DNA of 64,000 nucleotides, taken from assembly GCA_963804645.1 (NCBI GenBank), contig CAWDRG010000017.1, positions 768,001 to 832,000 on the forward strand. Direction: 5' to 3'. This document shows positions 1 to 64,000 of the stretch, one piece after another (position 1 is the stretch's first letter; every line of letters begins with the position of its first letter). The position numbers were made by a program, and so were the translations under genes. The notes beneath the pieces are model-generated. The model searched no databases. It was given only the letters and a program-made list of their open reading frames with translations, and was not told where the DNA came from. Origin of the DNA: an uncultured Bacillota bacterium (GTDB lineage: Bacteria > Sysuimicrobiota > Sysuimicrobiia > Sysuimicrobiales > Segetimicrobiaceae).

Positions 1-1
1 C

Positions 2-1270
2 GTACTGGACTGGCTCGGCGCCGGCTTTGCCGGCACTGCCCTGCCGCCCGCGCGGATCGCGGCCCACCTCGCGAGGCAGCTTGGGGGACCGGCGGAATCG
101 ACGATCCTCGCCGGCGGCCGCGCCGCGGTCACGGGAGCAGCGCTGGCCAACGGCGTCGCGTCGCACGCGGTCGAAATGGACGATCTGCACCGGCCGTCGG
201 TCATGCATCTGGCCGTCGTCACGATACCCGCCGCGCTCGCCCTCGCCGAACGGGAGCACGCCCCTGGCCGGCGCCTGCTCGAGGCGATCGTCTGCGGGTA
301 CGAGGTCGGCGCGCGGGTCGGCGAGGCGCTGGGGCAGCCGCACTACGATTTCTGGCACACCACCGGGACCGCGGGGACGTTCGGCGCCGCGGCGGCGTGT
401 GCCAAGATCCTCGGGCTCTCGCCCGATGAGACGCTGCACGCGCTCGGCACGGCCGGCACCTTGTGCGCGGGCCTCTGGGAGTTCCTCGCCGACGGGGCGA
501 TGAGTAAGACGCTGCACGCGGGACGCGCGGCGGAGACCGGCGTGTTGGCCGCGCTGCTCGCCCGCGACGGATTCACCGGCGCGTCGGCGATCCTCGAGGG
601 GGACAAGGGCGTGCTGCGGGCGATGGCCGGCGGCGGCCAGCCCGCGCGCCTGGTCGAGGGCCTCGGGACGGCGTTTCGGATCGACGGCAACTCGTTCAAG
701 CTGCACGCCGCGTGCGGGCACACGCACCCCGCCGTCGACGCGGCGCTCGAGCTCCGCCGCCGGGGGATCCGCGCGTCCGAGATCACCTCGATCCGCGTCG
801 GCACGTTCCGGACCGCCCTCGAGGTCACGTCGATCCGCGACGCCCACAACCCGTACCAGGCAAAGTTCAGCCTCCCGTTCTGCGTCGCGCTGGCGCTGGT
901 GCGCGGCCGTGTCGGACTGGGGGAGTTCACGCCGGCCGAGCTCGCCGACCCCGAGCTGCGCGCGGTGTCCGGCCGCGTCGTGCTCGCGGAAGACGGGGTG
1001 TCCAACCGGGCATATCCCGGACGGTGGCAGGCATCCGTGACCGTCGCGCTGACGGGCGGCCGGCGCGAGACCGTCCGCGTGGACGCGCCTCGGGGCAGCC
1101 CGGAGAATCCGGCATCCGACGAGGAACTGCGGGAGAAATTCGACGGACTGTGCGAGGGACGCATCCCGTCCGAGCGGCGCGACGCGATCGCCCGGGCCGT
1201 CGAACTGCTCGCCGACACGCGGGACGTCGCCGCGGTCGCGTGGGGCGCCGATGCGAACGGTCACCACTAG
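2..1270 (+). CDS. MmgE/PrpD family protein (5' end truncated by window edge)
   Basis: Frame is open from position 2 (VLDWLGAGFAG...ANGVASHAVEMDDLH). Motifs GYEVG, WHTTGT, KTLHAG, FKLHAACGHTH, AKFSLPF and RGSPENP are typical of the family. Confidence 0.9.
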   Translation, partial: VLDWLGAGFAGTALPPARIAAHLARQLGGPAESTILAGGRAAVTGAALANGVASHAVEMDDLHRPSVMHLAVVTIPAALALAEREHAPGRRLLEAIVCGYEVGARVGEALGQPHYDFWHTTGTAGTFGAAAACAKILGLSPDETLHALGTAGTLCAGLWEFLADGAMSKTLHAGRAAETGVLAALLARDGFTGASAILEGDKGVLRAMAGGGQPARLVEGLGTAFRIDGNSFKLHAACGHTHPAVDAALELRRRGIRASEITSIRVGTFRTALEVTSIRDAHNPYQAKFSLPFCVALALVRGRVGLGEFTPAELADPELRAVSGRVVLAEDGVSNRAYPGRWQASVTVALTGGRRETVRVDAPRGSPENPASDEELREKFDGLCEGRIPSERRDAIARAVELLADTRDVAAVAWGADANGHH

Positions 1271-2093
1271 CGACCTCACGGCCGCGGTCCGCGACCTGTG
1301 CATCACGGTGAATTACCGGATGGGCGACGACATGCTCCAGGCGCTCGCGCGCGCGAAAGAGGTGGAGGAGAGCGACCTCGGGCGCACCGTACTGACGCGC
1401 CTCCTCGAAAACGCGCGGGTCGCGCGGACCGACTGGTACCCGATCTGCCAGGACACCGGCCAGGCGGTGGTGTTTGTCGACCTCGGCCAGGACGTGCATG
1501 TCGAAGGCGGCGACCTGGACGCGGCGATCGACGAGGGAGTCCGGCAGGGATACCGCGAGGGGTACCTCCGGGCGTCGGTCGTGGAGAGCGCGCTGCACCG
1601 CGTCAACACGGGCGACAACACCCCGTCGATCATCTATACGCGCATCGTGCCCGGCGACTGCATCACGCTCGGCCTGCTGGCCAAAGGGGCGGGCTGCGAC
1701 AACATGAGCCGTCTCGCGATGTTGAAGCCGTCCGACGGGTACGAGGGTGCGGTCGAGTTCATCGTGCGTGCCGTCTCGGAAGCCGGCCCGAACCCAAGCC
1801 CGCCGCTCGTCGTCGGGGTGGGCCTCGGCGGCACCTTCGAGCGGGCGGCGCTGCTCAGCAAGCGGGCGTTGCTGCGGCGGGTGGGCGATCCCAGCCCGGA
1901 CGCTGCGCTCGCCGCGTTCGAGGCCGAGCTGCTGCGGCGGATCAACGAGTTGGGAATCGGCCCGGCCGGCTTTGGCGGGCGGGTGACGGCGCTCGCGGTG
2001 CACGTCGAGAGCCATGCGACGCACATCGCGAGCCTGCCGGTCGCGGTGAACCTGGATTGCCACTCCCACCGTGCGGGGCAGGTCGTGCTGTAG
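1251..2093 (+). CDS. Fe-S hydro-lyase (class I fumarate/tartrate hydratase) alpha subunit
   Basis: PICQDTG, GYLRASVV, NTGDNTP, KGAGCDN, GIGPAGFGG, HIASLPVAVN..CHSHR; overlaps the upstream gene. Confidence 0.92.
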   Translation: MRTVTTSDLTAAVRDLCITVNYRMGDDMLQALARAKEVEESDLGRTVLTRLLENARVARTDWYPICQDTGQAVVFVDLGQDVHVEGGDLDAAIDEGVRQGYREGYLRASVVESALHRVNTGDNTPSIIYTRIVPGDCITLGLLAKGAGCDNMSRLAMLKPSDGYEGAVEFIVRAVSEAGPNPSPPLVVGVGLGGTFERAALLSKRALLRRVGDPSPDAALAAFEAELLRRINELGIGPAGFGGRVTALAVHVESHATHIASLPVAVNLDCHSHRAGQVVL

Positions 2094-2178
2094 TGCGAAT
2101 GGGTCCGGGCACATCGGATCCGAGGCACACGCGCGGCGGCCGCGAACGCCGTACGGGTCGGCACCGGCGGGGCGGCTC

Positions 2179-2745
2179 GTGACTCGGTCGCTCGAGCTTA
2201 TCAGCCCGTTTAGCGTCGCGCAGGCCGAGGCGCTCCGTGCCGGGGATGAGGTGCTGTTGTCGGGGGTCGTCTACACGGCGCGCGACGCCGCGCACGAGCG
2301 ACTCGTGGAGATGCTCGGCGCCGGGCGAACACTCCCCGTGGATCTTCAAGATCAGGTCATCTACTATTGCGGTCCCACGCCGGCGCGACCGGGACGTCCG
2401 ATCGGCTCGGCCGGACCCACCACAGCCTCCCGGATGGACGCGTATGCACCGTACCTGCTCCGGGCGGCGAGGATCCGCGGCATGATCGGCAAGGGCAAGC
2501 GCTCCGAAGAGGTTCGCGCGGCTATCGTGGCGTGCCAGGCCGTGTATTTCGGCGCGATAGAGGGCACGGCCGCGCTGTTGGGCGAACGCGTCAAAGAAGC
2601 CGCGGTGGTGGCCTTTCCAGATCTCGGTCCCGAGGCGATCTACCGGCTGGTGGTCACCCGCTTCCCGGTGATCGTGGTCAACGATATATACGGGCGTGAC
2701 GTCTACGAGGAAGGTCGCGCGCGGTATCAACGATCGTCAACGTAG
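2179..2745 (+). CDS. Fe-S hydro-lyase (class I fumarate/tartrate hydratase) beta subunit
   Basis: LRAGDEVLLSG..YTARDAAH, YCGP, GPTTASRMD, MIGKG, LGPEAIY; GTG start at 2179 inferred. Confidence 0.92.
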   Translation: MTRSLELISPFSVAQAEALRAGDEVLLSGVVYTARDAAHERLVEMLGAGRTLPVDLQDQVIYYCGPTPARPGRPIGSAGPTTASRMDAYAPYLLRAARIRGMIGKGKRSEEVRAAIVACQAVYFGAIEGTAALLGERVKEAAVVAFPDLGPEAIYRLVVTRFPVIVVNDIYGRDVYEEGRARYQRSST

Positions 2746-2969
2746 ACTCGTCTCCGGCTCCCGAAGCAGTTTCGCCCCGAACGCGCGGTCGCCGGCGTCA
2801 ACACGGTCTTCCCGTTACGTGACGCGGTGTCGCGCGCCGGGTTCCGGTCGGAACGCTCTCGAAGCGACCCGCCGCAAGGTCGATGATGCCATCGAGGAGC
2901 AATCCGTGATCCGCGTATAACGCGGGCCCCAAATCGCGGGATGTGTCGACGAATGTCAGATCGGCCGCG

Positions 2970-4268
2970 TTACTGCCGTACCTGGGTGCGCAGCACCTCG
3001 AGCGCCCGTGATAGGTAGGGCGCCGCTTGAGACGGACGCCTGCACTTGAGCAGGAGGTCGCCGAGCGCATTGGATGCGCGGGCGAGGTCCGCGCGCATGT
3101 GAAGGGCTTCAAACGAGCCGATGGCCACCTTGTACCAGCGAATCGCCTCTGAAGTCTGCCCGCTGGCGTCCCGAAGGCCCGCACGAGCCAGCTCTATCCT
3201 GGCGAGCTCGGTCACGTCCCCGAACCGTTTGGCAAGCCGCTCCGCCTCGTCCAGCGCCTCGTCCGCCTGGTTGAATATGCCTTTAAGAGTCAGCGCACGC
3301 CCCAACTCGGTCAACGTGCGGGCGCGTCCGGGATCGTCGCCGATCTGTTCCTTAATCCGAAGGCTCGCCTCAATATGCTCAATCGCGCCGTCCACCTTCC
3401 CCGCGGCGAGCAGCGTGATTCCGATGCTGTTGTGAGCCCATCCGAGGAACCGCGTATCGTTCAGCGCTTCGAAGAGGTGTTGGGCCCTCGTCAGGTGCTC
3501 AAGCGCCGCGTCGAAGTCACCGCGCTCACGCCGGGCGACGCCCAGTTGGACGTGGACGAGTCCCACGCGATGGAGATCCTCTGCGGACTCCAGCAGGGGC
3601 AGGGCTTGTTGATACCAATGGATTGCGTCCGCATAATCCCCGAGCTCCAGATACGTGTTTCCCAGATTGTACAGCAGCGCCCCGCCGAGGCTGCGGTCGG
3701 GATGGTCGCACAACTGGAAGCGGCGATAGCCTTCGGCGAAGTGTTCGCGTGCCTTCGAGAGATCACGTTTGTAATATTCGATCAGCCCGAGAACGTGATG
3801 CACGCGCACGAGGTGGCGTTCGGTCCCCAGGGCTTCCGCGATCTCCCTGCCGAGTTCGACGTTGTGGCGGGCGAGATCGTATTGTCGCAGACCGGCCAGT
3901 GCGTAGGCCAAGCCGACATAACACTCCGCCTGACTGGCCTTATCCTGCTGCCCGATCGCCAAGGTGAGCGCTTCATTGAACGCCTCGGCGGCTCCGGTGT
4001 AATCGCCCGGCTTCGCCTTGGCCCAGGCCGCCGCAACGTTGACCTGCAACACCTTCGCACTCAACGTCGCGTCGTCATCCAAAATGTACGCGGGCGACAC
4101 CTGCAGGCGCCGCGCGATGAGGACCAAGGTCGCAGGTGACGGCCTGGCGCGCCCAGCTTCGAGTAAACTGACGAATCCTTTGGTCAGATCGCTACCGCCG
4201 AGCTCGGTCTGCGTGAGACCGAGCTCTTTCCGTCTTGCCCGAATGCGTTCACCCAGTGAAGACACCAC
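2970..4268 (-). CDS. XRE-type HTH + tetratricopeptide-repeat transcriptional regulator (RRNPP/NprR/PlcR-like architecture), copy 1
   Basis: N-terminal LGERIRARRKELGLTQTELG..VSLLEAGRARPS is an HTH_3 domain. It is followed by many TPR helices (LLYNLGNTY..A..WYQQAL, AHNSIG..L..GKVDGAIEHIEASL). Confidence 0.88.
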   Translation of the reverse strand: MVSSLGERIRARRKELGLTQTELGGSDLTKGFVSLLEAGRARPSPATLVLIARRLQVSPAYILDDDATLSAKVLQVNVAAAWAKAKPGDYTGAAEAFNEALTLAIGQQDKASQAECYVGLAYALAGLRQYDLARHNVELGREIAEALGTERHLVRVHHVLGLIEYYKRDLSKAREHFAEGYRRFQLCDHPDRSLGGALLYNLGNTYLELGDYADAIHWYQQALPLLESAEDLHRVGLVHVQLGVARRERGDFDAALEHLTRAQHLFEALNDTRFLGWAHNSIGITLLAAGKVDGAIEHIEASLRIKEQIGDDPGRARTLTELGRALTLKGIFNQADEALDEAERLAKRFGDVTELARIELARAGLRDASGQTSEAIRWYKVAIGSFEALHMRADLARASNALGDLLLKCRRPSQAAPYLSRALEVLRTQVRQ

Positions 4269-4381
4269 AGGTCCCCCGATGCGAAACCTACGAGACGCCG
4301 ATGCGCCTCTCGGCGATCCCTTGCCCTGCTTTTTGCAAAGTTTAGTGTATCACCTAGTCTAGATTCCTGCTACTAGAACAG

Positions 4382-4410
4382 CTCAAGCCATCTCAAGCCA
4401 ACCCGAGCCC
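4382..4410. repeat. Short direct repeats with 10-bp period upstream of HTH-TPR regulator 1 (possible operator)
   Basis: CTCAAGCCA at 4382 and 4392, with a degenerate CCCGAGCCC at 4402. Confidence 0.35.
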
Positions 4411-4496
4411 GTCGACGCAATGGAACCCCTGCAAGGACCCAGATCGAGCCCTTGCCTCCGATGAGACCCGGATTCAGTTAGAAGCTTCGCGGCTCG

Positions 4497-5009
4497 CTAA
4501 GCGCCGCCGTTGTCGTCGCCCGCGGGAACCAGCGGCGGCATGCCGTAGACGCTGCTCCCGCCGTTGTCGTCGCCTGCGGGAACCAGCGGCGGCACGCCGT
4601 AGACGCTGCTCCCGCCGTTGTCGTCGCCCGCGGGAACCAGCGGCGGCACGCCGTAGATGCTGCTCCCGCCGTTGTCGTCGCCCGCGGGAACCAGCGGCGG
4701 CACGCCGTAGATGCTGCTCCCGCCGTTGTCGTCGCCCGCAGGAACCAGCGGCGGCACGCCGTAGACGCTGCTCCCGCCGTTGTCGTCGCCCGCAGGAACC
4801 AGCGGCGGCACGCCGTAGACGCTGCTCCCGCCGTTGTCGTCGCCCGCAGGAACCAGCGGCGGCACGCCGTAGACGCTGCTCCCGCCGTTGTCGTCGCCCG
4901 CAGGAACCAACTGTGCGGCGCCCGCCGGAAGACTTGCTGCAAACAGATGAACACCAGACGTGCTGAGAACAAGCGCCCCTACCGCGACAAACATCCATAT
5001 GCGACGCAT
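4497..5009 (-). CDS. Secreted multi-repeat peptide precursor (170 aa): signal peptide + 7 full and 1 partial LVPAGDDNGGSS(V/I)YG(V/M)PP units
   Basis: ATG at 5009 is preceded by an AGGGGGT RBS. MRRIWMFVAVGALVLSTSGVHLFAA is a basic-hydrophobic Sec-type signal. The repeats are in frame and the protein ends LVPAGDDNGGA*. Confidence 0.85.
   Translation of the reverse strand: MRRIWMFVAVGALVLSTSGVHLFAASLPAGAAQLVPAGDDNGGSSVYGVPPLVPAGDDNGGSSVYGVPPLVPAGDDNGGSSVYGVPPLVPAGDDNGGSSIYGVPPLVPAGDDNGGSSIYGVPPLVPAGDDNGGSSVYGVPPLVPAGDDNGGSSVYGMPPLVPAGDDNGGA
4503..4910 (-). repeat. 54-bp tandem repeat array (about 7.5 copies), coding
   Basis: The unit recurs every 54 nt (e.g. ccgttgtcgtcgcc at 4561, 4615, 4669). 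Variation is mostly synonymous (CCT/CCC, GCG/GCA) plus V/I and V/M changes. Confidence 0.97.
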
Positions 5010-5314
5010 AGTACTACACCCCCTATTTTGATTTCTCGAGCACTCGAGTACCAAGCCAGGAAACTTCATGCGAGATCTGATTTCGCGGACTCGAAGCTTT
5101 CACGGACACAAATCTTGATCGCGCCCCACACGAGAAATGGCGTGCTATGGCGCCAAGGTTGCAGTCAATACGTGGCGTACGGTATCGAACAACCGAACGC
5201 CATATGTCCTTATGTACCTATGTACCTCCCTCGCCGAAATTAGACGTCCCCCGTCTAACTAACTGCCCACTGCCCCAGGGACTTAGCCGACGCCCGAGGA
5301 GAAGGGCTGCCGTG

Positions 5315-5435
5315 TGGCTGAAGTTTTATCAACTGCGCCGCACCTTCGCACGTCAACTAATGGAGGTCGGGCCCCCCCATCGCCACCGTACAGCGCCTCT
5401 TTGGCCATGGCAACCTGCAGAGCATCTAGTGGTAT
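5315..5435 (+). pseudogene. Tyrosine recombinase/integrase C-terminal relic
   Basis: WLKFYQLRRTFARQLMEVG, then a +1 shift in the C7 run at 5372-5378, then IATVQRLFGHGNLQSI*WY. This matches the HxLR.TFA..L..G / vq.lLGH....T..Y catalytic boxes, with an in-frame TAG at 5427. Confidence 0.7.
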
Positions 5436-5623
5436 CGGTCCCTGCCAGAGCAATCATCCGCCGCAGCTACGATACGGCGGTAACGCGGTTGCTGGGCACG
5501 ACGACCACGGACCCTGACGCGTGAGCGCAGTCGCCGTACACCGACCCGCGAGGCCAGGCGACGCGCCAAACACCAATCGGGTAAGCGTGCTACGCGTAGC
5601 GCTGGCCGAGGACTGATATTTAG

Positions 5624-5637
5624 TTGACAAACGTCAA
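5624..5637. promoter_or_regulatory. Perfect palindrome TTGAC-N4-GTCAA (candidate transcription-factor site, FNR/CRP-like geometry)
   Basis: ttgacaaacgtcaa in the AT-richer spacer between the divergent peptide gene and the HD-GYP genes. Confidence 0.4.
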
Positions 5638-6196
5638 GAATTGGTGCCGTCTGCGCGCCCTGCACAAAAAGAGACTTAGAAACGGTCCGGCTTGGCCAAC
5701 AGCCCCCCATTGCAGAAAGTTGAGTAGAGCGGTAGACTTGTGAAACAGGTAAACTTGTGGGGGGGAGCCCGCAACTCGTCCTGTAACCTCTGCGGCATTA
5801 GTACGGCCACTAGCGACTTGAAGTGACTAAATCATCGGCAAGGGGGGGACACGGAGGGCACTCAAAACTTCATATCGGGCGGGATCCGAGCGGTACCGGG
5901 CTCGGCGGCATTCCAAGCCGCAACGCCTTTCGCGGACGCCGACGTGCAGTCGACGCGGGAGGCCGAAGACGATGGCTGACGTCCATAACCGTAGCACTGC
6001 CCGACTCAGATCTAGCGCGCACAAACCAACGTAGCCGAGGACACGGTCAGCGGCGCTTACACTGGTGAACGGCAAGTGCGCATGTGCCAAGCAATCGCGG
6101 ACTGCCGGGATGCGTGTAGTAACATGGCAGGCGACGGCGGCAATAGTGATAGGAAGCTATCAACTACCGCTCGGATTCCCGCTCGCCCATGACCAG

Positions 6197-7438
6197 ATGC
6201 GAGTACATTTTCGTGAGCTTCAGGATTCTTTGCAGGCGTTCTGCGTTGTCCTCTGCGCGTTCGCGCTGGCGGCGTCATTTTTGCCCTGCCTCACAGTCAC
6301 CCGCTGATTGTCATCGGACTGGCGGTTATCTTCGCCGCCACATGCCTCGTTAGACCGATACCGAATCCCTCTGGCGGGAGCATTTTTCCGACCAACAGCG
6401 TGAAAATCGTGGCCGCGCTCCTCTGGATGCCGCAGGACGTACTGATCGGTGTCGCATGTGGGGTCGTTTCTTGGGTTGCTCCTCTTCCAAGGAGCGAGAT
6501 CTGGCGAGCGGCGAGTCAATGGTGCTGGATGGGGACTGGCCTCTGCGTCAGCGGCGCTCACGGCCCACCTCGTGCAGGGCGCGATCGAGCCCAGGCCTGG
6601 TGCAATTGACCGCGGCAGCCGTTGCGGCGGTGGTAACGAATCGCGTCATCAACGAAGGGATTTTCTCGATCTACAGATCCTTGCGATTTGGCTTTCCTAT
6701 TTCTGCCGACTTGGCGCCAAAACGTGCTCGACCAGTGGATGAGTCAGCTTCTTGCCGCGCCGATGGGGATCGTACTGGCGGCAGCGGCCGGTCGACTCGC
6801 AGCCACGTGGTCCTCCCTGGCGCTAACGGCCGTGTCCGCGCTGGCGTTACCTGATTCCACGCCAGGAGCTGGCCTATTACCATCGTGCCCAGGAAGCCGT
6901 GGCCGAAGTCGTCGAGGCGGTCGTCCGCGCACTGGAAGGGATCGATCAGAATACGCGGGCGCACGGTGACCGGGTCAGCCAGCTCGCGGGGGCGGTCGGA
7001 CAGCGTCTGCGGATGCCGGAGGCGGACCTCCGGGCCCTTCGCTTGGCGGCGCGTCTGCACGACGTCGGCTTCCTGGCGGGACCCGACGGGTCGGCGCCCA
7101 ACGACCACCACGCGGTCGCCGGCAGCCGGATCCTCGCCCAGTCGCCGGATCCGCTGATCGCAAGAATCGTACGGGCTCATCACGAACGGTGGGACGGCAC
7201 CGGAGTCCCGGACCGAACCGCCGGGCAGGCGATCCCTCTCGGTGCACGGGTCATCGCAGCAGTGGAAATCTACGATGAGGTCTGCTTCGGGATCGGCGAG
7301 GGCGGCAGCACCATGCCGCCCACCGACGCGCTCGGGCGCGTCCGCGGACTGGCCGGCACCGCGCTCGATCCGCAGGTCGTCAGCGCGCTCATCAGCGTCG
7401 TCGAGGAACAGGAACTCCAGGCCGCGGTGACGCGGTGA
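6197..7438 (+). pseudogene. Membrane-anchored HD-GYP-domain protein, interrupted by about 7 single-base frameshifts (probably assembly errors; about 412 aa when repaired)
   Basis: Hydrophobic segments chain across frames: MRVHF..AFALA/GVIFALPHSHPLIVIGLAVIF..PIPNPSGGSIFPTNSVKIVAALLW..VA/VGSFLGLLLF../VNGAGWGL../GLVQLTAAAVAAVVTNRVINEG../FLPTWRQNVLDQW../IPRQELAYYHRAQEAVAEVVEA. They lead into an HD-GYP domain (TRAHG, LHDVG, HHERWDGTGVP, LDPQVV). Shifts lie near 6271, 6457, 6490, 6514, 6593, 6699 and 6853. Confidence 0.75.
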
Positions 7439-10041
7439 GCTTGAACGGGGCCGGGATGCGCGCGTCAGCCTCCGCGCTCCCGTTGTTCGTTTGGTTCCTC
7501 GTCGCGGCCGCACTCGGCTCCCTCATCGCGGGGCTGCGCGCGATGGTGGTCGGGCAGATCCCTGAAACACTCGTGATCGCGATTACCATCGCGATCCTCG
7601 ATCTGTATCCGATCTACCTCGATCCCACGGGTGAAATCCCGCTGACCCCCGTCATCACCGTGGGGGCGGTGGTGCTGTTTGGGTGGGCGCCGACGATCGT
7701 CGGCGCCGCTGTCGGCACGCTCTTCGGGCTGTTCAGGCACCCCGCGCGGGAGGTCGTGGTCAACGGCAGCATCCGGCTCGGCGCGCTCATCGCTGCCGCC
7801 GGTCTCGCCAGCGTCGCGCCCGCGATGGGTTCGAACCGCGATGTGAGCGCGGTGATCGCGGTGCTCTATGCCGGCGCCGGGTACTGGGCGGCGTCTGTGT
7901 TCCTGTCCGCGGCCCGCCTGTGTACCGAAGACGCGGTCACGTGGCAGCGTGCCGTCAGATTCCAGCTGGCGGCCACGACGTTCCACCTGGCCGTGTTCAC
8001 CCTCGCGGCCGCCGTCGCGGTGTGGGTGATCAGCAACGATCCGTCGCGGATCGACCTCCTGCTCGTCCCTCCGCTCGCCGCCACGTTGGTGCTCCAGCTC
8101 TACCTGCCTCGAATTCTGCGCGGCGAACAACAGCGCCGCGCGCTCTCCTCGGTGTCGGTGCTCGCGGCCGCGGTCGACGCCAAAGACCCGTATACTGCCA
8201 ACCACTCGGCCGCGGTGGCCGAACTGTCCCGGCGCGTCGCGAGAGTGCTCGACCTCGACGAGCCCGACGTGCACCGCGTCTACCTCACCGGGCTGCTCCA
8301 CGACGTCGGCAAGACCGTCGTGCCGCCGGAGATTCTCCTGAAAACCGGAAAGCTGACGGAGGACGAATGGCAGGTAATGCGCTCGCACGTCGAGGCCGGC
8401 GTTCGGATCGTCCAGTCGATTGGCGGGCTGGCGGAGATCGCCCCATTCGTCGGGGCCAGCCACGAGCGCCTCGACGGGGCCGGCTACCCGGCGGGCCTGG
8501 CCGGCAACGCCATTCCCCTGAGCTCCCGCATCAATCTCGTGGTCGACGCGTACAACGCGCTGACGACGAACCGCCCCTACCGCCCGGCCCGTCCGCCTGA
8601 GGCGGCGCTCCGCGAGCTCGAAGCGCACACGGGAACGCAGTTCGACCCGCGGGTGGTCACGGCGATCCGCACCGCCCTCGGATTGAGCCGGGCGCTTCCT
8701 CCGCAGCGCGACGCGCCGGATCCGCGGGTGGTCGCGACGCTTCGTACCGCGCTCGGGCTCAAGCGCGCCCCCGAAACGCGCGAGGACGCACCAAACGCGT
8801 TGACGTTGTTCCGGCAGCCGGCATTCGCGCTCCTGTGGATCGGGCAACTCGTGAGCTTCCTCGGCGATGAAGTTTTCTTCATCGCCCTATCGCTCTGGGT
8901 CTACCGGCTCACCGGATCCGCGACGATCCTCGCGGTCGCGCTGATCGCCGCGACCGTGGGCCAAGGCCTGCTGGGACTGCTGGCCGGCGCGCTCGCGGAC
9001 CGGATGGACCGTCGCGGAGTCATGATCGCCGCTGACCTCGGGCGGGCGGTCCTCGTGGGCATGCTCCCCTTTGTCATTCTCCGGTCGCTGCCCCTAGGAT
9101 TCCTCGTCCTCGTGGTGTTGAGTGTCGGCACCGTGTTCTTTCGCGCCGCGGTCTACGGGTTGATCCCGTCGATCGTCACGCGAGCGCTCCTCCCGTCTGG
9201 CAATGCGCTGTTGCAGACGACCGAGCGCGTCGCCGAGATCGTCGGCGGGGTGTTGGGGGGGGTGATTGTGCTCACGCTCGGCTACGTCGCGGTGTTCTAT
9301 CTGGACGCCCTGAGCTTTCTCGTGAGCGCGGTGTGCATCGGCCTGATGCCGGTGGCATGGCGGGCGGGTCTCGCCGCGACCGGCCCCAAACACATCGCCA
9401 CGGACATTAAAGAAGGCCTCGACTACATCCGACACACGCCGCTGCACTGGGCGCTGGCACTCTTGATTATCCCAGGGTACCTCACGCTCGCGTTTACCGG
9501 TCTCAGAGCGCCGATGATCATCAAGGCGGCGGCGCTGCCGGCGGTCGCCTACGGCGTCGTCAACAGTGTGATCGGGGTCGGCAAGCTTGTGTCCGCGCTG
9601 TCGCTGGCCGCGATCCCGCGCGGCTGGAGCAACGTGTCGTTCGTGGTCGGATCGTTCCTCCTGACGGCGCTCGGGATCCTGCTGTTCGGCGCCACCACGT
9701 CGTACTCGGTGCTCCTCATGGGGGCGTTCCTGTTCGGCGCCGGAAATATCGCCTCGAACATCGCCAACGCGTCCATTTCCCTGTCCAACACGCCGTCCGG
9801 GATCGTGGGCCGACTGATGTCCAGCCGACAGGTCTTCATCGCCGGCACCACGCTGGTCGGCATGTTGATCTTCGGCAGGCTGGCCGACGTCGCCGGCCCG
9901 CCGTTCGCGCTCGTGATGCTGGGAGCCGTCTCGGCCGGGGGCGTGCTGATCGTGTGGTTCACCATCGGCCGCCGGGTCGCTCCGCCAACCTCTCAGGACG
10001 TGCCTCGCAGCGTCACCGTGCCGTCCCAGCGCAACGCATAG
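7435..10041 (+). CDS. Three-part fusion: N-terminal multi-TM domain + HD-GYP phosphodiesterase domain + C-terminal MFS transporter (868 aa)
   Basis: GTGA overlap with the upstream gene. HD-GYP motifs: DPYTANHS, LLHDVGK, GKLTEDEW, HERLDGAGYP, RPYR, GTQFDP. MFS motifs: FALLWIGQLVSFLGD, GALADRMDRRGVMIAADLGR, FYLDALSFLVSA, DIKEGLDYI. One uninterrupted ORF. Confidence 0.9.
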   Translation: MSLNGAGMRASASALPLFVWFLVAAALGSLIAGLRAMVVGQIPETLVIAITIAILDLYPIYLDPTGEIPLTPVITVGAVVLFGWAPTIVGAAVGTLFGLFRHPAREVVVNGSIRLGALIAAAGLASVAPAMGSNRDVSAVIAVLYAGAGYWAASVFLSAARLCTEDAVTWQRAVRFQLAATTFHLAVFTLAAAVAVWVISNDPSRIDLLLVPPLAATLVLQLYLPRILRGEQQRRALSSVSVLAAAVDAKDPYTANHSAAVAELSRRVARVLDLDEPDVHRVYLTGLLHDVGKTVVPPEILLKTGKLTEDEWQVMRSHVEAGVRIVQSIGGLAEIAPFVGASHERLDGAGYPAGLAGNAIPLSSRINLVVDAYNALTTNRPYRPARPPEAALRELEAHTGTQFDPRVVTAIRTALGLSRALPPQRDAPDPRVVATLRTALGLKRAPETREDAPNALTLFRQPAFALLWIGQLVSFLGDEVFFIALSLWVYRLTGSATILAVALIAATVGQGLLGLLAGALADRMDRRGVMIAADLGRAVLVGMLPFVILRSLPLGFLVLVVLSVGTVFFRAAVYGLIPSIVTRALLPSGNALLQTTERVAEIVGGVLGGVIVLTLGYVAVFYLDALSFLVSAVCIGLMPVAWRAGLAATGPKHIATDIKEGLDYIRHTPLHWALALLIIPGYLTLAFTGLRAPMIIKAAALPAVAYGVVNSVIGVGKLVSALSLAAIPRGWSNVSFVVGSFLLTALGILLFGATTSYSVLLMGAFLFGAGNIASNIANASISLSNTPSGIVGRLMSSRQVFIAGTTLVGMLIFGRLADVAGPPFALVMLGAVSAGGVLIVWFTIGRRVAPPTSQDVPRSVTVPSQRNA
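8644..8793 (+). repeat. Diverged 75-bp (25-aa) tandem duplication at the HD-GYP/MFS junction
   Basis: DPRVVTAIRTALGLSRALPPQRDAP followed by DPRVVATLRTALGLKRAPETREDAP. Confidence 0.85.
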
Positions 10042-10237
10042 GGCCGCCGGGCGCGGAGTCGGCCGGCCCTGGCGTACGCGCCGCCTGCCTCAGAGGTCTA
10101 GAACCCCACCCCCCAGTGTACACACGGGATGGCCGGCACCAGCGCGCGCCGGCTCAGTTTAGGCACGTCGGAGCAGTGCACGGACCTGCCGGACGCCATA
10201 CGCAGCAGCCGCCACACCAGGATGGGGGAGACGTCAC

Positions 10238-11998
10238 ATGAGATCCGATCGAACGCTCGCCTGCATGCTCGTCGTCCTGCTCATTGTCCTCGTCGCGGGC
10301 GCCGCGGCCAGCGGGGCCGGAGCGCCCGTGAACAATCCGGGCACGTTCGTCACCGAGCGCCTGGCGGATCCGCAGAGCCTCGATCCCGCCTACGCGTACG
10401 ATACCGCGAGCGAAGAGATCATCTACCCCAACGTCTACGAGACCCTGATCGGGTACGACGGCAGCGTCCTGTCCCACTATGTGCCGGTGCTGGCTGCCCA
10501 AGTGCCGAGCGTGGGCAATCACCTGATCACGCCGGACGGGCTCACGTACACGTTCCCGATCCGCGCCGGGGTGCGGTTTCACGACGGGTCCGTGATGACT
10601 CCCGAGGACGTGCGCTATTCGATCTTGCGCTTCATGCTGCAGGACCGCGACGGCGGCCCGTCGTGGCTGCTGCTCACGCCCCTGCTCGGGACCGAGAGCA
10701 CGCGCGACGCCAAGGGCAACATCGCCGTGACGTACGCGCAGGCCGCCAAGGCCGTAACGGTCGAGGGGCACAACGTGGTCTTCCACCTCGCCCATCCGTA
10801 CGGCGCGTTTCTGAGCATCATGGCGGCGTGGTCGTTTGTCCTCCCGCGCGCGTGGGCCGCGGCGCACGGTGACTGGGACGGCAGCCCGGCGACGTGGCAG
10901 CGCTACAACAACCCGAAGCTCCAGGACCGCTACGCGTTCGACCATATGAACGGCACCGGGCCGTTCCTGCTGCAGCAGTGGGACCGGCAGGCCAAGCAGA
11001 TCATTCTGGTCCGGAACCCGCAGTACTGGCGCGCGCCGGCCCGGTTGTCGCAGGTCGTGATCCGCACCGTCCCCGAGTTTGGGACGCGCCGCCTCGAGCT
11101 CCAGCGCGGCGACGCCGACCTCATCGACGTCCTGCGCCCGGATCAGCCCCAGGTGGCGGGACTGGACGGCGTGACGATCCGTGACGGCCTTCCGCAGCTG
11201 GCGCTGCTGGCCCTCGACTTCAACCTGCAGATCGACCCCACCGCCAATCCCGATATCGGCAGCGGGAAGCTTGATGGGAACGGGATCCCGCCGGACTTCT
11301 TCAGCGACGTCCACGTCCGCCAGGCGTTCGCGTACGCGTTCGACTACGGGACGTTCATCCGGGACGGATACCGGGGGGACGCGGTCCAGCCGAACGGCCC
11401 CATCATCCAGGGCCTGCTCGGATACGATGCGTCGATGCCGCGGTACACGTTCGACCGGCAGAAGGCGATCGCGGAGTTCAAGGAGGCGTGGGGCGGGAAG
11501 CTGTGGGACGTAGGGTTCCGCTTCACCGAAACGTACAACACCGGCAATGTGATCCGTCAGGTCGCCGCGCAGATCCTCAAGGACGAGGTCGAGTCGCTCA
11601 ACCCGAAGTTCCGGATCGACATCCGCGATCTCGCTTGGTCGTCGTTCCTCCAGATGGTCGGCCAGCATCGGGGCACGCTGTACGGCATGGCCTGGACGGT
11701 CGACTATCCCGATCCCGACGACTTCGCACAGCCGTTCATGGCGAGCAACGGTTCCTACCCGAAGCGGGACGGCTTCAGCGATCCCGCCGCGGACCAGCTG
11801 GTCGCGGAGGCGGCGGCCATGTCCGATCCCGCCAAGCGCGCGGCGATCTACCAGCAGCTGTCCAAGCTCTCGTACACCGACGCGCCCAGCATCTACATCG
11901 CGCAGCCGACCGGGTTCGCGGTGATGCGGACGTGGGTCCGCGGATGGTACTACAACCCGGTGATCGTGCAGGACTACGGCCCGCTGTTCAAGCAGTAG
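10238..11998 (+). CDS. ABC transporter substrate-binding protein, family 5 (OppA/DppA-like)
   Basis: Signal peptide; SLDPAYAYD, VYETLI, DGLTYTF.IR.GVRFHDG, GTGPF, W..DYPDPD. Confidence 0.93.
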   Translation: MRSDRTLACMLVVLLIVLVAGAAASGAGAPVNNPGTFVTERLADPQSLDPAYAYDTASEEIIYPNVYETLIGYDGSVLSHYVPVLAAQVPSVGNHLITPDGLTYTFPIRAGVRFHDGSVMTPEDVRYSILRFMLQDRDGGPSWLLLTPLLGTESTRDAKGNIAVTYAQAAKAVTVEGHNVVFHLAHPYGAFLSIMAAWSFVLPRAWAAAHGDWDGSPATWQRYNNPKLQDRYAFDHMNGTGPFLLQQWDRQAKQIILVRNPQYWRAPARLSQVVIRTVPEFGTRRLELQRGDADLIDVLRPDQPQVAGLDGVTIRDGLPQLALLALDFNLQIDPTANPDIGSGKLDGNGIPPDFFSDVHVRQAFAYAFDYGTFIRDGYRGDAVQPNGPIIQGLLGYDASMPRYTFDRQKAIAEFKEAWGGKLWDVGFRFTETYNTGNVIRQVAAQILKDEVESLNPKFRIDIRDLAWSSFLQMVGQHRGTLYGMAWTVDYPDPDDFAQPFMASNGSYPKRDGFSDPAADQLVAEAAAMSDPAKRAAIYQQLSKLSYTDAPSIYIAQPTGFAVMRTWVRGWYYNPVIVQDYGPLFKQ

Positions 11999-12023
11999 GC
12001 CGCGATCGGGCTCGCGCGGGCGG

Positions 12024-12050
12024 AGGCCCCCGGGAACCTCGGGGGCCTTT
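12024..12050. terminator. Hairpin terminator between convergent genes
   Basis: aggcccccg-ggaacct-cgggggcct followed by tt. Confidence 0.6.
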
Positions 12051-12055
12051 CCGTG

Positions 12056-13387
12056 CTAGCGGGGCGAGTCGGCGCGCAGCACCTCAAGCGCCCGCGAGAG
12101 ATACGGCGCGGCCTGCGACGCGCGGCCGTGTTTCAGGAGTAGATCGCCGAGCGCGTTGCACGCGTTCGCGACGTCCGCCTGCATCCCAAGCGCGGTGAAT
12201 CCGTCGATCGCCTGCTTGTAGCAGCGAATCGCCTCCGGCATCCGGCCGGTCGCCGCCCGGAGCTGGGCGCGGGCGGCCTGAATGCGGGCGCCCTCGGTGA
12301 CATCCTTGAACCGGTCGGTCAGCCGCTCGGCCTCGTCAAGCAGCGCATCCGCCGAGGCGAACTCGCCTTTTGCGATCATGGCGCGTCCCAATTCTGTGAG
12401 CGACCGTGCCCGCCCGGGGTCGTCGCCGGTCTCCGCCTTGATCCGGAGACTCGCCTCGATGTGCGCGATCGCGTCGTCGACCTTCCCCTCAGCCAAGAGC
12501 GTGATCCCGATGCTGTTGTGGGCCCATCCGAGCAGCCGCCGGTCTTCGAGCACCTCGAACACGTGCTCCGCCCGGTTCAGATGCGCCAGCGCCGCGTCGT
12601 AGTGCCCTCGCTCGCGCTCGGCCACTCCGAGCTGGACGTGCACCAGACCGAGCCGGTGCATGTCCCCGGTCGACTCCAGCAGGGCCATCGCCCGCTCGTA
12701 CCAGCGGGCGGCCTCCACGTGGTCGCCCATCTCCATGTGCGTGTTGCCGATGTTGTACAGTAGAATGCCGCCGAACCCGCGATCCGGGTGATCGAACTCT
12801 TCGAACCGGCGGTACGCCTCGGCAAAATGCCCGCGCGCCTCAAGCAGGCGGCGCTCCTGGTACGCGATCATGCCGAGCACGTGGTGGATGCGCACGAGGT
12901 GATGCGAGGCCCCGGCCGTCTCGGCAAGGTCCCGCCCGCGCTCCACGTTCCGACGGGCCAAGTCATGCTGCCGGAGACCCGCGAGCGCCGTCGCGAGCCC
13001 GATGCAGCATTCGGCCTCGAGGGCTGGATCGTCGTCCCCCGCGGCCAGCGCGAGCGCCTCGTTGAACGCCTCGGCGGCGCCGGTATAATCGCCCTGCTTG
13101 ACCTTGACCCAGCCCGCGGCCACGGTGACGCGAACCGCTTTGGCCCCGAGGGTCGTGCCTCGCTCCAGAAAATAGCCGACGGGCCTCTGCAGGCGGCCGG
13201 CGAGCACGCCCAGGGTGTCCAGCGACGGCTTCGCGCGGCCTTTTTCGATCAGGCTGATGAACGCTTTGCTGACGTCAGCGCCGCCGAGTTGGGTCTGAGT
13301 CAGGCCCAACTCCTTCCGTCGGGTCCGAATGCGTTCCCCCAAGGAAGACAACGTCGATCCCCCGGTCTCGCGTCGGTGCGCGCCCAT
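12056..13387 (-). CDS. XRE-type HTH + TPR regulator (RRNPP-like), copy 2, paralog of 2970-4268
   Basis: LGERIRTRRKELGLTQTQLGG. Shares GDYTGAAEAFNEAL, LGWAHNSIGITLLA, HIEASLRIK, GDDPGRAR and SQAAPYLSRALEVLR with copy 1. Start could be the TTG about 11 codons downstream. Confidence 0.88.
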   Translation of the reverse strand: MGAHRRETGGSTLSSLGERIRTRRKELGLTQTQLGGADVSKAFISLIEKGRAKPSLDTLGVLAGRLQRPVGYFLERGTTLGAKAVRVTVAAGWVKVKQGDYTGAAEAFNEALALAAGDDDPALEAECCIGLATALAGLRQHDLARRNVERGRDLAETAGASHHLVRIHHVLGMIAYQERRLLEARGHFAEAYRRFEEFDHPDRGFGGILLYNIGNTHMEMGDHVEAARWYERAMALLESTGDMHRLGLVHVQLGVAERERGHYDAALAHLNRAEHVFEVLEDRRLLGWAHNSIGITLLAEGKVDDAIAHIEASLRIKAETGDDPGRARSLTELGRAMIAKGEFASADALLDEAERLTDRFKDVTEGARIQAARAQLRAATGRMPEAIRCYKQAIDGFTALGMQADVANACNALGDLLLKHGRASQAAPYLSRALEVLRADSPR

Positions 13388-13521
13388 CCACTACCGCGAA
13401 GCGCTCGGTACGGCTGGTATCTGATACTGGATCCCGGGTCTCGAACCCTTGTGCATTCGCAGCACCCGGCCAGCCCGGGGGCCGGCCGGCAGTCGGATCG
13501 GGATCGGGGCGGCGAGGCCGG

Positions 13522-14898
13522 TCAGAAGAGACTGAGCGTCACGAGCGCGTGCGCGCGGCTGGTATGGGGGGTCAGATCCACGGGCTGCACGTGGCGGACC
13601 GTAAACCCCTCTTTCGAGAGCGCGACCACGTCGCGGACCAGCGCGCCGAGGGCCCCTCCGAGGTACACGATGTGCCGCACCCCCGCGAGTTTCAGGGTCC
13701 GGCCCGCCGCCGCGGGCAGCCCGATGCCGGAGGGGTGCAGGAACGCAAGCCGGGTGGCCTCGCCGCGAATCGCGTCATGCCAGTCGCTGCCGAATCCGTC
13801 GACGACGAAGGTGACGTTGGCGAAGTCATCGAGCGCCGCATTCGTCCGTGCGGTGTCCAGGTCCCGCTCCGACGTCACCGCGATGACCCTGCCCACGTCA
13901 AGCGCGAGGTGGAAGGTGAACGCGCCGATCCCGGCGTTCAGCTCGACGAGCGCGTCCGCGCGGGACCCATCGAGCTCTCCGAGGATCATTTCGAGGAGTC
14001 CCGGGAATGCGCGCGCGTTGATGGGAAAGTCCGCCAGCGGAGGGACCTGCAGCCGGACCCCCAGCACCTCCTTCCGGAGATGTCCCCTGCCCCACAGAAG
14101 GCTGCTGTCATACTCCTCGACCCCATGCGCCCCGGGACGCGGGATGAACTCCACGAGGCCGGTCAACCCGGGGATCTGGTCCAAGACGGCGTCCACGACC
14201 CGCTCCCGGTCGTCCGACGACATCGCGTGCCGCACGACGAACCCGACCATGAGGTCGCCGGTCGTCTCGGCGACTCGAAGCCGCACGCCGCGAATCGCGC
14301 CGGGGCTCTGCCCGTATGGCGCAAAACGGGCCGGCCACACCCTCCGCAAGGCGTCGAGCGCCTGCACCAGCGCGGGGTGGCTGGTGCTGCACTGCCGGAT
14401 GTTCACGAGGTGATCGGACCCCCATGCGTGGAGTCCGAGTATCAGCTCGTCGCCCCGCGCGCCCACAAATACGTTCATCTGCGTCCGGTACTCCCACGGA
14501 GGCTCCCACCCGACCGCCGGCGGCATCGACAGATCCGGGTACCCGGCGTCCCGCAGCGCATCGCGCACGAGGTCCTGTTTCTGCTCGAGCTGCACCGTAT
14601 ACGCGAGATGCTGCCACTGGCAGCCTCCGCACACGCCAAAGTGCGCGCATCGAGGCTGCACGATGTGGGGGGACGACCGCAGCAGCTTCACGAGCCGGCC
14701 GCGGAGCGTGCCGCCGTCCGAGGCAACGATGCGGACGACGGCACGGTCGCCCGGCGCGGCGTACGGAACGGCCAGCGTCCGACCGCGGAGGGCGGCCAGC
14801 GCCTCCCCCCCGGCGCCCATGCGGTCTATGCGTACGGTCACCTGCCGGCCGGGGAGTGGGGTCGAACGCGGCGCGGTATCGCCGAGCGGGCGCGTCAT
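13522..14898 (-). CDS. RlmD/TrmA-like TRAM-domain class I SAM-dependent RNA methyltransferase homolog (catalytic motifs degenerate)
   Basis: TRAM domain (VRIDRMGAGGEALA..VPYAAPGD), Fe-S motif PRCAHFGVCGGCQWQH..KQ, WEYR, C-terminal VQPVDLTPHT. Confidence 0.82.
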   Translation of the reverse strand: MTRPLGDTAPRSTPLPGRQVTVRIDRMGAGGEALAALRGRTLAVPYAAPGDRAVVRIVASDGGTLRGRLVKLLRSSPHIVQPRCAHFGVCGGCQWQHLAYTVQLEQKQDLVRDALRDAGYPDLSMPPAVGWEPPWEYRTQMNVFVGARGDELILGLHAWGSDHLVNIRQCSTSHPALVQALDALRRVWPARFAPYGQSPGAIRGVRLRVAETTGDLMVGFVVRHAMSSDDRERVVDAVLDQIPGLTGLVEFIPRPGAHGVEEYDSSLLWGRGHLRKEVLGVRLQVPPLADFPINARAFPGLLEMILGELDGSRADALVELNAGIGAFTFHLALDVGRVIAVTSERDLDTARTNAALDDFANVTFVVDGFGSDWHDAIRGEATRLAFLHPSGIGLPAAAGRTLKLAGVRHIVYLGGALGALVRDVVALSKEGFTVRHVQPVDLTPHTSRAHALVTLSLF

Positions 14899-15081
14899 GC
14901 GCGCACCGTCCGGCGGGATCGCGGGCACGGCGTGCCGCTGCCGGCGTGCCCGCGGGACACGCCGTGCGCGAGACTCCGTACTGGACGGCCCGCCAATCTC
15001 CGAGACGGCATCGGCTCGCTCAGTCTTCGGTTTATTCGCGCGCGGGTTGGAACTCCAGCCGGCGCGGCGTGGGAACGACGG

Positions 15082-15942
15082 CTACCGTAGGCGCTCGAGC
15101 AGCGGTTCGACGTCCGCTCCGCTAAGCTCCCGCGGCCACATCGGGAGCCGCTTGGCCTCCGGCTTCGGCTGAGGATTCCGGTAGATGATCCCGAGCGGAA
15201 GCTTTTCGCGGCGTCTGAAGTCCTGGATCAAGTCGCGCGCCGCATCCTTACTCGAGGGATCGTGGTCCGCGGGGACCGCCTCGACGTGCGCCCGGAACCA
15301 GTCGTAGGTGTTGATCTTATTATAGGTCACGCACGGGGAGAAGTCGTTGACGAGCGCGAACCCGTGGTGCCGCACGCCTTCGACGATCATCTGGGAGGCG
15401 TGCTTCGGATCTCCCGAGAACGACTGCGCGATGAACGTCGCCCCGCAGGTCAGCGCGATTTCGATCGGATCGATAAACGGCGGATGCTCCTCCGACGACC
15501 GCCAGTTCGGCTGGCCGAGCCCCGCGGACGGAGAATCCTGCCCCTTCGTCAACCCGTACACGCCGTTGTTCATGATGACGAGCGTCACGTTGGGATCGCG
15601 CCGGCAGATGTGCACGAAGTTCTCGATCCCGATCGCCAGCGTGTCGCCGTCCCCGGCCATGACCAAGACGGTCAGCTCCGGGTTCGCCATCTTGGCGCCG
15701 AGGGCGTACGCCAGGGCGCCCCCGTGCGTGCCGTAAAACGAGTTGCCGTTCAGGTAGTTCCGGATCTGCCCCGAGCACCCGATCCCGCCCACGAGCAGCA
15801 CCTCCGACGGCGTCAGCTCGAGCGTCGTCAGGGCCGCCTTCGCCGCGTTCAGGAGGCCGAAGTCGCCGCATCCGGGACACCATTGGATGCGGTGCCGCGG
15901 TGCCGCATTCTGCTCCCAGACGGACTTGGTCGCTTCAGCCAT
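15082..15942 (-). CDS. 2-oxoacid:ferredoxin oxidoreductase beta subunit (TPP-binding)
   Basis: WCPGCGDFG, GIGCSG, GDGD, NNGVYGLTKGQ.SP, SPCVTYN. Confidence 0.95.
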   Translation of the reverse strand: MAEATKSVWEQNAAPRHRIQWCPGCGDFGLLNAAKAALTTLELTPSEVLLVGGIGCSGQIRNYLNGNSFYGTHGGALAYALGAKMANPELTVLVMAGDGDTLAIGIENFVHICRRDPNVTLVIMNNGVYGLTKGQDSPSAGLGQPNWRSSEEHPPFIDPIEIALTCGATFIAQSFSGDPKHASQMIVEGVRHHGFALVNDFSPCVTYNKINTYDWFRAHVEAVPADHDPSSKDAARDLIQDFRRREKLPLGIIYRNPQPKPEAKRLPMWPRELSGADVEPLLERLR

Positions 15943-17809
15943 CGATGCTCACCTCGACCATCACCGGATCCTTCCCGCCGAGCCGGACCGCGGCCGCCCC
16001 GTTGTGGGTGACTTCTCGGACCGCGCGGACGACCTCCGACGGGTAGAGGGGACGTCCGTTGTACTTGAGGACGCGCCGCGCCGGCACGAGACAATGGGCC
16101 TGGATCAGATCGGCGAACTGGCCCAGGTAGTTGTGCTCGCAGACGACGACCGCCTGCCCGTTGTCCAGCAGCGGTTTGGCCAGGTGGGTTGGAAACGGCC
16201 ACAGGTGGGTGAAGTGCACCACCGCGGCCTGCACGCCGTCTCTGACCAGGCGCTCGCGCGCGTCGAGCAGCGCCAGCTTCGTGCCGCCCCACCCGACGAG
16301 CGTGGGCCCCCTCCCCACCTCGCCGTAGACTTGGGGAGGCTTCGCGTCCTGATGGAGGTACGTGTGCATCTTCCGCATCCGCTTATCCATCTGCGCGACC
16401 CGCATCGCGGGATCGGTGGTCACGAACCCGAACTCGTCGTGCTCGGTGCTGCTGATCTTGGAGATTCCGCCTCGCTGGCCCGGGATCAGGCGGGCTGAGA
16501 TCCCCGAATCGGTCAGGCGGTACCGCAGGTACCGCTCCCCACGCACGTCGGCCTCGGCCGCCACGTACCGTTCCACCGGGCGCGCCGCACGCCCGAACAC
16601 CGCCTCGGGGAGAGTCGTCAGCCCCTCGCTCAGATCGAGGTCGGTCAGGAAAAAGACCGGGCACTGGTAGCGGTCCGCGAGCATGACCGCCTCGCCCATC
16701 AGCGTATAGCACTCCTCGATCGTCGACGGCGCGAGCACGATCCGCGGAATCTCCCCGTGGCCGCCGCCGGTCACGAGGAACAGGTCCCCCTGTTCCATCT
16801 TGGTCGGCATGCCGGTGGACGGCCCGGCGCGCATCGCATCCACGATCACCAGCGGCGTCTCGGTCGTCCCCGAGACGCCGATCTCTTCGACCTTCAACGA
16901 CAGGCCCGGGCCGCTCGTGCCGATCATGCTCACGATCCCGACGGCGCTGGCCCCGAGGGCCGCCCGGATCGATTCGCGCTCGTTGGCGCCCTGCAGGACT
17001 CGGCCGCCGTACCCCGGCAGGTGCTCCTCCATGTATTCGAGGATGCCGGACGCCGGCGTGATCGGGTACCCGGCGTAAAAGCGCACCCCGGCGCGGATGG
17101 CCGCGATCGACAGGGCTTCGTTGCCGCTGACGTAGACGGCCGGCGCGGCCCCGGCCACCGGCTCAAGCCGGTACCCGACCGATGTCCACTCCCGGGCCTT
17201 CAGGTGCGCCTCGACCAGATCGCGCCCGCGGCGCGCCGCCTCGATGTTCAGATCCACGACCGCGGGCCCCTTGCGGCCAAACCGCTCCTCCAGGAGCTGC
17301 CGGAGCCACCGCTCGTCCTGGTCAAACTCCAGCAGCCGAAACAACGCCCCCGTCACGATCAGGTTCTTCACGACCTCCTTCTTGAGGTCGCGCACCGCGA
17401 TATCGCGGGCCGGAATCGGGAACACGTGGATGCCGCGCGCCTCGAGGTCCTGGGTGTCCACCGGCGCGCCGGAGCTGTCGTAGAGCAGCACGCCGCCGTC
17501 GACGAGGTGGTGGCCGTGCTGCAGGATCGTGTCGCGGTTGGGCTGCGTCGCAGCGTCGGGATTGCTGTCGTACTCGAGCCCGACGAGGACATCGATCGCC
17601 TGGTCCCCCCACGACAGGGGCGGCGTTCCGGAGATCATCAGCGGATCGTACTGGTGGGCCCCGTAGATCGTGGACGCGAAGCCCCGTTCCACTCCGAGGA
17701 CATACAATCCCGCGCGACTGAGAATGCGGCCGGTAAGATCGGCGACCGTGGACACGCCGTCCCGGAGCTGCACGCCGCCGACCAGCAGCTTCATCCGATT
17801 GACCTTCAT
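15935..17809 (-). CDS. 2-oxoacid:ferredoxin oxidoreductase alpha subunit (gamma-alpha fusion)
   Basis: GNEALS, FYAGYPITPAS, TSGPGLSL, RAGPSTGMPTK.EQGDL, HGEIPRIV, EHNYLGQ, KYNGRP; ATG at 17809 with AGGAGG RBS. Confidence 0.95.
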   Translation of the reverse strand: MKVNRMKLLVGGVQLRDGVSTVADLTGRILSRAGLYVLGVERGFASTIYGAHQYDPLMISGTPPLSWGDQAIDVLVGLEYDSNPDAATQPNRDTILQHGHHLVDGGVLLYDSSGAPVDTQDLEARGIHVFPIPARDIAVRDLKKEVVKNLIVTGALFRLLEFDQDERWLRQLLEERFGRKGPAVVDLNIEAARRGRDLVEAHLKAREWTSVGYRLEPVAGAAPAVYVSGNEALSIAAIRAGVRFYAGYPITPASGILEYMEEHLPGYGGRVLQGANERESIRAALGASAVGIVSMIGTSGPGLSLKVEEIGVSGTTETPLVIVDAMRAGPSTGMPTKMEQGDLFLVTGGGHGEIPRIVLAPSTIEECYTLMGEAVMLADRYQCPVFFLTDLDLSEGLTTLPEAVFGRAARPVERYVAAEADVRGERYLRYRLTDSGISARLIPGQRGGISKISSTEHDEFGFVTTDPAMRVAQMDKRMRKMHTYLHQDAKPPQVYGEVGRGPTLVGWGGTKLALLDARERLVRDGVQAAVVHFTHLWPFPTHLAKPLLDNGQAVVVCEHNYLGQFADLIQAHCLVPARRVLKYNGRPLYPSEVVRAVREVTHNGAAAVRLGGKDPVMVEVSIDG

Positions 17810-17962
17810 TGCCGACGCCTTCCTCCTGGGGAGCCGCAGGGCGCGACCATCCGTGCCACCCGAGCGTCGCGGCTCGAGCTTCTGAGATAGCATAGTAACA
17901 TGTTTCTTACCGCAGCGTCTATTGCCGATCCGGGGCCGGGATCGGGGCGTCGCAGAACACAG

Positions 17963-18000
17963 AGCGGGTCCGCAGGGCGCCTCTCCCCTGCGGACCCGCT
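17963..18000 (-). terminator. Terminator hairpin downstream of the HU gene
   Basis: 15-bp inverted repeat agcgggtccgcaggg / ccctgcggacccgct. Confidence 0.7.
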
Positions 18001-18015
18001 GCGTCCGACCGGCGC

Positions 18016-18303
18016 CTACTTGACGGCCAGCTTCAACTCCTTGGCCGCCGTAAACCGGGGCACCGTCCGCGCCGGAACGCGCACGGGCTCACCCGTCTGG
18101 GGATTCCGCGCGATGCGCGCCTTCCGCTTCGACACCTTGAAGCTTCCGAAGCCGGGGAACCGAACCTTGTCCCCCTTCTTGATGGTAGCGGTCACGAGAA
18201 TGGTAATCTCGTCAACAATACGCCCAGCCTCCGCCTTGCTGACCACCCGGTCCTTGGTGGACAGTTTGTCGGCGAGCTTGGCCGCGAACTGTGCCTTCGT
18301 CAT
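18016..18303 (-). CDS. hup: HU family DNA-binding protein
   Basis: MTKAQF..KGDKVRFPGFGSFKVSKRKARIARNPQTGEPVRVPARTVPRFTAAKELK. Confidence 0.95.
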   Translation of the reverse strand: MTKAQFAAKLADKLSTKDRVVSKAEAGRIVDEITILVTATIKKGDKVRFPGFGSFKVSKRKARIARNPQTGEPVRVPARTVPRFTAAKELKLAVK

Positions 18304-18564
18304 ACGTCCCTCCCGCTCAAGTCGTGTCGAGTCTATTCGGGAATAGGGGGTTCGGGGAACGCGCGCCGTTTCCTCCCATCCACCGCGAGATCTGCCTGAT
18401 AATTCTGCCTCCGAGGGCAATCGGCCGTCGCCACGGCCGGACCCGAGAGAGCGCTCCGGACCGGGCCGGCCGGCAGGAATAGGACCGTCGGCCTCGAACG
18501 GTCCTCACGGCTACCCGTCGCACCAGACATCGCAGCAGCGGACGCCACAAGGAGGGACGCACCC

Positions 18565-19158
18565 ATGCGCCGCATCATCGCGCTCGCAGCCTGCATCGCG
18601 CTCGTACCCGCCGTCGCATTCGCCGCAGTACCGCCGCCCCCGCCAGCTCCGTCCGCCCCGTCCTCGCTCCTGCCCGCCTCGATGGGCACCACCGCCATCG
18701 TCGTGCCCATCGGCACGAAAGTGCCGCTCCGGTTCCTGACCGCGGTCGACTCGGCCACCGTCAAGCAAGGCACCGCCGTGAAATTCGAGGTGGCCGCCGA
18801 TGTCCTCATCAACCGGGACATCGTCTTCCGCATGGGGACGCCCGCGCAGGGCGTCGTCACCGACGTGTCCCCGCCCGGCATCTTTGGCAAGAACGCGAAG
18901 GTCCACATCGCCTACATTCAGACCGCGGCGATTGACGGCCGACCGGCCGGGCTCTCGCCGCTCGACGTGACGCCCCAGACGGTCCAGCAGGTCAAGGATG
19001 TCGGCGCCGCGGCCGGCACGGCCGTGGCCGGCGCCATCCTGCTCGGGCCGATCGGGATCGCGGCCGGGGCACTCTGGCACGGCGGGCAGGTCACGGTGCC
19101 CGCCGGCGCCGTCGGCACGACGGACGTCGCCGAGCAGCTCCAGATCTACGCGCCGTAG
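18565..19158 (+). CDS. Secreted/envelope hypothetical protein with beta-rich domain and glycine-zipper segment
   Basis: AGGAGG RBS, signal peptide, VPIGTKVPLRF..VDSAT..G..V.F, GAAAGTAVAGAILLGPIGIAAG. Confidence 0.7.
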   Translation: MRRIIALAACIALVPAVAFAAVPPPPPAPSAPSSLLPASMGTTAIVVPIGTKVPLRFLTAVDSATVKQGTAVKFEVAADVLINRDIVFRMGTPAQGVVTDVSPPGIFGKNAKVHIAYIQTAAIDGRPAGLSPLDVTPQTVQQVKDVGAAAGTAVAGAILLGPIGIAAGALWHGGQVTVPAGAVGTTDVAEQLQIYAP

Positions 19159-19173
19159 GGAAATCCGAACGGT

Positions 19174-19206
19174 CGCAGCGGGCGGGGGCGTCCCCCGCCC
19201 GCTGCG
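19174..19206. terminator. Hairpin between convergent genes
   Basis: cgcagcgggcggggg-cgt-cccccgcccgctgcg. Confidence 0.7.
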
Positions 19207-19247
19207 GCACACCTCGGGCCGCTGATCTCCGGGGAGTCCTAGCTCTA

Positions 19248-20282
19248 TTAGTAGAAGCGCTCGCGGTCAAACACGTTCAGCAGCGGCTCCCCGCGAAGAT
19301 ACCGTCCGAGATTGTCGCAGAACAGATCCGTCAGCTTGGCGTTCTCGGTGTCGGCCGTGCTCGCGGAGTGCGGGCTGACGATCACATTCGGCATGTCCCA
19401 CAGCGGGCTGGTCGAGGGGAGCGGCTCTTTCGCGAACACGTCCAGCACGGCGCCGCACAGATGGCCGTCACGCAGCGCCGCGATCATCGCCGCCTCGTCC
19501 ACCACCGCGCCGCGGGCGATGTTGATGAACAGCGCCCCCCGCTTGAGGGTCCGGATCTCACGCTCGCCGATCAGGCCGACGGTTTGCGACGTGCGCGGGG
19601 TGCAGAGGATGAGCGTGTCGGCGGCGCGCAGCAGCGTGGGAAGCTCGGAGACGGGGACCATCTGATCCACGTCCTGGTCCGGCTCCGACGAGACCGTCCG
19701 CTTGGTGGCGACGACCCGCATCCCGAGGGCGCGGCACGACCGCGCGACCTCGCGTCCGATCCGCCCGAGGCCGACGATCCCCACCGTCGTGCCGCGCAAC
19801 TGGCGGCCGCAGTAGCGCTCCCAGTGGTGCGCCGCCTGATCGCGGGCCATCCGGAACGCGTCCTTCGCGAACGCGAGCATCCCCCACAGGCAGAACTCCG
19901 CGAGCGGCGTCACGTGCACCCCGCCCGCGGTCGTGAACACGATGGGGCTGTCAAGATACTTCCACCGGGCGAGCGCCTCACCGATGCCCGCGCTGGTCGC
20001 CTGCACCCATCGGAGGGCCGGCGCCAATTCGAGCAGCCGCCCCGCGTTGGTGTGGTCGAAGTCGAACATCACCTCGGCCCGCGCGAGGTACCCGCGCCAA
20101 CGACGCTCCTCCTCGGGGGTCCGCTGAAACGACGCGGCGCCGAAATGGTGGTCGGCTTGATACAGGGGCTTCGGCAACAGCGCGGGGTCGTACAGGACTT
20201 CGACGCCGGGCACCGCGGCGATGCGCTCGACGTGCTCCGGCTCCAAGTAGGACGCGATCAATACGACCGTCGACTTCGTCAC
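19248..20282 (-). CDS. D-2-hydroxyacid dehydrogenase
   Basis: GIVGLGRIG, INIARGAVVDE, LDVFAKEPL, SPHSAS. Confidence 0.92.
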   Translation of the reverse strand: MTKSTVVLIASYLEPEHVERIAAVPGVEVLYDPALLPKPLYQADHHFGAASFQRTPEEERRWRGYLARAEVMFDFDHTNAGRLLELAPALRWVQATSAGIGEALARWKYLDSPIVFTTAGGVHVTPLAEFCLWGMLAFAKDAFRMARDQAAHHWERYCGRQLRGTTVGIVGLGRIGREVARSCRALGMRVVATKRTVSSEPDQDVDQMVPVSELPTLLRAADTLILCTPRTSQTVGLIGEREIRTLKRGALFINIARGAVVDEAAMIAALRDGHLCGAVLDVFAKEPLPSTSPLWDMPNVIVSPHSASTADTENAKLTDLFCDNLGRYLRGEPLLNVFDRERFY

Positions 20283-20338
20283 CTCAACACCTCACAGACT
20301 GTTGCCTGCCGTCTCCGATCCCCGCGTCGTGAATCGGC

Positions 20339-20926
20339 TCACCACGCGACCGCGCCGCACCGGACGAGTGCCTCCACGACTTCCGCGAGCGGCAGCCCGA
20401 CGACGTTGGTGTAGGATCCAACGATCCGCTCGACCATCGACGCCGCGCCCTCTTGAATCCCGTACCCACCGGCTTTGTCGAGCGGTTCGCCGGTGGCGAC
20501 GTACGCGGTGATCTCTGGGGCCCGCAGCCGCCTGAACCAGACTTCGGTGGACACCACCGCGCCGACGCCCCGACCGGCGGTGCGGTCGAACACTTCGAAC
20601 CCGGTAATCACCTCATGGACGCGTCCGGAGAGCCGGAGCAGCATCGCGGCGGCCTCGGCGCTGTCCGCGGGCTTCTCCAAGATCGCCCCGTCCAGCACTA
20701 CGACCGTGTCCGCGCCGAGATAGAACCGCGCGGAAATCCTCGACGCCACGTCCCGCGCCTTCGCGCCGGCGAGTCGCCGGACGTAGGCCTCGGGAGGCTC
20801 ACCGGGCCGCACCGACTCGGCGATCCCGCTCGGCACCACCCGCGCTTCGATCCCCGCAGACCGCAGCAGCTCGGCCCGACGCGGAGACGCGGACGCGAGC
20901 ACGATGGTCTCGGTGGCACGTGCCAT
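20339..20926 (-). CDS. maf: Maf family nucleotide pyrophosphatase (YhdE-type)
   Basis: LASASPRRAELL, GADTVV, LEKP, GEPLDKAGGYGIQ, NVVGLP. Confidence 0.95.
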   Translation of the reverse strand: MARATETIVLASASPRRAELLRSAGIEARVVPSGIAESVRPGEPPEAYVRRLAGAKARDVASRISARFYLGADTVVVLDGAILEKPADSAEAAAMLLRLSGRVHEVITGFEVFDRTAGRGVGAVVSTEVWFRRLRAPEITAYVATGEPLDKAGGYGIQEGAASMVERIVGSYTNVVGLPLAEVVEALVRCGAVAW

Positions 20927-20952
20927 CAGGCCCGGCCCGATCCGCGGCGGGG

Positions 20953-22083
20953 CTACCCGGCGAGCACGAGCCCCTGCAGCCCCGGCGTCAGCAGGTCAAA
21001 CCCGTCGTCGGTCATGTGCACGACGTCGCACTGCGCGTACCCGCCAAACCCGGCCACCGACAGCGCCGGTTCGATCGCCAGGACCATCCCCGCCAGGACC
21101 CGGTCCTTGCTGCCGGCGCCGAGCCGGGGCGACTCGTGAATCGAGAGGCCGACGCCGTGCCCGATGCTGTTCCGCCAGTACCCGAGCAGGTCGCGCCGCG
21201 CGTACTCGGCGTGGGCCGCCTCGAGCAGGTCCGCCGACGTCACGCCGGGCCGCAGGCGCCCGAAGATCGCGTCGCGGGCGGCAAGATATCCGTCCTGGAG
21301 CCGCCGCAGCTGGGCCGGCGGTTCGCCCGCGCACACCGTGCGCACGACGTCCGCGGTGTACCATTCGACCATCGGCCCGTACGCGATGCGCAGCGGGAGC
21401 CCCCGCTCGACGGGCCGGGCGAGCGCCGGCGAGTGCGCGGCCAGCATCTTCACCCCGCACGAGACGAGCGTCGGATAGCCGAATCCGTCCGCCCCCTGGC
21501 GCCGCGCGAACCCGTCGAGCTCGACCGCGACCTCGAGCTCCGTCGTGGGTCCGGAGGCGACAAGGGCCTGCGCCCGGCCGATCCCCGCCATCGCGATGCG
21601 GTTCGCCGCGCGCAGGTACGAGACTTCGACCGGGGTTTTGATGACCTTGACGGCATCGATCTGCGCCGCGACGTTCACGAGCCGCACGCCGGGGCACGCC
21701 TGCTCGATGACGGCGGCGTCGACCAGCTTGATGGAATCGACGCCGAGCCGCCGCACGCCCTGCAGGAGCGGCGCCACCGCGGCCTGCGGAGTCGGCGCGA
21801 CGTCCGGATGGGTCCCGTGGTACACCACCCGCTCCGTCCAGGGGGGCGACCAGACCCGGCTCGTGACAAGGGCCCGGTCGACGCTCGACGCGACCAGCGC
21901 GGGCGGGTCCGGCTCGTCAAACCGGACCACCGCGGCGGCGAACCGAGTGTACAGCATCGTGCGAAACCCCGTCAGGAAATAGATGTTCTCCGGGCTCATG
22001 CACAGGAGCGCGTCCACCTCCCCGCCCAGCTGCGCCATGAGCCGCCCGATGCGCTGCTTCCCATCCTCCGCCGACACCGCCAC
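20953..22083 (-). CDS. M24-fold (Xaa-Pro peptidase/creatinase-like) hydrolase
   Basis: PENIYFLTGF, VIKTPVEV, YTADVVRT, GHGVGLSIHE, IEP; GTG start at 22083 after GGGAGG. Confidence 0.85.
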   Translation of the reverse strand: MAVSAEDGKQRIGRLMAQLGGEVDALLCMSPENIYFLTGFRTMLYTRFAAAVVRFDEPDPPALVASSVDRALVTSRVWSPPWTERVVYHGTHPDVAPTPQAAVAPLLQGVRRLGVDSIKLVDAAVIEQACPGVRLVNVAAQIDAVKVIKTPVEVSYLRAANRIAMAGIGRAQALVASGPTTELEVAVELDGFARRQGADGFGYPTLVSCGVKMLAAHSPALARPVERGLPLRIAYGPMVEWYTADVVRTVCAGEPPAQLRRLQDGYLAARDAIFGRLRPGVTSADLLEAAHAEYARRDLLGYWRNSIGHGVGLSIHESPRLGAGSKDRVLAGMVLAIEPALSVAGFGGYAQCDVVHMTDDGFDLLTPGLQGLVLAG

Positions 22084-22232
22084 GCGTGTGCCTCCCCGCC
22101 GCGCCGGCCCACGTCGCGCCCGAGACGGACGCGGCCAGATCGCGGCGCCGAATGGTTTCGGCGGCGCGGCAGCCCCCTTCCTTCCGCCGATCGACGGCGG
22201 GCGCGGGAACGCCGTGACCGCCGACCGTGAGG

Positions 22233-23003
22233 CTACCCGGCGCTCAGCTGACGGCGGATCTCCCCGGCAAGATGGTCCGACAACCGCTCGAGCACGGCCG
22301 CGCCGACCGCCGGGGTGGCGAGCGTCGCGTCCCCGGCGATGCCGTTGGGCGTCACAGCCCGGAAGCCCTCGCGAAACAGCCGATCGGCGTCGATCCGGCC
22401 CAGCAGTCCGCGCTCGAGCCGGTCCGTCGCGACAAGCGCCGGGTGCCGCACCATCATGATCGAGGTCTCCGTCGCATCGGCGTGGATGGCGTCCACGTCC
22501 TGCGGCGCGCCGAGGGCCGCCGCCGTCTCCACCATCACCCGCATCATGCTGAGGAGCGCCTGACGGCCCACGGTGCCGACGATGCGCACCCCCTTCGCCC
22601 CGTACTCCTCGCGCAGCGCGCGCGCGGCCACGTCGAGGGTGTCGAAGTTCCCGCCGTGCGACGACAGCAGGGCAAATGTATCGAAGCCGTGCGGCCACAG
22701 GGACCGGACGTAGGCGCGGATCGTCGCGATCAGAACCTCGGGCGGGATCGAAATGCTCCCCGGAAACGCGAGGTGATGGTCCGAGCAGCCGGGCCGCACC
22801 ACCGGCGCGAGCAGCGCGCGGCCGAGCTTCCGCGCCACGAGTTCGCCGACCGCATATCCGATCGCTGTGTCGGTCATCGTCGGAAGGTGCGGCCCGTGCT
22901 GTTCGATTGAAGCTGCCACGATCACGATCGTGCGCACGCCGCCCCGCACGGCCGCCTCCACCTCGGGCCATGAGAGCTCCTCGAGCAGTACCGAATCCTT
23001 CAT
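22233..23003 (-). CDS. Creatininase family protein
   Basis: LSWPEV, SIEQHGPHLP..TD, GCSDHHLAFPGS, SHGGN, HADATETS, NGIAGD. Confidence 0.93.
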   Translation of the reverse strand: MKDSVLLEELSWPEVEAAVRGGVRTIVIVAASIEQHGPHLPTMTDTAIGYAVGELVARKLGRALLAPVVRPGCSDHHLAFPGSISIPPEVLIATIRAYVRSLWPHGFDTFALLSSHGGNFDTLDVAARALREEYGAKGVRIVGTVGRQALLSMMRVMVETAAALGAPQDVDAIHADATETSIMMVRHPALVATDRLERGLLGRIDADRLFREGFRAVTPNGIAGDATLATPAVGAAVLERLSDHLAGEIRRQLSAG

Positions 23004-23177
23004 GGGCGTCCCCCCACGCGAAATCCCGGCCTGGACACCGGCGCGTGACTTGCTTCTCAGCACGCCCGTACCCCCCCTGCCGGACCGTCGGGGGAGGCGT
23101 GGCGCGCGCAGGATTCCCGCCGAGGCGCGCGAAGGGGTGGCGTCAAGTCATGTGCCTGAGACGGAGAGGGGGCAGTC

Positions 23178-23429
23178 GTGCACCCCTATCTGCTTGTGCT
23201 GCTGATCCCCCTCGCGACCGTCACGGGGCTCGTGGTGACCGTGTGGACGCTCGTCGCCGATCATGACGGGTATACGCCCGTCGAACGCCATCGGCTCGCA
23301 TTCAGGGCACTGCTGCTGCTCGCCCTCTCGCTGGGGGCCGTTCTCTGGATCGTGCAGGACGTGCACGAGAACTGCTCGTACGGATCGTTCAACGAGTTCG
23401 TCGATTGCTTTAGCGTGCTCCACAGCTGA
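23178..23429 (+). CDS. Small two-TM membrane protein (83 aa)
   Basis: GGAGAGGGGG RBS, two hydrophobic stretches, C-terminal CSYGSFNEFVDC. Confidence 0.55.
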   Translation: MHPYLLVLLIPLATVTGLVVTVWTLVADHDGYTPVERHRLAFRALLLLALSLGAVLWIVQDVHENCSYGSFNEFVDCFSVLHS

Positions 23430-23560
23430 GCGGCGGGGCCGGGCACGGGCGGGCGCCCAAACCCTGCGATGCAGTCCACGACCGCGCTCCCGCCCTGACA
23501 AGGCTGGCGCGGGAACCTCAGACGGGCGGGCACACAGATCCTCAAGGGAGGGATGGGACG

Positions 23561-25162
23561 ATGGCCAAGCACACGCGCACGCAGGCGGGACGGACGACGC
23601 GGCGGGGGTTTCTCACAACGGTCGCGGCCGCCGGCATCGGCGCGGCGTCATCCGCGTGGCTCGCTACGGCAGGCCCCGCGGGGGCGCTCGCGGCAGCTCC
23701 GATGCGCCGAGGCGGCACGCTCAAGATCGCCGAGATCGGTGAGCCGTTGACGCTCGACATCCCGTCCACCACGGCGGGGCTCACGACCAATCTCACCCTG
23801 CCGGTGTTCGAAGAGCTGTTCGCGTTCGACGCCAGCTGGCGGATCCAGCCGTCGCTGGCGGCCGGGTACAGCGTCAGCAAGGACGGGATGACGTATACGT
23901 TTACCCTGCGCAGCAACGTCCCGTTCCACAACGGCAAGATCATGACCGCGGACGACGTGGTCGCGTCCCTGAACCGCTGGGGCAAGGTCAGCCCGTACGG
24001 GGCGGTCCCGTACAAGTCGGTCGAGTCGGTGACCGCCGCCGGCAACACGGTGGTCATGAAACTCACCGCGCCGTCCGCGCCGCTGCTCGCGTTTCTGACG
24101 TTTCCCGTGGGGGCCGCCGCGATCATGCCGAAGGAAGTCATCGATGCGGCCGGGACGGGACCCCTCAAGCAGTTCATCGGGACGGGACCCTATAAGTTCG
24201 TGGAATGGGCGCCGGACCGATACGTCCACCACACTCGGTTCGATCAATATGCGGCGCGCTCGGAACCCGGGAACGGCATGGCGGGCCGGAAGGATGCCCT
24301 GGCGGACGACCTCTTCTACTACCCCGTCTCGCAGGTCGCGACCCGGCTCGCGGGCGTCCAGAGCGGCGACTACGACATCGCGGATCAGATCAATACCGAC
24401 GCGTACGCCCAGCTGAAGCAGGATCCGCGGGTCCAACCGGGCGTCGTGCCCGGCACGTTCCTCACGTTCTTCTTCAATAAACGCCAAGGCGTGATGACGA
24501 ATGAGAAGCTGCGCCAGGCCGTCGCCGTGGCCATGGACATGCAGCCAATTATGGAAGCGACGTTCGGCAACCCCGACCTCTTCACGATCGACTCGAGCAT
24601 CTACCCCAAGGGCACGCCGTGGTATACGAACGCGGGCGGCACCTGGTACAACGTCCACAACACGGACCAGGCGAAACAGCTGGCCAAGGAGGCCGGGTAC
24701 TCGGGACAGCCGATCCGGTGGCTGTCGACGCAGGAGTACGACTACATGTTCAAGAGCACGGTCGTCGCCTCGACACAGCTCAAGGAGGCCGGCTTCAACG
24801 TGGACCTGCAGGTCGTGGAGTGGGCAACGCTGCTCGACCGCCGCGCCAAGGCGGACGAGTGGGACATGTTCGTGACGTCGCACTCGTTCGTCCCCGACCC
24901 GTCCCTGATCACCGTGTTCAGCTCCGCGTACCCCGGATGGTGGGACACCCAGACGAAAAACGCGCTGTTCGCGCAGTTCAACGCGGAGTCGGATCCGAAG
25001 AAGCGCATCCAGCTGTGGGCCAAGCTGCAGACGTTGATGTACCAGGAGGAGCCGATCGTGCGGCCCGGCGGATTCAGCGCCCTGCTGCTGAGCCGTAGGG
25101 GGCTGCCCGGGTTTCAGCCGTCGGCCTGGATCGTGCCGTGGAACGTGCAGGCGGTCAAATAG
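23561..25162 (+). CDS. Family-5 ABC substrate-binding protein with Tat signal
   Basis: TTRRGFL twin-arginine signal; RGGTLKI, PLTLD, DGMTYTF.LR, IGTGPYKF. Confidence 0.93.
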   Translation: MAKHTRTQAGRTTRRGFLTTVAAAGIGAASSAWLATAGPAGALAAAPMRRGGTLKIAEIGEPLTLDIPSTTAGLTTNLTLPVFEELFAFDASWRIQPSLAAGYSVSKDGMTYTFTLRSNVPFHNGKIMTADDVVASLNRWGKVSPYGAVPYKSVESVTAAGNTVVMKLTAPSAPLLAFLTFPVGAAAIMPKEVIDAAGTGPLKQFIGTGPYKFVEWAPDRYVHHTRFDQYAARSEPGNGMAGRKDALADDLFYYPVSQVATRLAGVQSGDYDIADQINTDAYAQLKQDPRVQPGVVPGTFLTFFFNKRQGVMTNEKLRQAVAVAMDMQPIMEATFGNPDLFTIDSSIYPKGTPWYTNAGGTWYNVHNTDQAKQLAKEAGYSGQPIRWLSTQEYDYMFKSTVVASTQLKEAGFNVDLQVVEWATLLDRRAKADEWDMFVTSHSFVPDPSLITVFSSAYPGWWDTQTKNALFAQFNAESDPKKRIQLWAKLQTLMYQEEPIVRPGGFSALLLSRRGLPGFQPSAWIVPWNVQAVK

Positions 25163-25322
25163 CGGGGCGGGACGTGCGCGCGCAGCGGGGCGGGTCGGAC
25201 CACCCGACGCACCCCGCGCGCGCCGATCGATAACCCGCGCGCCGACGCCGGCGGTCGAGGCCCGATCCGTGTCCCTCGACCGCCGGCGCCCGCAAATCGG
25301 CGCGGGTCGCGGTGCGACCCGC

Positions 25323-26081
25323 TTATCGCCCGGGGTCTCGCCGGACACCCCCCTCACGCTCCGGCGCCTCGTCGTCGAACCGCACGCCGTAGCGGTGCCT
25401 CGCGTAATCGAACATGTGATCCGTAAAGCGTGCCGGATCGGTGAACCCGCGGTGCGCAGGTTTGATCTCGGAGAGCTGAATCATGAACCGGGCGTCCCCA
25501 TTCTCATAGAAGAAGTACAGCGACCACCGTTCGTCGCGCTCGAGCACCATGTAGTCGGACGCGTACCCCTGCGCGCGCACGTGCTGCCACGCAGCGTCCA
25601 GATCATCGACGACCACCCCCAGGTGATGCACGCGGGACGGAATGCCGGGATTCAGCGGTCCCGGCTCCGTGTCGAACAAGAAGATCGCCGTCAGCCCGGT
25701 GGTCACCACCGTCTGGTGGGCATCGTCGCGCACGACGGTAAAGCCCAGGCCGTCCACAAGCAGACGCCGGGCGTCTGCCCGGTCCCGGACGGCGAGCGCC
25801 AAATGATCGACGCCGAGGCTCCGCCACGGACGCGTCCCACCGCGCAGCGGCTCGGAGCGCACCGTGAACTCCTCCGTCCGGAAGTGCGCGACCGTCTCTC
25901 CGACAAACATATCGGGATAGACGGGATCCCCCGCCGGCGTCCGGATCGTCACGCGCCGCCCGACGCGGAGCGCCTCCGGCAGCAAACGCTCCAGGGCTGC
26001 GTGAAAGACGTCGGCGGCCGGGAACTGCCCCTCGAAGCGTCCGTCGTCGGTGACGAAGACCAGGCGCACGGTGGTCGACAC
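25323..26081 (-). CDS. VOC/glyoxalase family protein with an extra N-terminal domain
   Basis: GVDHLALAVRD..LGF, HHLGVVVDDLD; GAGGAGGG RBS before GTG 26081. Confidence 0.75.
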   Translation of the reverse strand: MSTTVRLVFVTDDGRFEGQFPAADVFHAALERLLPEALRVGRRVTIRTPAGDPVYPDMFVGETVAHFRTEEFTVRSEPLRGGTRPWRSLGVDHLALAVRDRADARRLLVDGLGFTVVRDDAHQTVVTTGLTAIFLFDTEPGPLNPGIPSRVHHLGVVVDDLDAAWQHVRAQGYASDYMVLERDERWSLYFFYENGDARFMIQLSEIKPAHRGFTDPARFTDHMFDYARHRYGVRFDDEAPEREGGVRRDPGR

Positions 26082-26558
26082 GGTATCTCCCTCCTCACGC
26101 ACTCACGCCCCCGGTCCCCGCACCCCTTGCGATCTGATGCGGGTGCGGAGCGGACGGCCGGCGCATCACGCGGTCGCGCGCGCGGCTCTGACCGATGCCG
26201 TTCGTCCTGTGAGCTCGTCCGGCGGGGGGACCGGGGAGACGGGACCCCGGGCCGTCGGGCGTTGGCCCTGGGGCACCGCGGCGTGCCACGCGTCCGGCGA
26301 GCCGCGGACGGCGAATCGGACGTGCGCCCGCCCGAGTGTTCCGCTTCCGTGGCTCAACTCCTCCGGCCGGAGAAGCCCGGCCGCCCGTGCGTCCCGATAC
26401 CGCCGAGCGCATGCGGCACAAAAGTGCTTGGGTCCACCCAGGCGATGTCCTATGCTTTGGGTGCATCATTCCGGCGATGCCGTGTGCACCCGGCCGGACC
26501 GCCCCGCGCACGAGGCGAATCACCGACACGAGACTGGTTGTGGGGAAGAGGGTGAGCC

Positions 26559-27677
26559 GTGACTCGACACTCGATACCGGTGGCGCGGATCTTCGGAATT
26601 TCTATCGGCCTCGATTACTCGTGGTTTCTGATTTTCGTCCTCTTCACGTGGGGACTCGCGACCAACTACTATCCGGCCTCGTATCCCGCGTGGCCCCGTA
26701 CCGAGTACTGGATCCTCGGCGCGGTCTCGGCATTGATGCTGTTCGCGTGCGTGCTGCTGCACGAATTGGGGCATTCGGTCGTGGCCATGCGCTACCACAT
26801 TCCGGTGCGCAACATCACCCTCTTTCTCTTCGGCGGCGTGTCGCAGATCGAGGGGGAACCGCCCAGCGCCCAGGCGGAGTTCTGGATCGCGATCGCGGGG
26901 CCCGCGGTCAGCGGTGCGCTGGCCGTCCTCTTCGCGCTGCTGCGGCCGGCCGTGGCGGCCGTCAGTCCGCTGCTCGCCCTGACGTCGTACCTCGCCTACA
27001 TCAACGGCGCCCTGGCGGTCTTCAACCTCATTCCGGGCTTCCCGCTGGACGGCGGCCGGGTGCTTCGAGCCATCCTCTGGAGCTCGACGCACAGCCTCCG
27101 CAAAGCCACGCTGACGGCCGCCACCGTCGGCCGCTTCATCGGGTTCGTGTTCATCGTCTTGGGCGCCTCGCAGATTCTCGGGGGAAACTTGGGCAACGGG
27201 CTGTGGATCGTCTTTATCGGATGGTTCCTGGAAAGCGCGGCGACCGCCCAGGTCCAGCAGCAGGTCGTCGGAGGCCTGCTGGCGGGGCATACGGCGGCGG
27301 AAGCCATGAACCGCCGTTACGTCAGTGTTCCTGCGGACACCACGCTGCAGGACCTGGTGGACCACCATATTCTCGGGAGCGGAACCCGGACGGTGATGGT
27401 CACGCGTGACGACGACCTCGTCGGTCTCACCACCGTGCACCAGATCGCGGCGGTGCCCCGGGACAAATGGGGCGCGACGACCGTCGCGGATGCGATGACG
27501 CCGATCGCGCGCGTGAAACAAATCACGCCCGCCACTGGACTGTGGGAGGCAATGACGGCCATGGATCGCGACGGCGTGAATCAGCTGCCGGTCACGGACG
27601 ACGGCCGAATTGTCGGAATGCTCGCGCGCGCGGATGTGATCAGCTATCTCAACACCCTCAAAGAGTTGGGCCACTGA
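26559..27677 (+). CDS. Site-2 protease (M50) with tandem CBS domains
   Basis: LLHELGH, FGGVS, IAIAGP, FNLIPGFPLDGGR, C-terminal CBS pair. Confidence 0.95.
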   Translation: MTRHSIPVARIFGISIGLDYSWFLIFVLFTWGLATNYYPASYPAWPRTEYWILGAVSALMLFACVLLHELGHSVVAMRYHIPVRNITLFLFGGVSQIEGEPPSAQAEFWIAIAGPAVSGALAVLFALLRPAVAAVSPLLALTSYLAYINGALAVFNLIPGFPLDGGRVLRAILWSSTHSLRKATLTAATVGRFIGFVFIVLGASQILGGNLGNGLWIVFIGWFLESAATAQVQQQVVGGLLAGHTAAEAMNRRYVSVPADTTLQDLVDHHILGSGTRTVMVTRDDDLVGLTTVHQIAAVPRDKWGATTVADAMTPIARVKQITPATGLWEAMTAMDRDGVNQLPVTDDGRIVGMLARADVISYLNTLKELGH

Positions 27678-27745
27678 CGCATGGCGGCGTGTCGGCGGCT
27701 ACCTCGCGGCCGCCCCGCGCGTGATGACAGAGCGGGTTGACTCAG

Positions 27746-28416
27746 ATGCTGGCAGGTGCGCTGGCTGTCGTGGATCTCGTCTGGCTCCATGCACTCAGTA
27801 CGTGGTCGACCGTCACGTGGGATCACGTGCAAACAGCCGCGCCCAGGCCGGGCCGGGAGCCCCCGCGGCGTCGATCCTCATCACGATCTTGAACACGTTT
27901 CTTCCGTTTCCGACGGACCTCATGATCGTCGCCAACGGCGCGGTCTTCGGGTTTTGGAACGGCCTCCTCGTGTCGATGATCGGCGCGATGGCCAGCGCCT
28001 GTCTCGCCTTCGGGCTCGCACGCCTGGTCGGACGGGGGCCCGCGCGGCGTCTGGTCCCGGCACATATGCTGGCGTGGGTGGACGACACCGTCACGCACGG
28101 GGGATGGCGGTCGGTGCTGCTGATCCAATTCATCCCGCTGCTACCGTACAGTTTGCTCAACTTCGCGTTGGGCCTGACCTCCGTTCCGTGGACGACGTTC
28201 TTGTGGGCCACGGCCGTCAGCATCCTGCCGACGGACCTCATCCTTGTCGGACTGGGACACGGCGTGGCGCGAACCCGGACCGTCCTCTACGGGACGATCG
28301 CGGCCCTTCTCGTGCTGACGATCGTCACGATGTGGCTCCGCCGCCGGCTGGCCCGTGTCCTGAAGATCCCCACGAAATTGGCGGAGGTCCCATCGCCTCG
28401 AAGCACCGCGACGTGA
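27746..28416 (+). CDS. TVP38/DedA (VTT domain) membrane protein; probable 1-nt frameshift near 27841
   Basis: NGAVFGFWNG, AFGLAR..GR, IPLLPYSLLNFALGLT. The hydrophobic N-terminus MLAGALAVVDLVWLHAL.. lies in a neighbouring frame from ATG 27746. Confidence 0.78.
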
Positions 28417-28533
28417 GCCGCGGGCGCGCCCGCGCCGCGATCGACCGAAGCCGGGCGTTGTGCGTGCCGCGTCGGCGGGCCATGGTGCTCCCGTTACCTC
28501 TCCCGCGGGACAGGCGACGCACGTGGTGCCCCT

Positions 28534-29013
28534 ATGAACGTGGAGTATCTGATGCGTTCGAACGTACGCCGCGCGCGGGTGTCAGATGGCACGGAGCTGG
28601 CGAAGCTGTGGGTGCTACTCTGGCCTGATGCATCGCTCGACGACCACCTCGCGGAACTCGGCGCGATCCTGAGCACGGGGACCAATCGGACCGTGCCGAT
28701 GGTCATTCGGGTGTCACACGATGACGCGGGAACCTTAACCGGGTTTCTTGAGGTCGGCCTGCGTTCCCACGCGGATGGGTGCGACCCCGACCGCCCGGTC
28801 GGCTTCGTGGAAGGGTGGTTCGTGACGGAAGGGCTTCGACATCAAGGAATTGGCAGACGCCTCATGCGCGCCGCCGAGGAGTGGGCCCGTCAACAGGGCT
28901 GCCGGGAGATGGCGTCGGACGCGTGGATCGATCACGACGAGTCGCAGCGAGCGCATCAAGCGCTGGGGTTCGAAGTTGTGGACCGGTGCGTACACTTTCG
29001 CAAGACGCTGTAG
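28534..29013 (+). CDS. GNAT acetyltransferase, AAC(6')-I-like
   Basis: LWPDA, GFLEVGLRSHADGC..PVGFVEGWFV, RHQGIGR.L, GCREMASD, HQALGFE. Confidence 0.85.
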   Translation: MNVEYLMRSNVRRARVSDGTELAKLWVLLWPDASLDDHLAELGAILSTGTNRTVPMVIRVSHDDAGTLTGFLEVGLRSHADGCDPDRPVGFVEGWFVTEGLRHQGIGRRLMRAAEEWARQQGCREMASDAWIDHDESQRAHQALGFEVVDRCVHFRKTL

Positions 29014-29078
29014 GGTCCGCGGTCCATTCGCATGATACCGCGATCTCCTCGGCCGCGGTACCGTGCGCGCTGCGATTG

Positions 29079-29498
29079 CTACGCCGGCGTTCCCGGGTCC
29101 GGAATGTCGCAGAGCACGACGCTCTCCTGCTCGTTTGGATCAGTGCGGGCGAGGACAGCGACGCAGGGCTCCGTCATGCTTCGATTGTAGGGCAGGTGCG
29201 GCACGTTCGCCGGAATGTACACGAACTGCCCGGCTCGCGAGATCAGGTGCTGGCGGAGGTCCCGCCCGTGCCACATCCCCGCTTCCCCGGACAGCACATA
29301 GATCACCGTTTCGTGATGCTCGTGGAGATGCGGTTTGGCGCGGCCTCCGGGCGGGATGGTGAGCCTGTGCATGCAGATGCCCGTGGCCCCCACGCTCTGC
29401 GCTGAAATGGCGCCGACGTAATCAAACCCCTGCTTGCCGCGAAACGACTCGTCGGCGGAGAGGACTACGCACGCAGGTTCGTGTGGACGTTGAGACAT
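29079..29498 (-). CDS. Cupin domain protein
   Basis: GKQG..Y..AISA.SVGA.GICMH, PHLHEHHET, YIPANVPHLPYN, RTDPNEQES. Confidence 0.88.
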   Translation of the reverse strand: MSQRPHEPACVVLSADESFRGKQGFDYVGAISAQSVGATGICMHRLTIPPGGRAKPHLHEHHETVIYVLSGEAGMWHGRDLRQHLISRAGQFVYIPANVPHLPYNRSMTEPCVAVLARTDPNEQESVVLCDIPDPGTPA

Positions 29499-29629
29499 GA
29501 GAAATGCCTCCGTGAGGGTGGCGTGCCGTGCTTGCCCATCAGCGATGCTATCCGCGAAGCCTTGCGAAGCCGTTGCGAACCCCTTGCAACTCCCGGAACA
29601 CGAGCGCACGCGGACACGCGTAAGAGGGG

Positions 29630-29705
29630 TGGTGCCGGGAGACGGAGTTGAACCGCCGACACGGGGATTTTCAGTCCCCTGCTCTACCACCTGAGCTATC
29701 CCGGC
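29630..29705 (-). tRNA. tRNA-Phe (GAA)
   Basis: Reverse complement GCCGGGATAGCTCAGGTGGTAGAGCAGGGGACTGAAAATCCCCGTGTCGGCGGTTCAACTCCGTCTCCCGGCACCA; encoded CCA. Confidence 0.98.
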
Positions 29706-29724
29706 ACGCCAGCGAACGCCTCCG

Positions 29725-29754
29725 AGTATAACGAATCGCCGCTCCCCGGGGCAA
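29725..29754 (-). promoter_or_regulatory. Sigma70-type promoter of tRNA-Phe
   Basis: TTGCCC-18 nt-TATACT on the minus strand. Confidence 0.6.
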
Positions 29755-29830
29755 GGGGACGGCCCTCGGGTGCGTGCCGTACAATCGCGACCGCACCGCG
29801 GGATAAAAGCCGAGCGAGGAGGTAAGCCGC

Positions 29831-30098
29831 ATGGTGACCACGAGAGACATCGAGAGATATCGTCAGGTGATCCAGGAAGCCGTCGCCGATCTTGGGCGCG
29901 AGGACATGGGGGTCGGCGACGTTCGGGTCGCGCAGCACGGGGTGCTCGCCGTCGAGTTCCGACGGGGCACCCACGCGGGATGTCCGCGAGATTCCGGTCA
30001 ACGAACCGCAGAACCGGGAGAGTGCGCACCAGGCGGTCATGAAGGCGATCCGGCCGCTGAGTAAAGCCATCGAGCAGGACGAGATGCGGAACGCGTGA
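29831..30098 (+). CDS. Small hypothetical protein (about 88 aa) with apparent +1 frameshift near 29978
   Basis: AGGAGGT RBS. MVTTRDIERYRQVIQEAV..EFRRGTHA joins DVREIPVNEPQNRESAHQAVMKAIRPLSK if one G of a GGG run is removed. Confidence 0.6.
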
Positions 30099-30180
30099 CA
30101 TCGCGGCAATTCCCGCGGGGACGTCGTGTGGCCGGCCCTGACGGGCCGGCCACACGCGCGCTCCGCCGCATCGAGATCGG

Positions 30181-31437
30181 CTACTGGATCGTCACTTGGA
30201 TGCTCGACGGGTCCGACTGCATCCCATCGATGATCTGGGTCGCCGTCACCACGTACGGGAATGAGACGGCCGGCAGGGACTGCACGTTGAGCGACACCGC
30301 CCATGCTCCGGCACCGTCGGCCTGCGTCGTCCCCTGAACCGTCCGTCCCAACAGTCGCGGCTCGGCCGTGACGACGATCGTGGCGCCGGGCCGCGCCCGG
30401 CCGCTGACCACAAACGTGTTGCCGACGGTCGCGTTGTTGGTCGGCGCGCTGATCCCCGGTGCACTGAGACCGACCGGGACGGGCACCATCGTCGAGACCG
30501 GGAACGTCACGGCCACCTCATACGCTTGGTTGGTGCCCTGGACCAAGGAGAACTGCGCGTCGCGTCCGGGCTGGATGACCTCGAATCCCGCGCTCTGCCC
30601 GTTCAGCGTGATCTGCGCGTCGGGCAGCACCACGTACGTCTGCCCGTTCGCCAGCCGCACCGTCCGGTTGGTCACGCCCGCGATGCGGCCGCCCAGGAGC
30701 GCTTGGTACGTCGCCGTAATCTTCGCCGCCTGGCCCCGGTCGTTCATCTGGACCGCCACCATGTCCCCGCTGCGCAGCGCGCCCAGCGCCGCGGAGCCGC
30801 CGGCGTTCGTCCCGGCATTATTCCGATAGATCGCGGTGCCCGCGGTCACAGGGACGGTGACGTCCTGCCCGCTGGTCCGCACGACAATCGAGGGGGTCGG
30901 CCCCATATTCACGGCCACCAACCGGCCGGAGATGGCCGGTGCCTGCGCGACGGGCGGAAGAGTGCTCGGAACCGTCACCGGGATCGAGGCGGCCGCGCCA
31001 CTCGCATTGATGAGGATGGTGTCATTCGCCGCGACCCACTGAACTTCGGCGCCCAACCCCGCGCTGATGAACCGAAGCGGCACCATCGTCCGTCCGCTGA
31101 TGGTAAACGCGGGGACGCCGAGCATCTCGGGCACGCCGTTCACCATCGCCTGACGCGACCCCACGGTCAGTTCCACATTCTGCGAGCCGTCCGTGACGTT
31201 AATCTGCTGGGTCAGGGGATTGTAGTCTACGGTCGCACCGAGGCTCTCGAAGATCCCGCGCATCGGTACGAGAACGCGACCCTGAATCACAGTGGGGGGC
31301 ACGTCGAAGTTGACGACGCGTCCGTTCACGTAGACCGTGATTGGGGCAACCGGCTGGGCGAACCCCGTGCCGGGTGCAATGAGGGCACCCACAACCACCG
31401 CCAGAAGAACCACGCCAAGTCTCTGTTTCATGCGCAT
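30181..31437 (-). CDS. Secreted protein with copper amine oxidase-like N-terminal (stalk) domain and C-terminal Ig-like domain
   Basis: Signal peptide; VYVNG..FDVPP..GRVLVPMRGIFESLGA, GRTMVPLRFI..LGA.V.W; VSGRARPGATI. Confidence 0.85.
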   Translation of the reverse strand: MRMKQRLGVVLLAVVVGALIAPGTGFAQPVAPITVYVNGRVVNFDVPPTVIQGRVLVPMRGIFESLGATVDYNPLTQQINVTDGSQNVELTVGSRQAMVNGVPEMLGVPAFTISGRTMVPLRFISAGLGAEVQWVAANDTILINASGAAASIPVTVPSTLPPVAQAPAISGRLVAVNMGPTPSIVVRTSGQDVTVPVTAGTAIYRNNAGTNAGGSAALGALRSGDMVAVQMNDRGQAAKITATYQALLGGRIAGVTNRTVRLANGQTYVVLPDAQITLNGQSAGFEVIQPGRDAQFSLVQGTNQAYEVAVTFPVSTMVPVPVGLSAPGISAPTNNATVGNTFVVSGRARPGATIVVTAEPRLLGRTVQGTTQADGAGAWAVSLNVQSLPAVSFPYVVTATQIIDGMQSDPSSIQVTIQ

Positions 31438-31677
31438 CCCATCTTTCTCGCGGTCGTCGCACCCGCTTGGTCTGTGTGCCTTAGCGTACCGGGGCGAGCA
31501 TGTCCCGTCTGTTCAATTGCGCACACTCGTTCGGACGCACGTCCTGCGAATCACACTGTAACGATACCCGCCTCCCCTGCAAGGCAAACGCGACGGCCGT
31601 GCCCCGCCGAAGGAGTGGGCGCCGCGTGCGCGAATGCTCTCGTCGCGGATGGTCGCGCCACCAGGAGGTGTCGAGAC

Positions 31678-33642
31678 ATGCTGACACGCGGCTACCAACG
31701 TCCACTGGCGCGCGTAACGCAGCCCCTGATCCGCCGTGCCGGTCACCTCGAGCCGGCAACCTGGCACGACGCGCTGGACCTCGTGGCGAACCGCTTCGAC
31801 GAGATCCGCCGGACCCACGGCGCAGACGCGTTCTGCTGCTTCAGCTGCTCCAAAGCGTCCAACGAGATGAACTTCGCCGCCCAGAAGTTCATGCGGACGG
31901 TGATCGGCACCAACAATATCGACAGCTGCAACCGGACCTGACACGCGCCCAGCGTCTCCGGTCTGGAGACGGTGTACGGCGCGGGCGGCGGGACGACGTC
32001 CTATGAAGAACTGGCGCACACGGACCTCTTGTTTCTCTGGGGGGCCAATCCACGCGAGGCGCACCCGATCATGTTCCACCACATGCTGCAGGGCGTACGG
32101 CGCGGCGCCCGCATGATCGTGGTCGACCCGCGGCGGACGCCGACCGCGCAGCTCGCGCACACGCACCTGCAGATCCGCGTCGGGGCCGACATCGCGCTCG
32201 CGAACGCGATGGGGCGCGTCATCCTCGAGGAGGGGCTGCAGCACCGCGAGTTTATCGAGCAGGCGACGCGCGGCGTCGACGCATACCGCGCGCAACTGGA
32301 CGAGTATACGCCCGAGTTCGCGGAGCGCGTGAGCGGCGTGCCGGCCGCGACGATCCGCGAGGTCGCCCGAGCGTACGCCGCGGCGCCGAGCGCGATTCTG
32401 TGCTGGACGCTGGGCATCACCGAGCATCACAACGCGACCGACGGCGTCTACGCGCTGTGCAACCTGGCAAACCTCACCGGCCACGTCGGCCGCTACGGCT
32501 CCGGGCTCGACCCGCTGCGCGGCCAGAACAACGTGCAGGGCGGAGGCGACATGGGGGCGGTCCCCAACCGCCTGCCCGGCGGCGCCGACGTCGAGGACCC
32601 GGCCCAGCGCGCGCCCTATGAAGCCGCCTGGGGGATGGCCCTGCCGCCGAAGCGCGGCCTGCACCAGAGCCTGATGTTCGAGGGCATGGAGCGGGGCGAG
32701 ATCCGGGCGGCCTACATCATCGGCGAAAACCCGCTCATGTCCGAGGCCAATCAGACGCGGGCCCGCGCGATGCTCGGTCGGCTCGAATTCGTCGTCCTGC
32801 AGGACGTGGCGCTCAACCAGACGGCCGAGATCGCGGACGTCGTCCTGCCGTCGGCGCTGTCGTGGTGCGAGTGCGACGGCACCGTCACGAACTCCGAGCG
32901 CCGCGTGCAGTTGATGCGGAAGGCCCTCGACCCGCCGGGCGAGGCGCGCGACGACATCCTGATTCTGCAAGACCTCGCCCGCCGCATGGGCCACGCGTGG
33001 AGCTACACCTCTGCCGAAGATGTGTGGAACGAGGTCCGGCGGGTCTCGGCGAGGCACCGCGGCATGTCGTACCGTCGGCTCGCGGAGGCGGGGGGCCTCC
33101 AGTGGCCGTGCCCGGAGGAAGGCCATCCCGGCAGCCAGTTTCTGCACGCCCGCCTCTGGCAGCGGCCCGTCGAGGGAGCGCGGGCCCCGTTCATGCCCGT
33201 GCAGTGGGAGCCGCCGGTCGAGCAGCCGGACGACGCGTATCCGTTCCTGCTGACCACAGGGCGCAAGCTCGAATTCTACAACACGGGGACGCAGTCGCGA
33301 GGCTACGCGGCACCCCGGCCCCAGATGGAGTTCCTGCGCATCTGGCCGGAGGACGCGCGGCGGCTCGGCATTGAAGACGGCGACCTGGTCCGTGTGCGGT
33401 CGCGGCGCGGATCCGTGCTACTGCCGGCCGCACAGGACGACACGCTCGCCCCGGGGCTGTGCTTCATGACGCTGCACCATCCGGAGCTGGTGCCGACGAA
33501 CGTGCTGACGATCGATGCCTGGGACCCCAAATCGGGCACCGCCGAGTTCAAGGCGACCGCGGTTGCCGTCGAGCGCGTCGCGCCGCGCGGCGCGTGGAGC
33601 GAAGACCGCATCGGAGAGGAACGCGACGTCCGTGCCGGTTGA
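31678..33642 (+). CDS. fdhF: Formate dehydrogenase catalytic (Mo/W-bis-PGD) subunit with selenocysteine at TGA 31939-31941
   Basis: AGGAGGTG RBS + ATG 31678. NNIDSCNRT-TGA-HAPSVSGL continues in frame into the 31972 ORF. PLRGQNNVQG, GENP, ADVVLP, NSERRVQ, LTTGR, EFKATAV. Confidence 0.9.
31953..31971 (+). promoter_or_regulatory. Candidate bacterial SECIS element
   Basis: Stem-loop cgtctcc-ggtct-ggagacg starting 12 nt after the UGA, with G in the apical loop. Confidence 0.7.
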
Positions 33643-34165
33643 GCCGAACCCGGCCCACGCCACCTCCGAGGCGGAACGCGCGGCGGTCGACCGGGCGCTC
33701 GCGCGCCTCGGCACCGCGCCGCGTCGAACGGAGCTCGTACCCCTGCTCCACGCGCTCCAGGACGATCTCGGCTGGCTGCCCACGGGGGCCCTCCAGCTGC
33801 TGGCGGATCGGATGAACGTGCCGTTCCCCGACGTGTGGGGCGTGGCAACGTTCTACTCGATGTTCCGCCTCGATCGGCCCCACGGGGTGACCGTCCATGT
33901 CTGCGACGATGTCCCCTGCCGGCTGCGGGGCGCCGACGCGCTGCTGCGGGACCTTGAGGCGCGATACGGCGCGCCCCGGCGGTTTGGCGGGGACGCGCAC
34001 GCGGCGCCGGCCGCGGACCGGGCCGCCGCGGTCGAGTGGGAGGCCGTCCCCTGCCTCGGGCAGTGCGACCGCGCGCCCGTGGCCGTCGTGGGCGGCCGCC
34101 TCCACCCCGAGGCGACGATCGAGGAGATCGCCGCCGCCGCGAAGGGCGGAGCCGCCGATGCCTGA
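33632..34165 (+). CDS. NuoE/FdsG-like 2Fe-2S subunit
   Basis: LHALQDDLGWL, GVATFYSMF, VCDDVPC, CLGQCDRAP. Confidence 0.9.
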   Translation: MPVEPNPAHATSEAERAAVDRALARLGTAPRRTELVPLLHALQDDLGWLPTGALQLLADRMNVPFPDVWGVATFYSMFRLDRPHGVTVHVCDDVPCRLRGADALLRDLEARYGAPRRFGGDAHAAPAADRAAAVEWEAVPCLGQCDRAPVAVVGGRLHPEATIEEIAAAAKGGAADA

Positions 34166-35385
34166 GACGCGCCGCCTGCTCGCGAGGGTCGGGACCACGG
34201 ATCCCGAGCGCCTCGAAGACTACCGGCGCACGGGCGGCTACGGCGCCCTCGCCACGACGGTGGAGCGCGGAGCGGAGTGGGTGCTGCCGGAACTGGAGGC
34301 CTCCGGGCTGTGGGGGCGCGGCGGCGCGGCGTTTCCCACGGGCCGGAAGTGGCGGGCGGTCGCCGGGACCGCGGGGCGCCGGCGGGTCGTCTGCAACGCC
34401 GACGAGAGCGAGCCGGGCACGTTCAATAACCGCGTGCTCATGGAGGGCGATCCGTTCGCGGTCATCGAGGCGATGACGATCGCCGGGTTGACCGTGGGGT
34501 CCGAGGACGGGCTGATCTATGTCCGCGGAGAGTACGCGCTCGCCGCGGAACGCCTGCAGCACGCGATCACGCAGGCGGAGCGCGCGGGCCTGCTCGGCTC
34601 CGACGTCGCAGGCTCGGGCCGGACGTTTCGCATCAGCGTCTTCCGCGGCGCCGGCGCGTACATCTGCGGGGAGGAGACCGCGCTCTTCAACTCGGTCGAG
34701 GGACGGCGCGGCGAGCCGCGCAACAAACCGCCGTTCCCCACTCAGGTCGGCCTGTTCGGCGATCCGACGCTCATCAACAACGTGGAGACGCTCTGCAACG
34801 TCCCGATGATCCTGACCGAGGGCGCGGCCAGCTTCCGGCGGTACGGGACCGACCGGTCGGCCGGCACGAAGCTGTTCTGCGTCAGCGGCCACGTCGAGCG
34901 CCCGGGGGTCTACGAGGTGCCGTTCGGAATGCCCACTCGGAGAGCTGCTCGCGCTCGCCGGCGGCGTCTGGCGGGGCCGGCGCCTCCAAGCGGTGCTCTG
35001 CGGCGGCGCGGCGGGCACGTTTCTCGGACCCGACCGCCTGGGCCTGCCGCTCACGATCGAAGACCTCGCGGTCGTCGGCGGGACTCTCGGCTCAGGCGCC
35101 GTGATCGTGCTGGATGAGACCGCGCGGCTCTGGGACGTCGTCCTGCGCGTCGCGCGATTCTTTCAGGAGGAGTCGTGCGGCCAGTGCGTGCCGTGCCGCG
35201 TGGGCACGCAGCGCCAACTCGAGATCGTCGCGCGCCTCGCGGCCGGACGGGCGCGCGAGGACGATGCCGCGCTGCTGCGCGAGATCGGCGCCGCGATGAC
35301 CGACGCGTCGATCTGCGGATTGGGCCAGACGGCGGCGGGCGCGGTCCTGAGCGCGCTCGCGCTCGAAGGAGGGGCCTCGGCATGA
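34158..35385 (+). CDS. NuoF/FdsB-like NADH/FMN-binding subunit; +1 frameshift at about 34935
   Basis: GRGGAAFPTGRKW, CNADESEPGTF, GAGAYICGEETAL, NNVETL, then ESCGQCVPCRVG and SICGLG in the next frame. Removing A34935 joins MP/LGELLALAGG. Confidence 0.9.
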
Positions 35386-36233
35386 CGGTCTCGATCGAGA
35401 TCGACGGCCGGCCGGTGGATGCGGACGAGGGCATGACCATCCTGCAGGCGCTGCGGCGCGCCGGCATGAACGCGCCCACGCTCTGCTATCACCAGAACCT
35501 GACGCCGGTCAACGCGTGCCGGGTCTGCATGGTCGAGCTCGAGGGAAGCCGCACGCTCGTCCCGAGCTGCTCCCGCCGCGTCGAGGCGGGGATGAAGATC
35601 CGCACCACGACCGAGCGGGTGCGGCGGGCCCGGCGGGTGGTGCTGGAGCTGCTGGCCTCCTCGATCGACACGTCGACGGCGCCGGAGCTGCTGGCCTACG
35701 TCACCGAGTACGGGGCCGATCCCGCGCGGTTCGGCGCCGACGTGCGCCGCGTCGACGAGCCGCTGCGCGACGATAACGCGCTGTACGTGCGCGAGTACAG
35801 CAAGTGCATCCTCTGCTACAAGTGCGTCGAGGCGTGCGGCGAGGACGCCCAGTTCACCTTCGCGCTCTCGGTCGCGGGCCGCGGATTCGGCGCCCGGATC
35901 GACACCGGCGCGGACACGCCGCTCCTCGATTCCCGATGCGTGTTCTGCGGCAACTGCGTCGCCGTCTGCCCGACCGGGGCACTGATGCCCTCGATCGAGC
36001 ACCGGATGCGGCGCGACGGCGAGTGGGACGAGCCGCGGCAGCACGTCGCGGAGACGATCTGCCCGTACTGCGGCGTGGGCTGCGCGGTGGAACTGCACGT
36101 CCAGGACAATCGGATCGTCAAGGTCACGTCGCCCGCGGACCACGCGGTCACACACGGAAACCTGTGCATCAAAGGACGGTTCGGCTTCACGTACGTCCGG
36201 CCGGACGACCCGTCCCCCGGCGCCAAACGCTGA
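35382..36233 (+). CDS. Fe-S subunit equivalent to the N-terminus of FdsA/NuoG (2Fe-2S, 2x4Fe-4S, plus molybdopterin-oxidoreductase Fe4S4 domain)
   Basis: PTLCY, CRVCMVE, CILCYKCVEAC, CVFCGNCVAVCPTGAL, TICPYCGVGC..LCIKGRFG. Confidence 0.92.
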   Translation: MTVSIEIDGRPVDADEGMTILQALRRAGMNAPTLCYHQNLTPVNACRVCMVELEGSRTLVPSCSRRVEAGMKIRTTTERVRRARRVVLELLASSIDTSTAPELLAYVTEYGADPARFGADVRRVDEPLRDDNALYVREYSKCILCYKCVEACGEDAQFTFALSVAGRGFGARIDTGADTPLLDSRCVFCGNCVAVCPTGALMPSIEHRMRRDGEWDEPRQHVAETICPYCGVGCAVELHVQDNRIVKVTSPADHAVTHGNLCIKGRFGFTYVRPDDPSPGAKR

Positions 36234-36313
36234 CGCCCTGGATGCGGCGAGGAGCGGACACGAGTTTCGGAGACGCGGGCGCGCGTGTGACGGAAACGGC
36301 GCGGTGCTAAAGC

Positions 36314-36391
36314 TGGCGGGAGCGACGGGATTTGAACCCGCGATCTTCTGCGTGACAGGCAGATGTGTTAACCAGGCTACACCACGCCCCC
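36314..36391 (-). tRNA. tRNA-Asp (GTC)
   Basis: Reverse complement GGGGGCGTGGTGTAGCCTGGTTAACACATCTGCCTGTCACGCAGAAGATCGCGGGTTCAAATCCCGTCGCTCCCGCCA. Confidence 0.98.
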
Positions 36392-36419
36392 ACGAAAGGC
36401 GGCACTCCCGCCACAACAA

Positions 36420-36449
36420 AGTCTACGGGCCGGTCCGCTACCCTGTCAA
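36420..36449 (-). promoter_or_regulatory. Sigma70-type promoter of tRNA-Asp
   Basis: TTGACA-18 nt-TAGACT on the minus strand. Confidence 0.7.
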
Positions 36450-36637
36450 TACATTCGGGTGACTGCCGCGCACACGAACTCAACCGCGACCTGCGTCCCC
36501 GTCATCTCGGTCTCGCGGCCGCGCGCGACCCGCCCAGGCCGATTCCGGATCTCCTGACTCGGCGCGTCGAGGTTCGTCGCCGGCACCGTCGAAGTGAACC
36601 CACGGCTCTACGCGAACCACAATGGGGAGGGGACAGC

Positions 36638-38237
36638 ATGCGCACGCCTTCGGCGAATCAGCGCGGCGCGATCGCGACGCTCGCGGTCGCCGCAATGCTG
36701 GCCATCAGCGTCGTCGTCGTTCCGGGCTCCGTCACCGGATGGGCCGCAGAACCGGTGACGTTCATTTGGGGCAAGACCGGGGATGCGGAGACGCTGGACC
36801 AGCCGCTCAGCGCGGACGCGGAAACCGCCCAGGTCAACGCGCAAATGTTCAACACCCTCGTGCGGATGACACCGGGGCAGAGGGACATCGAACCCGACCT
36901 TGCCACGAGCTGGTCGGTCTCACCCGATGGGCTGATGTGGACGTTCAAGCTGCGGCGGGGTGTCGCGTTCCAAGACGGCACGCCGTGGAACGCCGCGGCC
37001 GCCGTCTTCAACATCAATCGGTGGGCCGACGCAACAAACCCGTATCACGTGGTCACGGGGCACGACTACTTTTACTGGAACTCCTTCATGGCGGGGGCGT
37101 TTCGGGAAGCGCGCGCCCCCGACCCGTACACGCTTAGAGATCGTCCTGACCAAACCCGACGCGCCGCTCGTCTACAACCTCTCCATTCTCGGGTTTGATT
37201 TCACGAGCCCGGCGGCCATCATGAAGTACGGGGCCCAGGGCCTGGGCCAGCACCCCGTCGGTACGGGGGCGTTCAAGTTCGTCGAATGGGTCCGCGACGA
37301 CCACGTCACGATGGTGGCAAACCCGTCGTACTTCCGCAAGGGACTGCCCAAGAGCCAACGCCTCATCATGCGTGTGATCAAGGACAACGCGGCGCGGTTC
37401 CTCGCGCTCAAGGCCGGTGAGATCCAGGCGATGGAGCTGCCGAACCCCGACGACGTCAAGACCGCCGCAGCCGACCCGACTCTCGCCGTGACGTACCGGC
37501 CGCCGTTCAACGTCGGCTGGCTCCGATTCAATATGAACGACCCGCTGTTCAAGGATAAGCGGATGCGAGAGGCCGTCGCGCTCGCGATCAACCGGAAGGC
37601 GATCGTGGACGCGCTCTACGGCGGGTACGGCACCGTCGCGGACCAGCACCTCCCGCCCGGCGTCTGGGGACGCGCGGACGTCACGGGCTACCCGTACGAC
37701 CCCGCGATGGCAAAGCAGCTGCTCGCCGAGGCTGGGTACCCGAACGGGTTCTCGTTCGACCTCTGGTACATCCCGGTGAGCCGCGCGTACTTCCCGAACG
37801 GCAAAGACATCGGGACGGCGATCGCGAGCGATCTCGGGAAGGTTGGCATCCGGGCGCACCTCCAAACCGAAGACTGGGTCGCGTACTTGAAGGACATTCG
37901 CAGCAACAAGTTCCAGGTGGACATGGTCGGGTGGAACGGACCCACCGCCGACCCCGACGATTGGCTCGGGTTCCTCTTCTCCGGGTACGATCCGACCAAC
38001 GGGTACCTGTCCTACAACAACCCCACGGTGTTCGACCTGATCGCCAAGGCCAGGGTCGCCACGAACCAGGCCGCGCGCGCGCGCATGTACGCGCAGGCCG
38101 AAACCATCATCCTCAATGACTACCGCGACGTCCCCATCGCGCACGCGAAGGTGCCGATCCTGCTCCGCAAGAACGTCGAGGGCCTTGCGGGCCAGGCGAA
38201 CGGCGTCGAGTACATGGAAACGGTCTGGCTGCGCTAG
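36638..38237 (+). CDS. Family-5 (DppA-like) ABC substrate-binding protein; +1 frameshift at about 37136
   Basis: Signal peptide, PDLATSW.VSPDGL.WTFKLR.GV.FQDG, then PVGTGAFKF, GYPNGF, RAYFPN. Removing A37136 joins DPYTL/EIVL. Confidence 0.9.
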
Positions 38238-38269
38238 CCAGGATCGCGCGTCGGCCGCGCCAAAGGAGC

Positions 38270-39244
38270 GTGACGATGGACACCGTCTCGGTGCTGTTAT
38301 TCTCTTCGGACGCGCAGGCGTTGCGGCAACGTCTTCCCCCGCTGCCCGACGGCGTGACGATCGTCTCGTGCGCGCCGCGCCACGCGGCGCCGGAGCACCT
38401 CGCCGCCGCCGTGGCGATCGCCGGATACAGCGAAGACATTCCGATGGGTGTCTACCGACACGCGCCGAAACTGCGGTGGATCCATTTGTTCAATATCGGA
38501 CTCGACAAGTTTCTCGACACGCATACGGTTCCAGAGCACATCGCGCTCACCAACTCCAGGGGAGTCGGTGCGGGCGCGATGGCCGACCATGCCCTGATGC
38601 TGATGCTGGCGTTTTCCCGCAGCCTCGTCCACTGGGTGCAGCAGCAGCAACGCGGGTTGTGGGAGCGCGCCCAGTATGGTCACATGGTCACGCTCGAGGG
38701 CCGAACCATCGGGATTCTCGGCTTCGGGGCGATCGGGCGTCAGGTAGCGCGCAGAGCCAGAGGCTTCGGCATGCGCGTGCTGGCCACGCGTCGTGCCACG
38801 ATCGCAGGACCGCAGCGCGGGGACCCCGACGCCGACGCACTCCTGCCCATGGGTGCCATGTTGGCCGCATCAGATTTCGTGGTGATCGCCGCGCCGCTCA
38901 CAGCGGAGACCAACGGCCTGGTGAACGCGGACGCGCTGCAACGCATGAAGCCGACCGCATACTTGATCAATCTTGCTCGCGGGCGCATCGTAGTCGAGAC
39001 CGCGCTGGTAGCGGCCCTCGCGGGGGGGCACCTCGCAGGAGCCGGCCTGGACGTCTTCGAAACGGAGCCGCTGCCCGCCCACTCACCGCTATGGACGATG
39101 CCCAACGTCGTCATCACCCCGCATGTGTCCGCGGGATCCACGACGGTCATGGATGAAACCGCCGATCTGTGGTCAAAGAACCTCGAGAAGTTCATCGCGC
39201 ATGAACCGCTGCTGACGCTGGTCACGCCGTCGCGGGGATACTGA
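38270..39244 (+). CDS. D-2-hydroxyacid dehydrogenase
   Basis: GILGFGAIG, INLARG, LDVFETEPL, TPHVSA. Confidence 0.92.
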   Translation: MTMDTVSVLLFSSDAQALRQRLPPLPDGVTIVSCAPRHAAPEHLAAAVAIAGYSEDIPMGVYRHAPKLRWIHLFNIGLDKFLDTHTVPEHIALTNSRGVGAGAMADHALMLMLAFSRSLVHWVQQQQRGLWERAQYGHMVTLEGRTIGILGFGAIGRQVARRARGFGMRVLATRRATIAGPQRGDPDADALLPMGAMLAASDFVVIAAPLTAETNGLVNADALQRMKPTAYLINLARGRIVVETALVAALAGGHLAGAGLDVFETEPLPAHSPLWTMPNVVITPHVSAGSTTVMDETADLWSKNLEKFIAHEPLLTLVTPSRGY

Positions 39245-39335
39245 CCGGCGCGACGCCGTCGCGGTACCGCACGGAGAGCCCCGCTGGGCGCCAGGAGCGC
39301 GTCGCGTCGCGCGGGCCGCTGGAGGCGCCGGCGCC

Positions 39336-39557
39336 CTACGCCTGGGTGCTCGAGGCGACCGGGTATTCTTCCTGACGCAGGGCGTCCTTCATCCGATCCA
39401 CGGACACGAGGCGCTCATCGTAGGCCACGCGCACCTGCTTCGCGCGGAGATCCACCGTCACGCTGCGCACACCTTCGAGCGGGCCCAGCGCGCCGCGCAC
39501 GGTGCGCTCGCAGTGCTCGCACGACATGTCCGGCACGGACAGGATCACGTCTGCCAT
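39336..39557 (-). CDS. copZ: Copper chaperone (HMA domain)
   Basis: VPDMSCEHC; downstream of copA. Confidence 0.92.
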   Translation of the reverse strand: MADVILSVPDMSCEHCERTVRGALGPLEGVRSVTVDLRAKQVRVAYDERLVSVDRMKDALRQEEYPVASSTQA

Positions 39558-39633
39558 CGCGCCTTCCTCTCCCGGTGCGAACGGATTCGTCCGGCATCTC
39601 GAGCGGCCGCCCGCGCAGCGGCGGCCGCCCCGC

Positions 39634-42003
39634 CTAGCGCATCGTCATCCCGGTGTGCGACCCGTGGACGGCGAGCAGAAGTGCGGCCCCGCCGACCGCG
39701 AGCGCCGCCACAGCGATCCCGGCGAGATACGCGTACTCCCCGATCCGCACCCGCAGCGGAGGAGCCAGCAGCGCCTTCGCGTCGCGTGCCGGGCGGAAGC
39801 CGCGCAGGCGCAGCGCATTCGTGACGACGCTGACACTGCTCATCGCCATCGCCGCGGCGGCCAGCACCGGGCTCAGCATCACGTGGGCGACCGGATACAG
39901 CACGCCGGCCGCCACGGGAATGAGCAGGACGTTGTAGGCGAACGCCCACGCGAGCCCCTGCCGGATCGTGGTCACCGTCCTTCTGGAGAGATCGATCGCG
40001 GTCACGATCGTCTTGAGGTCCCCGCCGACCAGCGTGATATCCGACGCGGCCATCGCGACATCGGTGCCGGTGCCGATCGCGATGCCGAGATCGGCCTGCG
40101 CGAGCGCCGGCGCGTCGTTCACGCCGTCGCCCACCATGGCGACCACCCGGCCTTCGTCCTGCAGCCGCCGAATCATCGCGGCTTTTCCGTCCGGCAGCAC
40201 CTCGGCCAGCACACGCCCCGGCGGGATGTCGAGGCGTCGCGCCACCGCCTCCGCCGCCCCGCGGCTGTCGCCGGTCAGCATCCAGACGTCGAGCCCGAGC
40301 GCCCGAAGCTCCGCGACCGCCTCCGCCGCGCCCGGCTTGAGCGCGTCGGCGACTCCGAGCACTCCCACGCCGCGCCCATCGACGGCCACGAACAAACCCG
40401 TCTCGCCGTCCCGACCGAGCTCGTCCGCCGAGCCCGCGAGGCCGTCGAGCGCGACGGCGTACCGGTCCATCAGACCGTGGTTGCCGAGCAGCACGTCGTG
40501 CTCCCCGACGCGCGCGCGGACCCCCAGACCCGGCAGCGCCTCGAACCGCGTCGCCGCCGGCCAGGTGAGCGCCCGCGCCCGCGCGGCCGCGATGACCGCC
40601 GCGGCCACCGGATGTTCCGATCCCATCTCCACGGCCGCGGCCGCGGCGAGGACGTCGGCGTCCCGCACGCCCTCAGTGGGGACGATCCGGACGACGCGGG
40701 GGCCGCCTTGCGTGAGCGTCCCGGTCTTGTCCAGCACGATGTTCGTGATGCGCCGGGCCTGCTCGAGCGCCTCGCCGCCCCGCACCAGGATCCCGTACTC
40801 GGCGGCCTTCCCCGCCCCGACCATGATCGCCGTGGGGGTCGCCAGCCCGAGCGCGCAGGGACACGCCACGATCAGCACCGCGATCGCCGCGGTCAGCGCG
40901 TGCGTCACTCGAGGCTCGGGGCCGACCACTATCCATCCCACGAACGTGAGCGCGGCGATCCCGAGCACGGCCGGCACGAAGTAGCCGGCGACCGTGTCGG
41001 CGAGCCGCTGCAATGGCGCCTTGGAGCCCTGCGCGGCCTCGACGAGCCGCACGATCTGCGCCAGCGTCGTATCGGCCCCGACGCGCGTCGCACGAAACAC
41101 GAACGAGCCCGCCGTGTTGAGCGTCGCGCCGATCACCGAATCGCCCGGCGCCTTCGGCGCCGGCGCGCTCTCCCCAGTCAGCATGCTCTCGTCGACGCGC
41201 GAGGTGCCCTCGACCACCATCCCGTCCGTCGCGATCATCTCGCCGGGCCGGACGCGGATGAGATCGCCCGGACGGACCGCGTCGATCGGGACATCCCGAT
41301 CCACGCCTGCGTCGACGACGCGGGCCACGCGAGGCTGGCGCCGCGCCAGCGCGGCGATCGCCGCCCCGGAGCGCCCGCGCGCGCGCGCCTCCATCCAGCG
41401 GCCGAGCAGCACGAGCGCGATGATCAGAATCGCGGACTCATAGTACAACTCGATCGGGAGCCCCCAGGCGCGCGCCACGCCCGGCCACACCGTCACGAAT
41501 GCGCTGTACCCGTACGCGACGCTCGTCCCGAGCGCCACCAGCGTGTCCATCGTCGCGGTCCCGTGCCGCGCCGCGTTCCAGGCCGCGACGTAGAAGCCGC
41601 GCCCGGCCCACCCCTGCACGATCGTGGCGGCGATCAACACCACGGGGGCGAGCAGCGGCCCCGCCGACCCGATCGGCACGTACATCGTCAGCATGACGCC
41701 GACGCCGATCACCAGGCTCACCATCCATTTGATCCGGAGATCGTCGAGGCGGAGCCGCTCGGCGCGCGCCCGCGCGTCCGGCGCCGCGGCCGCGCCCACG
41801 TGGTACCCGGCCCGCTCGACCGCGGCGCGCAGCTGCGTCAGGCTGGCCGACGCGGGATCGAATGCCACGCGGGCGGACTCCGTGGCCAGATTCACGCTCG
41901 CCGTCCGGACGCCCGTCACGCCCTCGAGGGTGCGCTCGACCCGCCGAACGCAGGCGGCGCACGTCATCCCCTCGATCGGAAGCTCTGCGATGTGCTGTGT
42001 CAC
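39634..42003 (-). CDS. copA: Cu(I)-translocating P1B-type ATPase
   Basis: [49 protein letters not shown]. Confidence 0.96.
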
Positions 42004-42016
42004 GTCCGGCTCCCGT

Positions 42017-42325
42017 CTAGCGGTCGCGCCCGTTCTCGAAGACGTCGAGCAGCTCCGAGATCACCCGTTCCCGTTCCCGGGCGCTCTCGGAGCGAATGGC
42101 GGCGCTGACGCAGTGATTCATGTGACGCGCGAGCAGCAGCGCGTTCGCCTTGTCGATCGCGCTCTGCACGGCCTTGGTCTGCTTGATGACGTCGACGCAG
42201 TAGGCGTCTTGCTCGACCATCCGGATGATCCCTCGGAGGTGTCCCTCGGCGCTGCGCAGGCGCGCCACGATCTTCTCTTTCGCCCGCGGGTCGTGCGCGA
42301 TCGTCGTTCTCGGCACGGCTGCCAC
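42017..42325 (-). CDS. csoR: CsoR/RcnR family copper-sensing repressor
   Basis: [23 protein letters not shown]. Confidence 0.93.
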
Positions 42326-42354
42326 CTTCCTTGCCTTGGCCTGTTTGGCGAATG

Positions 42355-42380
42355 ATCCCCCTCCCCCGGGGGGAGGGGTC
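42355..42380. promoter_or_regulatory. Candidate CsoR operator (G/C-tract inverted repeat)
   Basis: atccccctcccccggggggaggggtc immediately upstream of csoR. Confidence 0.6.
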
Positions 42381-42519
42381 CTGCTCCATGAGTGTACGCC
42401 GGATCGCCGGTGCGGTCAACGATGCGCGGAGCCGCCGGAAGGTCCCCATCTCACCTGGCCAGAATCCGCCGACGGATGCGCCGGCGCGGTCACGCGTCGG
42501 AGGGCCGCAGGGAGGCACG

Positions 42520-44364
42520 ATGACGCGGAATCACGGCGCGCGGGGATGCGCGCACACATGTCGGCGCCCGGCGCGCCCCACGATCCTGGCGGGCCTCCTG
42601 GTCCTCGCGGCGGCCCTGGTCCTCGCGCCGTTTCCGGCCACGATCGGCTTCGCGGGCCCCGGCGGCGCGGGCGCGGTCGCCACCGGCCGCGGAGGCGCCG
42701 CGGCCAGCGCCGATGAGCACGCGACGCGGGCCGCGCTCGAGATGCTCGCGAAGGGCGGGAACGCCGTCGACGCGGCGGTCGCGGCCGCCGCGGTCCTCGG
42801 CGTGACGAAACCGTTCTGGTGCGGCATCGGCGGCGGCGGCTTCATGGTGATCTATCTCGCCTCCGAGCACCGGGTGGTCACGGTCGACCACGACGGCACC
42901 GCACCCCACGCGGTGACGGCCACCTATTGGCTCGGCCCGAACGGACGCCCGCTCCCCTACGCGGAGGCGATCACCGGGGGCATCGCTCCCACCGTGCCCG
43001 GTGCGGTCCTCGGGTGGGAGGAGGCGCTGCACCGGTATGGACATCTGACGCTGAGCGAGGTCCTGGCGCCCGCGATCCGGGTGGCGGAACAGGGGTTTCC
43101 GCGCGACGCGGAGTTCGTCGGGCTGACGCGCTCCAATGCGAACCGGCTCCGGGCCTTCGGCGCGAGCCGCCAGCTGTTCCTCACGCCCGCCGGCGACGTC
43201 CCGCCGGTCGGCTCACCGTACCGCAATCCCGACCTGGCGCGCGCCTACCGGCTGATCGCGCTGGAGGGCAGCCGCGCCGTGTACCGGGGACCGATCGGGT
43301 GGGCGATCGTGCACTCGGTGCAGCAGCCCCCGGTCGTGCCCGGATTCACGGGCCCGGTCCATCCAGGCGTGATGACGCTCGCGGATCTGAGCGACTACGA
43401 GGTGCGGGTACGGGCACCCGTCGTGACGACCTACCGCGGCTACACCGTCTACGGGATGGGCCTGCCGAGCGCGGGCGGGACCGCGGTGGCGCTGGCGCTC
43501 AACATTCTGGCCGGGTTCGACCTCGGCACGCTCCCGCGGGCCCAGGCCGTGCACGACGAGATGGAGACCGCCCGCCTCATCTTCGCGGATCGGCGGGCGT
43601 ACCTCGGCGATCCCGACTTCGTGCGGGTGCCGACCGCCGGGCTCCTGTCCGCGGGATACGCGGCGGAGCGCCGCGCGCGCATCGGTGCGGACGCCGCCCC
43701 GGGGACCGTGCTCCCCGGGAATCCGATTCCGTTCCAGCCGGCGGCCGAGCGCACCGGCGGCGCGCGGCCGGCGGACACGTCCGCCGAGGGGACCTCCACG
43801 ACGCACCTGACCGTCGCCGACCGTGAGGGCAACGTGGTGAGCTACACGTACACGCTCGGCGAGGGCTTCGGCAACGCCTCCGTCGTGCCGGGGTTCGGGT
43901 TCGTGCTGAACACCGGACTCGCCGACTTCTCGACCACGCCCGGCAGCCCGAACGCCCCCGCGGGCGGAAAGCGCCCGCTCAGCACCATGAGCCCGACCAT
44001 CGTGGTCAAAGGCGCGCAGCCGGTGCTGGCGCTCGGGTCGCCGGGCGGCAGCACCATCGTCACGACCGTGCTCGAGCTGCTCGTCGATACCCTCGACTTC
44101 GGCATGGACCTGCCGAGCGCCATCGCGGCCCCGCGGTACTACCAGGACAGCTCGCCGGTCGCGCAGGGGGAAGCCGAGTTCTTGGCCGAGCCGGAGGCGC
44201 AGGCACTGACGCAGCTTGGGCACCGGTTCGTCCATGTCGGCGCCTTCGGGATCGGCGCCGCGAGCGGCATCGCGTTTCATCCGGACGGAACGGTGACGGC
44301 GGCGGCGGAGCCCGTACGGCGGAGCGGCGGCAGCGCCATGGTCGAGCGTCCCCTGGGACCGTGA
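42520..44364 (+). CDS. ggt: Gamma-glutamyltransferase
   Basis: GGNAVDAA, GIGGGGF, YLGDPDF, TTHL..D..GN.VS.T, KRPLSTMSP, GSPGGS; ATG 42520 after GGAGG. Confidence 0.95.
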   Translation: MTRNHGARGCAHTCRRPARPTILAGLLVLAAALVLAPFPATIGFAGPGGAGAVATGRGGAAASADEHATRAALEMLAKGGNAVDAAVAAAAVLGVTKPFWCGIGGGGFMVIYLASEHRVVTVDHDGTAPHAVTATYWLGPNGRPLPYAEAITGGIAPTVPGAVLGWEEALHRYGHLTLSEVLAPAIRVAEQGFPRDAEFVGLTRSNANRLRAFGASRQLFLTPAGDVPPVGSPYRNPDLARAYRLIALEGSRAVYRGPIGWAIVHSVQQPPVVPGFTGPVHPGVMTLADLSDYEVRVRAPVVTTYRGYTVYGMGLPSAGGTAVALALNILAGFDLGTLPRAQAVHDEMETARLIFADRRAYLGDPDFVRVPTAGLLSAGYAAERRARIGADAAPGTVLPGNPIPFQPAAERTGGARPADTSAEGTSTTHLTVADREGNVVSYTYTLGEGFGNASVVPGFGFVLNTGLADFSTTPGSPNAPAGGKRPLSTMSPTIVVKGAQPVLALGSPGGSTIVTTVLELLVDTLDFGMDLPSAIAAPRYYQDSSPVAQGEAEFLAEPEAQALTQLGHRFVHVGAFGIGAASGIAFHPDGTVTAAAEPVRRSGGSAMVERPLGP

Positions 44365-44443
44365 CCGCCCGCGGCGCAGGGGCGCGCGCGCCCGTGCGGG
44401 AATCCTCTGGGGCACGGCATATTCGAGTCACGGGGGCACACGC

Positions 44444-45844
44444 ATGGACGTCAAGGCGGCAGACGCGTACCTGACCAAAGCGCGAGACCGGCAGCTCGAG
44501 GAGCTGCAGACATTCCTGCGCATTCCGAGCGTGAGCGCTCTTCCCGCCCACAAACCGGACATCACGAAGGCCGCGAACTGGCTCGCCGACCGCCTGCGCG
44601 CCACCGGCGTGCCCGAGGTCCAGCTCCTGCCGACCGCCGGCAACCCCGTCGTGTACGGCCAGTGGCACGTCGGCGATGGGCTCCCGACCGTGCTCATTTA
44701 CGGCCACTACGACGTACAGCCGGTGGATCCGCTCAACGAATGGACATCCCCGCCGTTCGACCCGGCCGTCCGCGATGACCGCCTCTTCGCCCGCGGCGCC
44801 TCGGACGACAAGGGCGCGCTGTTCGTGGTGCTCGCGGCGCTCGACGCCATTCGCGAACTGGCGGGCAAGCCGCCGGTGAACCTCAAGTTCATGTTCGAAG
44901 GCGAGGAAGAGATCGGCAGCCCGAACCTGCTCCCGTTCATCCGCGAACACCGCGCGCTGCTCGACGCGGACGTCACCGTGAGCGCGGACGGCTCGATGCT
45001 CGGGGCCGAGTCGCCGTCCGTCTCGGTCGGCAACCGAGGGCTCGCCGGCGTACAGATCGACGTGCGGGGCGCACGCACCGACCTGCACTCGGGCACCTAC
45101 GGCGGCACGGTCGCGAATCCGATTCACGTGCTCACCACGCTGCTCGCGGGCATGCACGATGCACACGGCCGGGTCCTCGTCGACGGGTTCTACGACGGCG
45201 TGCGCGAGCCGACGGAGGCCGAGCGGCGCGAGATCGCCGCGGTGCCGTTCGACGAACAGGCCTACCGCGCCAACCTCGGGATCAGCGCCTTCGTCGGGGA
45301 GCCCGCGTACACGCCCGTCGAACGCACGTGGATCCGGCCGACGCTGGAGATCAACGGCATCTGGGGCGGGTTCCAGGGGGACGGGATCAAGACGGTGCTG
45401 CCGGCGGAGGCCCACGCGAAGATCACGTGCCGGCTGGTCCCCGGCCAGCAGCCCGAGCGGATTATCGAGGCGATCACGCAGTACGTGCGCGCGCACACGC
45501 CCCCCGGCGTCACCGTCACCGTCAAGCCGTTTCAGGGCCGCGCCCGCGCGTACTCGATGCCGTCCACCTACCCCGGGTTGATCGCGGCCGCGCGCGCGCT
45601 CAAGGACGTGTACGGGAAGGAACCGGCGCGCGTCCGGACCGGCGGCACGCTGCCGGTGTCGGAGATGATCCAAAGCGAGCTCGGCCAGTGGCTCGTGTTC
45701 TTCGCGTTTGGCGAAACCGATAACGGCGCCCACGGGCCGAACGAGTTTTTCCGCCTGAAGAGCTTCGATCGCGGGGTGCGCGCCACCGTGCGGTTCTTCG
45801 AGGAGCTCGGCGCGATCCAGCCGAGCGCCCTCAAAGCGCGCTAG
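44444..45844 (+). CDS. M20 family dipeptidase
   Basis: LRIPSVSA, YGHYDVQP, RGASDDKG, EGEEEIGS, DLHSG, AHGPNE. Confidence 0.94.
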   Translation: MDVKAADAYLTKARDRQLEELQTFLRIPSVSALPAHKPDITKAANWLADRLRATGVPEVQLLPTAGNPVVYGQWHVGDGLPTVLIYGHYDVQPVDPLNEWTSPPFDPAVRDDRLFARGASDDKGALFVVLAALDAIRELAGKPPVNLKFMFEGEEEIGSPNLLPFIREHRALLDADVTVSADGSMLGAESPSVSVGNRGLAGVQIDVRGARTDLHSGTYGGTVANPIHVLTTLLAGMHDAHGRVLVDGFYDGVREPTEAERREIAAVPFDEQAYRANLGISAFVGEPAYTPVERTWIRPTLEINGIWGGFQGDGIKTVLPAEAHAKITCRLVPGQQPERIIEAITQYVRAHTPPGVTVTVKPFQGRARAYSMPSTYPGLIAAARALKDVYGKEPARVRTGGTLPVSEMIQSELGQWLVFFAFGETDNGAHGPNEFFRLKSFDRGVRATVRFFEELGAIQPSALKAR

Positions 45845-45992
45845 CGCCGGCACCGGAAGCACCGTCACGCGGGCGGGCCGCCGCACGGCGCCCGCCCGCG
45901 AGCCATGCCCGCGGCCGGGGCCCCACCCCGGCCAGTGAATAGGCGTTTGCAGATTGTCTCGCAGGGGCGAGTCGGCTATCGTGGACGATGCG

Positions 45993-46490
45993 ATGCGACA
46001 CTCACTCTTGAACCGGCTGGCCCGAGCCCTGCAGCTCTATTCCCTCCGGCAGCAAGTCCTGGCCGGCGGCATCGTCGACGAGCCCCGCGCCGGGTCCGGC
46101 GCGGCGCACTACACGGCGCTCCCCTCACCCCCTCGGGGGGGCGCCGCGGCCGCCCCCCTGCGTAAGAAAACCAGGGGAAAGTACTTCACGGCGCTGGCGA
46201 TGACCGGACGGCTCCACCTGGTGGACATTCAGGAGGGCAGTCCGTGGGATCCGATGCGGATCAAGTTCGACAATCCAATGATGGCTGATGAGCTCCGCGC
46301 GAACCTCGGGGCGCGGCGGGCGCGGACGGTCGACGAACTGGACCTGTTCCTCCAGGAATCCGCGGTGCGCACGGGCATCATCATTCTCTCCGTGAGCGCC
46401 GAGCTGCTTGAGGCCGCCCGGCTCCGGTGGGCGTACGGCGGTGTCGCGGCAGCCTCGACCGGCACGCAACGAGCGCCGCTCGTCGGTTAG
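45993..46490 (+). CDS. Hypothetical protein
   Basis: Plausible globular composition (KYFTALAMTGRLHLVDIQEGSPWDPMRIKFDNP); start uncertain. Confidence 0.55.
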   Translation: MRHSLLNRLARALQLYSLRQQVLAGGIVDEPRAGSGAAHYTALPSPPRGGAAAAPLRKKTRGKYFTALAMTGRLHLVDIQEGSPWDPMRIKFDNPMMADELRANLGARRARTVDELDLFLQESAVRTGIIILSVSAELLEAARLRWAYGGVAAASTGTQRAPLVG

Positions 46491-46580
46491 CCGCGCCCCC
46501 CACACGGTGCCGCATCTCGTCTGCGTAACCGCGTGCCCGCACGGATGCCACGCGGCCGCCCGACACACGCCGCCACACCC

Positions 46581-46802
46581 ATGCCGTCCGACGTCCTGAT
46601 CAAGACGAGACGACACGAGTCCAGCGAGACGCTCCCCGATCCCGCCCCCAAGTCCGCGACGCCGCTCGTGAGATGCATGGAGTGCGGTCAGCGATGGCCC
46701 TGCGAGCGCGACAGCGAGGCCATCGAGATCGGACGCGCGCATACGGCCGAGACATCGCACACGCGAGTCTTGATCATCCGGTCCGTGCACCACGCCGCGT
46801 AG
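46581..46802 (+). CDS. Small putative zinc-finger protein (73 aa)
   Basis: VRCMECG..W...HTAETSH (CxxC/HxxxxxH). Confidence 0.55.
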   Translation: MPSDVLIKTRRHESSETLPDPAPKSATPLVRCMECGQRWPCERDSEAIEIGRAHTAETSHTRVLIIRSVHHAA

Positions 46803-46832
46803 CGTTCCCCCCGGACGGCGCGCCGCTCGCGG

Positions 46833-47132
46833 CTACACCGAATCCTTACTGACCCCGCTCGTCGCCTCCGGAGACTGCGCGGGCCCCGCCGGCGCCGTGA
46901 CGTCCGCCAACGGCGTCCGCCGCGGCGCGAGAAACGCCAGATAGACGATCTCCAGCAGTCCGCCGGTGTTCAGGAGAAGCATCGCGACAAACCACAGCGA
47001 CTGCCCGGCGCGCGCGGCGCGCCACAGCGCGATGCCCTTCCACACGAGCGTCCACACGATGAACAGGAGCAGCAGCCGCGGCGGCAGCGCGAGGATGCGG
47101 CGGCCGAACGGCTGAAACAGCCACGGCGGCAT
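46833..47132 (-). CDS. Small membrane protein, DUF5652-like
   Basis: WKGIALWRAA...WF..LLNTGGLLEIVY; coupled to the rpiA stop. Confidence 0.75.
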   Translation of the reverse strand: MPPWLFQPFGRRILALPPRLLLLFIVWTLVWKGIALWRAARAGQSLWFVAMLLLNTGGLLEIVYLAFLAPRRTPLADVTAPAGPAQSPEATSGVSKDSV

Positions 47133-47830
47133 CACCGCCGTCCACGCTCCACCGCCAAGCGCCGCACCCCGTCCCGTCCGGCCAGATACACGACGTCGGC
47201 GATGCCGAGGAATAGTCCGTGGTCGACCACGCCGGAGGTGCCGTCGAGGATCGCCGCCGTGGCGGCCGGATCGCCGAGGGGACCGCACTGCAGGTCGACC
47301 AGGAAGTTGCCGCCGTCGGAGCGCGCCGGCTGTCCGTCGCGCAGCCGCACGGACGCGGTGCTGCCCCGAATCTGGGCGGGCAGCTCCCGCAGCACCCACG
47401 GCAGCGCGAACGGCAGCACCTCGAGCGGAATCGGTCCGTGCAGCGTCGCCACCGCCTTCGTGGTATCCCCGACGATGACCACGCGCCGCGCGGCCAGCGC
47501 CACCAGCTTCTCGCGGACGTGCGCCCCCCCGCCGCCCTTCACGAGATTCAGGGCGGCGTCCACCTGATCGGTGCCGTCGAGCGCAACGTCGGGCGTCTCG
47601 TCGAGGGTCGTCAGCGGAATCCCGAGGCGTTCCGCGTCGGCCGCGGTGCGGTCGGAGGTCGGCACCCCGCGGAGCCGCCACCCGCGCTCCCGCGTGAGTC
47701 GGCCGAGCGCCTGCAACACGTACGCCGCCGTGGTGCCCGTGCCGAGGCCGAGCACCATGCCGTCGCGCACCTCGTCCGCGACCGCGGCGAGCGCCGCCTG
47801 CTCTTTGTAGCGTGCCTGCGCGTCCGTCAT
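47132..47830 (-). CDS. rpiA: Ribose-5-phosphate isomerase A
   Basis: GLGTGTT, VPTS, DGTDQVD..L.KGGGGA..REK, GNF.VD, GVVDHGLF. Confidence 0.95.
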   Translation of the reverse strand: MTDAQARYKEQAALAAVADEVRDGMVLGLGTGTTAAYVLQALGRLTRERGWRLRGVPTSDRTAADAERLGIPLTTLDETPDVALDGTDQVDAALNLVKGGGGAHVREKLVALAARRVVIVGDTTKAVATLHGPIPLEVLPFALPWVLRELPAQIRGSTASVRLRDGQPARSDGGNFLVDLQCGPLGDPAATAAILDGTSGVVDHGLFLGIADVVYLAGRDGVRRLAVERGRR

Positions 47831-47851
47831 CGTCCGGCCCCCCGCGGCGGC

Positions 47852-48334
47852 TTAGAGTTTGTAGCCGATCTTCCGCAGCAGGCCGTGGCGCGCGGCGACG
47901 TCCTCGGGGCCTTCGACGCCGAGCGGGGGCTGCCCGTCCACGACGCCGAGGACGCCCCGCCCCTGTTCGGTCTCCGCGACGATCACCTCGAGCGGATTCG
48001 CGGTCGCGCAGTAGATCCGGCAGACCTCAGGCACCCGCCGCACCGCGTCGAGCACGTTGACCGGGTACGCGTTGCCGAGCATGATGAGGAACGCGTGGCC
48101 GCACCCGATCGCCTGCAGATTCCGCACGGCCAGCGCGACCAGCGCCGGATCGGTCCCGGTCGAGCGCACGAGCCGCGGTCCGCTCGCCTCGCAGAACGCG
48201 GCGCCGAACAGAATCCCGGGCACCGTGCCGACCAGCGCCTCGTGCAGATCCTCGATCGTCTTGATGAAGTGCGACTGCCCGAAGATCAGATTGAGACCGT
48301 CGGGGTTGTCGACGCGCACGACGAACATCTGCAT
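47852..48334 (-). CDS. Adenosine-specific kinase family (DUF355) protein
   Basis: GQSHFIKTIEDL, FCEASG, GCGH.F, CATANP, GRGVLGVVDG, IGYK. Confidence 0.9.
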   Translation of the reverse strand: MQMFVVRVDNPDGLNLIFGQSHFIKTIEDLHEALVGTVPGILFGAAFCEASGPRLVRSTGTDPALVALAVRNLQAIGCGHAFLIMLGNAYPVNVLDAVRRVPEVCRIYCATANPLEVIVAETEQGRGVLGVVDGQPPLGVEGPEDVAARHGLLRKIGYKL

Positions 48335-48483
48335 CCGCGTCCTCCGCGCTGCGTTCTGCACCCCTTCCTTCCTCCGCGCAGCGTGCCGTTCCTGGTGCGC
48401 AGCGCAGGGCGGCCGCCGGACGCCGTCGAACTCGCACGGCAGCCGGCCGGATCGTGCGAGCCGGCCGGCCGGGAGGCAGGCAG

Positions 48484-48906
48484 ATGCAAGCGACCGTGCG
48501 GTGGGAGGGCGGGCTCGCCTTCGGGGTCACGGCGGGATCCGGCGGCACGATCACCCTCGACACCACGCCGGAACACGGCGGCCGCGGGCCGTCGCCGATG
48601 GAAGCCCTCCTCGCCGCGCTCGGCGGGTGCACGGGGATGGACGTGGTGTCCGTCCTCCAGAAGATGCGCGCCCCCATCGAAGGTCTGGAGATCCAGATCT
48701 CCGGCGAGCGCGCGGCGGACCACCCCCGGGTCTTCACCCACATCACGCTGGAGTACGTGTTTACGGGCGCAGCCCTCACGTCCGACCAGGTGCGGCGGGC
48801 AGTCACGCTCAGTCAGGATCGCTACTGCTCGGTCTCGGCGATGATCCGCAAGGCGACCGCGCTGACGTATTCGTGGCGGATCGCCGGCACGCCGCATCAC
48901 GGCTAG
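48484..48906 (+). CDS. OsmC family protein (YhfA-like)
   Basis: GPSPME.LL.ALGGCTGMDV, YCSVS. Confidence 0.92.
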   Translation: MQATVRWEGGLAFGVTAGSGGTITLDTTPEHGGRGPSPMEALLAALGGCTGMDVVSVLQKMRAPIEGLEIQISGERAADHPRVFTHITLEYVFTGAALTSDQVRRAVTLSQDRYCSVSAMIRKATALTYSWRIAGTPHHG

Positions 48907-49030
48907 GCGCGCCACGCCCCGCCCGTACCTCCGGCCCGAGACGTTATAATCGTCCTGTGATGCGCCACATCGACACCGCGCCACACGCGGGATCCCGTTC
49001 GCCACGCGGCCGGCCCGGAGGAGCTCGCGC

Positions 49031-50782
49031 ATGGACGTAATCGAGACCCTCGATCGCCTGCTGGCCGAGGCATCGCCGCTCCCGACCGAACGCGTCGCCG
49101 CGTCCGAGTCGGACGGCCGGGTCGCCGCCGAAGACGTGCTGGCGGCGGTCCCGGTCCCGCATTTCCCCAGGGCCGCGATGGACGGGTACCTCTGCCATGA
49201 TGCCGACGTCCGCGACGCTTCCGCCGAACGCCCCGCGCGGCTCCGCATCACCGGCGCGGTCGAGATGGGCGAGCGACCCGGGCCCGGACCGGCGCTCGGA
49301 GAAACGTGGACGGTCCCCACCGGCGGCGCGATCCCGGCGCGCGGCGATCGCGTCGTCCCGCTCGAATGGGTCCGGGTGGACGATGGCATCGCGTCCATCG
49401 GGCGGCCGATCCGGGTGAAGACGAACATCTCCCCGGTCGGGGAGACGATCGCGGTGGGCGCACGCGTGGCGCAGGCGGGCGAGGTCATCGCACCGGCCGT
49501 CGCGGCCGCGCTGGTCGGCTGTGGGGTGCGCGACGTCGCCGTGCACCGCCGGGTGCGCGTGGCGGTCATCGCGACCGGCAGCGAGCTGGCGGATCCAGCC
49601 GCCTCGACGGCGCCGCTTCCGGCCGGCCACGTGTTCAACAGCAACTCCGTCGCGCTGCGCGGTATCCTCGAGGCCCTGAACTGCACGGTCGAGTACCGGG
49701 GCATCGCCCCGGACGAGCCCAAGGAGCTGCTGGCGGCGCTCACCGCCCTGCCCGGCCGGTACGACCTCGTGATCTCGTCGGGCGGCGTGTCGGTCGGGCG
49801 CCACGATGCCGTGCAGCGCACGTGGCTCGAACTCGGCGCCCGGCAGATCGCGGGGCGCGTCCCCCTGCGGCCCGGCGGGCCATTTTTCGCGGGGCGGCTC
49901 GGAAACGCGTGGGTCGCCGGGGTCTCCGGCACCCCGGTCGCGTGTCTTGCCGCGTTCCACCTGCTGGTGCAGCCGCTCGTGCGGCGGCTCCAGGGACGGC
50001 ACCGCGTGGTCCGGCCCGTCAGAACCGTACAGGTGTCCACGGCGCTCCCGCCCGCCGTCGACAAGATGCGCGCCTTGTGGGCGTGCCTGCCGAACGCGTC
50101 CGAGCACGCCGCGGAGGCGCAGGTGCTCACGGGGACCCCCGGAGGCGACTACGCGTCCGTCATCGGCGCGACGGCGCTTGTCCTGCTGCCCCCTGGTACG
50201 CCCGCCCTGCCGGCCGGATCGCGAGTACCCGCCCTGCTGCTCGACCAGGACGAGGATCGCGCCCGGCTGTCCCTGCCGCGGCCGGAGCCCGCCGCGACCG
50301 TCATCGGGGTCACCGGGGTGTCGGGCAGCGGCAAGACCACGGTGCTCGCCGCCATCGTGCGCCGCCTCGCCGCCGCGGGGCTACGGGTCGCGGTGGTGAA
50401 ACACGCGGCCCACGGCTTCGCCGCCGACCGCCCGGGAAGCGACAGCGCCCGGTTCGCCGATGCCGGCGCGCACGTGGTCGTCCTCGCCGGGCCGGACGAC
50501 ACCGTCCTGCGGATCGCGGCCGCCGTTGAGGACGGGACGCATGCCGCGCGCATCGCCGGGGACGCGGCCCGGGCGGCGTGGGGAGCGCCCCCGAACGTCA
50601 TCCTCATCGAGGGGTTCCAGCATCCCGAACGCCCCGTGATCCTCGTCGGAGACCAAAAGTCCGGCGCCGTCGGGCCGGTGCTCGCGACGATCGCCGCGGT
50701 GGACGGCGTGGCGCCGGATCGGCTCGAGGCCGAGATCGATCGGATCGCGAACTGCGTCCGCGCCCTCCTCGCGGCCCGCTGA
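49031..50782 (+). CDS. moeA: Molybdopterin molybdotransferase MoeA fused to C-terminal MobB
   Basis: AAMDGY, TGG.IP, ATGSEL, SSGGVSVG..D, PGGP, then GVSGSGKTT, VVKHAAH, DRPGSDS.RF..AGA, IEGF. Confidence 0.9.
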   Translation: MDVIETLDRLLAEASPLPTERVAASESDGRVAAEDVLAAVPVPHFPRAAMDGYLCHDADVRDASAERPARLRITGAVEMGERPGPGPALGETWTVPTGGAIPARGDRVVPLEWVRVDDGIASIGRPIRVKTNISPVGETIAVGARVAQAGEVIAPAVAAALVGCGVRDVAVHRRVRVAVIATGSELADPAASTAPLPAGHVFNSNSVALRGILEALNCTVEYRGIAPDEPKELLAALTALPGRYDLVISSGGVSVGRHDAVQRTWLELGARQIAGRVPLRPGGPFFAGRLGNAWVAGVSGTPVACLAAFHLLVQPLVRRLQGRHRVVRPVRTVQVSTALPPAVDKMRALWACLPNASEHAAEAQVLTGTPGGDYASVIGATALVLLPPGTPALPAGSRVPALLLDQDEDRARLSLPRPEPAATVIGVTGVSGSGKTTVLAAIVRRLAAAGLRVAVVKHAAHGFAADRPGSDSARFADAGAHVVVLAGPDDTVLRIAAAVEDGTHAARIAGDAARAAWGAPPNVILIEGFQHPERPVILVGDQKSGAVGPVLATIAAVDGVAPDRLEAEIDRIANCVRALLAAR

Positions 50783-50842
50783 CCGGCATCGCGGGGAGCC
50801 CCCGGAACACCGGCGGGCGACGCGGAGCGAGGGTCCCTCGCG

Positions 50843-51187
50843 TTACGCCGGCTTGGGGCGCGGCACCACCGGGGAGTAGTCGGTTGGGACGAGCACGCGA
50901 TCCTCGATCTCTCCGACAAGATCGCCGTGCACCGCGCTGGTTGCGCGCTTGATCTCCTTCCACTCCTCGTTCGCCATGAACGCCGCCCAGCCCGCGCGCA
51001 TCGCGGCCTCGTCCGGCCAGGCCAGCACGTAGACGAACTCGGTTCGCCGGGCCGTCTTCGCTTCCCACATCGCGACGATCTCGAACCCATGCCGCCGCAT
51101 GATCCGCGCGGCGTGATCGCGAAAGCGCTCGTGGAACGCCGTCTTGTTGCCCTCGAAGATCTCATAGATCCGGAGCTGGTGGATCAT
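50843..51187 (-). CDS. NIPSNAP family protein
   Basis: QLRIYE, FVYVLAW.D, W.AF..EEW, PTDYSP. Confidence 0.88.
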   Translation of the reverse strand: MIHQLRIYEIFEGNKTAFHERFRDHAARIMRRHGFEIVAMWEAKTARRTEFVYVLAWPDEAAMRAGWAAFMANEEWKEIKRATSAVHGDLVGEIEDRVLVPTDYSPVVPRPKPA

Positions 51188-51338
51188 GACGCATCCTCCC
51201 CTGACGCCGCGCGTGAGCGGAGCGGCGCCGCACACGGGCTGTCGGGGAAGGAAGTTGGCGGCCTCGTCGAAAAAGTCCCGTCCGGATGCCGCCGACCGCG
51301 GCGGCATATCCAAGCCACCCCGGGGGCCGCGCCCAGCC

Positions 51339-51722
51339 GTGAACATCGACCGGATTGACCATCTCGTCCTGACCGTCCGCGACGTCGAGGCCGCGTGCGC
51401 GTTCTACGCGCGCGTCCTCGCGATGTCCCCGGTCACGTTCGACGGCGGCCGCAGAGCACTGGCGTTCGGCGCCCAGAAGATCAATCTACATCAGGCCGGC
51501 GCCGAATACGAGCCAAAAGCCCTCCGCCCGACCCCGGGGTCGGGCGACTTCTGCCTGATCACGAAGACGCCAGTCGAGGACGTCGTCGCGCACCTGCGCG
51601 GCTGCGGCGTCGAGATCGTGGCCGGCCCCACTCCGAAACAGGGGGCCGCGGGCTCGCTCCGGTCCGTGTACTTCCGCGATCCGGACGGCAACCTGGTCGA
51701 GATCTCGAACTACATCGGGTGA
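51339..51722 (+). CDS. VOC family protein (YaeR/GLOD5-like)
   Basis: IDHLVLTV.D, FGAQKINLH, PTPGSGDFC, SVYFRDPDGNLVEISNY. Confidence 0.92.
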   Translation: MNIDRIDHLVLTVRDVEAACAFYARVLAMSPVTFDGGRRALAFGAQKINLHQAGAEYEPKALRPTPGSGDFCLITKTPVEDVVAHLRGCGVEIVAGPTPKQGAAGSLRSVYFRDPDGNLVEISNYIG

Positions 51723-51930
51723 CGATCCGGCGCGCGGACCGCTCGGGCCCGCGTGCCGGACACGGTCGACCCGCGGAGTCACCGGTCTTCGCGCGCGGCG
51801 GACAGACCGGGCCCGGCCGGGGCCCCCACGCCCCCGACGTTTCGTTGACGCGGCGCGGGGCCGGATGCTAGCATCACGGTGCGGCGCGCGCCCTGCACCA
51901 TGCGCGGCCGACGGCTCCGAGGGACACACC

Positions 51931-52833
51931 ATGACGCCGCGCCTCACACGGTCACCGGACCCCGGCAGCCTGCGGGCACCGCGCACCAGCACGGTGCGGC
52001 GGCGCGTGCTGCGGGCCACCGGCGGCACGGTGCGGGAGCGCACGGACGTCGTCGCGACCGAGGAGCCGCTCGAGATCCGTGTGTGGCCGCCCGACCAGCG
52101 CGCCGCGGTCCAGGTCGCGGTCACGATGCGCACGCCGGGCCACGACTTTGAGCTCGCGGCGGGCTTTCTCTTCACCGAGGGCATCGTCCGCGGCGCCGGC
52201 GCGATCCGGTCGATGAGCTACTGCACGGATCCGGCGCTCGACGGCGAGCAGCAGTACAACATCGTGAACGTGTTTCTGCGACCGCACGCCGCGTTCGATC
52301 TCACCCGGGCCACCCGTCACTTCTACGCGACGTCGAGCTGCGGCGTCTGCGGAAAGGCGTCGATCGATGCCATTCGCCTCGACGGCGTCGCCTCGGTGGC
52401 GGAGGACGATCTCGCCGTCGACGGCCGGGCGCTGGGCGGGTGCGTCGACCAGCTCCGCGCCGCCCAGTCCGTGTTCGACAAGACGGGCGGGCTCCACGCG
52501 GCGGGCCTGTTCGACGCCGCCGGACGCCTCGTGGCGTCGCGTGAGGACGTCGGCCGGCACAACGCCGTGGACAAGATCGTCGGCCGCGCGCTGCTCGGCG
52601 GCGCGGTACCGCTCCGCCGCCACCTCCTGCTCGTCAGCGGCCGGGCGAGCTTCGAGATCACGCAGAAGGCGGCGGCAGCGGGGATCCCGATCCTCGCCGC
52701 GGTCTCGGCACCGTCGAGCCTGGCGTGCGAGGCGGCGGAGGCGTTTGGGATGACGCTGGTCGGCTTCGTGCGGGGCGCCCAATTCAGCGTGTACACCGGG
52801 GCGCGACGGATCCGGCCGGACGGCCCGCAATGA
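51931..52833 (+). CDS. fdhD: Formate dehydrogenase accessory sulfurtransferase
   Basis: EEPLEI, TMRTPG.D.ELA.GFL.TEG, SSCGVCG, TGGLHAA, EDVGRHNAVDK, SGRAS. Confidence 0.96.
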   Translation: MTPRLTRSPDPGSLRAPRTSTVRRRVLRATGGTVRERTDVVATEEPLEIRVWPPDQRAAVQVAVTMRTPGHDFELAAGFLFTEGIVRGAGAIRSMSYCTDPALDGEQQYNIVNVFLRPHAAFDLTRATRHFYATSSCGVCGKASIDAIRLDGVASVAEDDLAVDGRALGGCVDQLRAAQSVFDKTGGLHAAGLFDAAGRLVASREDVGRHNAVDKIVGRALLGGAVPLRRHLLLVSGRASFEITQKAAAAGIPILAAVSAPSSLACEAAEAFGMTLVGFVRGAQFSVYTGARRIRPDGPQ

Positions 52834-52869
52834 GCCGGCGGGCGGCCTCGCGCTCCGGGGTCGTGGGAC

Positions 52870-52897
52870 TTGACTAGTTGGCTATAATGGGTACCGT
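52870..52897 (+). promoter_or_regulatory. Promoter-like sequence upstream of the basic/acidic small protein
   Basis: TTGACT at 52870, TATAAT at 52883 and TACCGT at 52892, in an AT-rich patch. Confidence 0.45.
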
Positions 52898-52918
52898 GAC
52901 TGAAGCGGAGGTGAGGGA

Positions 52919-53266
52919 ATGACCCGTAAGGCAACGACACGCGGGCGAAAGGTGAAAGCGGCGCGCCCCGCCAAGCAGGCGTCGCGCTCGACCACCCGCA
53001 CCGGCAAGAAGACGTCGAGCGCCCGCGCGACGAAGTCGACCGCCGCCACCGTCCAGCGCAAGCGGCCCGCGACGCGTACCGCCGCCGCCGTCCGCAAGAC
53101 CGAGCGCGCCGCCCGCCCCGAGGAGCTCAAGCCCGATTTGGTGCCGACGACGCACGCGGAGGACGACGACGAGATCGACTGGCTCGCCGAGGACGAGGAC
53201 CCGAGGAGCCAGATCGTCGAGGGCGACGACGACGACTGGAGCTCCAGCAACGAAGACGAGTGGTGA
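52919..53266 (+). CDS. Low-complexity protein with K/R/A/T-rich N-terminus and acidic Trp-containing C-terminus (histone H1-like)
   Basis: GGAGGTGAGGGA RBS; MTRKATTRGRKVKAARPAK...EDDDEIDWLAEDED..DDDDWSSSNEDEW. Confidence 0.75.
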   Translation: MTRKATTRGRKVKAARPAKQASRSTTRTGKKTSSARATKSTAATVQRKRPATRTAAAVRKTERAARPEELKPDLVPTTHAEDDDEIDWLAEDEDPRSQIVEGDDDDWSSSNEDEW

Positions 53267-53345
53267 CCGCCGAGACCACTCGTCCTCGGTCCCGGCCGGC
53301 TCGTTCGACCCCGCTCCCACCGGGACGCTGATCGTCCCGGGCGTG

Positions 53346-53603
53346 TTAGACCATCATCTCGTCCACGTAACACCAACGCCAGTCCTCACCCGGCTCGAAC
53401 GATTGCATGATCGGGTGGTGGACGGCGTGAAAGTGCTTGGTCGCGTGACGGTTCTTCGAGCTGTCGCAGCAGCCGACGTGTCCGCACGTGAGACAGAGCC
53501 GGAGATGGACCCACGTGTCCCCCATCTCCAGACACTCCTTGCACCCCTTGCCCGACGGAGTGACCTGACGGATCTGATCGGTGTGCCGGCATGTCTTCGC
53601 CAT
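53346..53603 (-). CDS. UBP-type zinc finger protein
   Basis: C.H, GC.ECL..G..WVHLRLC..CGHVGCCDSS..RHA..H, EPGE.W.WCYVD. Confidence 0.93.
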   Translation of the reverse strand: MAKTCRHTDQIRQVTPSGKGCKECLEMGDTWVHLRLCLTCGHVGCCDSSKNRHATKHFHAVHHPIMQSFEPGEDWRWCYVDEMMV

Positions 53604-53624
53604 AGCCCCTCCCTCGTTGCTATC

Positions 53625-54575
53625 CTACGTCCACCCGGTGCCGGGTCTGGGCCGCTCCAGCGCGGCGCGGTCCCAGCCGGCAAGATCCGCTCCAGCCTCG
53701 TACGCACTCTGCGCAAACTCGAGCAGCGCCCACCGCGGCGACGCCGCCGTCCGCATGCGCTCGTACGGGAAGAGAAACTCCCCGAGGCCCTTGTCGTACG
53801 ATGCGCCGGCCGGCTGGACCCCTGCGCGCTCTAACCCGGGCGGCGCCGGCGCCGTGTACGCGTAGAACGCGGGCTCCAGCACCGTCCCGCTGCCCGGCCA
53901 GAAGCCGACGCTGCTCACTTCGTGCGAGTACCCTTCGCGCGTCAGGAAGTCGGCGTCCTTGCCCGGCGGAGGCGACGCCCGCCGGCCGCTGAACCGCGAG
54001 ACCGCGAGGTCGAAGCTGCCCCAGAAGAAGTGCACCGGGCTGCACTTCCCCATGAACCGTCCCCGAAACGCCTTCAGCACCGTGTCCGCGGACGCGAGCA
54101 CGCGACAGAACCGGGTCGCGTACTCCGGGTCGTACGACGCGTGCTGGGTGTCCTCGGCGAACGGGATTGGATTCGGCACCTCGTCCGGGATCGCGACGAT
54201 CCTCACGCTGATCCCGAGCGCGTCGAGCGTCTCCATCACGTCCTTGTAGAAATCGGCCACCGTGCGGGGGGCGAGGCGCACACGCCGCGTGGCGCCGTCG
54301 GAGACGTCGATCACGAGCTCGTGGGCCAGAAAGTCAAACCGCATCTCGAAGGTCCCCGACCCGTAGGGAATCGCCGACGTGGTCAGGCCCCGCGGCGTCA
54401 CATAGAACGTGCTGTGCCAGTAGTGGTTGATCCGTCTCGTCAGCGTGAGCCGCACTTTGCCGACGATCTGCGTCCACATGTGCAGGGTGTCGCACGTATC
54501 CCGCCAGGCCTCGAGCGGAAGCGGCGGCCACGCGGCCGCGGAATCGGTCCAGCGCGGTACATCGGGCATGGTCAT
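53625..54575 (-). CDS. DUF5996 family protein
   Basis: TLHMWTQIVGKVRL, YVTPRGLTT, SPVHFFWGSFDLAVSRFSG, YSHEVSS.GFWPG. Confidence 0.88.
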   Translation of the reverse strand: MTMPDVPRWTDSAAAWPPLPLEAWRDTCDTLHMWTQIVGKVRLTLTRRINHYWHSTFYVTPRGLTTSAIPYGSGTFEMRFDFLAHELVIDVSDGATRRVRLAPRTVADFYKDVMETLDALGISVRIVAIPDEVPNPIPFAEDTQHASYDPEYATRFCRVLASADTVLKAFRGRFMGKCSPVHFFWGSFDLAVSRFSGRRASPPPGKDADFLTREGYSHEVSSVGFWPGSGTVLEPAFYAYTAPAPPGLERAGVQPAGASYDKGLGEFLFPYERMRTAASPRWALLEFAQSAYEAGADLAGWDRAALERPRPGTGWT

Positions 54576-54586
54576 GCCGGTCCCCC

Positions 54587-55276
54587 TCAGCGCGGGTGTG
54601 CGGAGCCGCCGAATGCGCCCGGCGCCCCGTCTTCCGATGCGGCCAGCCTCGCGACGATCTTCCTCGCCTCGTCGATCTCGTCCCGGTCGATCGTGTGCGG
54701 CAGCCCCGGATACCGGCGCAGCGTCACGTCCGCGCCGAGGCCGGAGAGCACCGACGCCGACTCCTCGACGCGCGCCCAGGGCACGTGAGGATCGGGATCC
54801 CCCGCCCCGAGAAACACCGGCGTCCCGGCAAGATCGCCTGGGTAGTGAAACCGCGTGCCCGGCGGCCCGATGAGGCCGCCGGTAAACCCGATCAGACCGC
54901 CGTAGCGCGCGGCGTTCCTCGCGACAAACTCAGTCGCCAGACACGCGCCCTGCGAAAACCCGGCCACGGCCACGCGGCGGGTCGGGATCCCCGCGCGGAC
55001 CGCCCGCTCGACCAGACCGGCCAGCACCTGCAGGGCGGAGCTGAGCCACGGCTCGTTGTCGGCAATCGGCGCCAGGAACGGCCGCGGGTACCAGGTACCG
55101 CCGGCCGCGTCCGGGGCGAGATACGCGAGCTCAGGCTGCCCAAACGCCTCGGCCAGGCCCAGAATGTCCTCCGCCGAAGCGCCCCGGCCGTGCACGAGAA
55201 TCACCGCGCCGGCCGCCGACTCGAGCGGACGCCCGCGCTGGAGCACCGGTTGATTCCGGTGGGGATCGGCCGTCAC
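54587..55276 (-). CDS. Phospholipase/carboxylesterase (alpha/beta hydrolase)
   Basis: HGRGASA, GFSQGA, DPHVP, HTI. Confidence 0.92.
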   Translation of the reverse strand: MTADPHRNQPVLQRGRPLESAAGAVILVHGRGASAEDILGLAEAFGQPELAYLAPDAAGGTWYPRPFLAPIADNEPWLSSALQVLAGLVERAVRAGIPTRRVAVAGFSQGACLATEFVARNAARYGGLIGFTGGLIGPPGTRFHYPGDLAGTPVFLGAGDPDPHVPWARVEESASVLSGLGADVTLRRYPGLPHTIDRDEIDEARKIVARLAASEDGAPGAFGGSAHPR

Positions 55277-55890
55277 GGCGTGCGGGCCCCCGGGACGTCC
55301 GCGCCTCCGTCGGCGCGCCGCACCCGCTCAAGATCGTCGGGCGTATCCACATCCCACGACGCCGGCCCCTCCCCGACGTCGACCTCCGCCAGGAGATCGG
55401 GATGCCCGCGGAGCAGCACGCGCGCGCCGACGTCTCCGTCGAGCGCGCGCGCCTCGTCAAACAGGTCCCGCCCAATCAGCATCGGCGCGCCGCGCACCGT
55501 CCCGTACCGCGACGCGACCAGCGGGCGGCCGGTGTCGCGGTGCGCGTCAATCAACGCGTTGATGATCTCGGGGCCCACAAACGGCTGGTCGCCGAGCATC
55601 ACCACAACCGCCTCGCACGCATCGGGGAGCGCGGCGATGCCGGCCGCGACCGAGGTCCCCATACCCTCGGCGTACCGCGGGTTCAGGACCGCGCGGGCGC
55701 CGGCCTCGCGGGCGGCGGCCGTAATGTCTTCGGCCCCCGCACCCACGACCACGAGCACGTCGTCGCACCGGGACGCGCGCGCCGCGCGGAGCACGCGCGC
55801 GAGCAGCGCCTCTCCGCCGACCGGGAGGAGCAGCTTGGGCGACCCCATCCGGACGGCACGGCCCGCGGCGAGCACCAGCGCCGCAATCAC
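55273..55890 (-). CDS. mocA: Molybdenum cofactor cytidylyltransferase-like nucleotidyltransferase
   Basis: VLAAG...RMG.PK.LL, N..Y.EGM.TS, LGDQP, GD.GAR, DVDTPDD; located in the xdhC/cox cluster. Confidence 0.85.
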   Translation of the reverse strand: MIAALVLAAGRAVRMGSPKLLLPVGGEALLARVLRAARASRCDDVLVVVGAGAEDITAAAREAGARAVLNPRYAEGMGTSVAAGIAALPDACEAVVVMLGDQPFVGPEIINALIDAHRDTGRPLVASRYGTVRGAPMLIGRDLFDEARALDGDVGARVLLRGHPDLLAEVDVGEGPASWDVDTPDDLERVRRADGGADVPGARTP

Positions 55891-55900
55891 GGGGCGAACC

Positions 55901-57097
55901 TCACTCCTGGCAGACGACGACGTTGCGCGCGGCCGCCGCGGTGCCGGCGGGCTCCGTCGCCGCGTGCGCGACCTCATGAATCGGGCCCGGACGCTCCCGG
56001 AGGGACACGGCCGCGCGTCCGTTCCGGACGGCCAGCATCTCGGCAAGCACGCTCAGCGCGATCTCTTCCGGCGTCTCGGCCCCGAGGTCGAGTCCGACCG
56101 GCGCGTACAGCCGGGCGCGCTGCGCGTCGTCCACGACGACACCTTCCTTGGCGAGGTCCGCGAGCAGACGCTCGGTCCGCCGCCGCGGCCCGAGCAGGCC
56201 GATGTAGCGGGCCGGGGTCCCGAGCAGGCCGCGCAGCAGGCCGAGATCGTGGAGGTAGTTGTGGGTCATCAGGATCACGAACGTCTCGGGGTCGATGCGC
56301 ACCTTCGTCGGGACGTCCGCGTCGTCGGTGAGCACCACCTCATCCGCCTCGGGAAACCGCTCCCGGCTCGCGAACGCCGGGCGGCTGTCCGCGACCATGA
56401 CCCACCATCCGAGCTCATGGCCCAGCCGGACGACGGGCAGCGTGTCGTGACCGGCCCCGCACACCAGCAGCGGCAGCGGCGAGGAGACGACCTCGACGAA
56501 CACCTCGACGGGGCCTCCCGGCGCCTCGAGCGTCAGCACCTCGGAACGGCCCACCGCGAGCTGGTCCCGAACGGCCGCCCGCGCGCGCGCGTCAAGCGCG
56601 GGATCGCCGAGCGTCCCCCGCACGCCGCCGCCGTCGGGGCCGGCGGGCACGATCAGGCGCGCGCCGACCTCCGCGCCGCCGGTGGGCGCCGCGATCACGG
56701 TGGCCAGCGCGATCGTGCGCCGATGCTCCACGCTGTCTCGGAGCAGCGCCACCGCCTCGTCCCCGCGCGCGTCAACCACGGCTTCGACGAACACGTCGAT
56801 CGCGCCGTTGCAGCCGAGGCCGAGCCCCCACACCGCGTCGTCGTCGGAGGTCATGTCGTAATTCACGAGCCGGGGACGGCCCGTCGCCAACACGTCGCGC
56901 GCGATTTCCGCCACATCGCCTTCCAGGCAGCCGCCGCTGATCGACCCGACGGTCCGCCCGCTGGCCTCAATCAAGAGGCGCGCGCCTTCCCGGCGGTACG
57001 TGGATCCGCGCACCCGGACCACCGTCGCGACCGCCGCGGGCTCGCCGCGGCCGCGCAGAGCTACCAGTTGGCTCAGAATATCGCGAAGCTCCCTCAT
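55901..57097 (-). CDS. xdhC: XdhC/CoxI family Moco chaperone
   Basis: GSTYRREGA, GSISGGCLE, GLGCNG, GAGHD, THN..D, YIGLLG, PVGLDLGAETPEEIALS. Confidence 0.93.
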   Translation of the reverse strand: MRELRDILSQLVALRGRGEPAAVATVVRVRGSTYRREGARLLIEASGRTVGSISGGCLEGDVAEIARDVLATGRPRLVNYDMTSDDDAVWGLGLGCNGAIDVFVEAVVDARGDEAVALLRDSVEHRRTIALATVIAAPTGGAEVGARLIVPAGPDGGGVRGTLGDPALDARARAAVRDQLAVGRSEVLTLEAPGGPVEVFVEVVSSPLPLLVCGAGHDTLPVVRLGHELGWWVMVADSRPAFASRERFPEADEVVLTDDADVPTKVRIDPETFVILMTHNYLHDLGLLRGLLGTPARYIGLLGPRRRTERLLADLAKEGVVVDDAQRARLYAPVGLDLGAETPEEIALSVLAEMLAVRNGRAAVSLRERPGPIHEVAHAATEPAGTAAAARNVVVCQE

Positions 57098-58389
57098 CGC
57101 CGCTGTCCTCCCAATCGCCCGCCCGCCCCGACGTCAAGCCGCGGCGGGCGGTTGCGCCGCGGCCCTCGCAGGTGCCGCTCCAGCTCTCGGAGGCTGTTGA
57201 TGTTGTGCGCCGATGCGAACACATCCACGAACGGCAGCGCGGAGCTCATCCCCTGGGTCACCGGCTCGTAGCCGGGGCTCCCGAGCAGCGGGTTGAGCCA
57301 AATCACCTTCCCGGCCCGAGCCCGCAGGTCGCGCATCGCGCCCACGAGGATCTCGAGATCGCCGGTGTCCCACCCGTCGCTGCAGATCACCACGATCGTC
57401 CGCGGGTCGAGCAGCCGCCGGCCCCAGATTTCGTTGAACGTCCGGAGGCTCGCGCCGATCTTCGTGCCGCCGGACCAATCCGGGACCTGCCGCGATGCCT
57501 CCGCCAGCGCCCGCCGGATGTCGCGCTGATCGAGGGCGTCGGTCACGCGCGTCAGCGACGTGCTGAACAGAAACGATTCGACGCGGCCCACGGCGTCCTG
57601 GAGCGCGTAAATGAACTGGACGAGGAAGCGGCTGTAGATATCCATCGAGCCGCTGACGTCGCAGAGCAGCACGAGCTTCGCCTTCCGGATCTTGCGGCGC
57701 CGCCACAGCAGCTGGACGGGGTCGCCGCCGAACTGCAGGCTGCGGCGCATCGTGCGGCGGAGGTCGACGAGGGTGCCGCGCTTCGCCGAGCGCATGCGCC
57801 GCGAGAGGCGCGTGGCGATGCGGCGGGCGATCAGCAGGATGAGTTCCGAAATCGCGTCCAGGTCGTCGGCCGAAAACGCGCTGAAGTCCTTGCGCGCCCG
57901 GAGCTCGGCGGGGCTGTAGGCGGGCACGGACTGTTCCTCGTCGGGGGCCGCCTCCTCCCCGGACCAATCCGCGACGCTCATCTCCGTGCGCTCCTCGGCG
58001 CCCGGACTCGGCTCCCCCTCGGGATCTTCCCCTTCTTCAGGCTCGGACTGCGCGGGGGCGTCGGAGACGATCGGCTCGCTCCAGAAGCGCGCGAACTCCT
58101 CGTCGAACACCGGCAGCTCGCCCAACGACGACGCGAACACGGTCCGGAGCCCCAGACGCACTTCCTCGCGGTCCGAGACGTCGACCGCGGTCAGCGCGCG
58201 CAGCGCGTCGCCGATCTCGGAGGGGCCGACGCGGAGGCCGCGCCGGCGCAGCCGGCGCGCAAACAGCGTGACGTTCGCCGGCAGGTTGCCGGGCCGGACG
58301 CGCCTCCCGGCGCGGGGCGTCCGCCCCGCGTCAGCGGCCCTTGGGGAGTTGGGCGGCCAGGGACGCGATTCGTTCGGAGGTCCAGCCAT
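57094..58389 (-). CDS. coxE: CoxE-like VWA domain protein
   Basis: DLRRTMR, LCDVSGSM, WSGGTKIG, SDGWDTG, WLNPL. Confidence 0.9.
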   Translation of the reverse strand: MAGPPNESRPWPPNSPRAADAGRTPRAGRRVRPGNLPANVTLFARRLRRRGLRVGPSEIGDALRALTAVDVSDREEVRLGLRTVFASSLGELPVFDEEFARFWSEPIVSDAPAQSEPEEGEDPEGEPSPGAEERTEMSVADWSGEEAAPDEEQSVPAYSPAELRARKDFSAFSADDLDAISELILLIARRIATRLSRRMRSAKRGTLVDLRRTMRRSLQFGGDPVQLLWRRRKIRKAKLVLLCDVSGSMDIYSRFLVQFIYALQDAVGRVESFLFSTSLTRVTDALDQRDIRRALAEASRQVPDWSGGTKIGASLRTFNEIWGRRLLDPRTIVVICSDGWDTGDLEILVGAMRDLRARAGKVIWLNPLLGSPGYEPVTQGMSSALPFVDVFASAHNINSLRELERHLRGPRRNRPPRLDVGAGGRLGGQRR

Positions 58390-59305
58390 CGCTCGCACCC
58401 ATCCCGTTGACCGTGTCCAGGATCGGCCCCATGTACTGCGTGCGCACGCGCACGAGGTCTTCCTGATCTTTGCACAGGCAGCCGAGCGTCTCCTCGATCG
58501 CCTGCGGGTCGAGGTGGTCGCGGTGCAGCGCGAACAGCGCGGCGCTCCAGTCGAGCGTCTCCGCGACGCCGGGCACCTTGGAGAGGGGCACGGCGCGGAT
58601 CAGCTGCATGAACGCGCAGATCTGATTCGCCAGGCGGTCGTTGATCTGCGGCACCTTCGTGTGCACGATCGTCAGCTCTTTCTCGAACGGCGGGTAGTCG
58701 ATCCACAGATACAGGCAGCGGCGCCGCAGGGCGTCGCTCAACTCGCGGGTCCGGTTGCTGGTCAGCACGACGTACGGCACGTGCCGCGCGCGGATCGTGC
58801 CGATCTCGGGAATGCTGACCTGGAAGTCGGACAGCACCTCGAGCAAAAACGCCTCGAACTCCTCGTCCGCCCGATCCACCTCGTCGATCAGCAGCACCGG
58901 CGAGTGGTCGGCGGTGATCGCCTGCAGCAGCGGCCGCTTCAGCAAGAACGGCTCGCTGAAGATCTCGTGCTCTTTCTCCTCTACCGGCCGGTCGCTCATC
59001 TCCTCGAGCTTGATCCGCAGCATCTGCCGCTGATAGTTCCACTCGTACAGCGAAGTGTGCACGTCGAGCCCTTCGTAGCACTGGAGGCGAATCAGCTCCG
59101 TGTCGAGCGCGCGGGCCATCACCTTGGCGACCTCGGTCTTCCCCACGCCGGCCTCGCCCTCGATCAGCAGCGGCTTGTTCAGCACGATGCTGAGGTGCAC
59201 CGAGGTCGCGAGTTCGCGATCGGCGATGTACCCCTGCGAGTTAAGAATCTCGACGATCTGCGGAATGCCGCCAAACCCTGCGGAGCGATCCGAACCAGAC
59301 GCCAT
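58331..59305 (-). CDS. coxD: CoxD-like MoxR AAA+ ATPase
   Basis: EGEAGVGKT, RLQCYEGLD, YEWNY, LLIDEVDR, TSNRTREL.DALRRRC, PGVAETLDW. Confidence 0.93.
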   Translation of the reverse strand: MASGSDRSAGFGGIPQIVEILNSQGYIADRELATSVHLSIVLNKPLLIEGEAGVGKTEVAKVMARALDTELIRLQCYEGLDVHTSLYEWNYQRQMLRIKLEEMSDRPVEEKEHEIFSEPFLLKRPLLQAITADHSPVLLIDEVDRADEEFEAFLLEVLSDFQVSIPEIGTIRARHVPYVVLTSNRTRELSDALRRRCLYLWIDYPPFEKELTIVHTKVPQINDRLANQICAFMQLIRAVPLSKVPGVAETLDWSAALFALHRDHLDPQAIEETLGCLCKDQEDLVRVRTQYMGPILDTVNGMGASDGWTSERIASLAAQLPKGR

Positions 59306-59612
59306 CGGGGACCGTCACTCCTTCTCGGCAACTCGGGTGTGCTGCGGCACGCGGGACCGCGCGATCGAGCAGAACCATTCTATATTAGCATAAACGTCGG
59401 GGACGCCGGATCTCATCCGTCCCCGAGAGAGCCGGCGGCCGAGTCGACGGCGGCCGTCCCGGTGCACCTCCGCCAGGCTGGCCGGATCCCGCCGCTCCCG
59501 CGACGGCGCGCCGCGCCGATCTCCGGAACGGCGCGCAGGAAGCCGCCGTGAGTCGCGAGAACGTGCGTGCACAGGAACGATCACGCACGCGGTGGCGCAA
59601 AGGAGCCGAAGC

Positions 59613-60362
59613 ATGGAGTCGTCGAGCAAGATCGCGCTGGTGACGGGTGCCGGGAGCGGGGTCGGGCGTGCCGTGGCGCTCGCGCTCGCGCGGGAGGGCT
59701 ACGCCGTGGTGCTGGCCGGCCGCCGGAAGGAGGCGCTCGAGGACACCGCCCGCGCCGCGGCGTCTCGGACCCTGGTCGTGCCGACCGACGTGGGCGATCC
59801 CGCCTCGGTGGCCCGGGCGTTCGCCAGGACGAAGGCCGAGTTCGGCCGGCTCGACATCCTGTTCAACAACGCGGGCATCGGCGCGCCGGCCGTGCCGCTC
59901 GAGGAGCTGACGGTCGACCAGTGGAAGGCCGTCGTCGATACCAACCTGTCGGGCGCGTTCTACTGCACGCAGGAGGCGTTTCGGCTGATGAAGAGCCAGG
60001 ACCCGCGCGGCGGCCGCATCATCAACAACGGGTCGATCTCGGCGCACACCCCGCGCCCGAACTCCGCCCCGTACACGGCGACGAAGCACGGCATCGCCGG
60101 CCTCACGAAGTCGACCGCGCTCGACGGCCGGAAGTACCACATCGCGTGCGGACAGATCGACATCGGCAACGCCGCGACCGAGATGACGGCGCGCATGGAA
60201 AAGGGCGTGATGCAGGCGGACGGGTCGGTGCGGGTCGAGCCAAGAATGGACGCCGGCGACGTCGCGCGCGCCGTCGTGTACATGGCGAGCCTCCCGCTGG
60301 ACTCGAACGTCCTGTTCATGACCGTGATGGCGACCAAGATGCCGTTTGTGGGTCGCGGCTGA
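59613..60362 (+). CDS. Short-chain dehydrogenase/reductase
   Basis: [35 protein letters not shown]. Confidence 0.94.
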
Positions 60363-60515
60363 CCCCCGGCGTGCCGCCGGCACGGCGATGCCCGGTCTCC
60401 ACCAACCGCCCTCGGTCCGCGCCCCCACGGGCGTTCGCGATCGGCCTCGGATGACGCGGCCGGGCCAGCCCGGATCTCGGATCGACGCGGCCTCGCCCGC
60501 CGGCCCCCCGCGCCG

Positions 60516-61436
60516 ATGGAACTGATCCTCCTCGGGACCGGCTGCCCCCAGGTGGATCCGGACCGGCGGGGCCCGGCCAACCTCGTGCGCCACGACGGGG
60601 TCGAGATTCTGGTGGACTGCGGCTCGGGCGTGACGCAGCAGCTCGTGCGCGCCGGCTCGCGCGGCGCCGCCGTGGACGCGGTGCTGCTGACCCACCTGCA
60701 CTCGGACCACGTGATGGATCTCTACCAGCTCGTGCTCTCGTCGTGGCATCAAGGCCGCGACCGCCCGCAGCGGGTCTTCGGACCCCCCGGCACCCGGCGG
60801 TTCGTTGAAGATCTGCTGCAGGTCTGGCGGTCCGAGCGCGACCAGCGCATCGCGCACGAACGGCGCGCCTCGACGGCCGGCCTGGAGGTCGAGGTGACGG
60901 AGTTCGACGCGGGCCCGGTGCTCGTCGAGGGCGGGCTGACGGTCGGCGCGTTCGAGGTGGATCACCGTCCGTGGCGGCCGGCCTTCGGATTCGCGTTCGA
61001 GGCGGGCGGCCGCCGAGTGGTGCTGAGCGGCGACACCGTCCGGTGTGCCTCGCTCGTCGAGGCCAGCCGCGAGGCGGACGTGCTCGTGCAGGACTGCTTC
61101 ATCTCCCGGGAAATGCACCTCGGCCCCGGGCGCACCGCGGAGGGGCTTCGGAACGTCGCGAGCTACCACGCGCTGTCCTCCGACGTGGGGGGCATCGCCG
61201 CGGAGGCGCGGGTCCGGTGTTTGGTGCTCAACCATTTTGTCCCCACGCAGTTCGATCGAACGGCGCTGCTGGCGGAAGTCCGCGCGCACTACCGGGGGCC
61301 GATCATTCTCGGGGAAGACCTGATGCGCTTGGACATCGACACGCGCCAGCTTCGGGTTGCCGGGGCGTCGATCGGGCTGGGGGAGTCGGACGCCGTGGAG
61401 CCGCCCCGGACGCCACCGCACGGGCACGCGCCGTAG
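60516..61436 (+). CDS. MBL-fold hydrolase, RNase Z/AtsA-like
   Basis: LLGTG, VDCG, THLHSDH, SGDT, NHFVP. Confidence 0.88.
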   Translation: MELILLGTGCPQVDPDRRGPANLVRHDGVEILVDCGSGVTQQLVRAGSRGAAVDAVLLTHLHSDHVMDLYQLVLSSWHQGRDRPQRVFGPPGTRRFVEDLLQVWRSERDQRIAHERRASTAGLEVEVTEFDAGPVLVEGGLTVGAFEVDHRPWRPAFGFAFEAGGRRVVLSGDTVRCASLVEASREADVLVQDCFISREMHLGPGRTAEGLRNVASYHALSSDVGGIAAEARVRCLVLNHFVPTQFDRTALLAEVRAHYRGPIILGEDLMRLDIDTRQLRVAGASIGLGESDAVEPPRTPPHGHAP

Positions 61437-61468
61437 TCACGCGCGCGCGGATCGACGCAGACGGTGCG

Positions 61469-61903
61469 TCAGCGGGGATCGGCGAACCGCGACACCCGCA
61501 CCCGGCGCGCGCGGAGCCCGGCTGCCTCGGGAACCACGCGCGTCAGACGGGCGCCGTCGACGAGCCGAAGTCGGCGCGGGCGGCCGATCCGCTTCAGCAG
61601 CCGCTCCAACCTGAGCGCGGCCCCGCGGGTCGGACAGCGCCACACCGCGGCGAGCGCCCACGGACCGCGGCCGCGGGTGTAGCGCGCCGCCTGTCCCCGC
61701 CGGTGTGCCGCGAGGCGCCGCGCCGGATCGAGCGCGTAGCCGGCGTAGAATGTCCCGTCGCCACACCGCAGCAGGTAGGCGAAATACCCGCAGGCAATCT
61801 GCCGGCGTGAGCCGCGGGGCGTCGACCGTGGCCGGACCGGACGCGCGTCCTCACGGCCGGGTGCGCCGCCGGATTCGAACGTGCTCCGCGCGTCGTTGCC
61901 CAC
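61469..61903 (-). CDS. GIY-YIG nuclease (UPF0213-like); start uncertain
   Basis: AYLLRCGDGTFYAGY..D..RRL..H..G..ARYTRGRGP..A..LE..K at the C-terminal end of the long antisense ORF. Confidence 0.8.
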   Translation of the reverse strand: MGNDARSTFESGGAPGREDARPVRPRSTPRGSRRQIACGYFAYLLRCGDGTFYAGYALDPARRLAAHRRGQAARYTRGRGPWALAAVWRCPTRGAALRLERLLKRIGRPRRLRLVDGARLTRVVPEAAGLRARRVRVSRFADPR

Positions 61904-62023
61904 ACCCACCCCACCCCCGAGGCGCGGCGTCGGGTGCGCGCCGCGACGCGCTCGGCTTCGACGAGAGGGCACACGCTCCTCCCGAGGAATCGCGCCCCAA
62001 GCCATCGAACGGTACACTCCCCT

Positions 62024-64000
62024 ATGACGACACGCTACTTCGGCGCCCGCGTGACGCGCAACGAGGACCCCGCGCTCCTTCGCGGCCGCGGTCTGTTTGT
62101 GGACGACGTGCGCGTCGCCGGCGCCGCCCACGGCGCCGTGTTGCGCAGCCCCCACGCGCACGCGCGCATCATCGGGATCGACGCGCGCCGCGCGCGCGCC
62201 GCGCCGGGCGTGCTCGCAGTCTACACCCACGCCGATCTGGGCCCGCTCGGCGATCCGCTGCCAAAGCTCATCCCGCACCCGGCGCTGATCCACCACAAGA
62301 CCCAGTGCGCACTCGCGCCCGACACCGTCCGCTACGTCGGCGAACCGGTGGCATTCGTGGTCGCGGAGGACCGGTACGCCGCCGAGGACGCGTGCGATCT
62401 GATCACCGTGACGTACGAGCCGCTGCCGGTCGTGGCGACGCTCGAAGCGGCGGTCGCCGCGGGGGCGCCGCGGGTGCACGAGGATCTCGACACGAACGTC
62501 TGCGCGCACTACACGCAGCGCGTCGGCCACGTCGAGGATGCGTTTGCCCGCGCGCCGCACCGGTTCGGAGCGCGGTTCGTCGTCGACCGCGGCGCCTCGT
62601 GCCCGATCGAGACGCGCGGGGTGGTCGCCGCGTGGGACGCGCGCGCGCACCACCTCGACGTCTGGGACAGCACCCAGGCACCGATTCCGATCCGCAACGG
62701 CCTCGCCCGACTCCTCGGCCTGCCGGAGCAGCACGTCCGCGTCGTCGCGCCGGACGTGGGCGGCGGCTTTGGGCCGAAGATCATGATGTTTTATCCCGAG
62801 GAGGTGCTCGTGCCGTTCGCTGCCATGCGGCTCGGGCGGCCGGTCAAGTGGATCGAAGACCGCCGCGAGCATCTCGTCGCGACGAACCAGGAGCGCGAGC
62901 AAATCCACGACGCCGAGATCGCCGTCGACGCGGACGGACGGATCCTCGGCGTCCGCACGGTGTTTCTCTACGACTCGGGCGCCTACATCCCGTACGGCCT
63001 CATCGTCCCCATCGTCGCCTCGACGACGTTGCCCGGCCCCTACCGGGTCCCGAATTACCACTGCGAGTTTCGCGCCCTGTTCACGAACAAGACGACGGTC
63101 AGCCCGTACCGTGGCGCCGGACGCCCCCACGGCGTGTTTGTGATGGAGCGCCTGCTCGACCGCGTCGCGGAGGAGCTCGGCGTGGACCGCGCCGAGGTGC
63201 GGCGGCGCAATTTCATCCAGCCCGATGAATTCCCCTACGACGTGGGCCTCATCTACCAAGACAACGCGCCGCTCCGGTACGACAGCGGGGACTACCCGGC
63301 GTGCTTCGCCCGCGCGCTCGAGCTGATCGGGTATCGCGACTGGCCTGCGCGCCAGGCACAGGCGCGCGCGGACGGTCGGGCGTTGGGATGCGGGGTCGCC
63401 TGCTACGTCGAGGGCACCGGCATCGGACCCTACGAGGGCGCCCGCATCACCGTCGAACCGTCCGGCCGCGTGTTCGTGGCCACCGGCGTCGGGACGCAGG
63501 GCCAGGGACACATGACGTCGTTCGCCCAGATCGCCGCCGACGCGCTCGGCGTGTCGCCGCGCGACGTCACGGTGCACACCGGCGACACCGCGTTGTTCGG
63601 GTGGGGCACCGGCACCTTCGCGAGCCGCGCCGCGACGGTCGCCGGGAACGCGGTGGCCCTCGCGGCCGGCGCGGTCCGGGACAAGACCCGGCTGGTGGCG
63701 GCCTCGCTCCTCGAGGTCCTCCCAGAGGAAGTCGAACTCGCGGACGGCAGGGCGTTCGTCCGCGGCGTGCCGGCGCGCGCGCTTCCGCTGGGGGAGGTCG
63801 CCCAGGCGGCGAACCCGCTGCGCTTCGCCATGCCGGAGGCGTGGGAGGGCCCGGGCCTCGAAGCGGTGCGATACTTCGCGCCGCCGCAGGGCACCTTCAG
63901 CAACGGCGTCCACGCCTGCGTGGTCGAGGTGGACCTCGAGACCGCGATGCTCACGATCTCCCGGTACGTCGTCGTCCACGACTGCGGCCGCGTGATCAAC
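62024..64000 (+). CDS. Xanthine-oxidase-family molybdopterin large subunit (CoxL/CutL form II-like), 3' truncated; absent from the ORF track
   Basis: ATG 62024 gives MTTRYFGARVTRNEDPALLRGRG..RSPHAHARI..VRYVGEPVA..DVGGGFGPK..SPYRGAGRP..QGQGH.T..GTFASR..VHDCG; open to the window end. Confidence 0.92.
   Translation, partial: MTTRYFGARVTRNEDPALLRGRGLFVDDVRVAGAAHGAVLRSPHAHARIIGIDARRARAAPGVLAVYTHADLGPLGDPLPKLIPHPALIHHKTQCALAPDTVRYVGEPVAFVVAEDRYAAEDACDLITVTYEPLPVVATLEAAVAAGAPRVHEDLDTNVCAHYTQRVGHVEDAFARAPHRFGARFVVDRGASCPIETRGVVAAWDARAHHLDVWDSTQAPIPIRNGLARLLGLPEQHVRVVAPDVGGGFGPKIMMFYPEEVLVPFAAMRLGRPVKWIEDRREHLVATNQEREQIHDAEIAVDADGRILGVRTVFLYDSGAYIPYGLIVPIVASTTLPGPYRVPNYHCEFRALFTNKTTVSPYRGAGRPHGVFVMERLLDRVAEELGVDRAEVRRRNFIQPDEFPYDVGLIYQDNAPLRYDSGDYPACFARALELIGYRDWPARQAQARADGRALGCGVACYVEGTGIGPYEGARITVEPSGRVFVATGVGTQGQGHMTSFAQIAADALGVSPRDVTVHTGDTALFGWGTGTFASRAATVAGNAVALAAGAVRDKTRLVAASLLEVLPEEVELADGRAFVRGVPARALPLGEVAQAANPLRFAMPEAWEGPGLEAVRYFAPPQGTFSNGVHACVVEVDLETAMLTISRYVVVHDCGRVIN

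Follow-up and report, generated by a model that had tools for sequence, protein, structure and literature searches.

A multi-copy propeptide and an adjacent HTH-TPR protein as a probable RRNPP-type signalling pair in Candidatus Sysuimicrobiota

Introduction

Signalling by RRNPP(A) receptors and their peptides is described as a trait of the Firmicutes (Bacillota) in the excerpts of three papers on which we draw here (PMC9765709, PMC10075063, PMC12700828), and the RRNPP_detector survey, according to the excerpted text, covers Firmicutes and viruses (PMC10075063). The window analysed here, a stretch of 64 kb, contains a gene for a repeat protein with a signal-like N-terminus, located next to a gene for a regulator with an HTH domain and TPR motifs. 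This raises the question of whether the two genes form an RRNPP-type pair outside the Firmicutes, and whether the genes around them belong to the same system.

The label "Firmicutes" in the database record was rejected as the taxon. The lineage assigned is Candidatus Sysuimicrobiota (CSP1-3), and the organism is an uncultured soil bacterium. A first-pass annotation of the DNA had remarked that it does not look like a typical Firmicute, and this is borne out by the lineage and by the presence of Omp85 (E 3.9e-31) and LpxC (E 1.2e-84) in its own genome, in which a search for Spo0A found none. High-GC DNA yields many false ORFs.

The precursor gene

The precursor gene and the regions flanking it are as follows.

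4497-5009, minus strand: precursor ORF, ATG at 5009 and stop at 4497-4499, 170 aa
4911..5009, minus strand: signal-peptide-like leader, residues 1-33, read from the sequence with a hydrophobicity heuristic
4497..4910, minus strand: peptide array of 7 x 18 residues (LVPAGDDNGGSS[VI]YG[VM]PP), then LVPAGDDNGGA and the stop codon
4269..4496, minus strand: spacer from precursor stop to receptor start, 228 bp, no consensus terminator on the minus strand
5010..6196, no strand assigned: intergenic region separating the divergent precursor and HD-GYP genes, 1.2 kb, lower GC (58%), candidate regulatory region

As proposed in the first-pass annotation, the ORF encodes a hydrophobic, signal-like N-terminal segment followed by repeat units. 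The leader contains two Arg residues, a 12-residue hydrophobic core and Ala-x-Ala-type sites, and a purine-rich ribosome-binding site is present immediately 5' of the ATG. Our heuristic for Sec signals looks for a basic N-terminus, a 12-residue core with a Kyte-Doolittle mean ≥2.0 and Ala-x-Ala-type sites, and the window's precursor shows all of these, as do 53 relatives (see below). Seven full 18-residue units and a final 11-residue unit give eight copies centred on GDDNGG, which accounts for the length of 170 aa. The underlying tandem repeat (period 54 bp, 7.5 copies, 98% matches, TRF score 756) is by far the strongest within the 64-kb window. The GDDNGG core is identical at the nucleotide level in all eight copies, and the five variable nucleotide columns among the seven full units are all located outside the core, a distribution that is not significant because the changes are few (about 0.09 by chance).

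The divergent region is about 80% identical in nucleotide sequence to that of the closest relative, genome G004. It lacks a convincing ORF, and an Rfam search of positions 1-16000, which include it, gave no match at E values up to 0.1. Scanning positions 2700-6400 for promoter and terminator consensus sequences resulted in one promoter-like and four terminator-like sites, which is not above the number in shuffled sequences, and none of these was useful.

The receptor and its paralogue

The two HTH-TPR genes of the locus are the following.

2970..4268, minus strand: receptor TPR1, XRE-type HTH plus nine TPR motifs (Pfam, AF2 model), 432 aa
12056..13387, minus strand: receptor paralogue TPR2, 443 aa, 67% identical to TPR1

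Pfam profiles confirm that both are HTH-TPR proteins, as first annotated. TPR1 matches HTH_3 at residues 9-62 (E 2.4e-10) and TPR_12 (E 4.9e-31), as well as TPR_1, TPR_2 and TPR_MalT, and with neither a signal nor a membrane segment it was read as cytoplasmic. Its gene has the same orientation as the precursor gene, which is located upstream on the same strand, and the 228-bp gap contains no other gene. TPR2, the sister of TPR1 in the receptor tree (SH-aLRT 98), lacks a precursor gene of its own and is hence an orphan receptor.

The AF2 model of TPR1 (pLDDT 93) has five HTH helices and 18 TPR helices. The suggested structural comparison with NprR, Rap and AimR placed its fold closest to Rap and NprR. 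The best matches are peptide-bound Rap proteins, with a Z-score of 32.2 to RapJ-PhrC (4gyo) over 348 aligned residues, followed by NprR (Z 28.9 for 5dbk and 27.0 for 4gpk) and AimR (Z 22-23). This match is not exclusive, as the TPR domains of eukaryotic LGN/Pins reach Z 28-29 and come first by Foldseek E-value. At the sequence level, TPR1 resembles Rap only weakly (E 1.6e-6 and 2.9e-4), and the best 60 PDB sequence matches do not include NprR. The Pfam and NCBIfam collections as searched contain no NprR model; in the JGI annotation, 7 of 88 homologues carry the name quorum-sensing regulator NprR.

To identify candidate peptide contacts, an alignment of 81 receptors was inspected for invariant polar residues. 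Apart from positions in the HTH and structural Ala/Gly, only D311, R324 and R357 stand out. A complex prediction for TPR1 residues 66-432 (with alignment) and precursor residues 144-190 gave a score of 0.02 (mark 0.32), which counts neither for nor against binding. Contigs from RNA libraries (four metatranscriptome runs of one study) map to the TPR1 gene, covering 3147-4217. They cover neither the precursor nor most other genes, and since these are short-read contigs and the precursor is a tandem repeat, its missing coverage is no evidence of silence.

Conservation of the pair across the class

The first-pass annotation had named beforehand a finding that would count against the pair, namely that related HTH-TPR genes show no linkage to genes for small secreted peptides. 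Such linkage is present: a co-oriented small ORF with a hydrophobic leader is located upstream of the receptor at 53 of 83 separate receptor loci from the class, as counted with a motif-free rule and manual curation. An automatic, motif-based count (44/83) was dropped because it missed obvious cases. At the other 30 loci the propeptide is absent; four of these have less than 350 nt of upstream sequence. Three further pairs belong to a third paralogue type, and at least 54 of the class's 94 genomes carry a pair.

The propeptides are of two kinds. In 25 of the 53, a short Gly/acidic core is repeated 2 to ~12 times, with units of 8, 9, 12-17, 13-14, 18 or 18-22 residues in separate clades of the receptor tree (a quick IQ-TREE run), which indicates that copy-number amplification happened repeatedly; the 8-residue unit is repeated without a spacer in two genomes. 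The single-copy relatives are 40-69 aa long, with the core at the C-terminal end or close to it (as in ...AGDDNPAGG, ...AGDDNDGSH and ...AGHGGGELL), and in several of them a signal-peptidase-type A-x-A site immediately precedes GHGGGELL. Core types track receptor clades, an agreement that is equally expected from shared ancestry alone. One genome contains two diverged pairs, with cores GDDNGPG and GQDGSGQ.

These comparisons bear on whether the repeat ORF is a gene for an exported propeptide at all. It might be a spurious frame, or encode a structural repeat protein that adjoins a regulator by chance, as false ORFs are frequent in high-GC DNA and no Pfam or NCBIfam profile matches it. This explanation, already disfavoured, is hardly credible: across the 53 loci, ORF, leader and core are kept while copy number and spacers vary, and the opposite-strand frame across the array is interrupted by seven TAG stops.

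The pair has no conserved dedicated exporter, modifying-enzyme or immunity gene beside it, and the receptor is the only constant neighbour of the propeptide. Both observations argue against the idea that the small exported protein is a product under the control of the HTH-TPR protein rather than its ligand, such as a peptide that binds metals, acts as an antimicrobial or belongs to the matrix, or a RiPP-like precursor with several cores. His/Asp/Glu-rich cores such as GHGGGELL and GDDNGG could indeed bind metals, and there is an NCBIfam similarity to the RiPP-associated TPR protein HaaT, although at 55.7 bits this is far below the cut-off of 1125. The architecture of the receptor is that of the peptide-binding Rap and NprR proteins, and we consider a regulated product to be distinctly unlikely. 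Linkage and fold together instead support the RRNPP-like receptor/propeptide pair originally proposed, and we conclude that the precursor and TPR1 probably constitute such a pair.

Comparison with known RRNPP systems

The published RRNPP signature comprises five criteria, namely a small propeptide, its export, a receptor of ~250-500 aa, TPRs in the receptor and direct gene neighbourhood (PMC10075063). Four of the five are found in the pair: the heuristic predicts a Sec-type leader, the receptors are 432 and 443 aa long, TPR_12, TPR_1, TPR_2 and TPR_MalT are present, and the two genes are on the same strand with nothing between them. The propeptide length is the exception, since validated propeptides are 21-50 aa according to the same excerpt, and the tool's default is 10-100 aa, which the 170-aa precursor exceeds and the single-copy orthologues do not. 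At 228 bp, the gap is likewise wider than the reference spacing of -50 to 191 bp given there (PMC10075063).

Among the subfamilies, NprR-NprX of the Bacillus cereus group shares with the window's pair an N-terminal XRE-type HTH with nine TPRs in ~430 aa and an adjacent gene for a Sec-type propeptide, and NprR aligns over ~350 residues both in its apo form (5dbk) and with NprX (4gpk). Identity in the structural alignment is, however, only ~13%, and the window's lineage differs in its Gly/Asp-rich cores, in up to 8-12 copies per precursor, in its outer-membrane genes and in lacking Spo0A. Moreover, the propeptide is located downstream of the receptor in the NprR, PlcR, Rap and AimR systems, whereas it is upstream in the window and in all 53 pairs. 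To our knowledge, no known RRNPP pheromone resembles such very Gly/Asp-rich cores.

PlcR-PapR and AimR-AimP likewise combine a cytoplasmic HTH-TPR receptor with an adjacent exported propeptide. Fewer TPRs and lower structural scores set these receptors apart; PlcR is not among the 50 structural matches of TPR1 listed, which does not by itself exclude it. Rap proteins (8rsv, 8rst and 4gyo, Z ~32) have an N-terminal 3-helix bundle without a DNA-binding domain and act on proteins, not DNA, whereas TPR1 carries an HTH. Several pheromone copies per precursor are a further likeness to Rap-Phr, for which multi-pheromone propeptides are established in the excerpts of PMC11343458 and PMC9765709. In the Rap-Phr systems of phages phi3T and phi105, tandemly duplicated pheromones are freed by extracellular proteolysis, and Phr precursors contain few copies as compared with 2 to ~12 here, as far as the excerpted text goes (PMC11343458).

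Proposed mechanism and the outer membrane

Judging from its leader, the 170-residue precursor would be exported by Sec. By comparison with its relatives, it may then be processed to yield as many as eight copies of a short Gly/Asp-rich peptide; with an N-terminus after the conserved L-V-P-A/Q site the peptide would begin with GDDNGG, and its length might be anything from 7 to 18 residues. The peptide could re-enter the cytoplasm via one of many family-5 (Opp/Dpp-type) ABC importers. The Rap/NprR-like fold suggests that it would bind TPR1 on the concave face of its 9-TPR domain, perhaps also TPR2 in the same way, and that binding would alter the action of the N-terminal HTH at its operators, with the divergently transcribed HD-GYP genes as candidate targets. 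The tandem array would raise the peptide yield per transcript.

Given Omp85 and LpxC in the genome, Sec export would deliver the peptide to the periplasm first, and it would have to cross the outer membrane twice to act between cells. It is conceivable that exported peptides mostly stay in the periplasm and, once re-imported, report secretion, periplasmic protease activity or the state of the envelope to the HTH-TPR protein. The envelope genes fit such a cue, as do the presence of a Sec-type leader only and the lack of a conserved exporter gene beside the pair. However, the small hydrophilic cores are of a kind that general porins could presumably pass, and repeated copy-number amplification would better fit dilution into a shared medium than a confined signal. 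Such a private cue (self or periplasmic) is in our opinion unlikely, though these observations are compatible with either reading.

On the reading of the pair as an intercellular signal, RRNPP peptide quorum sensing might extend beyond the Firmicutes and be near phylum-wide in Candidatus Sysuimicrobiota, a lineage with outer-membrane and LPS genes. Its signals would be very small, hydrophilic peptides, rich in Gly, Asp and His, that could pass porins, with repeated selection for poly-pheromone precursors (up to 8-12 copies) and with orthogonal channels (GDDNGG, GQDGSGQ and DGxxGxGG) and orphan receptors coexisting in one family. We put this wider proposal forward tentatively, rating its chances at a little under even. 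If the pair works as proposed, the RRNPP mechanism is extended to an uncultured, soil-abundant, two-membrane phylum. How a genetically encoded peptide signal gets across the outer membrane then becomes a question, and the natural series of 1 to ~12 copies can serve to study the evolution of signal dosage. As the peptides are short and easily synthesised and the receptors soluble, the central claim is open to in vitro tests that need no culture of the organism.

The neighbouring genes

Three further genes are located between the two receptor genes.

6197..7438, plus strand: first HD-GYP-type gene, membrane N-terminal part 6197-6898 interrupted, 6899-7438 open; possible link to the pair
7435..10041, plus strand: membrane domain + HD-GYP + MFS fusion, 868 aa, Pfam HD_5 (E 4.6e-37) and MFS_3/MFS_1; possible link to the pair
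10238..11998, plus strand: family-5 solute-binding protein with a signal peptide, Pfam SBP_bac_5 (E 8.6e-65), no adjacent permease genes

The identities given to the second and third in the first-pass annotation, an HD-GYP domain fused to an MFS transporter and an orphan OppA/DppA-like protein, were correct. The HD and GYP motifs are readable in the translation of the fusion gene, for which phosphodiesterase activity is predicted.

The cassette as a whole had been proposed as one system, in which the MFS or the solute-binding protein would move the peptide and cyclic-dinucleotide hydrolysis would be the output. In its favour, the HD-GYP genes diverge from the precursor over the common 1.2-kb region, and the arrangement is kept in G004. 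A fixed cassette is nevertheless not supported by the same-genus genomes, since four of five 17-kb loci lack the HD-GYP, MFS and solute-binding genes in the vicinity of the pair. Family f1 retains the fusion, usually elsewhere in the genome than the pair, and the orthologue of the fusion is on another contig in five genomes; at the order level, six genomes have no receptor match on the HD-GYP/MFS contig. In addition, these genomes have a great many HD-GYP domains, and the solute-binding gene, which the G004 locus lacks, is one of 56 tblastn matches in its own genome (about 50 paralogues), so that its position beside the pair is probably incidental. We therefore regard the full cassette as an improbable unit. 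A looser link of the pair to the fusion is still conceivable, because in genus g5 the orthologous HD-GYP and HD-GYP::MFS unit sits 1.6-5.4 kb from a different propeptide/HTH-TPR pair; this makes two separate adjacency events, but in only 2 of ~13 genera.

The first HD-GYP gene had been annotated as a membrane HD-GYP gene translationally coupled to the next. The 4-nt overlap with that gene and the open part 6899-7438 stand, whereas the frame 6197-7438 as a whole is broken by five in-frame stops. The open part encodes 179 aa with HD_5 only, with the HD motif and a GVP variant of the GYP motif and no membrane part. In G004 the orthologous N-terminal membrane region is open, and a single frame of 1294 aa spans both HD-GYP units and the MFS domain. 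One RNA-library contig of a related strain has a 1-nt deletion at 6699 relative to the window, and these two observations suggest that the break may be an assembly or strain indel.

The Precursor and Its Repeat Array

The genes considered here, all within the window, are the following:

2970-4268, minus strand: receptor gene TPR1, 432 aa, whose product carries TPRs (Pfam TPR_12, E 4.9e-31) behind an HTH of the XRE type (HTH_3, E 2.4e-10)
4497-5009, minus strand: precursor ORF, 170 aa, on the same strand as the receptor ORF and 228 bp upstream of it
6899-7438, plus strand: HD-GYP-type ORF
7435-10041, plus strand: HD-GYP::MFS fusion (membrane domain, HD-GYP and MFS)
10238-11998, plus strand: family-5 solute-binding protein
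12056-13387, minus strand: TPR2, a second HTH-TPR gene, 67% identical to TPR1 and convergent to the plus-strand genes

Read from its translation, the precursor opens with M-R-R and has Ala-x-Ala-type sites and a hydrophobic core of 12 residues; signal peptides were called by a hydrophobicity rule. The array consists of seven units of 18 residues, LVPAGDDNGGSS[V/I]YG[V/M]PP, followed by a terminal LVPAGDDNGGA. At the DNA level, this is a 54-bp tandem repeat (7.5 copies, 98% matches), the top-scoring tandem repeat of the window. Its five variable nucleotide columns, a number too small for significance, all fall outside the GDDNGG core. The G+C content of the region is about 58-70%.

Upstream of the precursor, positions 5010-6196 form a 1.2 kb stretch of lower G+C content (~58%) that retains about 80% identity in G004, the nearest same-genus relative; ORF and Rfam searches of this stretch gave no convincing ORF and no Rfam match. 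The precursor upstream region is different in the other five relatives (G001, G002, G003, G005 and G006), which share a conserved element some 70 nt long, located 30-100 nt before the precursor start, that is lacking in G004 and the window's own genome (G000). Within this element are a GC hairpin and an inverted repeat of 6 bp, which in three genomes reads AAGTAA..TTACTT.

The Receptor

Sequence searches with TPR1 gave generic TPR and weak Rap matches, and no curated family was matched by sequence; the automatic annotation of JGI puts an NprR label on 7 of 88 TPR1 homologues. An AlphaFold2 model of TPR1 was built from 59 homologues (mean pLDDT 93); in it, 18 helices come after the five of the HTH. 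The 958 best PDB chains found by Foldseek were re-scored with VIA-align. The first-pass annotation had called the receptors RRNPP-like, that is, related to peptide receptors such as Rap, NprR, PlcR and AimR, and the comparison agrees with this: closest were the Rap proteins, namely RapJ with PhrC (4gyo; Z 32.2, rmsd 4.0, 348 residues aligned), phi3T Rap with pheromones (Z 31.5-32.2) and RapF with peptide (Z 31.3), followed by apo NprR (5dbk; Z 28.9) and NprR-NprX (4gpk; Z 27.0), with AimR at Z ~23. The eukaryotic LGN/Pins TPR domains also reached Z 27-29, and ranked first by Foldseek E-value. The modelled fold thus argues, non-exclusively, for a peptide-binding solenoid of the Rap/NprR kind.

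In the ESM Atlas, HTH-TPR clusters of similar size (about 425-450 aa) carry the labels Armatimonadota, Dormiibacterota, Actinomycetota and Chloroflexota, and are leads to possible further propeptide-linked receptors in other soil phyla.

Conservation of the Pair across the Class

A receptor homologue (E <= 1e-25) is present in 76 of the 94 genomes of the class, all of which belong to one order. By family, homologues were found in f1 (22/22), f5 (31/34), f2 (20/22), f6 (1/1) and f7 (1/1), and in neither f4 (0/12) nor f3 (0/1). These class-wide tallies take in two unpublished genomes, G034 and G062; the reading of loci took in neither.

The upstream DNA of 83 distinct receptor loci was surveyed for propeptides. 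An ORF was taken as a candidate if it was co-oriented with the receptor gene, was at most 200 aa long, had a hydrophobic 12-mer and stopped no more than 450 nt before the receptor start; the candidates were then curated by eye. Discarded at that step were translated tRNA or rRNA, pieces of genes lying upstream and one cupredoxin-like protein of 146 aa. A propeptide was retained at 53 of the 83 loci, which upholds the earlier proposal that the HTH-TPR homologues are tied to small secreted peptide genes; as the relatives are non-independent, these locus counts overstate the number of events.

By the same rule and curation, the other 30 loci have no propeptide. Twelve of them (L025-L030, L032 and L034-L038) form one receptor clade, 45-57% identical to TPR1, and adjoin a tRNA gene and an apparent rRNA-operon end where contigs break. 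The rest include TPR2 of both G000 and G004, three loci adjoining a cupredoxin-like gene, and four with less than 350 nt of upstream sequence. In the window, the place upstream of TPR2 is occupied by a TRAM-domain gene (13522-14928), and no precursor gene is found there.

Cores and Copy Numbers

The core is present in 8 copies in G000, about 12 in G004 (where a frameshift interrupts the array in that assembly), 5 in G003, 3 each in G001 and G006, 2 in G002 and 1 in G005, the counts in relatives resting on draft assemblies. Precursors of sister genera are 55-57 aa long and have the C-termini ...AGDDNPAGG, ...DGDVNGAGG, ...AGDDNDGSH, ...LGDDAGGSH or ...AGDDPGGH. Receptors of families f2 and f5, just 32-38% identical, go with precursor cores such as GHGGGELL, GHGDGELL, GDGNIEVI and G[RS]GD.DS[FY], in 1 to 5 copies; in several of these precursors GHGGGELL immediately follows an A-x-A site. 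The 8-residue unit is repeated three times, spacer-free, in G023 and G029. A paralogous f1 receptor clade (~31% identical) goes with GQDG[SP]GQ cores, present 2-4 times behind ...PLVPF; precursors of the window's genus show a similar ...PPLVPA/Q ahead of every core. Finally, precursors of a third receptor type, found in another genus, g5 (26-28% identical), end in ...DGGSGAGG, ...DGDSGPGG or ...DGENGGGG.

Among the 53 propeptides, 25 are multi-copy. In a quick receptor tree these forms are spread over several separate, well-supported clades and have unlike unit lengths, and hence the short core is the element that is conserved and amplified. Judged from sequence, this is as would be expected of a mature signal. 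That the exported product is regulated by the receptor yet is not its ligand is possible, at lower odds.

Host Lineage, Envelope and Proposed Circuit

In a receptor cluster with 48% identity to TPR1, the named members belong to Candidatus Segetimicrobium genomatis (= bacterium ANGP1), which NCBI taxonomy places in Candidatus Sysuimicrobiota; the latter is also the most frequent label in the nearest ESM-Atlas cluster (215 members). PMC11604079 describes this phylum with one class and one order, in agreement with the genomes used here. Spo0A_C gave no match in the window's own genome, which is 96.8% complete. LpxC (E 1.2e-84) and a gene of the Omp85 family (E 3.9e-31) are present, and searches for these two in control genomes gave matches in two-membrane bacteria only. 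The cell therefore probably has an outer membrane.

The best reading of the pair is an RRNPP-type circuit. Its parts and how they evolved are shown here, and the biochemical steps are predicted. The precursor would be exported by Sec, proteolysis would free the cores, and the freed peptide would be re-imported and bind the TPR domain of the receptor, so altering DNA binding by its HTH. Because an outer membrane is probable, a private periplasmic cue in place of a cell-to-cell signal is a serious variant. The RRNPP-type circuit compares with known systems as follows. Against PMC10075063, the pair agrees with the published RRNPP signature in four of five criteria; the precursor is longer than the default length and the gap exceeds the reference intergenic distance. 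Multi-pheromone propeptides are known for Rap-Phr systems (PMC11343458 and PMC9765709), and the latter paper states that reports of RRNPPA proteins are almost confined to Bacilli. The word "quorum" is absent from the main text of two Sysuimicrobiota papers (PMC11604079 and PMC11962464), and full-text literature searches of main articles found no paper on RRNPP-type pairs from two-membrane bacteria or from any phylum other than Bacillota.

Neighbouring Genes

The first-pass annotation had placed the pair in a larger cassette with two HD-GYP genes, an MFS domain and a peptide-binding protein. Of five 17-kb loci from same-genus genomes that were searched with six proteins of the window, G004 alone has HD-GYP and MFS genes beside the precursor/receptor pair, and the solute-binding protein is absent from all five. 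HD-GYP::MFS and the pair are on different contigs in G001, G002, G003, G005 and G006. In addition, the solute-binding protein has 56 tblastn matches in its own genome, where family-5 members are strongly expanded. That the whole cassette works as one system is possible, at lower odds than the pair as an RRNPP-type circuit. HD-GYP domains are very numerous in genomes of the window's family.

The fusion itself is kept at full length throughout f1 (46-70% identity), and at order level its parts are separate adjacent genes. In genus g5, the third-type pair has the same unit of HD-GYP and HD-GYP::MFS at a distance of 1.6-5.4 kb (L105 in G015, L106 in G010 and L107 in G013). Adjacency of HD-GYP::MFS and a pair thus amounts to two events in about 13 genera, which, noted post hoc, is suggestive. 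In G010 the third-type pair and the HD-GYP unit are separated by a gene for a TRAM-type methyltransferase, and a TRAM-domain gene also adjoins TPR2 in the window.

The upstream HD-GYP gene had been annotated as 6197-7438. An HD-GYP-type ORF is indeed open from 6899, and the full frame contains five stops. Since the matching N-terminal membrane part is open in G004, and one RNA-library contig has a 1-nt deletion at 6699 relative to the window, the break may be an indel of the window's assembly or strain. A second HD-GYP gene precedes the fusion (window 7435-10041; G004 locus L019 5532-9416), and a frame of 1226-1294 aa is open in G004, G001, G012 and G014, so that in these genomes a single protein may combine the MFS with both HD-GYP units.

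On the 3' side of the pair, G002, G006, G003 and G001 (L020-L023) carry an N-acetylmuramoyl-L-alanine amidase that combines AMIN and Cu_amine_oxidN1 domains, separated from the pair by a phosphoesterase-family gene in G001, G002 and G003 that is absent in G006. The phosphoesterase-family and amidase genes are possible targets of the pair. In the window, the flanks (2-2745 and 15082-17893) encode ordinary metabolism: an MmgE/PrpD-family protein, a two-subunit class I fumarate hydratase and 2-oxoacid:ferredoxin oxidoreductase subunits.

Follow-up and report, generated by a model that had tools for sequence, protein, structure and literature searches.

On the minus strand of a 64,000-nucleotide stretch of DNA from an uncultured Bacillota bacterium (the whole stretch is called the window below), an open reading frame encodes a signal-like N-terminus followed by eight copies of an LVPAGDDNGG core. 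This raises the question of whether the product is a precursor from which several copies of one secreted peptide are cut and, if so, what would receive that peptide. A sequence-only reading had proposed a secreted multi-copy peptide precursor with a possible part in signalling. The feature is real and that observation is confirmed as written: an N-terminus that is Sec-like by its features precedes seven units and a terminal core (Table 1).

Table 1. Coordinates of the precursor gene, its parts and the two regulator genes in the window
Feature	Position	Strand	Basis
Precursor gene, 170 aa + stop: signal-like N-terminus, 7 full units, terminal core	4497..5009	-	ORF list and sequence
Shine-Dalgarno-like GGGGGTG, 7 nt before ATG 5009	5017..5023	-	Read from sequence; same element in G004
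Putative Sec signal and pro-region (residues 1-33): MRR, hydrophobic stretch, c-region of small residues, linker with AGAAQ at its end	4911..5009	-	Sequence
Seven 54-bp units, each LVPAGDDNGGSS(V/I)YG(V/M)PP	4533..4910	-	Tandem Repeats Finder and unit-by-unit listing
Terminal eighth core LVPAGDDNGGA	4500..4532	-	Sequence; TAG stop at 4497-4499; same ending in G004
Putative cognate receptor: HTH_3 (residues 9-62) and about nine TPR pairs, 431-432 aa	2970..4268	-	Pfam, AF2 model, VIA-align
Paralogous receptor, 67% identity, probable TTG start 13351, without adjacent precursor gene	12056..13387	-	Sequence search

A tandem array behind a signal-like N-terminus

Translation of the precursor starts at ATG 5009; an in-frame ATG lies upstream at 5069, without a ribosome-binding site. 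The N-terminus runs from MRR through 13 uncharged hydrophobic residues and a small-residue stretch to a short linker. We judged the putative Sec signal by these features together with 15 homologous N-termini, and the layout of K/R, hydrophobic stretch and AxA is common to the precursors of all relatives, with several clear AxA sites (for example SQANA·S). By inspection of the sequence, the precursor N-terminus contains no Cys, hence no lipobox, and the precursor has no LPXTG anchor motif.

Tandem Repeats Finder reports, over 4504-4909, a period of 54 with 7.5 copies, 98% matches, no indels and a score of 756, which is far beyond chance. Five nucleotide sites vary among the seven full units, three of them synonymous and two non-synonymous. 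All three synonymous sites fall in core codons (Leu TTG/CTG, Pro CCT/CCC, Ala GCG/GCA), and the Pro codon variants are blocked, with CCT in units 1-4 and CCC afterwards. The two amino-acid-changing sites fall in the spacer: codon 13 is V/I, with Ile in two neighbouring units, and codon 16 is V/M, with Met in unit 7. In core codons 1-10 every variable site is synonymous, both in the window genome G000 (3/3) and in its closest relative G004 (4/4), where the amino-acid changes lie in codons 12 and 14. The unit-by-unit listing bears out what had been claimed from the letters alone, namely that amino-acid changes are confined to the spacer and that variants come in blocks (four CCT units, two Ile units).

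Two other long ORFs run across the array DNA; they are by-products of the repeat. Only the 5009..4497 frame has a ribosome-binding site, a signal-like start and homologues. A search of its own genome with the precursor returned only the precursor itself.

The neighbouring regulator and its surroundings

The gene directly downstream, which the sequence-only reading had missed, begins 228 bp after the precursor stop on the same strand and encodes an HTH-TPR regulator. Its Rap/NprR-like fold, its position and its conserved synteny with the precursor strengthen the signalling idea of that reading. Pfam matches are HTH_3 (2.4e-10), TPR_12 (4.9e-31) and TPR_MalT (2.5e-24); no curated RRNPP subfamily model matches the regulator, for which Pfam and NCBIfam give generic TPR and HTH matches only. 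In a profile search of the PDB, the best RRNPP chain among the matches listed is a Rap (7e-08), far behind designed TPRs and LGN, and no NprR chain is found among the 60 listed of 118 PDB sequence matches.

An AlphaFold2 model of the regulator (mean pLDDT 91.8, pTM 0.77, from an alignment of 32 homologues) opens with an HTH domain of five helices, which a short linker of low confidence joins to 18 helices in regular pairs; in having an HTH and about nine TPRs within about 430 residues, the regulator has the architecture of NprR. Foldseek places generic TPR proteins (LGN) first by E-value and gives the highest TM-scores to Rap (4gyo, 0.66/0.78). With VIA-align, the nine best matches are all Rap or NprR proteins, peptide-bound or apo (Z 29.7-33.6, 338-356 residues aligned). 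RapJ-CSF comes first (4gyo, Z 33.6, rmsd 3.8 over 348 aligned residues); phage phi3T/phi105 Rap with pheromones (8rsv, 8rst, 8rte) scores Z 31.2-33.5, RapF-PhrF Z 32.6, apo NprR (5dbk) Z 30.2 and RapI Z 29.7. Below these nine come LGN at Z 29.3, NprR-NprX (4gpk) at Z 28.2 and AimR at about 25; the two NprR structures align over 343-352 residues. The modelled fold supports the peptide-receptor reading without proving pheromone binding, because its margin over eukaryotic LGN (Z about 29) is modest. Prediction of a complex between the TPR domain (residues 66-431) and the last 35 precursor residues, from a 32-row alignment, returned 'no answer' (it scored 0.02, where the mark is 0.32), an outcome that speaks neither for binding nor against it.

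RRNPP pairs are defined by a TPR receptor of 250-500 aa adjacent to a small Sec-exported propeptide (PMC10075063). The regulator, with its TPR-type, putatively peptide-binding domain and 431-432 aa, lies within the receptor range, and the two genes sit 228 bp apart on the same strand. At 170 aa the precursor exceeds, owing to its repeats, the 10-100 aa default of RRNPP_detector for the propeptide, a range that is a tool setting and no biological definition. The regulator falls outside the Rap family, which has an N-terminal three-helix bundle and no HTH, in that it carries HTH_3 at residues 9-62.

In the window, fumarase genes flank the pair on one side. On the other, a spacer of about 1 kb with lower G+C leads to a divergent gene for a membrane HD-GYP/MFS protein, and beyond it lies a gene for a solute-binding protein of family 5. 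Five relatives (G001, G002, G003, G005 and G006) have, after the regulator, a phosphoesterase-like gene (seen in all but G006), and further on genes for an AMIN-Amidase_3 cell-wall amidase, a polysaccharide deacetylase and an M17 aminopeptidase. Pfam finds no radical-SAM, YcaO, lanthipeptide or C39-exporter gene out to about 7 kb, either in the window or in these five relatives. The G000 genome has 59 OppC_N matches over the cut-off, so systems that could take up peptides are plentiful.

Searches for regulatory elements gave little. Rfam finds two tRNAs only, far off in the window; promoter and terminator scans over 2800-7000 are at shuffle level; and the 239-nt precursor-regulator spacer folds unremarkably (z = -1.37). 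The relatives' upstream motif GCCGTTCGGCGG is unenriched in the window (5 observed against 3.65 expected) and absent near the gene, a local near-palindrome, TCGAGTGCTCGA, shows no significant repetition, and an inverted-repeat scan gave nothing compelling.

The pair across the genus and family

Searching a genome panel with the precursor at E <= 1 matched 17/61 genomes, G000 included, among them 6/6 other genomes of the genus. Throughout the genus, in G000 and the 6/6 others, the precursor lies directly upstream of the regulator. The number of cores is 1 in G005, 2 in G002, 3 in both G006 and G001, 5 in G003, 8 in the window and 13 in G004. This series of 1, 2, 3, 3, 5, 8 and 13 within one genus bears out the recent stepwise tandem expansion proposed earlier; homologues with other copy numbers or cores, which had been put forward as a check, do exist, with 1-13 cores and variant core sequences. 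G005 carries a single core, GDDNGPGAVLGIPPLVPQ, with the tail IHEDGV; the repeat unit of G001 is 19 aa; and the G003 precursor measures about 135-150 aa. The G004 units read LVPAGDDNGGST[V][F/Y]GVPP and the array ends in LVPAGDDNGGA; two of its units, at 55 bp, disrupt the frame, through either consensus error in the repeat or decay.

The terminal copy is degenerate in five genomes (LVPQ followed by SQEHGT, SFGQGH, NQGHGT, ITGTTS or IHEDGV), and in three metagenomic proteins it has also decayed to LVPQ plus six unrelated residues. Because the last copy has decayed, the internal copies are presumably the active ones in the sister clade, cut on both sides. There, the residue before GDDNG is Gln (LVPQ·GDDNG), so that signal-peptidase-like release after V-P-A, as suggested by the sequence-only reading, is unlikely to be general.

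In the other genera of the family, precursors are single-copy, 51-59 aa long, end in the core and lack the SSVYG spacer. Their cores include LVPAGDDHGGSG and LQPAGDDNGGSH, and their C-termini ILVPAGDDHGGSG, VLVPAGDDPGGH, IIPLGDDAGGSH, HLVAAGDDNPAGG, HLVADGDVNGAGG, SLQPAGDDNGGSH and PLEPAGDDNDGSH; that of G011, WLVPPLEPAGDDNDGSH, already has the PPLxPA lead-in. On this comparison, the ancestral precursor is single-copy, 51-59 aa long and has its core at the end. Its likely functional block is the C-terminal motif [LI]-x-[PA]-x-G-D-[DV]-x-x-G-x-x; the spacer arose with tandem duplication inside the genus. The earlier claim of a functional core stands in part. LVPAGDDNGG appears to matter, in that the single-copy relatives end in this block without any SSxYG spacer, and a comparison of homologues in which the core, not the spacer, is kept was the outcome that claim had predicted. 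However, G-x-PP-LVP is as invariant as GDDNG across the genus and the terminal copies of five genomes are degenerate, so sequence does not delimit the active peptide at the borders proposed for it (GDDNGG).

The regulator occurs in 23/23 genomes of the family, in 1-4 copies each, and a precursor adjoins it at 15/30 regulator loci returned for the family, divergently oriented in G009. The 15/30 loci that have none are two paralogue-2 loci (G000 and G004), the partial locus L138 and twelve of a tRNA-Thr(GGT) clade. ARAGORN finds tRNA-Thr(GGT) in 11/11 loci submitted, and the twelfth (L135) has 39 nt upstream. We rejected the idea that unassembled arrays are hidden at contig breaks of these loci, as the contigs cross tRNA-Thr(GGT) and stop in a tuf-like GTPase gene, identified by eye.

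In a quick maximum-likelihood tree of 32 regulators, multi-copy precursors are confined to the genus clade and the G000 and G004 paralogues are sisters (SH-aLRT 97). G004 has the same receptor pair as the window, and the receptor duplication thus appears specific to the G000/G004 lineage, because the paralogues are sisters. The receptor copy that keeps a precursor goes with the A-type GGSS/GGST peptide; the paralogue is possibly a second or orphan receptor. Farther out, cultured Tumebacillus and Thermoactinomycetaceae have distant full-length regulator homologues (23-26% identity), and in Tumebacillus an ORF of 68-81 aa with a signal starts 18 nt after the regulator at both loci, which is the canonical Bacillales order.

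Protein databases extend the series modestly. A search of 5.8 billion proteins with the precursor gave 1 match in the near-length set and 4 in the shorter set; the longer set gave none, which is weak evidence. Among 1.84 billion representative proteins there are 47 matches at E <= 0.001, and among eight of these inspected (P0004 included), P0008, P0037 and perhaps P0042 look related; P0007, P0020, P0047 and P0051 were rejected as unrelated low-complexity repeats. P0001 carries 3x GDDNGGASVYGVPPLVPQ, GDDNGGATVYGIPPLVPQ occurs in P0003 (2x) and P0006 (1x), and P0004 is a 2-unit form with flanks identical to those of the 3-unit G006 protein, copy numbers that short-read assembly may have collapsed. 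Of the distant relatives, P0008 has GDDNGSMSTYGLPPLVPQ and ends in GDDNGSM, and P0037 has 3x GGDGSGS, with the spacer DIQSTPPIVPF and the core (GGDGSGS) at its end.

Competing readings and known systems

We consider it probable that the precursor is an RRNPP-type pro-pheromone, encoded beside its receptor and amplified by tandem duplication. The 170-aa product would be exported through Sec with loss of its signal peptide, and extracellular proteases would cleave the Pro-rich spacers, releasing up to eight copies of a short acidic GDDNGG peptide, probably with part of LVPA. One of the many Opp/Dpp-type permeases present could then import the peptide, which, judging from architecture, fold and synteny, may bind in the TPR groove of the neighbouring HTH-TPR regulator, altering transcription. 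Within the genus, tandem duplication would have amplified the block to 1-13 cores, and in the G000/G004 lineage the receptor gene would have been duplicated, one copy keeping its precursor gene and the other without. More cores would give more peptide per translated precursor, the 'chatterer' idea of the literature, and copy number may in this way tune the quorum threshold, a point that PMC9765709 and PMC11343458 already take up.

Several points count against this reading. The organism is known from metagenome bins only; the regulator has no sequence match to a curated RRNPP subfamily; the TPR fold is also near eukaryotic LGN (Z about 29); the precursor-upstream order differs from that of Bacillales systems; 15/30 regulator loci stand without an adjacent precursor, twelve of them beside tRNA-Thr and tuf; the spacer motif G-x-PP-LVP is no less invariant in the genus than GDDNG; and the count of 8 cores comes from a single assembly.

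The product might instead act whole, as an exported Pro/Gly/Asp-rich repeat protein (a cation-binding or wall-associated spacer) that the regulator merely controls or has nothing to do with. Conservation of the entire 18-aa unit in the genus, and not of the core alone, would fit such a protein, and the acidic DDN motif could bind cations. We nevertheless find this improbable: after signal removal the out-group precursors (51-59 aa, a single C-terminal core) would leave about 25-30 residues, too small for the role; 1 to 13 cores among close relatives are hard to square with a fixed structural function; the anchor motifs LPXTG and lipobox are absent; and GDDNGG, by eye, misfits DxDxDG, the calcium-loop pattern. 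There is likewise a slender chance that several cores of a secreted peptide with no signalling role (RiPP-like, or an unmodified antimicrobial or metal-binding peptide) are released, the TPR protein being their controller or a scaffold. Multi-core precursors are typical of some RiPP classes, and NCBIfam gives the regulator weak, generic TPR matches to 'cyclophane-containing RiPP biosynthesis TPR protein' (55.7 bits, where the cut-off is 1125) and the MFS part of the divergent gene a match to 'ryptide export MFS' (22 bits, cut-off 575), but both fall far under their cut-offs. Within about 7 kb, the window and five relatives show no conserved gene for a modifying enzyme, a leader peptidase or a dedicated exporter; the HTH-TPR protein is the only partner that is conserved. 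The core also lacks the Cys, Ser/Thr-Cys or aromatic patterns that known RiPP chemistries use, and a putative Sec signal stands where a leader peptide would be.

Independent of how the product acts, the gene could be real and its unit number an assembly product, with the true array shorter, longer or polymorphic. We regard this as unlikely, though several observations would fit it. No public contig bridges the array: in 4 of 24 listed Logan runs (2 DNA, 2 RNA-library), the DNA contigs, from related, non-identical strains, break inside it into 83-84-nt pieces, and the two RNA-library contigs cover 3953-4166 only, inside the regulator gene. The frame-breaking 55-bp units of G004 look like consensus error, the window's HD-GYP gene is broken across frames when set against that of G004, so indel errors are possible, and one unit separates metagenomic proteins from others whose flanks are identical (P0004 with 2 against G006 with 3; P0006 with 1 against P0003 with 2). 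Yet the window array is in frame throughout, the genome is assembled in 22 contigs for 5.3 Mb, and the ordered variants (CCT x4 then CCC x4; adjacent Ile units) are not readily given by a collapsed or scrambled assembly.

If the pro-pheromone reading is right, a broader one may follow, which we hold tentatively and at rather less than even chances: an undescribed RRNPP subfamily confined to one family of uncultured high-G+C soil Bacillota, with an acidic Gly-rich pheromone (GDDxGG). Its signal dosage would evolve fast as 54-bp units are gained and lost, to judge from the range of 1 to 13 cores in the genus and the one-unit differences between near-identical alleles. Duplication would have given it a second receptor that has no peptide, and the receptor clade beside tRNA-Thr would be peptide-less too. 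Peptide signalling would then extend to an uncultured soil and peat Bacillota lineage, with a pheromone type unlike those known. Homologous precursors with 1, 2, 3, 5, 8 and 13 cores, together with single-copy out-groups, form a graded natural series for testing the 'chatterer' or dosage hypothesis, which to our knowledge has been raised in the literature and examined only for two-copy Phr peptides. Such a series could reveal how a quorum threshold depends on pheromone copy number, and the rise of new 'languages' would become testable through A against Q before the core and GGSS, GGST, GPGA, GGAS, GGAT or GSMS after it.

An exported precursor that carries several identical signal peptides, with spacers removed by proteases, is familiar from yeast alpha-factor and animal multi-copy prohormones; these are eukaryotic, processed in the secretory pathway and read by a surface receptor, and have no evolutionary relation to the window locus. 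What is known of peptide signalling by way of cytoplasmic TPR receptors comes almost wholly from Bacilli, a few Clostridia and the phages of both, and we know of no such signal precursor studied in the present lineage. PMC9765709 describes multi-copy propeptides, holding as many as six identical copies, for the AimR, NprR, PlcR and Rap families; it accepts atypically large multi-copy propeptides, and among those examined beside NprR, 17/17 carry repeats. Up to 8 pheromone copies are reported, cited from other work, in PMC11343458, so the earlier remark that eight copies are unusually many is only roughly right. The same paper describes two phage Phr peptides whose internal and terminal copies are both freed by extracellular proteases and active, and discusses copy number as raising the pheromone:receptor ratio (PMC11343458).

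NprR-NprX of the Bacillus cereus group resembles the window pair in its N-terminal XRE-type HTH and about nine TPRs in about 420-430 aa, in a small propeptide, here putatively Sec-exported, from an adjacent gene and in fold (Z 30.2 for 5dbk, 28.2 for 4gpk). It differs in that no sequence-level family match to it was found for the regulator in Pfam, NCBIfam or the PDB matches listed (13% identity in the structural alignment), in gene order (the window precursor gene lies upstream, whereas nprX is downstream of nprR), in the peptide, which here is acidic, Gly-rich and without likeness to NprX, and in the host, here an uncultured high-G+C Bacillota. The Rap-Phr systems of phi3T/phi105 supply the best structural matches of the window TPR domain (Z 31.2-33.6; 4gyo, 8rsv, 8rst and 8rte). 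Their propeptides hold several pheromone copies, internal and C-terminal, with short spacers, and extracellular proteases release these copies (PMC11343458), as is proposed for the window precursor. Rap proteins, however, have no HTH (PMC9765709) and act on protein partners (response regulators), and phr lies downstream of rap, as pheromone genes lie downstream of the receptor in Bacillales systems (PMC9765709); two copies are studied in PMC11343458, in contrast to 8 (window) and 13 (G004) here, in 18-aa units with a conserved spacer. The pairs sought by RRNPP_detector (PMC10075063) are similar in having a TPR receptor of this size range beside a gene with a putative secretion signal. Single-copy relatives fit its default limit of 100 aa, but a default run would miss the window locus and G003, because their precursors are longer; detectors with a 100-aa propeptide cap will, in practice, pass over such loci.

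Taken together, the window locus would appear to work like a known kind of system and to repeat a known device, the multi-copy propeptide. What seems new is the receptor and peptide family, which no curated model describes and of which 1.84 billion representative proteins yield only a handful of relatives, along with the lineage, the precursor-first gene order, the acidic Gly-rich core, the unit size with its conserved spacer and the range of copy numbers, including the 13 of G004 if that array is real.

Sequence upstream of the precursor genes

Alignment of the 100 nt preceding each precursor gene at 15 loci (alignment A3) revealed a non-coding block shared by 10 or 11 of them, from five genera, which lies ~15–45 nt ahead of the ribosome-binding site and reads AAGTAA..GAATAC, 2–3 nt, GCCGTTCGGCGG, 1–2 nt and CTAAAC. 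This block is probably a promoter and operator. Among the 15 loci, it is absent from the window and from the closest relative, G004, both of which carry a near-palindrome, TCGAGTGCTCGA, at the equivalent place (5036–5047 in the window). The presumed recognition helix of the receptor differs in these two genomes as well (FVSLLEAGRA versus FISLVEKGRA).

Within the 13-core array of G004, two adjacent 55-bp units read AGCACGCGTC where the other units have AGCACGGTC or AGCAGCGTC, resulting in two frame shifts. They look less like real biology than like two unit variants merged into a consensus.

Genes flanking the pair and peptide uptake

A ~1 kb spacer of lower G+C separates the precursor gene from a divergently oriented gene. 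The G004 counterpart of this neighbour is one ORF encoding two HD-GYP domains, each preceded by a membrane domain, and then an MFS_3 transporter. Comparison with this single ORF shows its first ~420 residues scattered across several frames at 6065–7438 (+) of the window, indicating either frameshifts in a decaying gene or indel errors of the assembly.

In the genus members with Gln before the core (L030–L033, L035), the genes after the regulator, on its strand except where divergent, encode a phosphoesterase-like protein, a Cu_amine_oxidN1-AMIN-Amidase_3 cell-wall amidase, a polysaccharide deacetylase (divergent) and an M17 aminopeptidase; all four are candidate regulator targets. The peptide-uptake repertoire of the window's genome is unusually large, with 59 OppC_N permease matches above cut-off genome-wide and, in the window, three stand-alone solute-binding protein genes.

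Features in the window and in relatives
Feature	Location	Strand	Remark
Membrane/HD-GYP/MFS_3 gene, G004	L029:4535-8416	-	single 1294-aa ORF
Frame pieces of its window counterpart	6065-6307, 6400-6609, 6456-6854, 6688-6969, 6899-7438	+	from comparison with L029
Intact ORF downstream of frame pieces	window 7435-10041		868 aa
Stand-alone family-5 solute-binding proteins	window 10238-11998, 23561-25162, 36960-38237		n=3
Adjacent 55-bp units, G004 array	L011:1870-1979		two units
Regulators without adjoining precursor, relatives	L128-L132, L134-L136, L141, L142, L144, L145
Small ORFs 3' of Tumebacillus regulator	L055:4308-4514, L058:4308-4553	+	68-81 aa

The regulator and its wider family

Part of the regulator gene (window 3953–4166) is 100% identical to contigs from two runs of peat metatranscriptome libraries, a type of library in which DNA can occur. 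One clade of the regulator family in relatives (L128–L132, L134–L136, L141, L142, L144, L145) lacks a neighbouring precursor gene and adjoins tRNA-Thr(GGT) in every case, on contigs that end inside an apparent tuf-like gene. Its members occupy what may be a conserved place in the chromosome and possibly act as 'eavesdropper' receptors.

A distant regulator homologue (23–26% identity) occurs in cultured Tumebacillus species, followed after 18 nt by small, signal-bearing, Pro/Thr-rich ORFs. This pair could serve as a tractable model for the regulator family at large.
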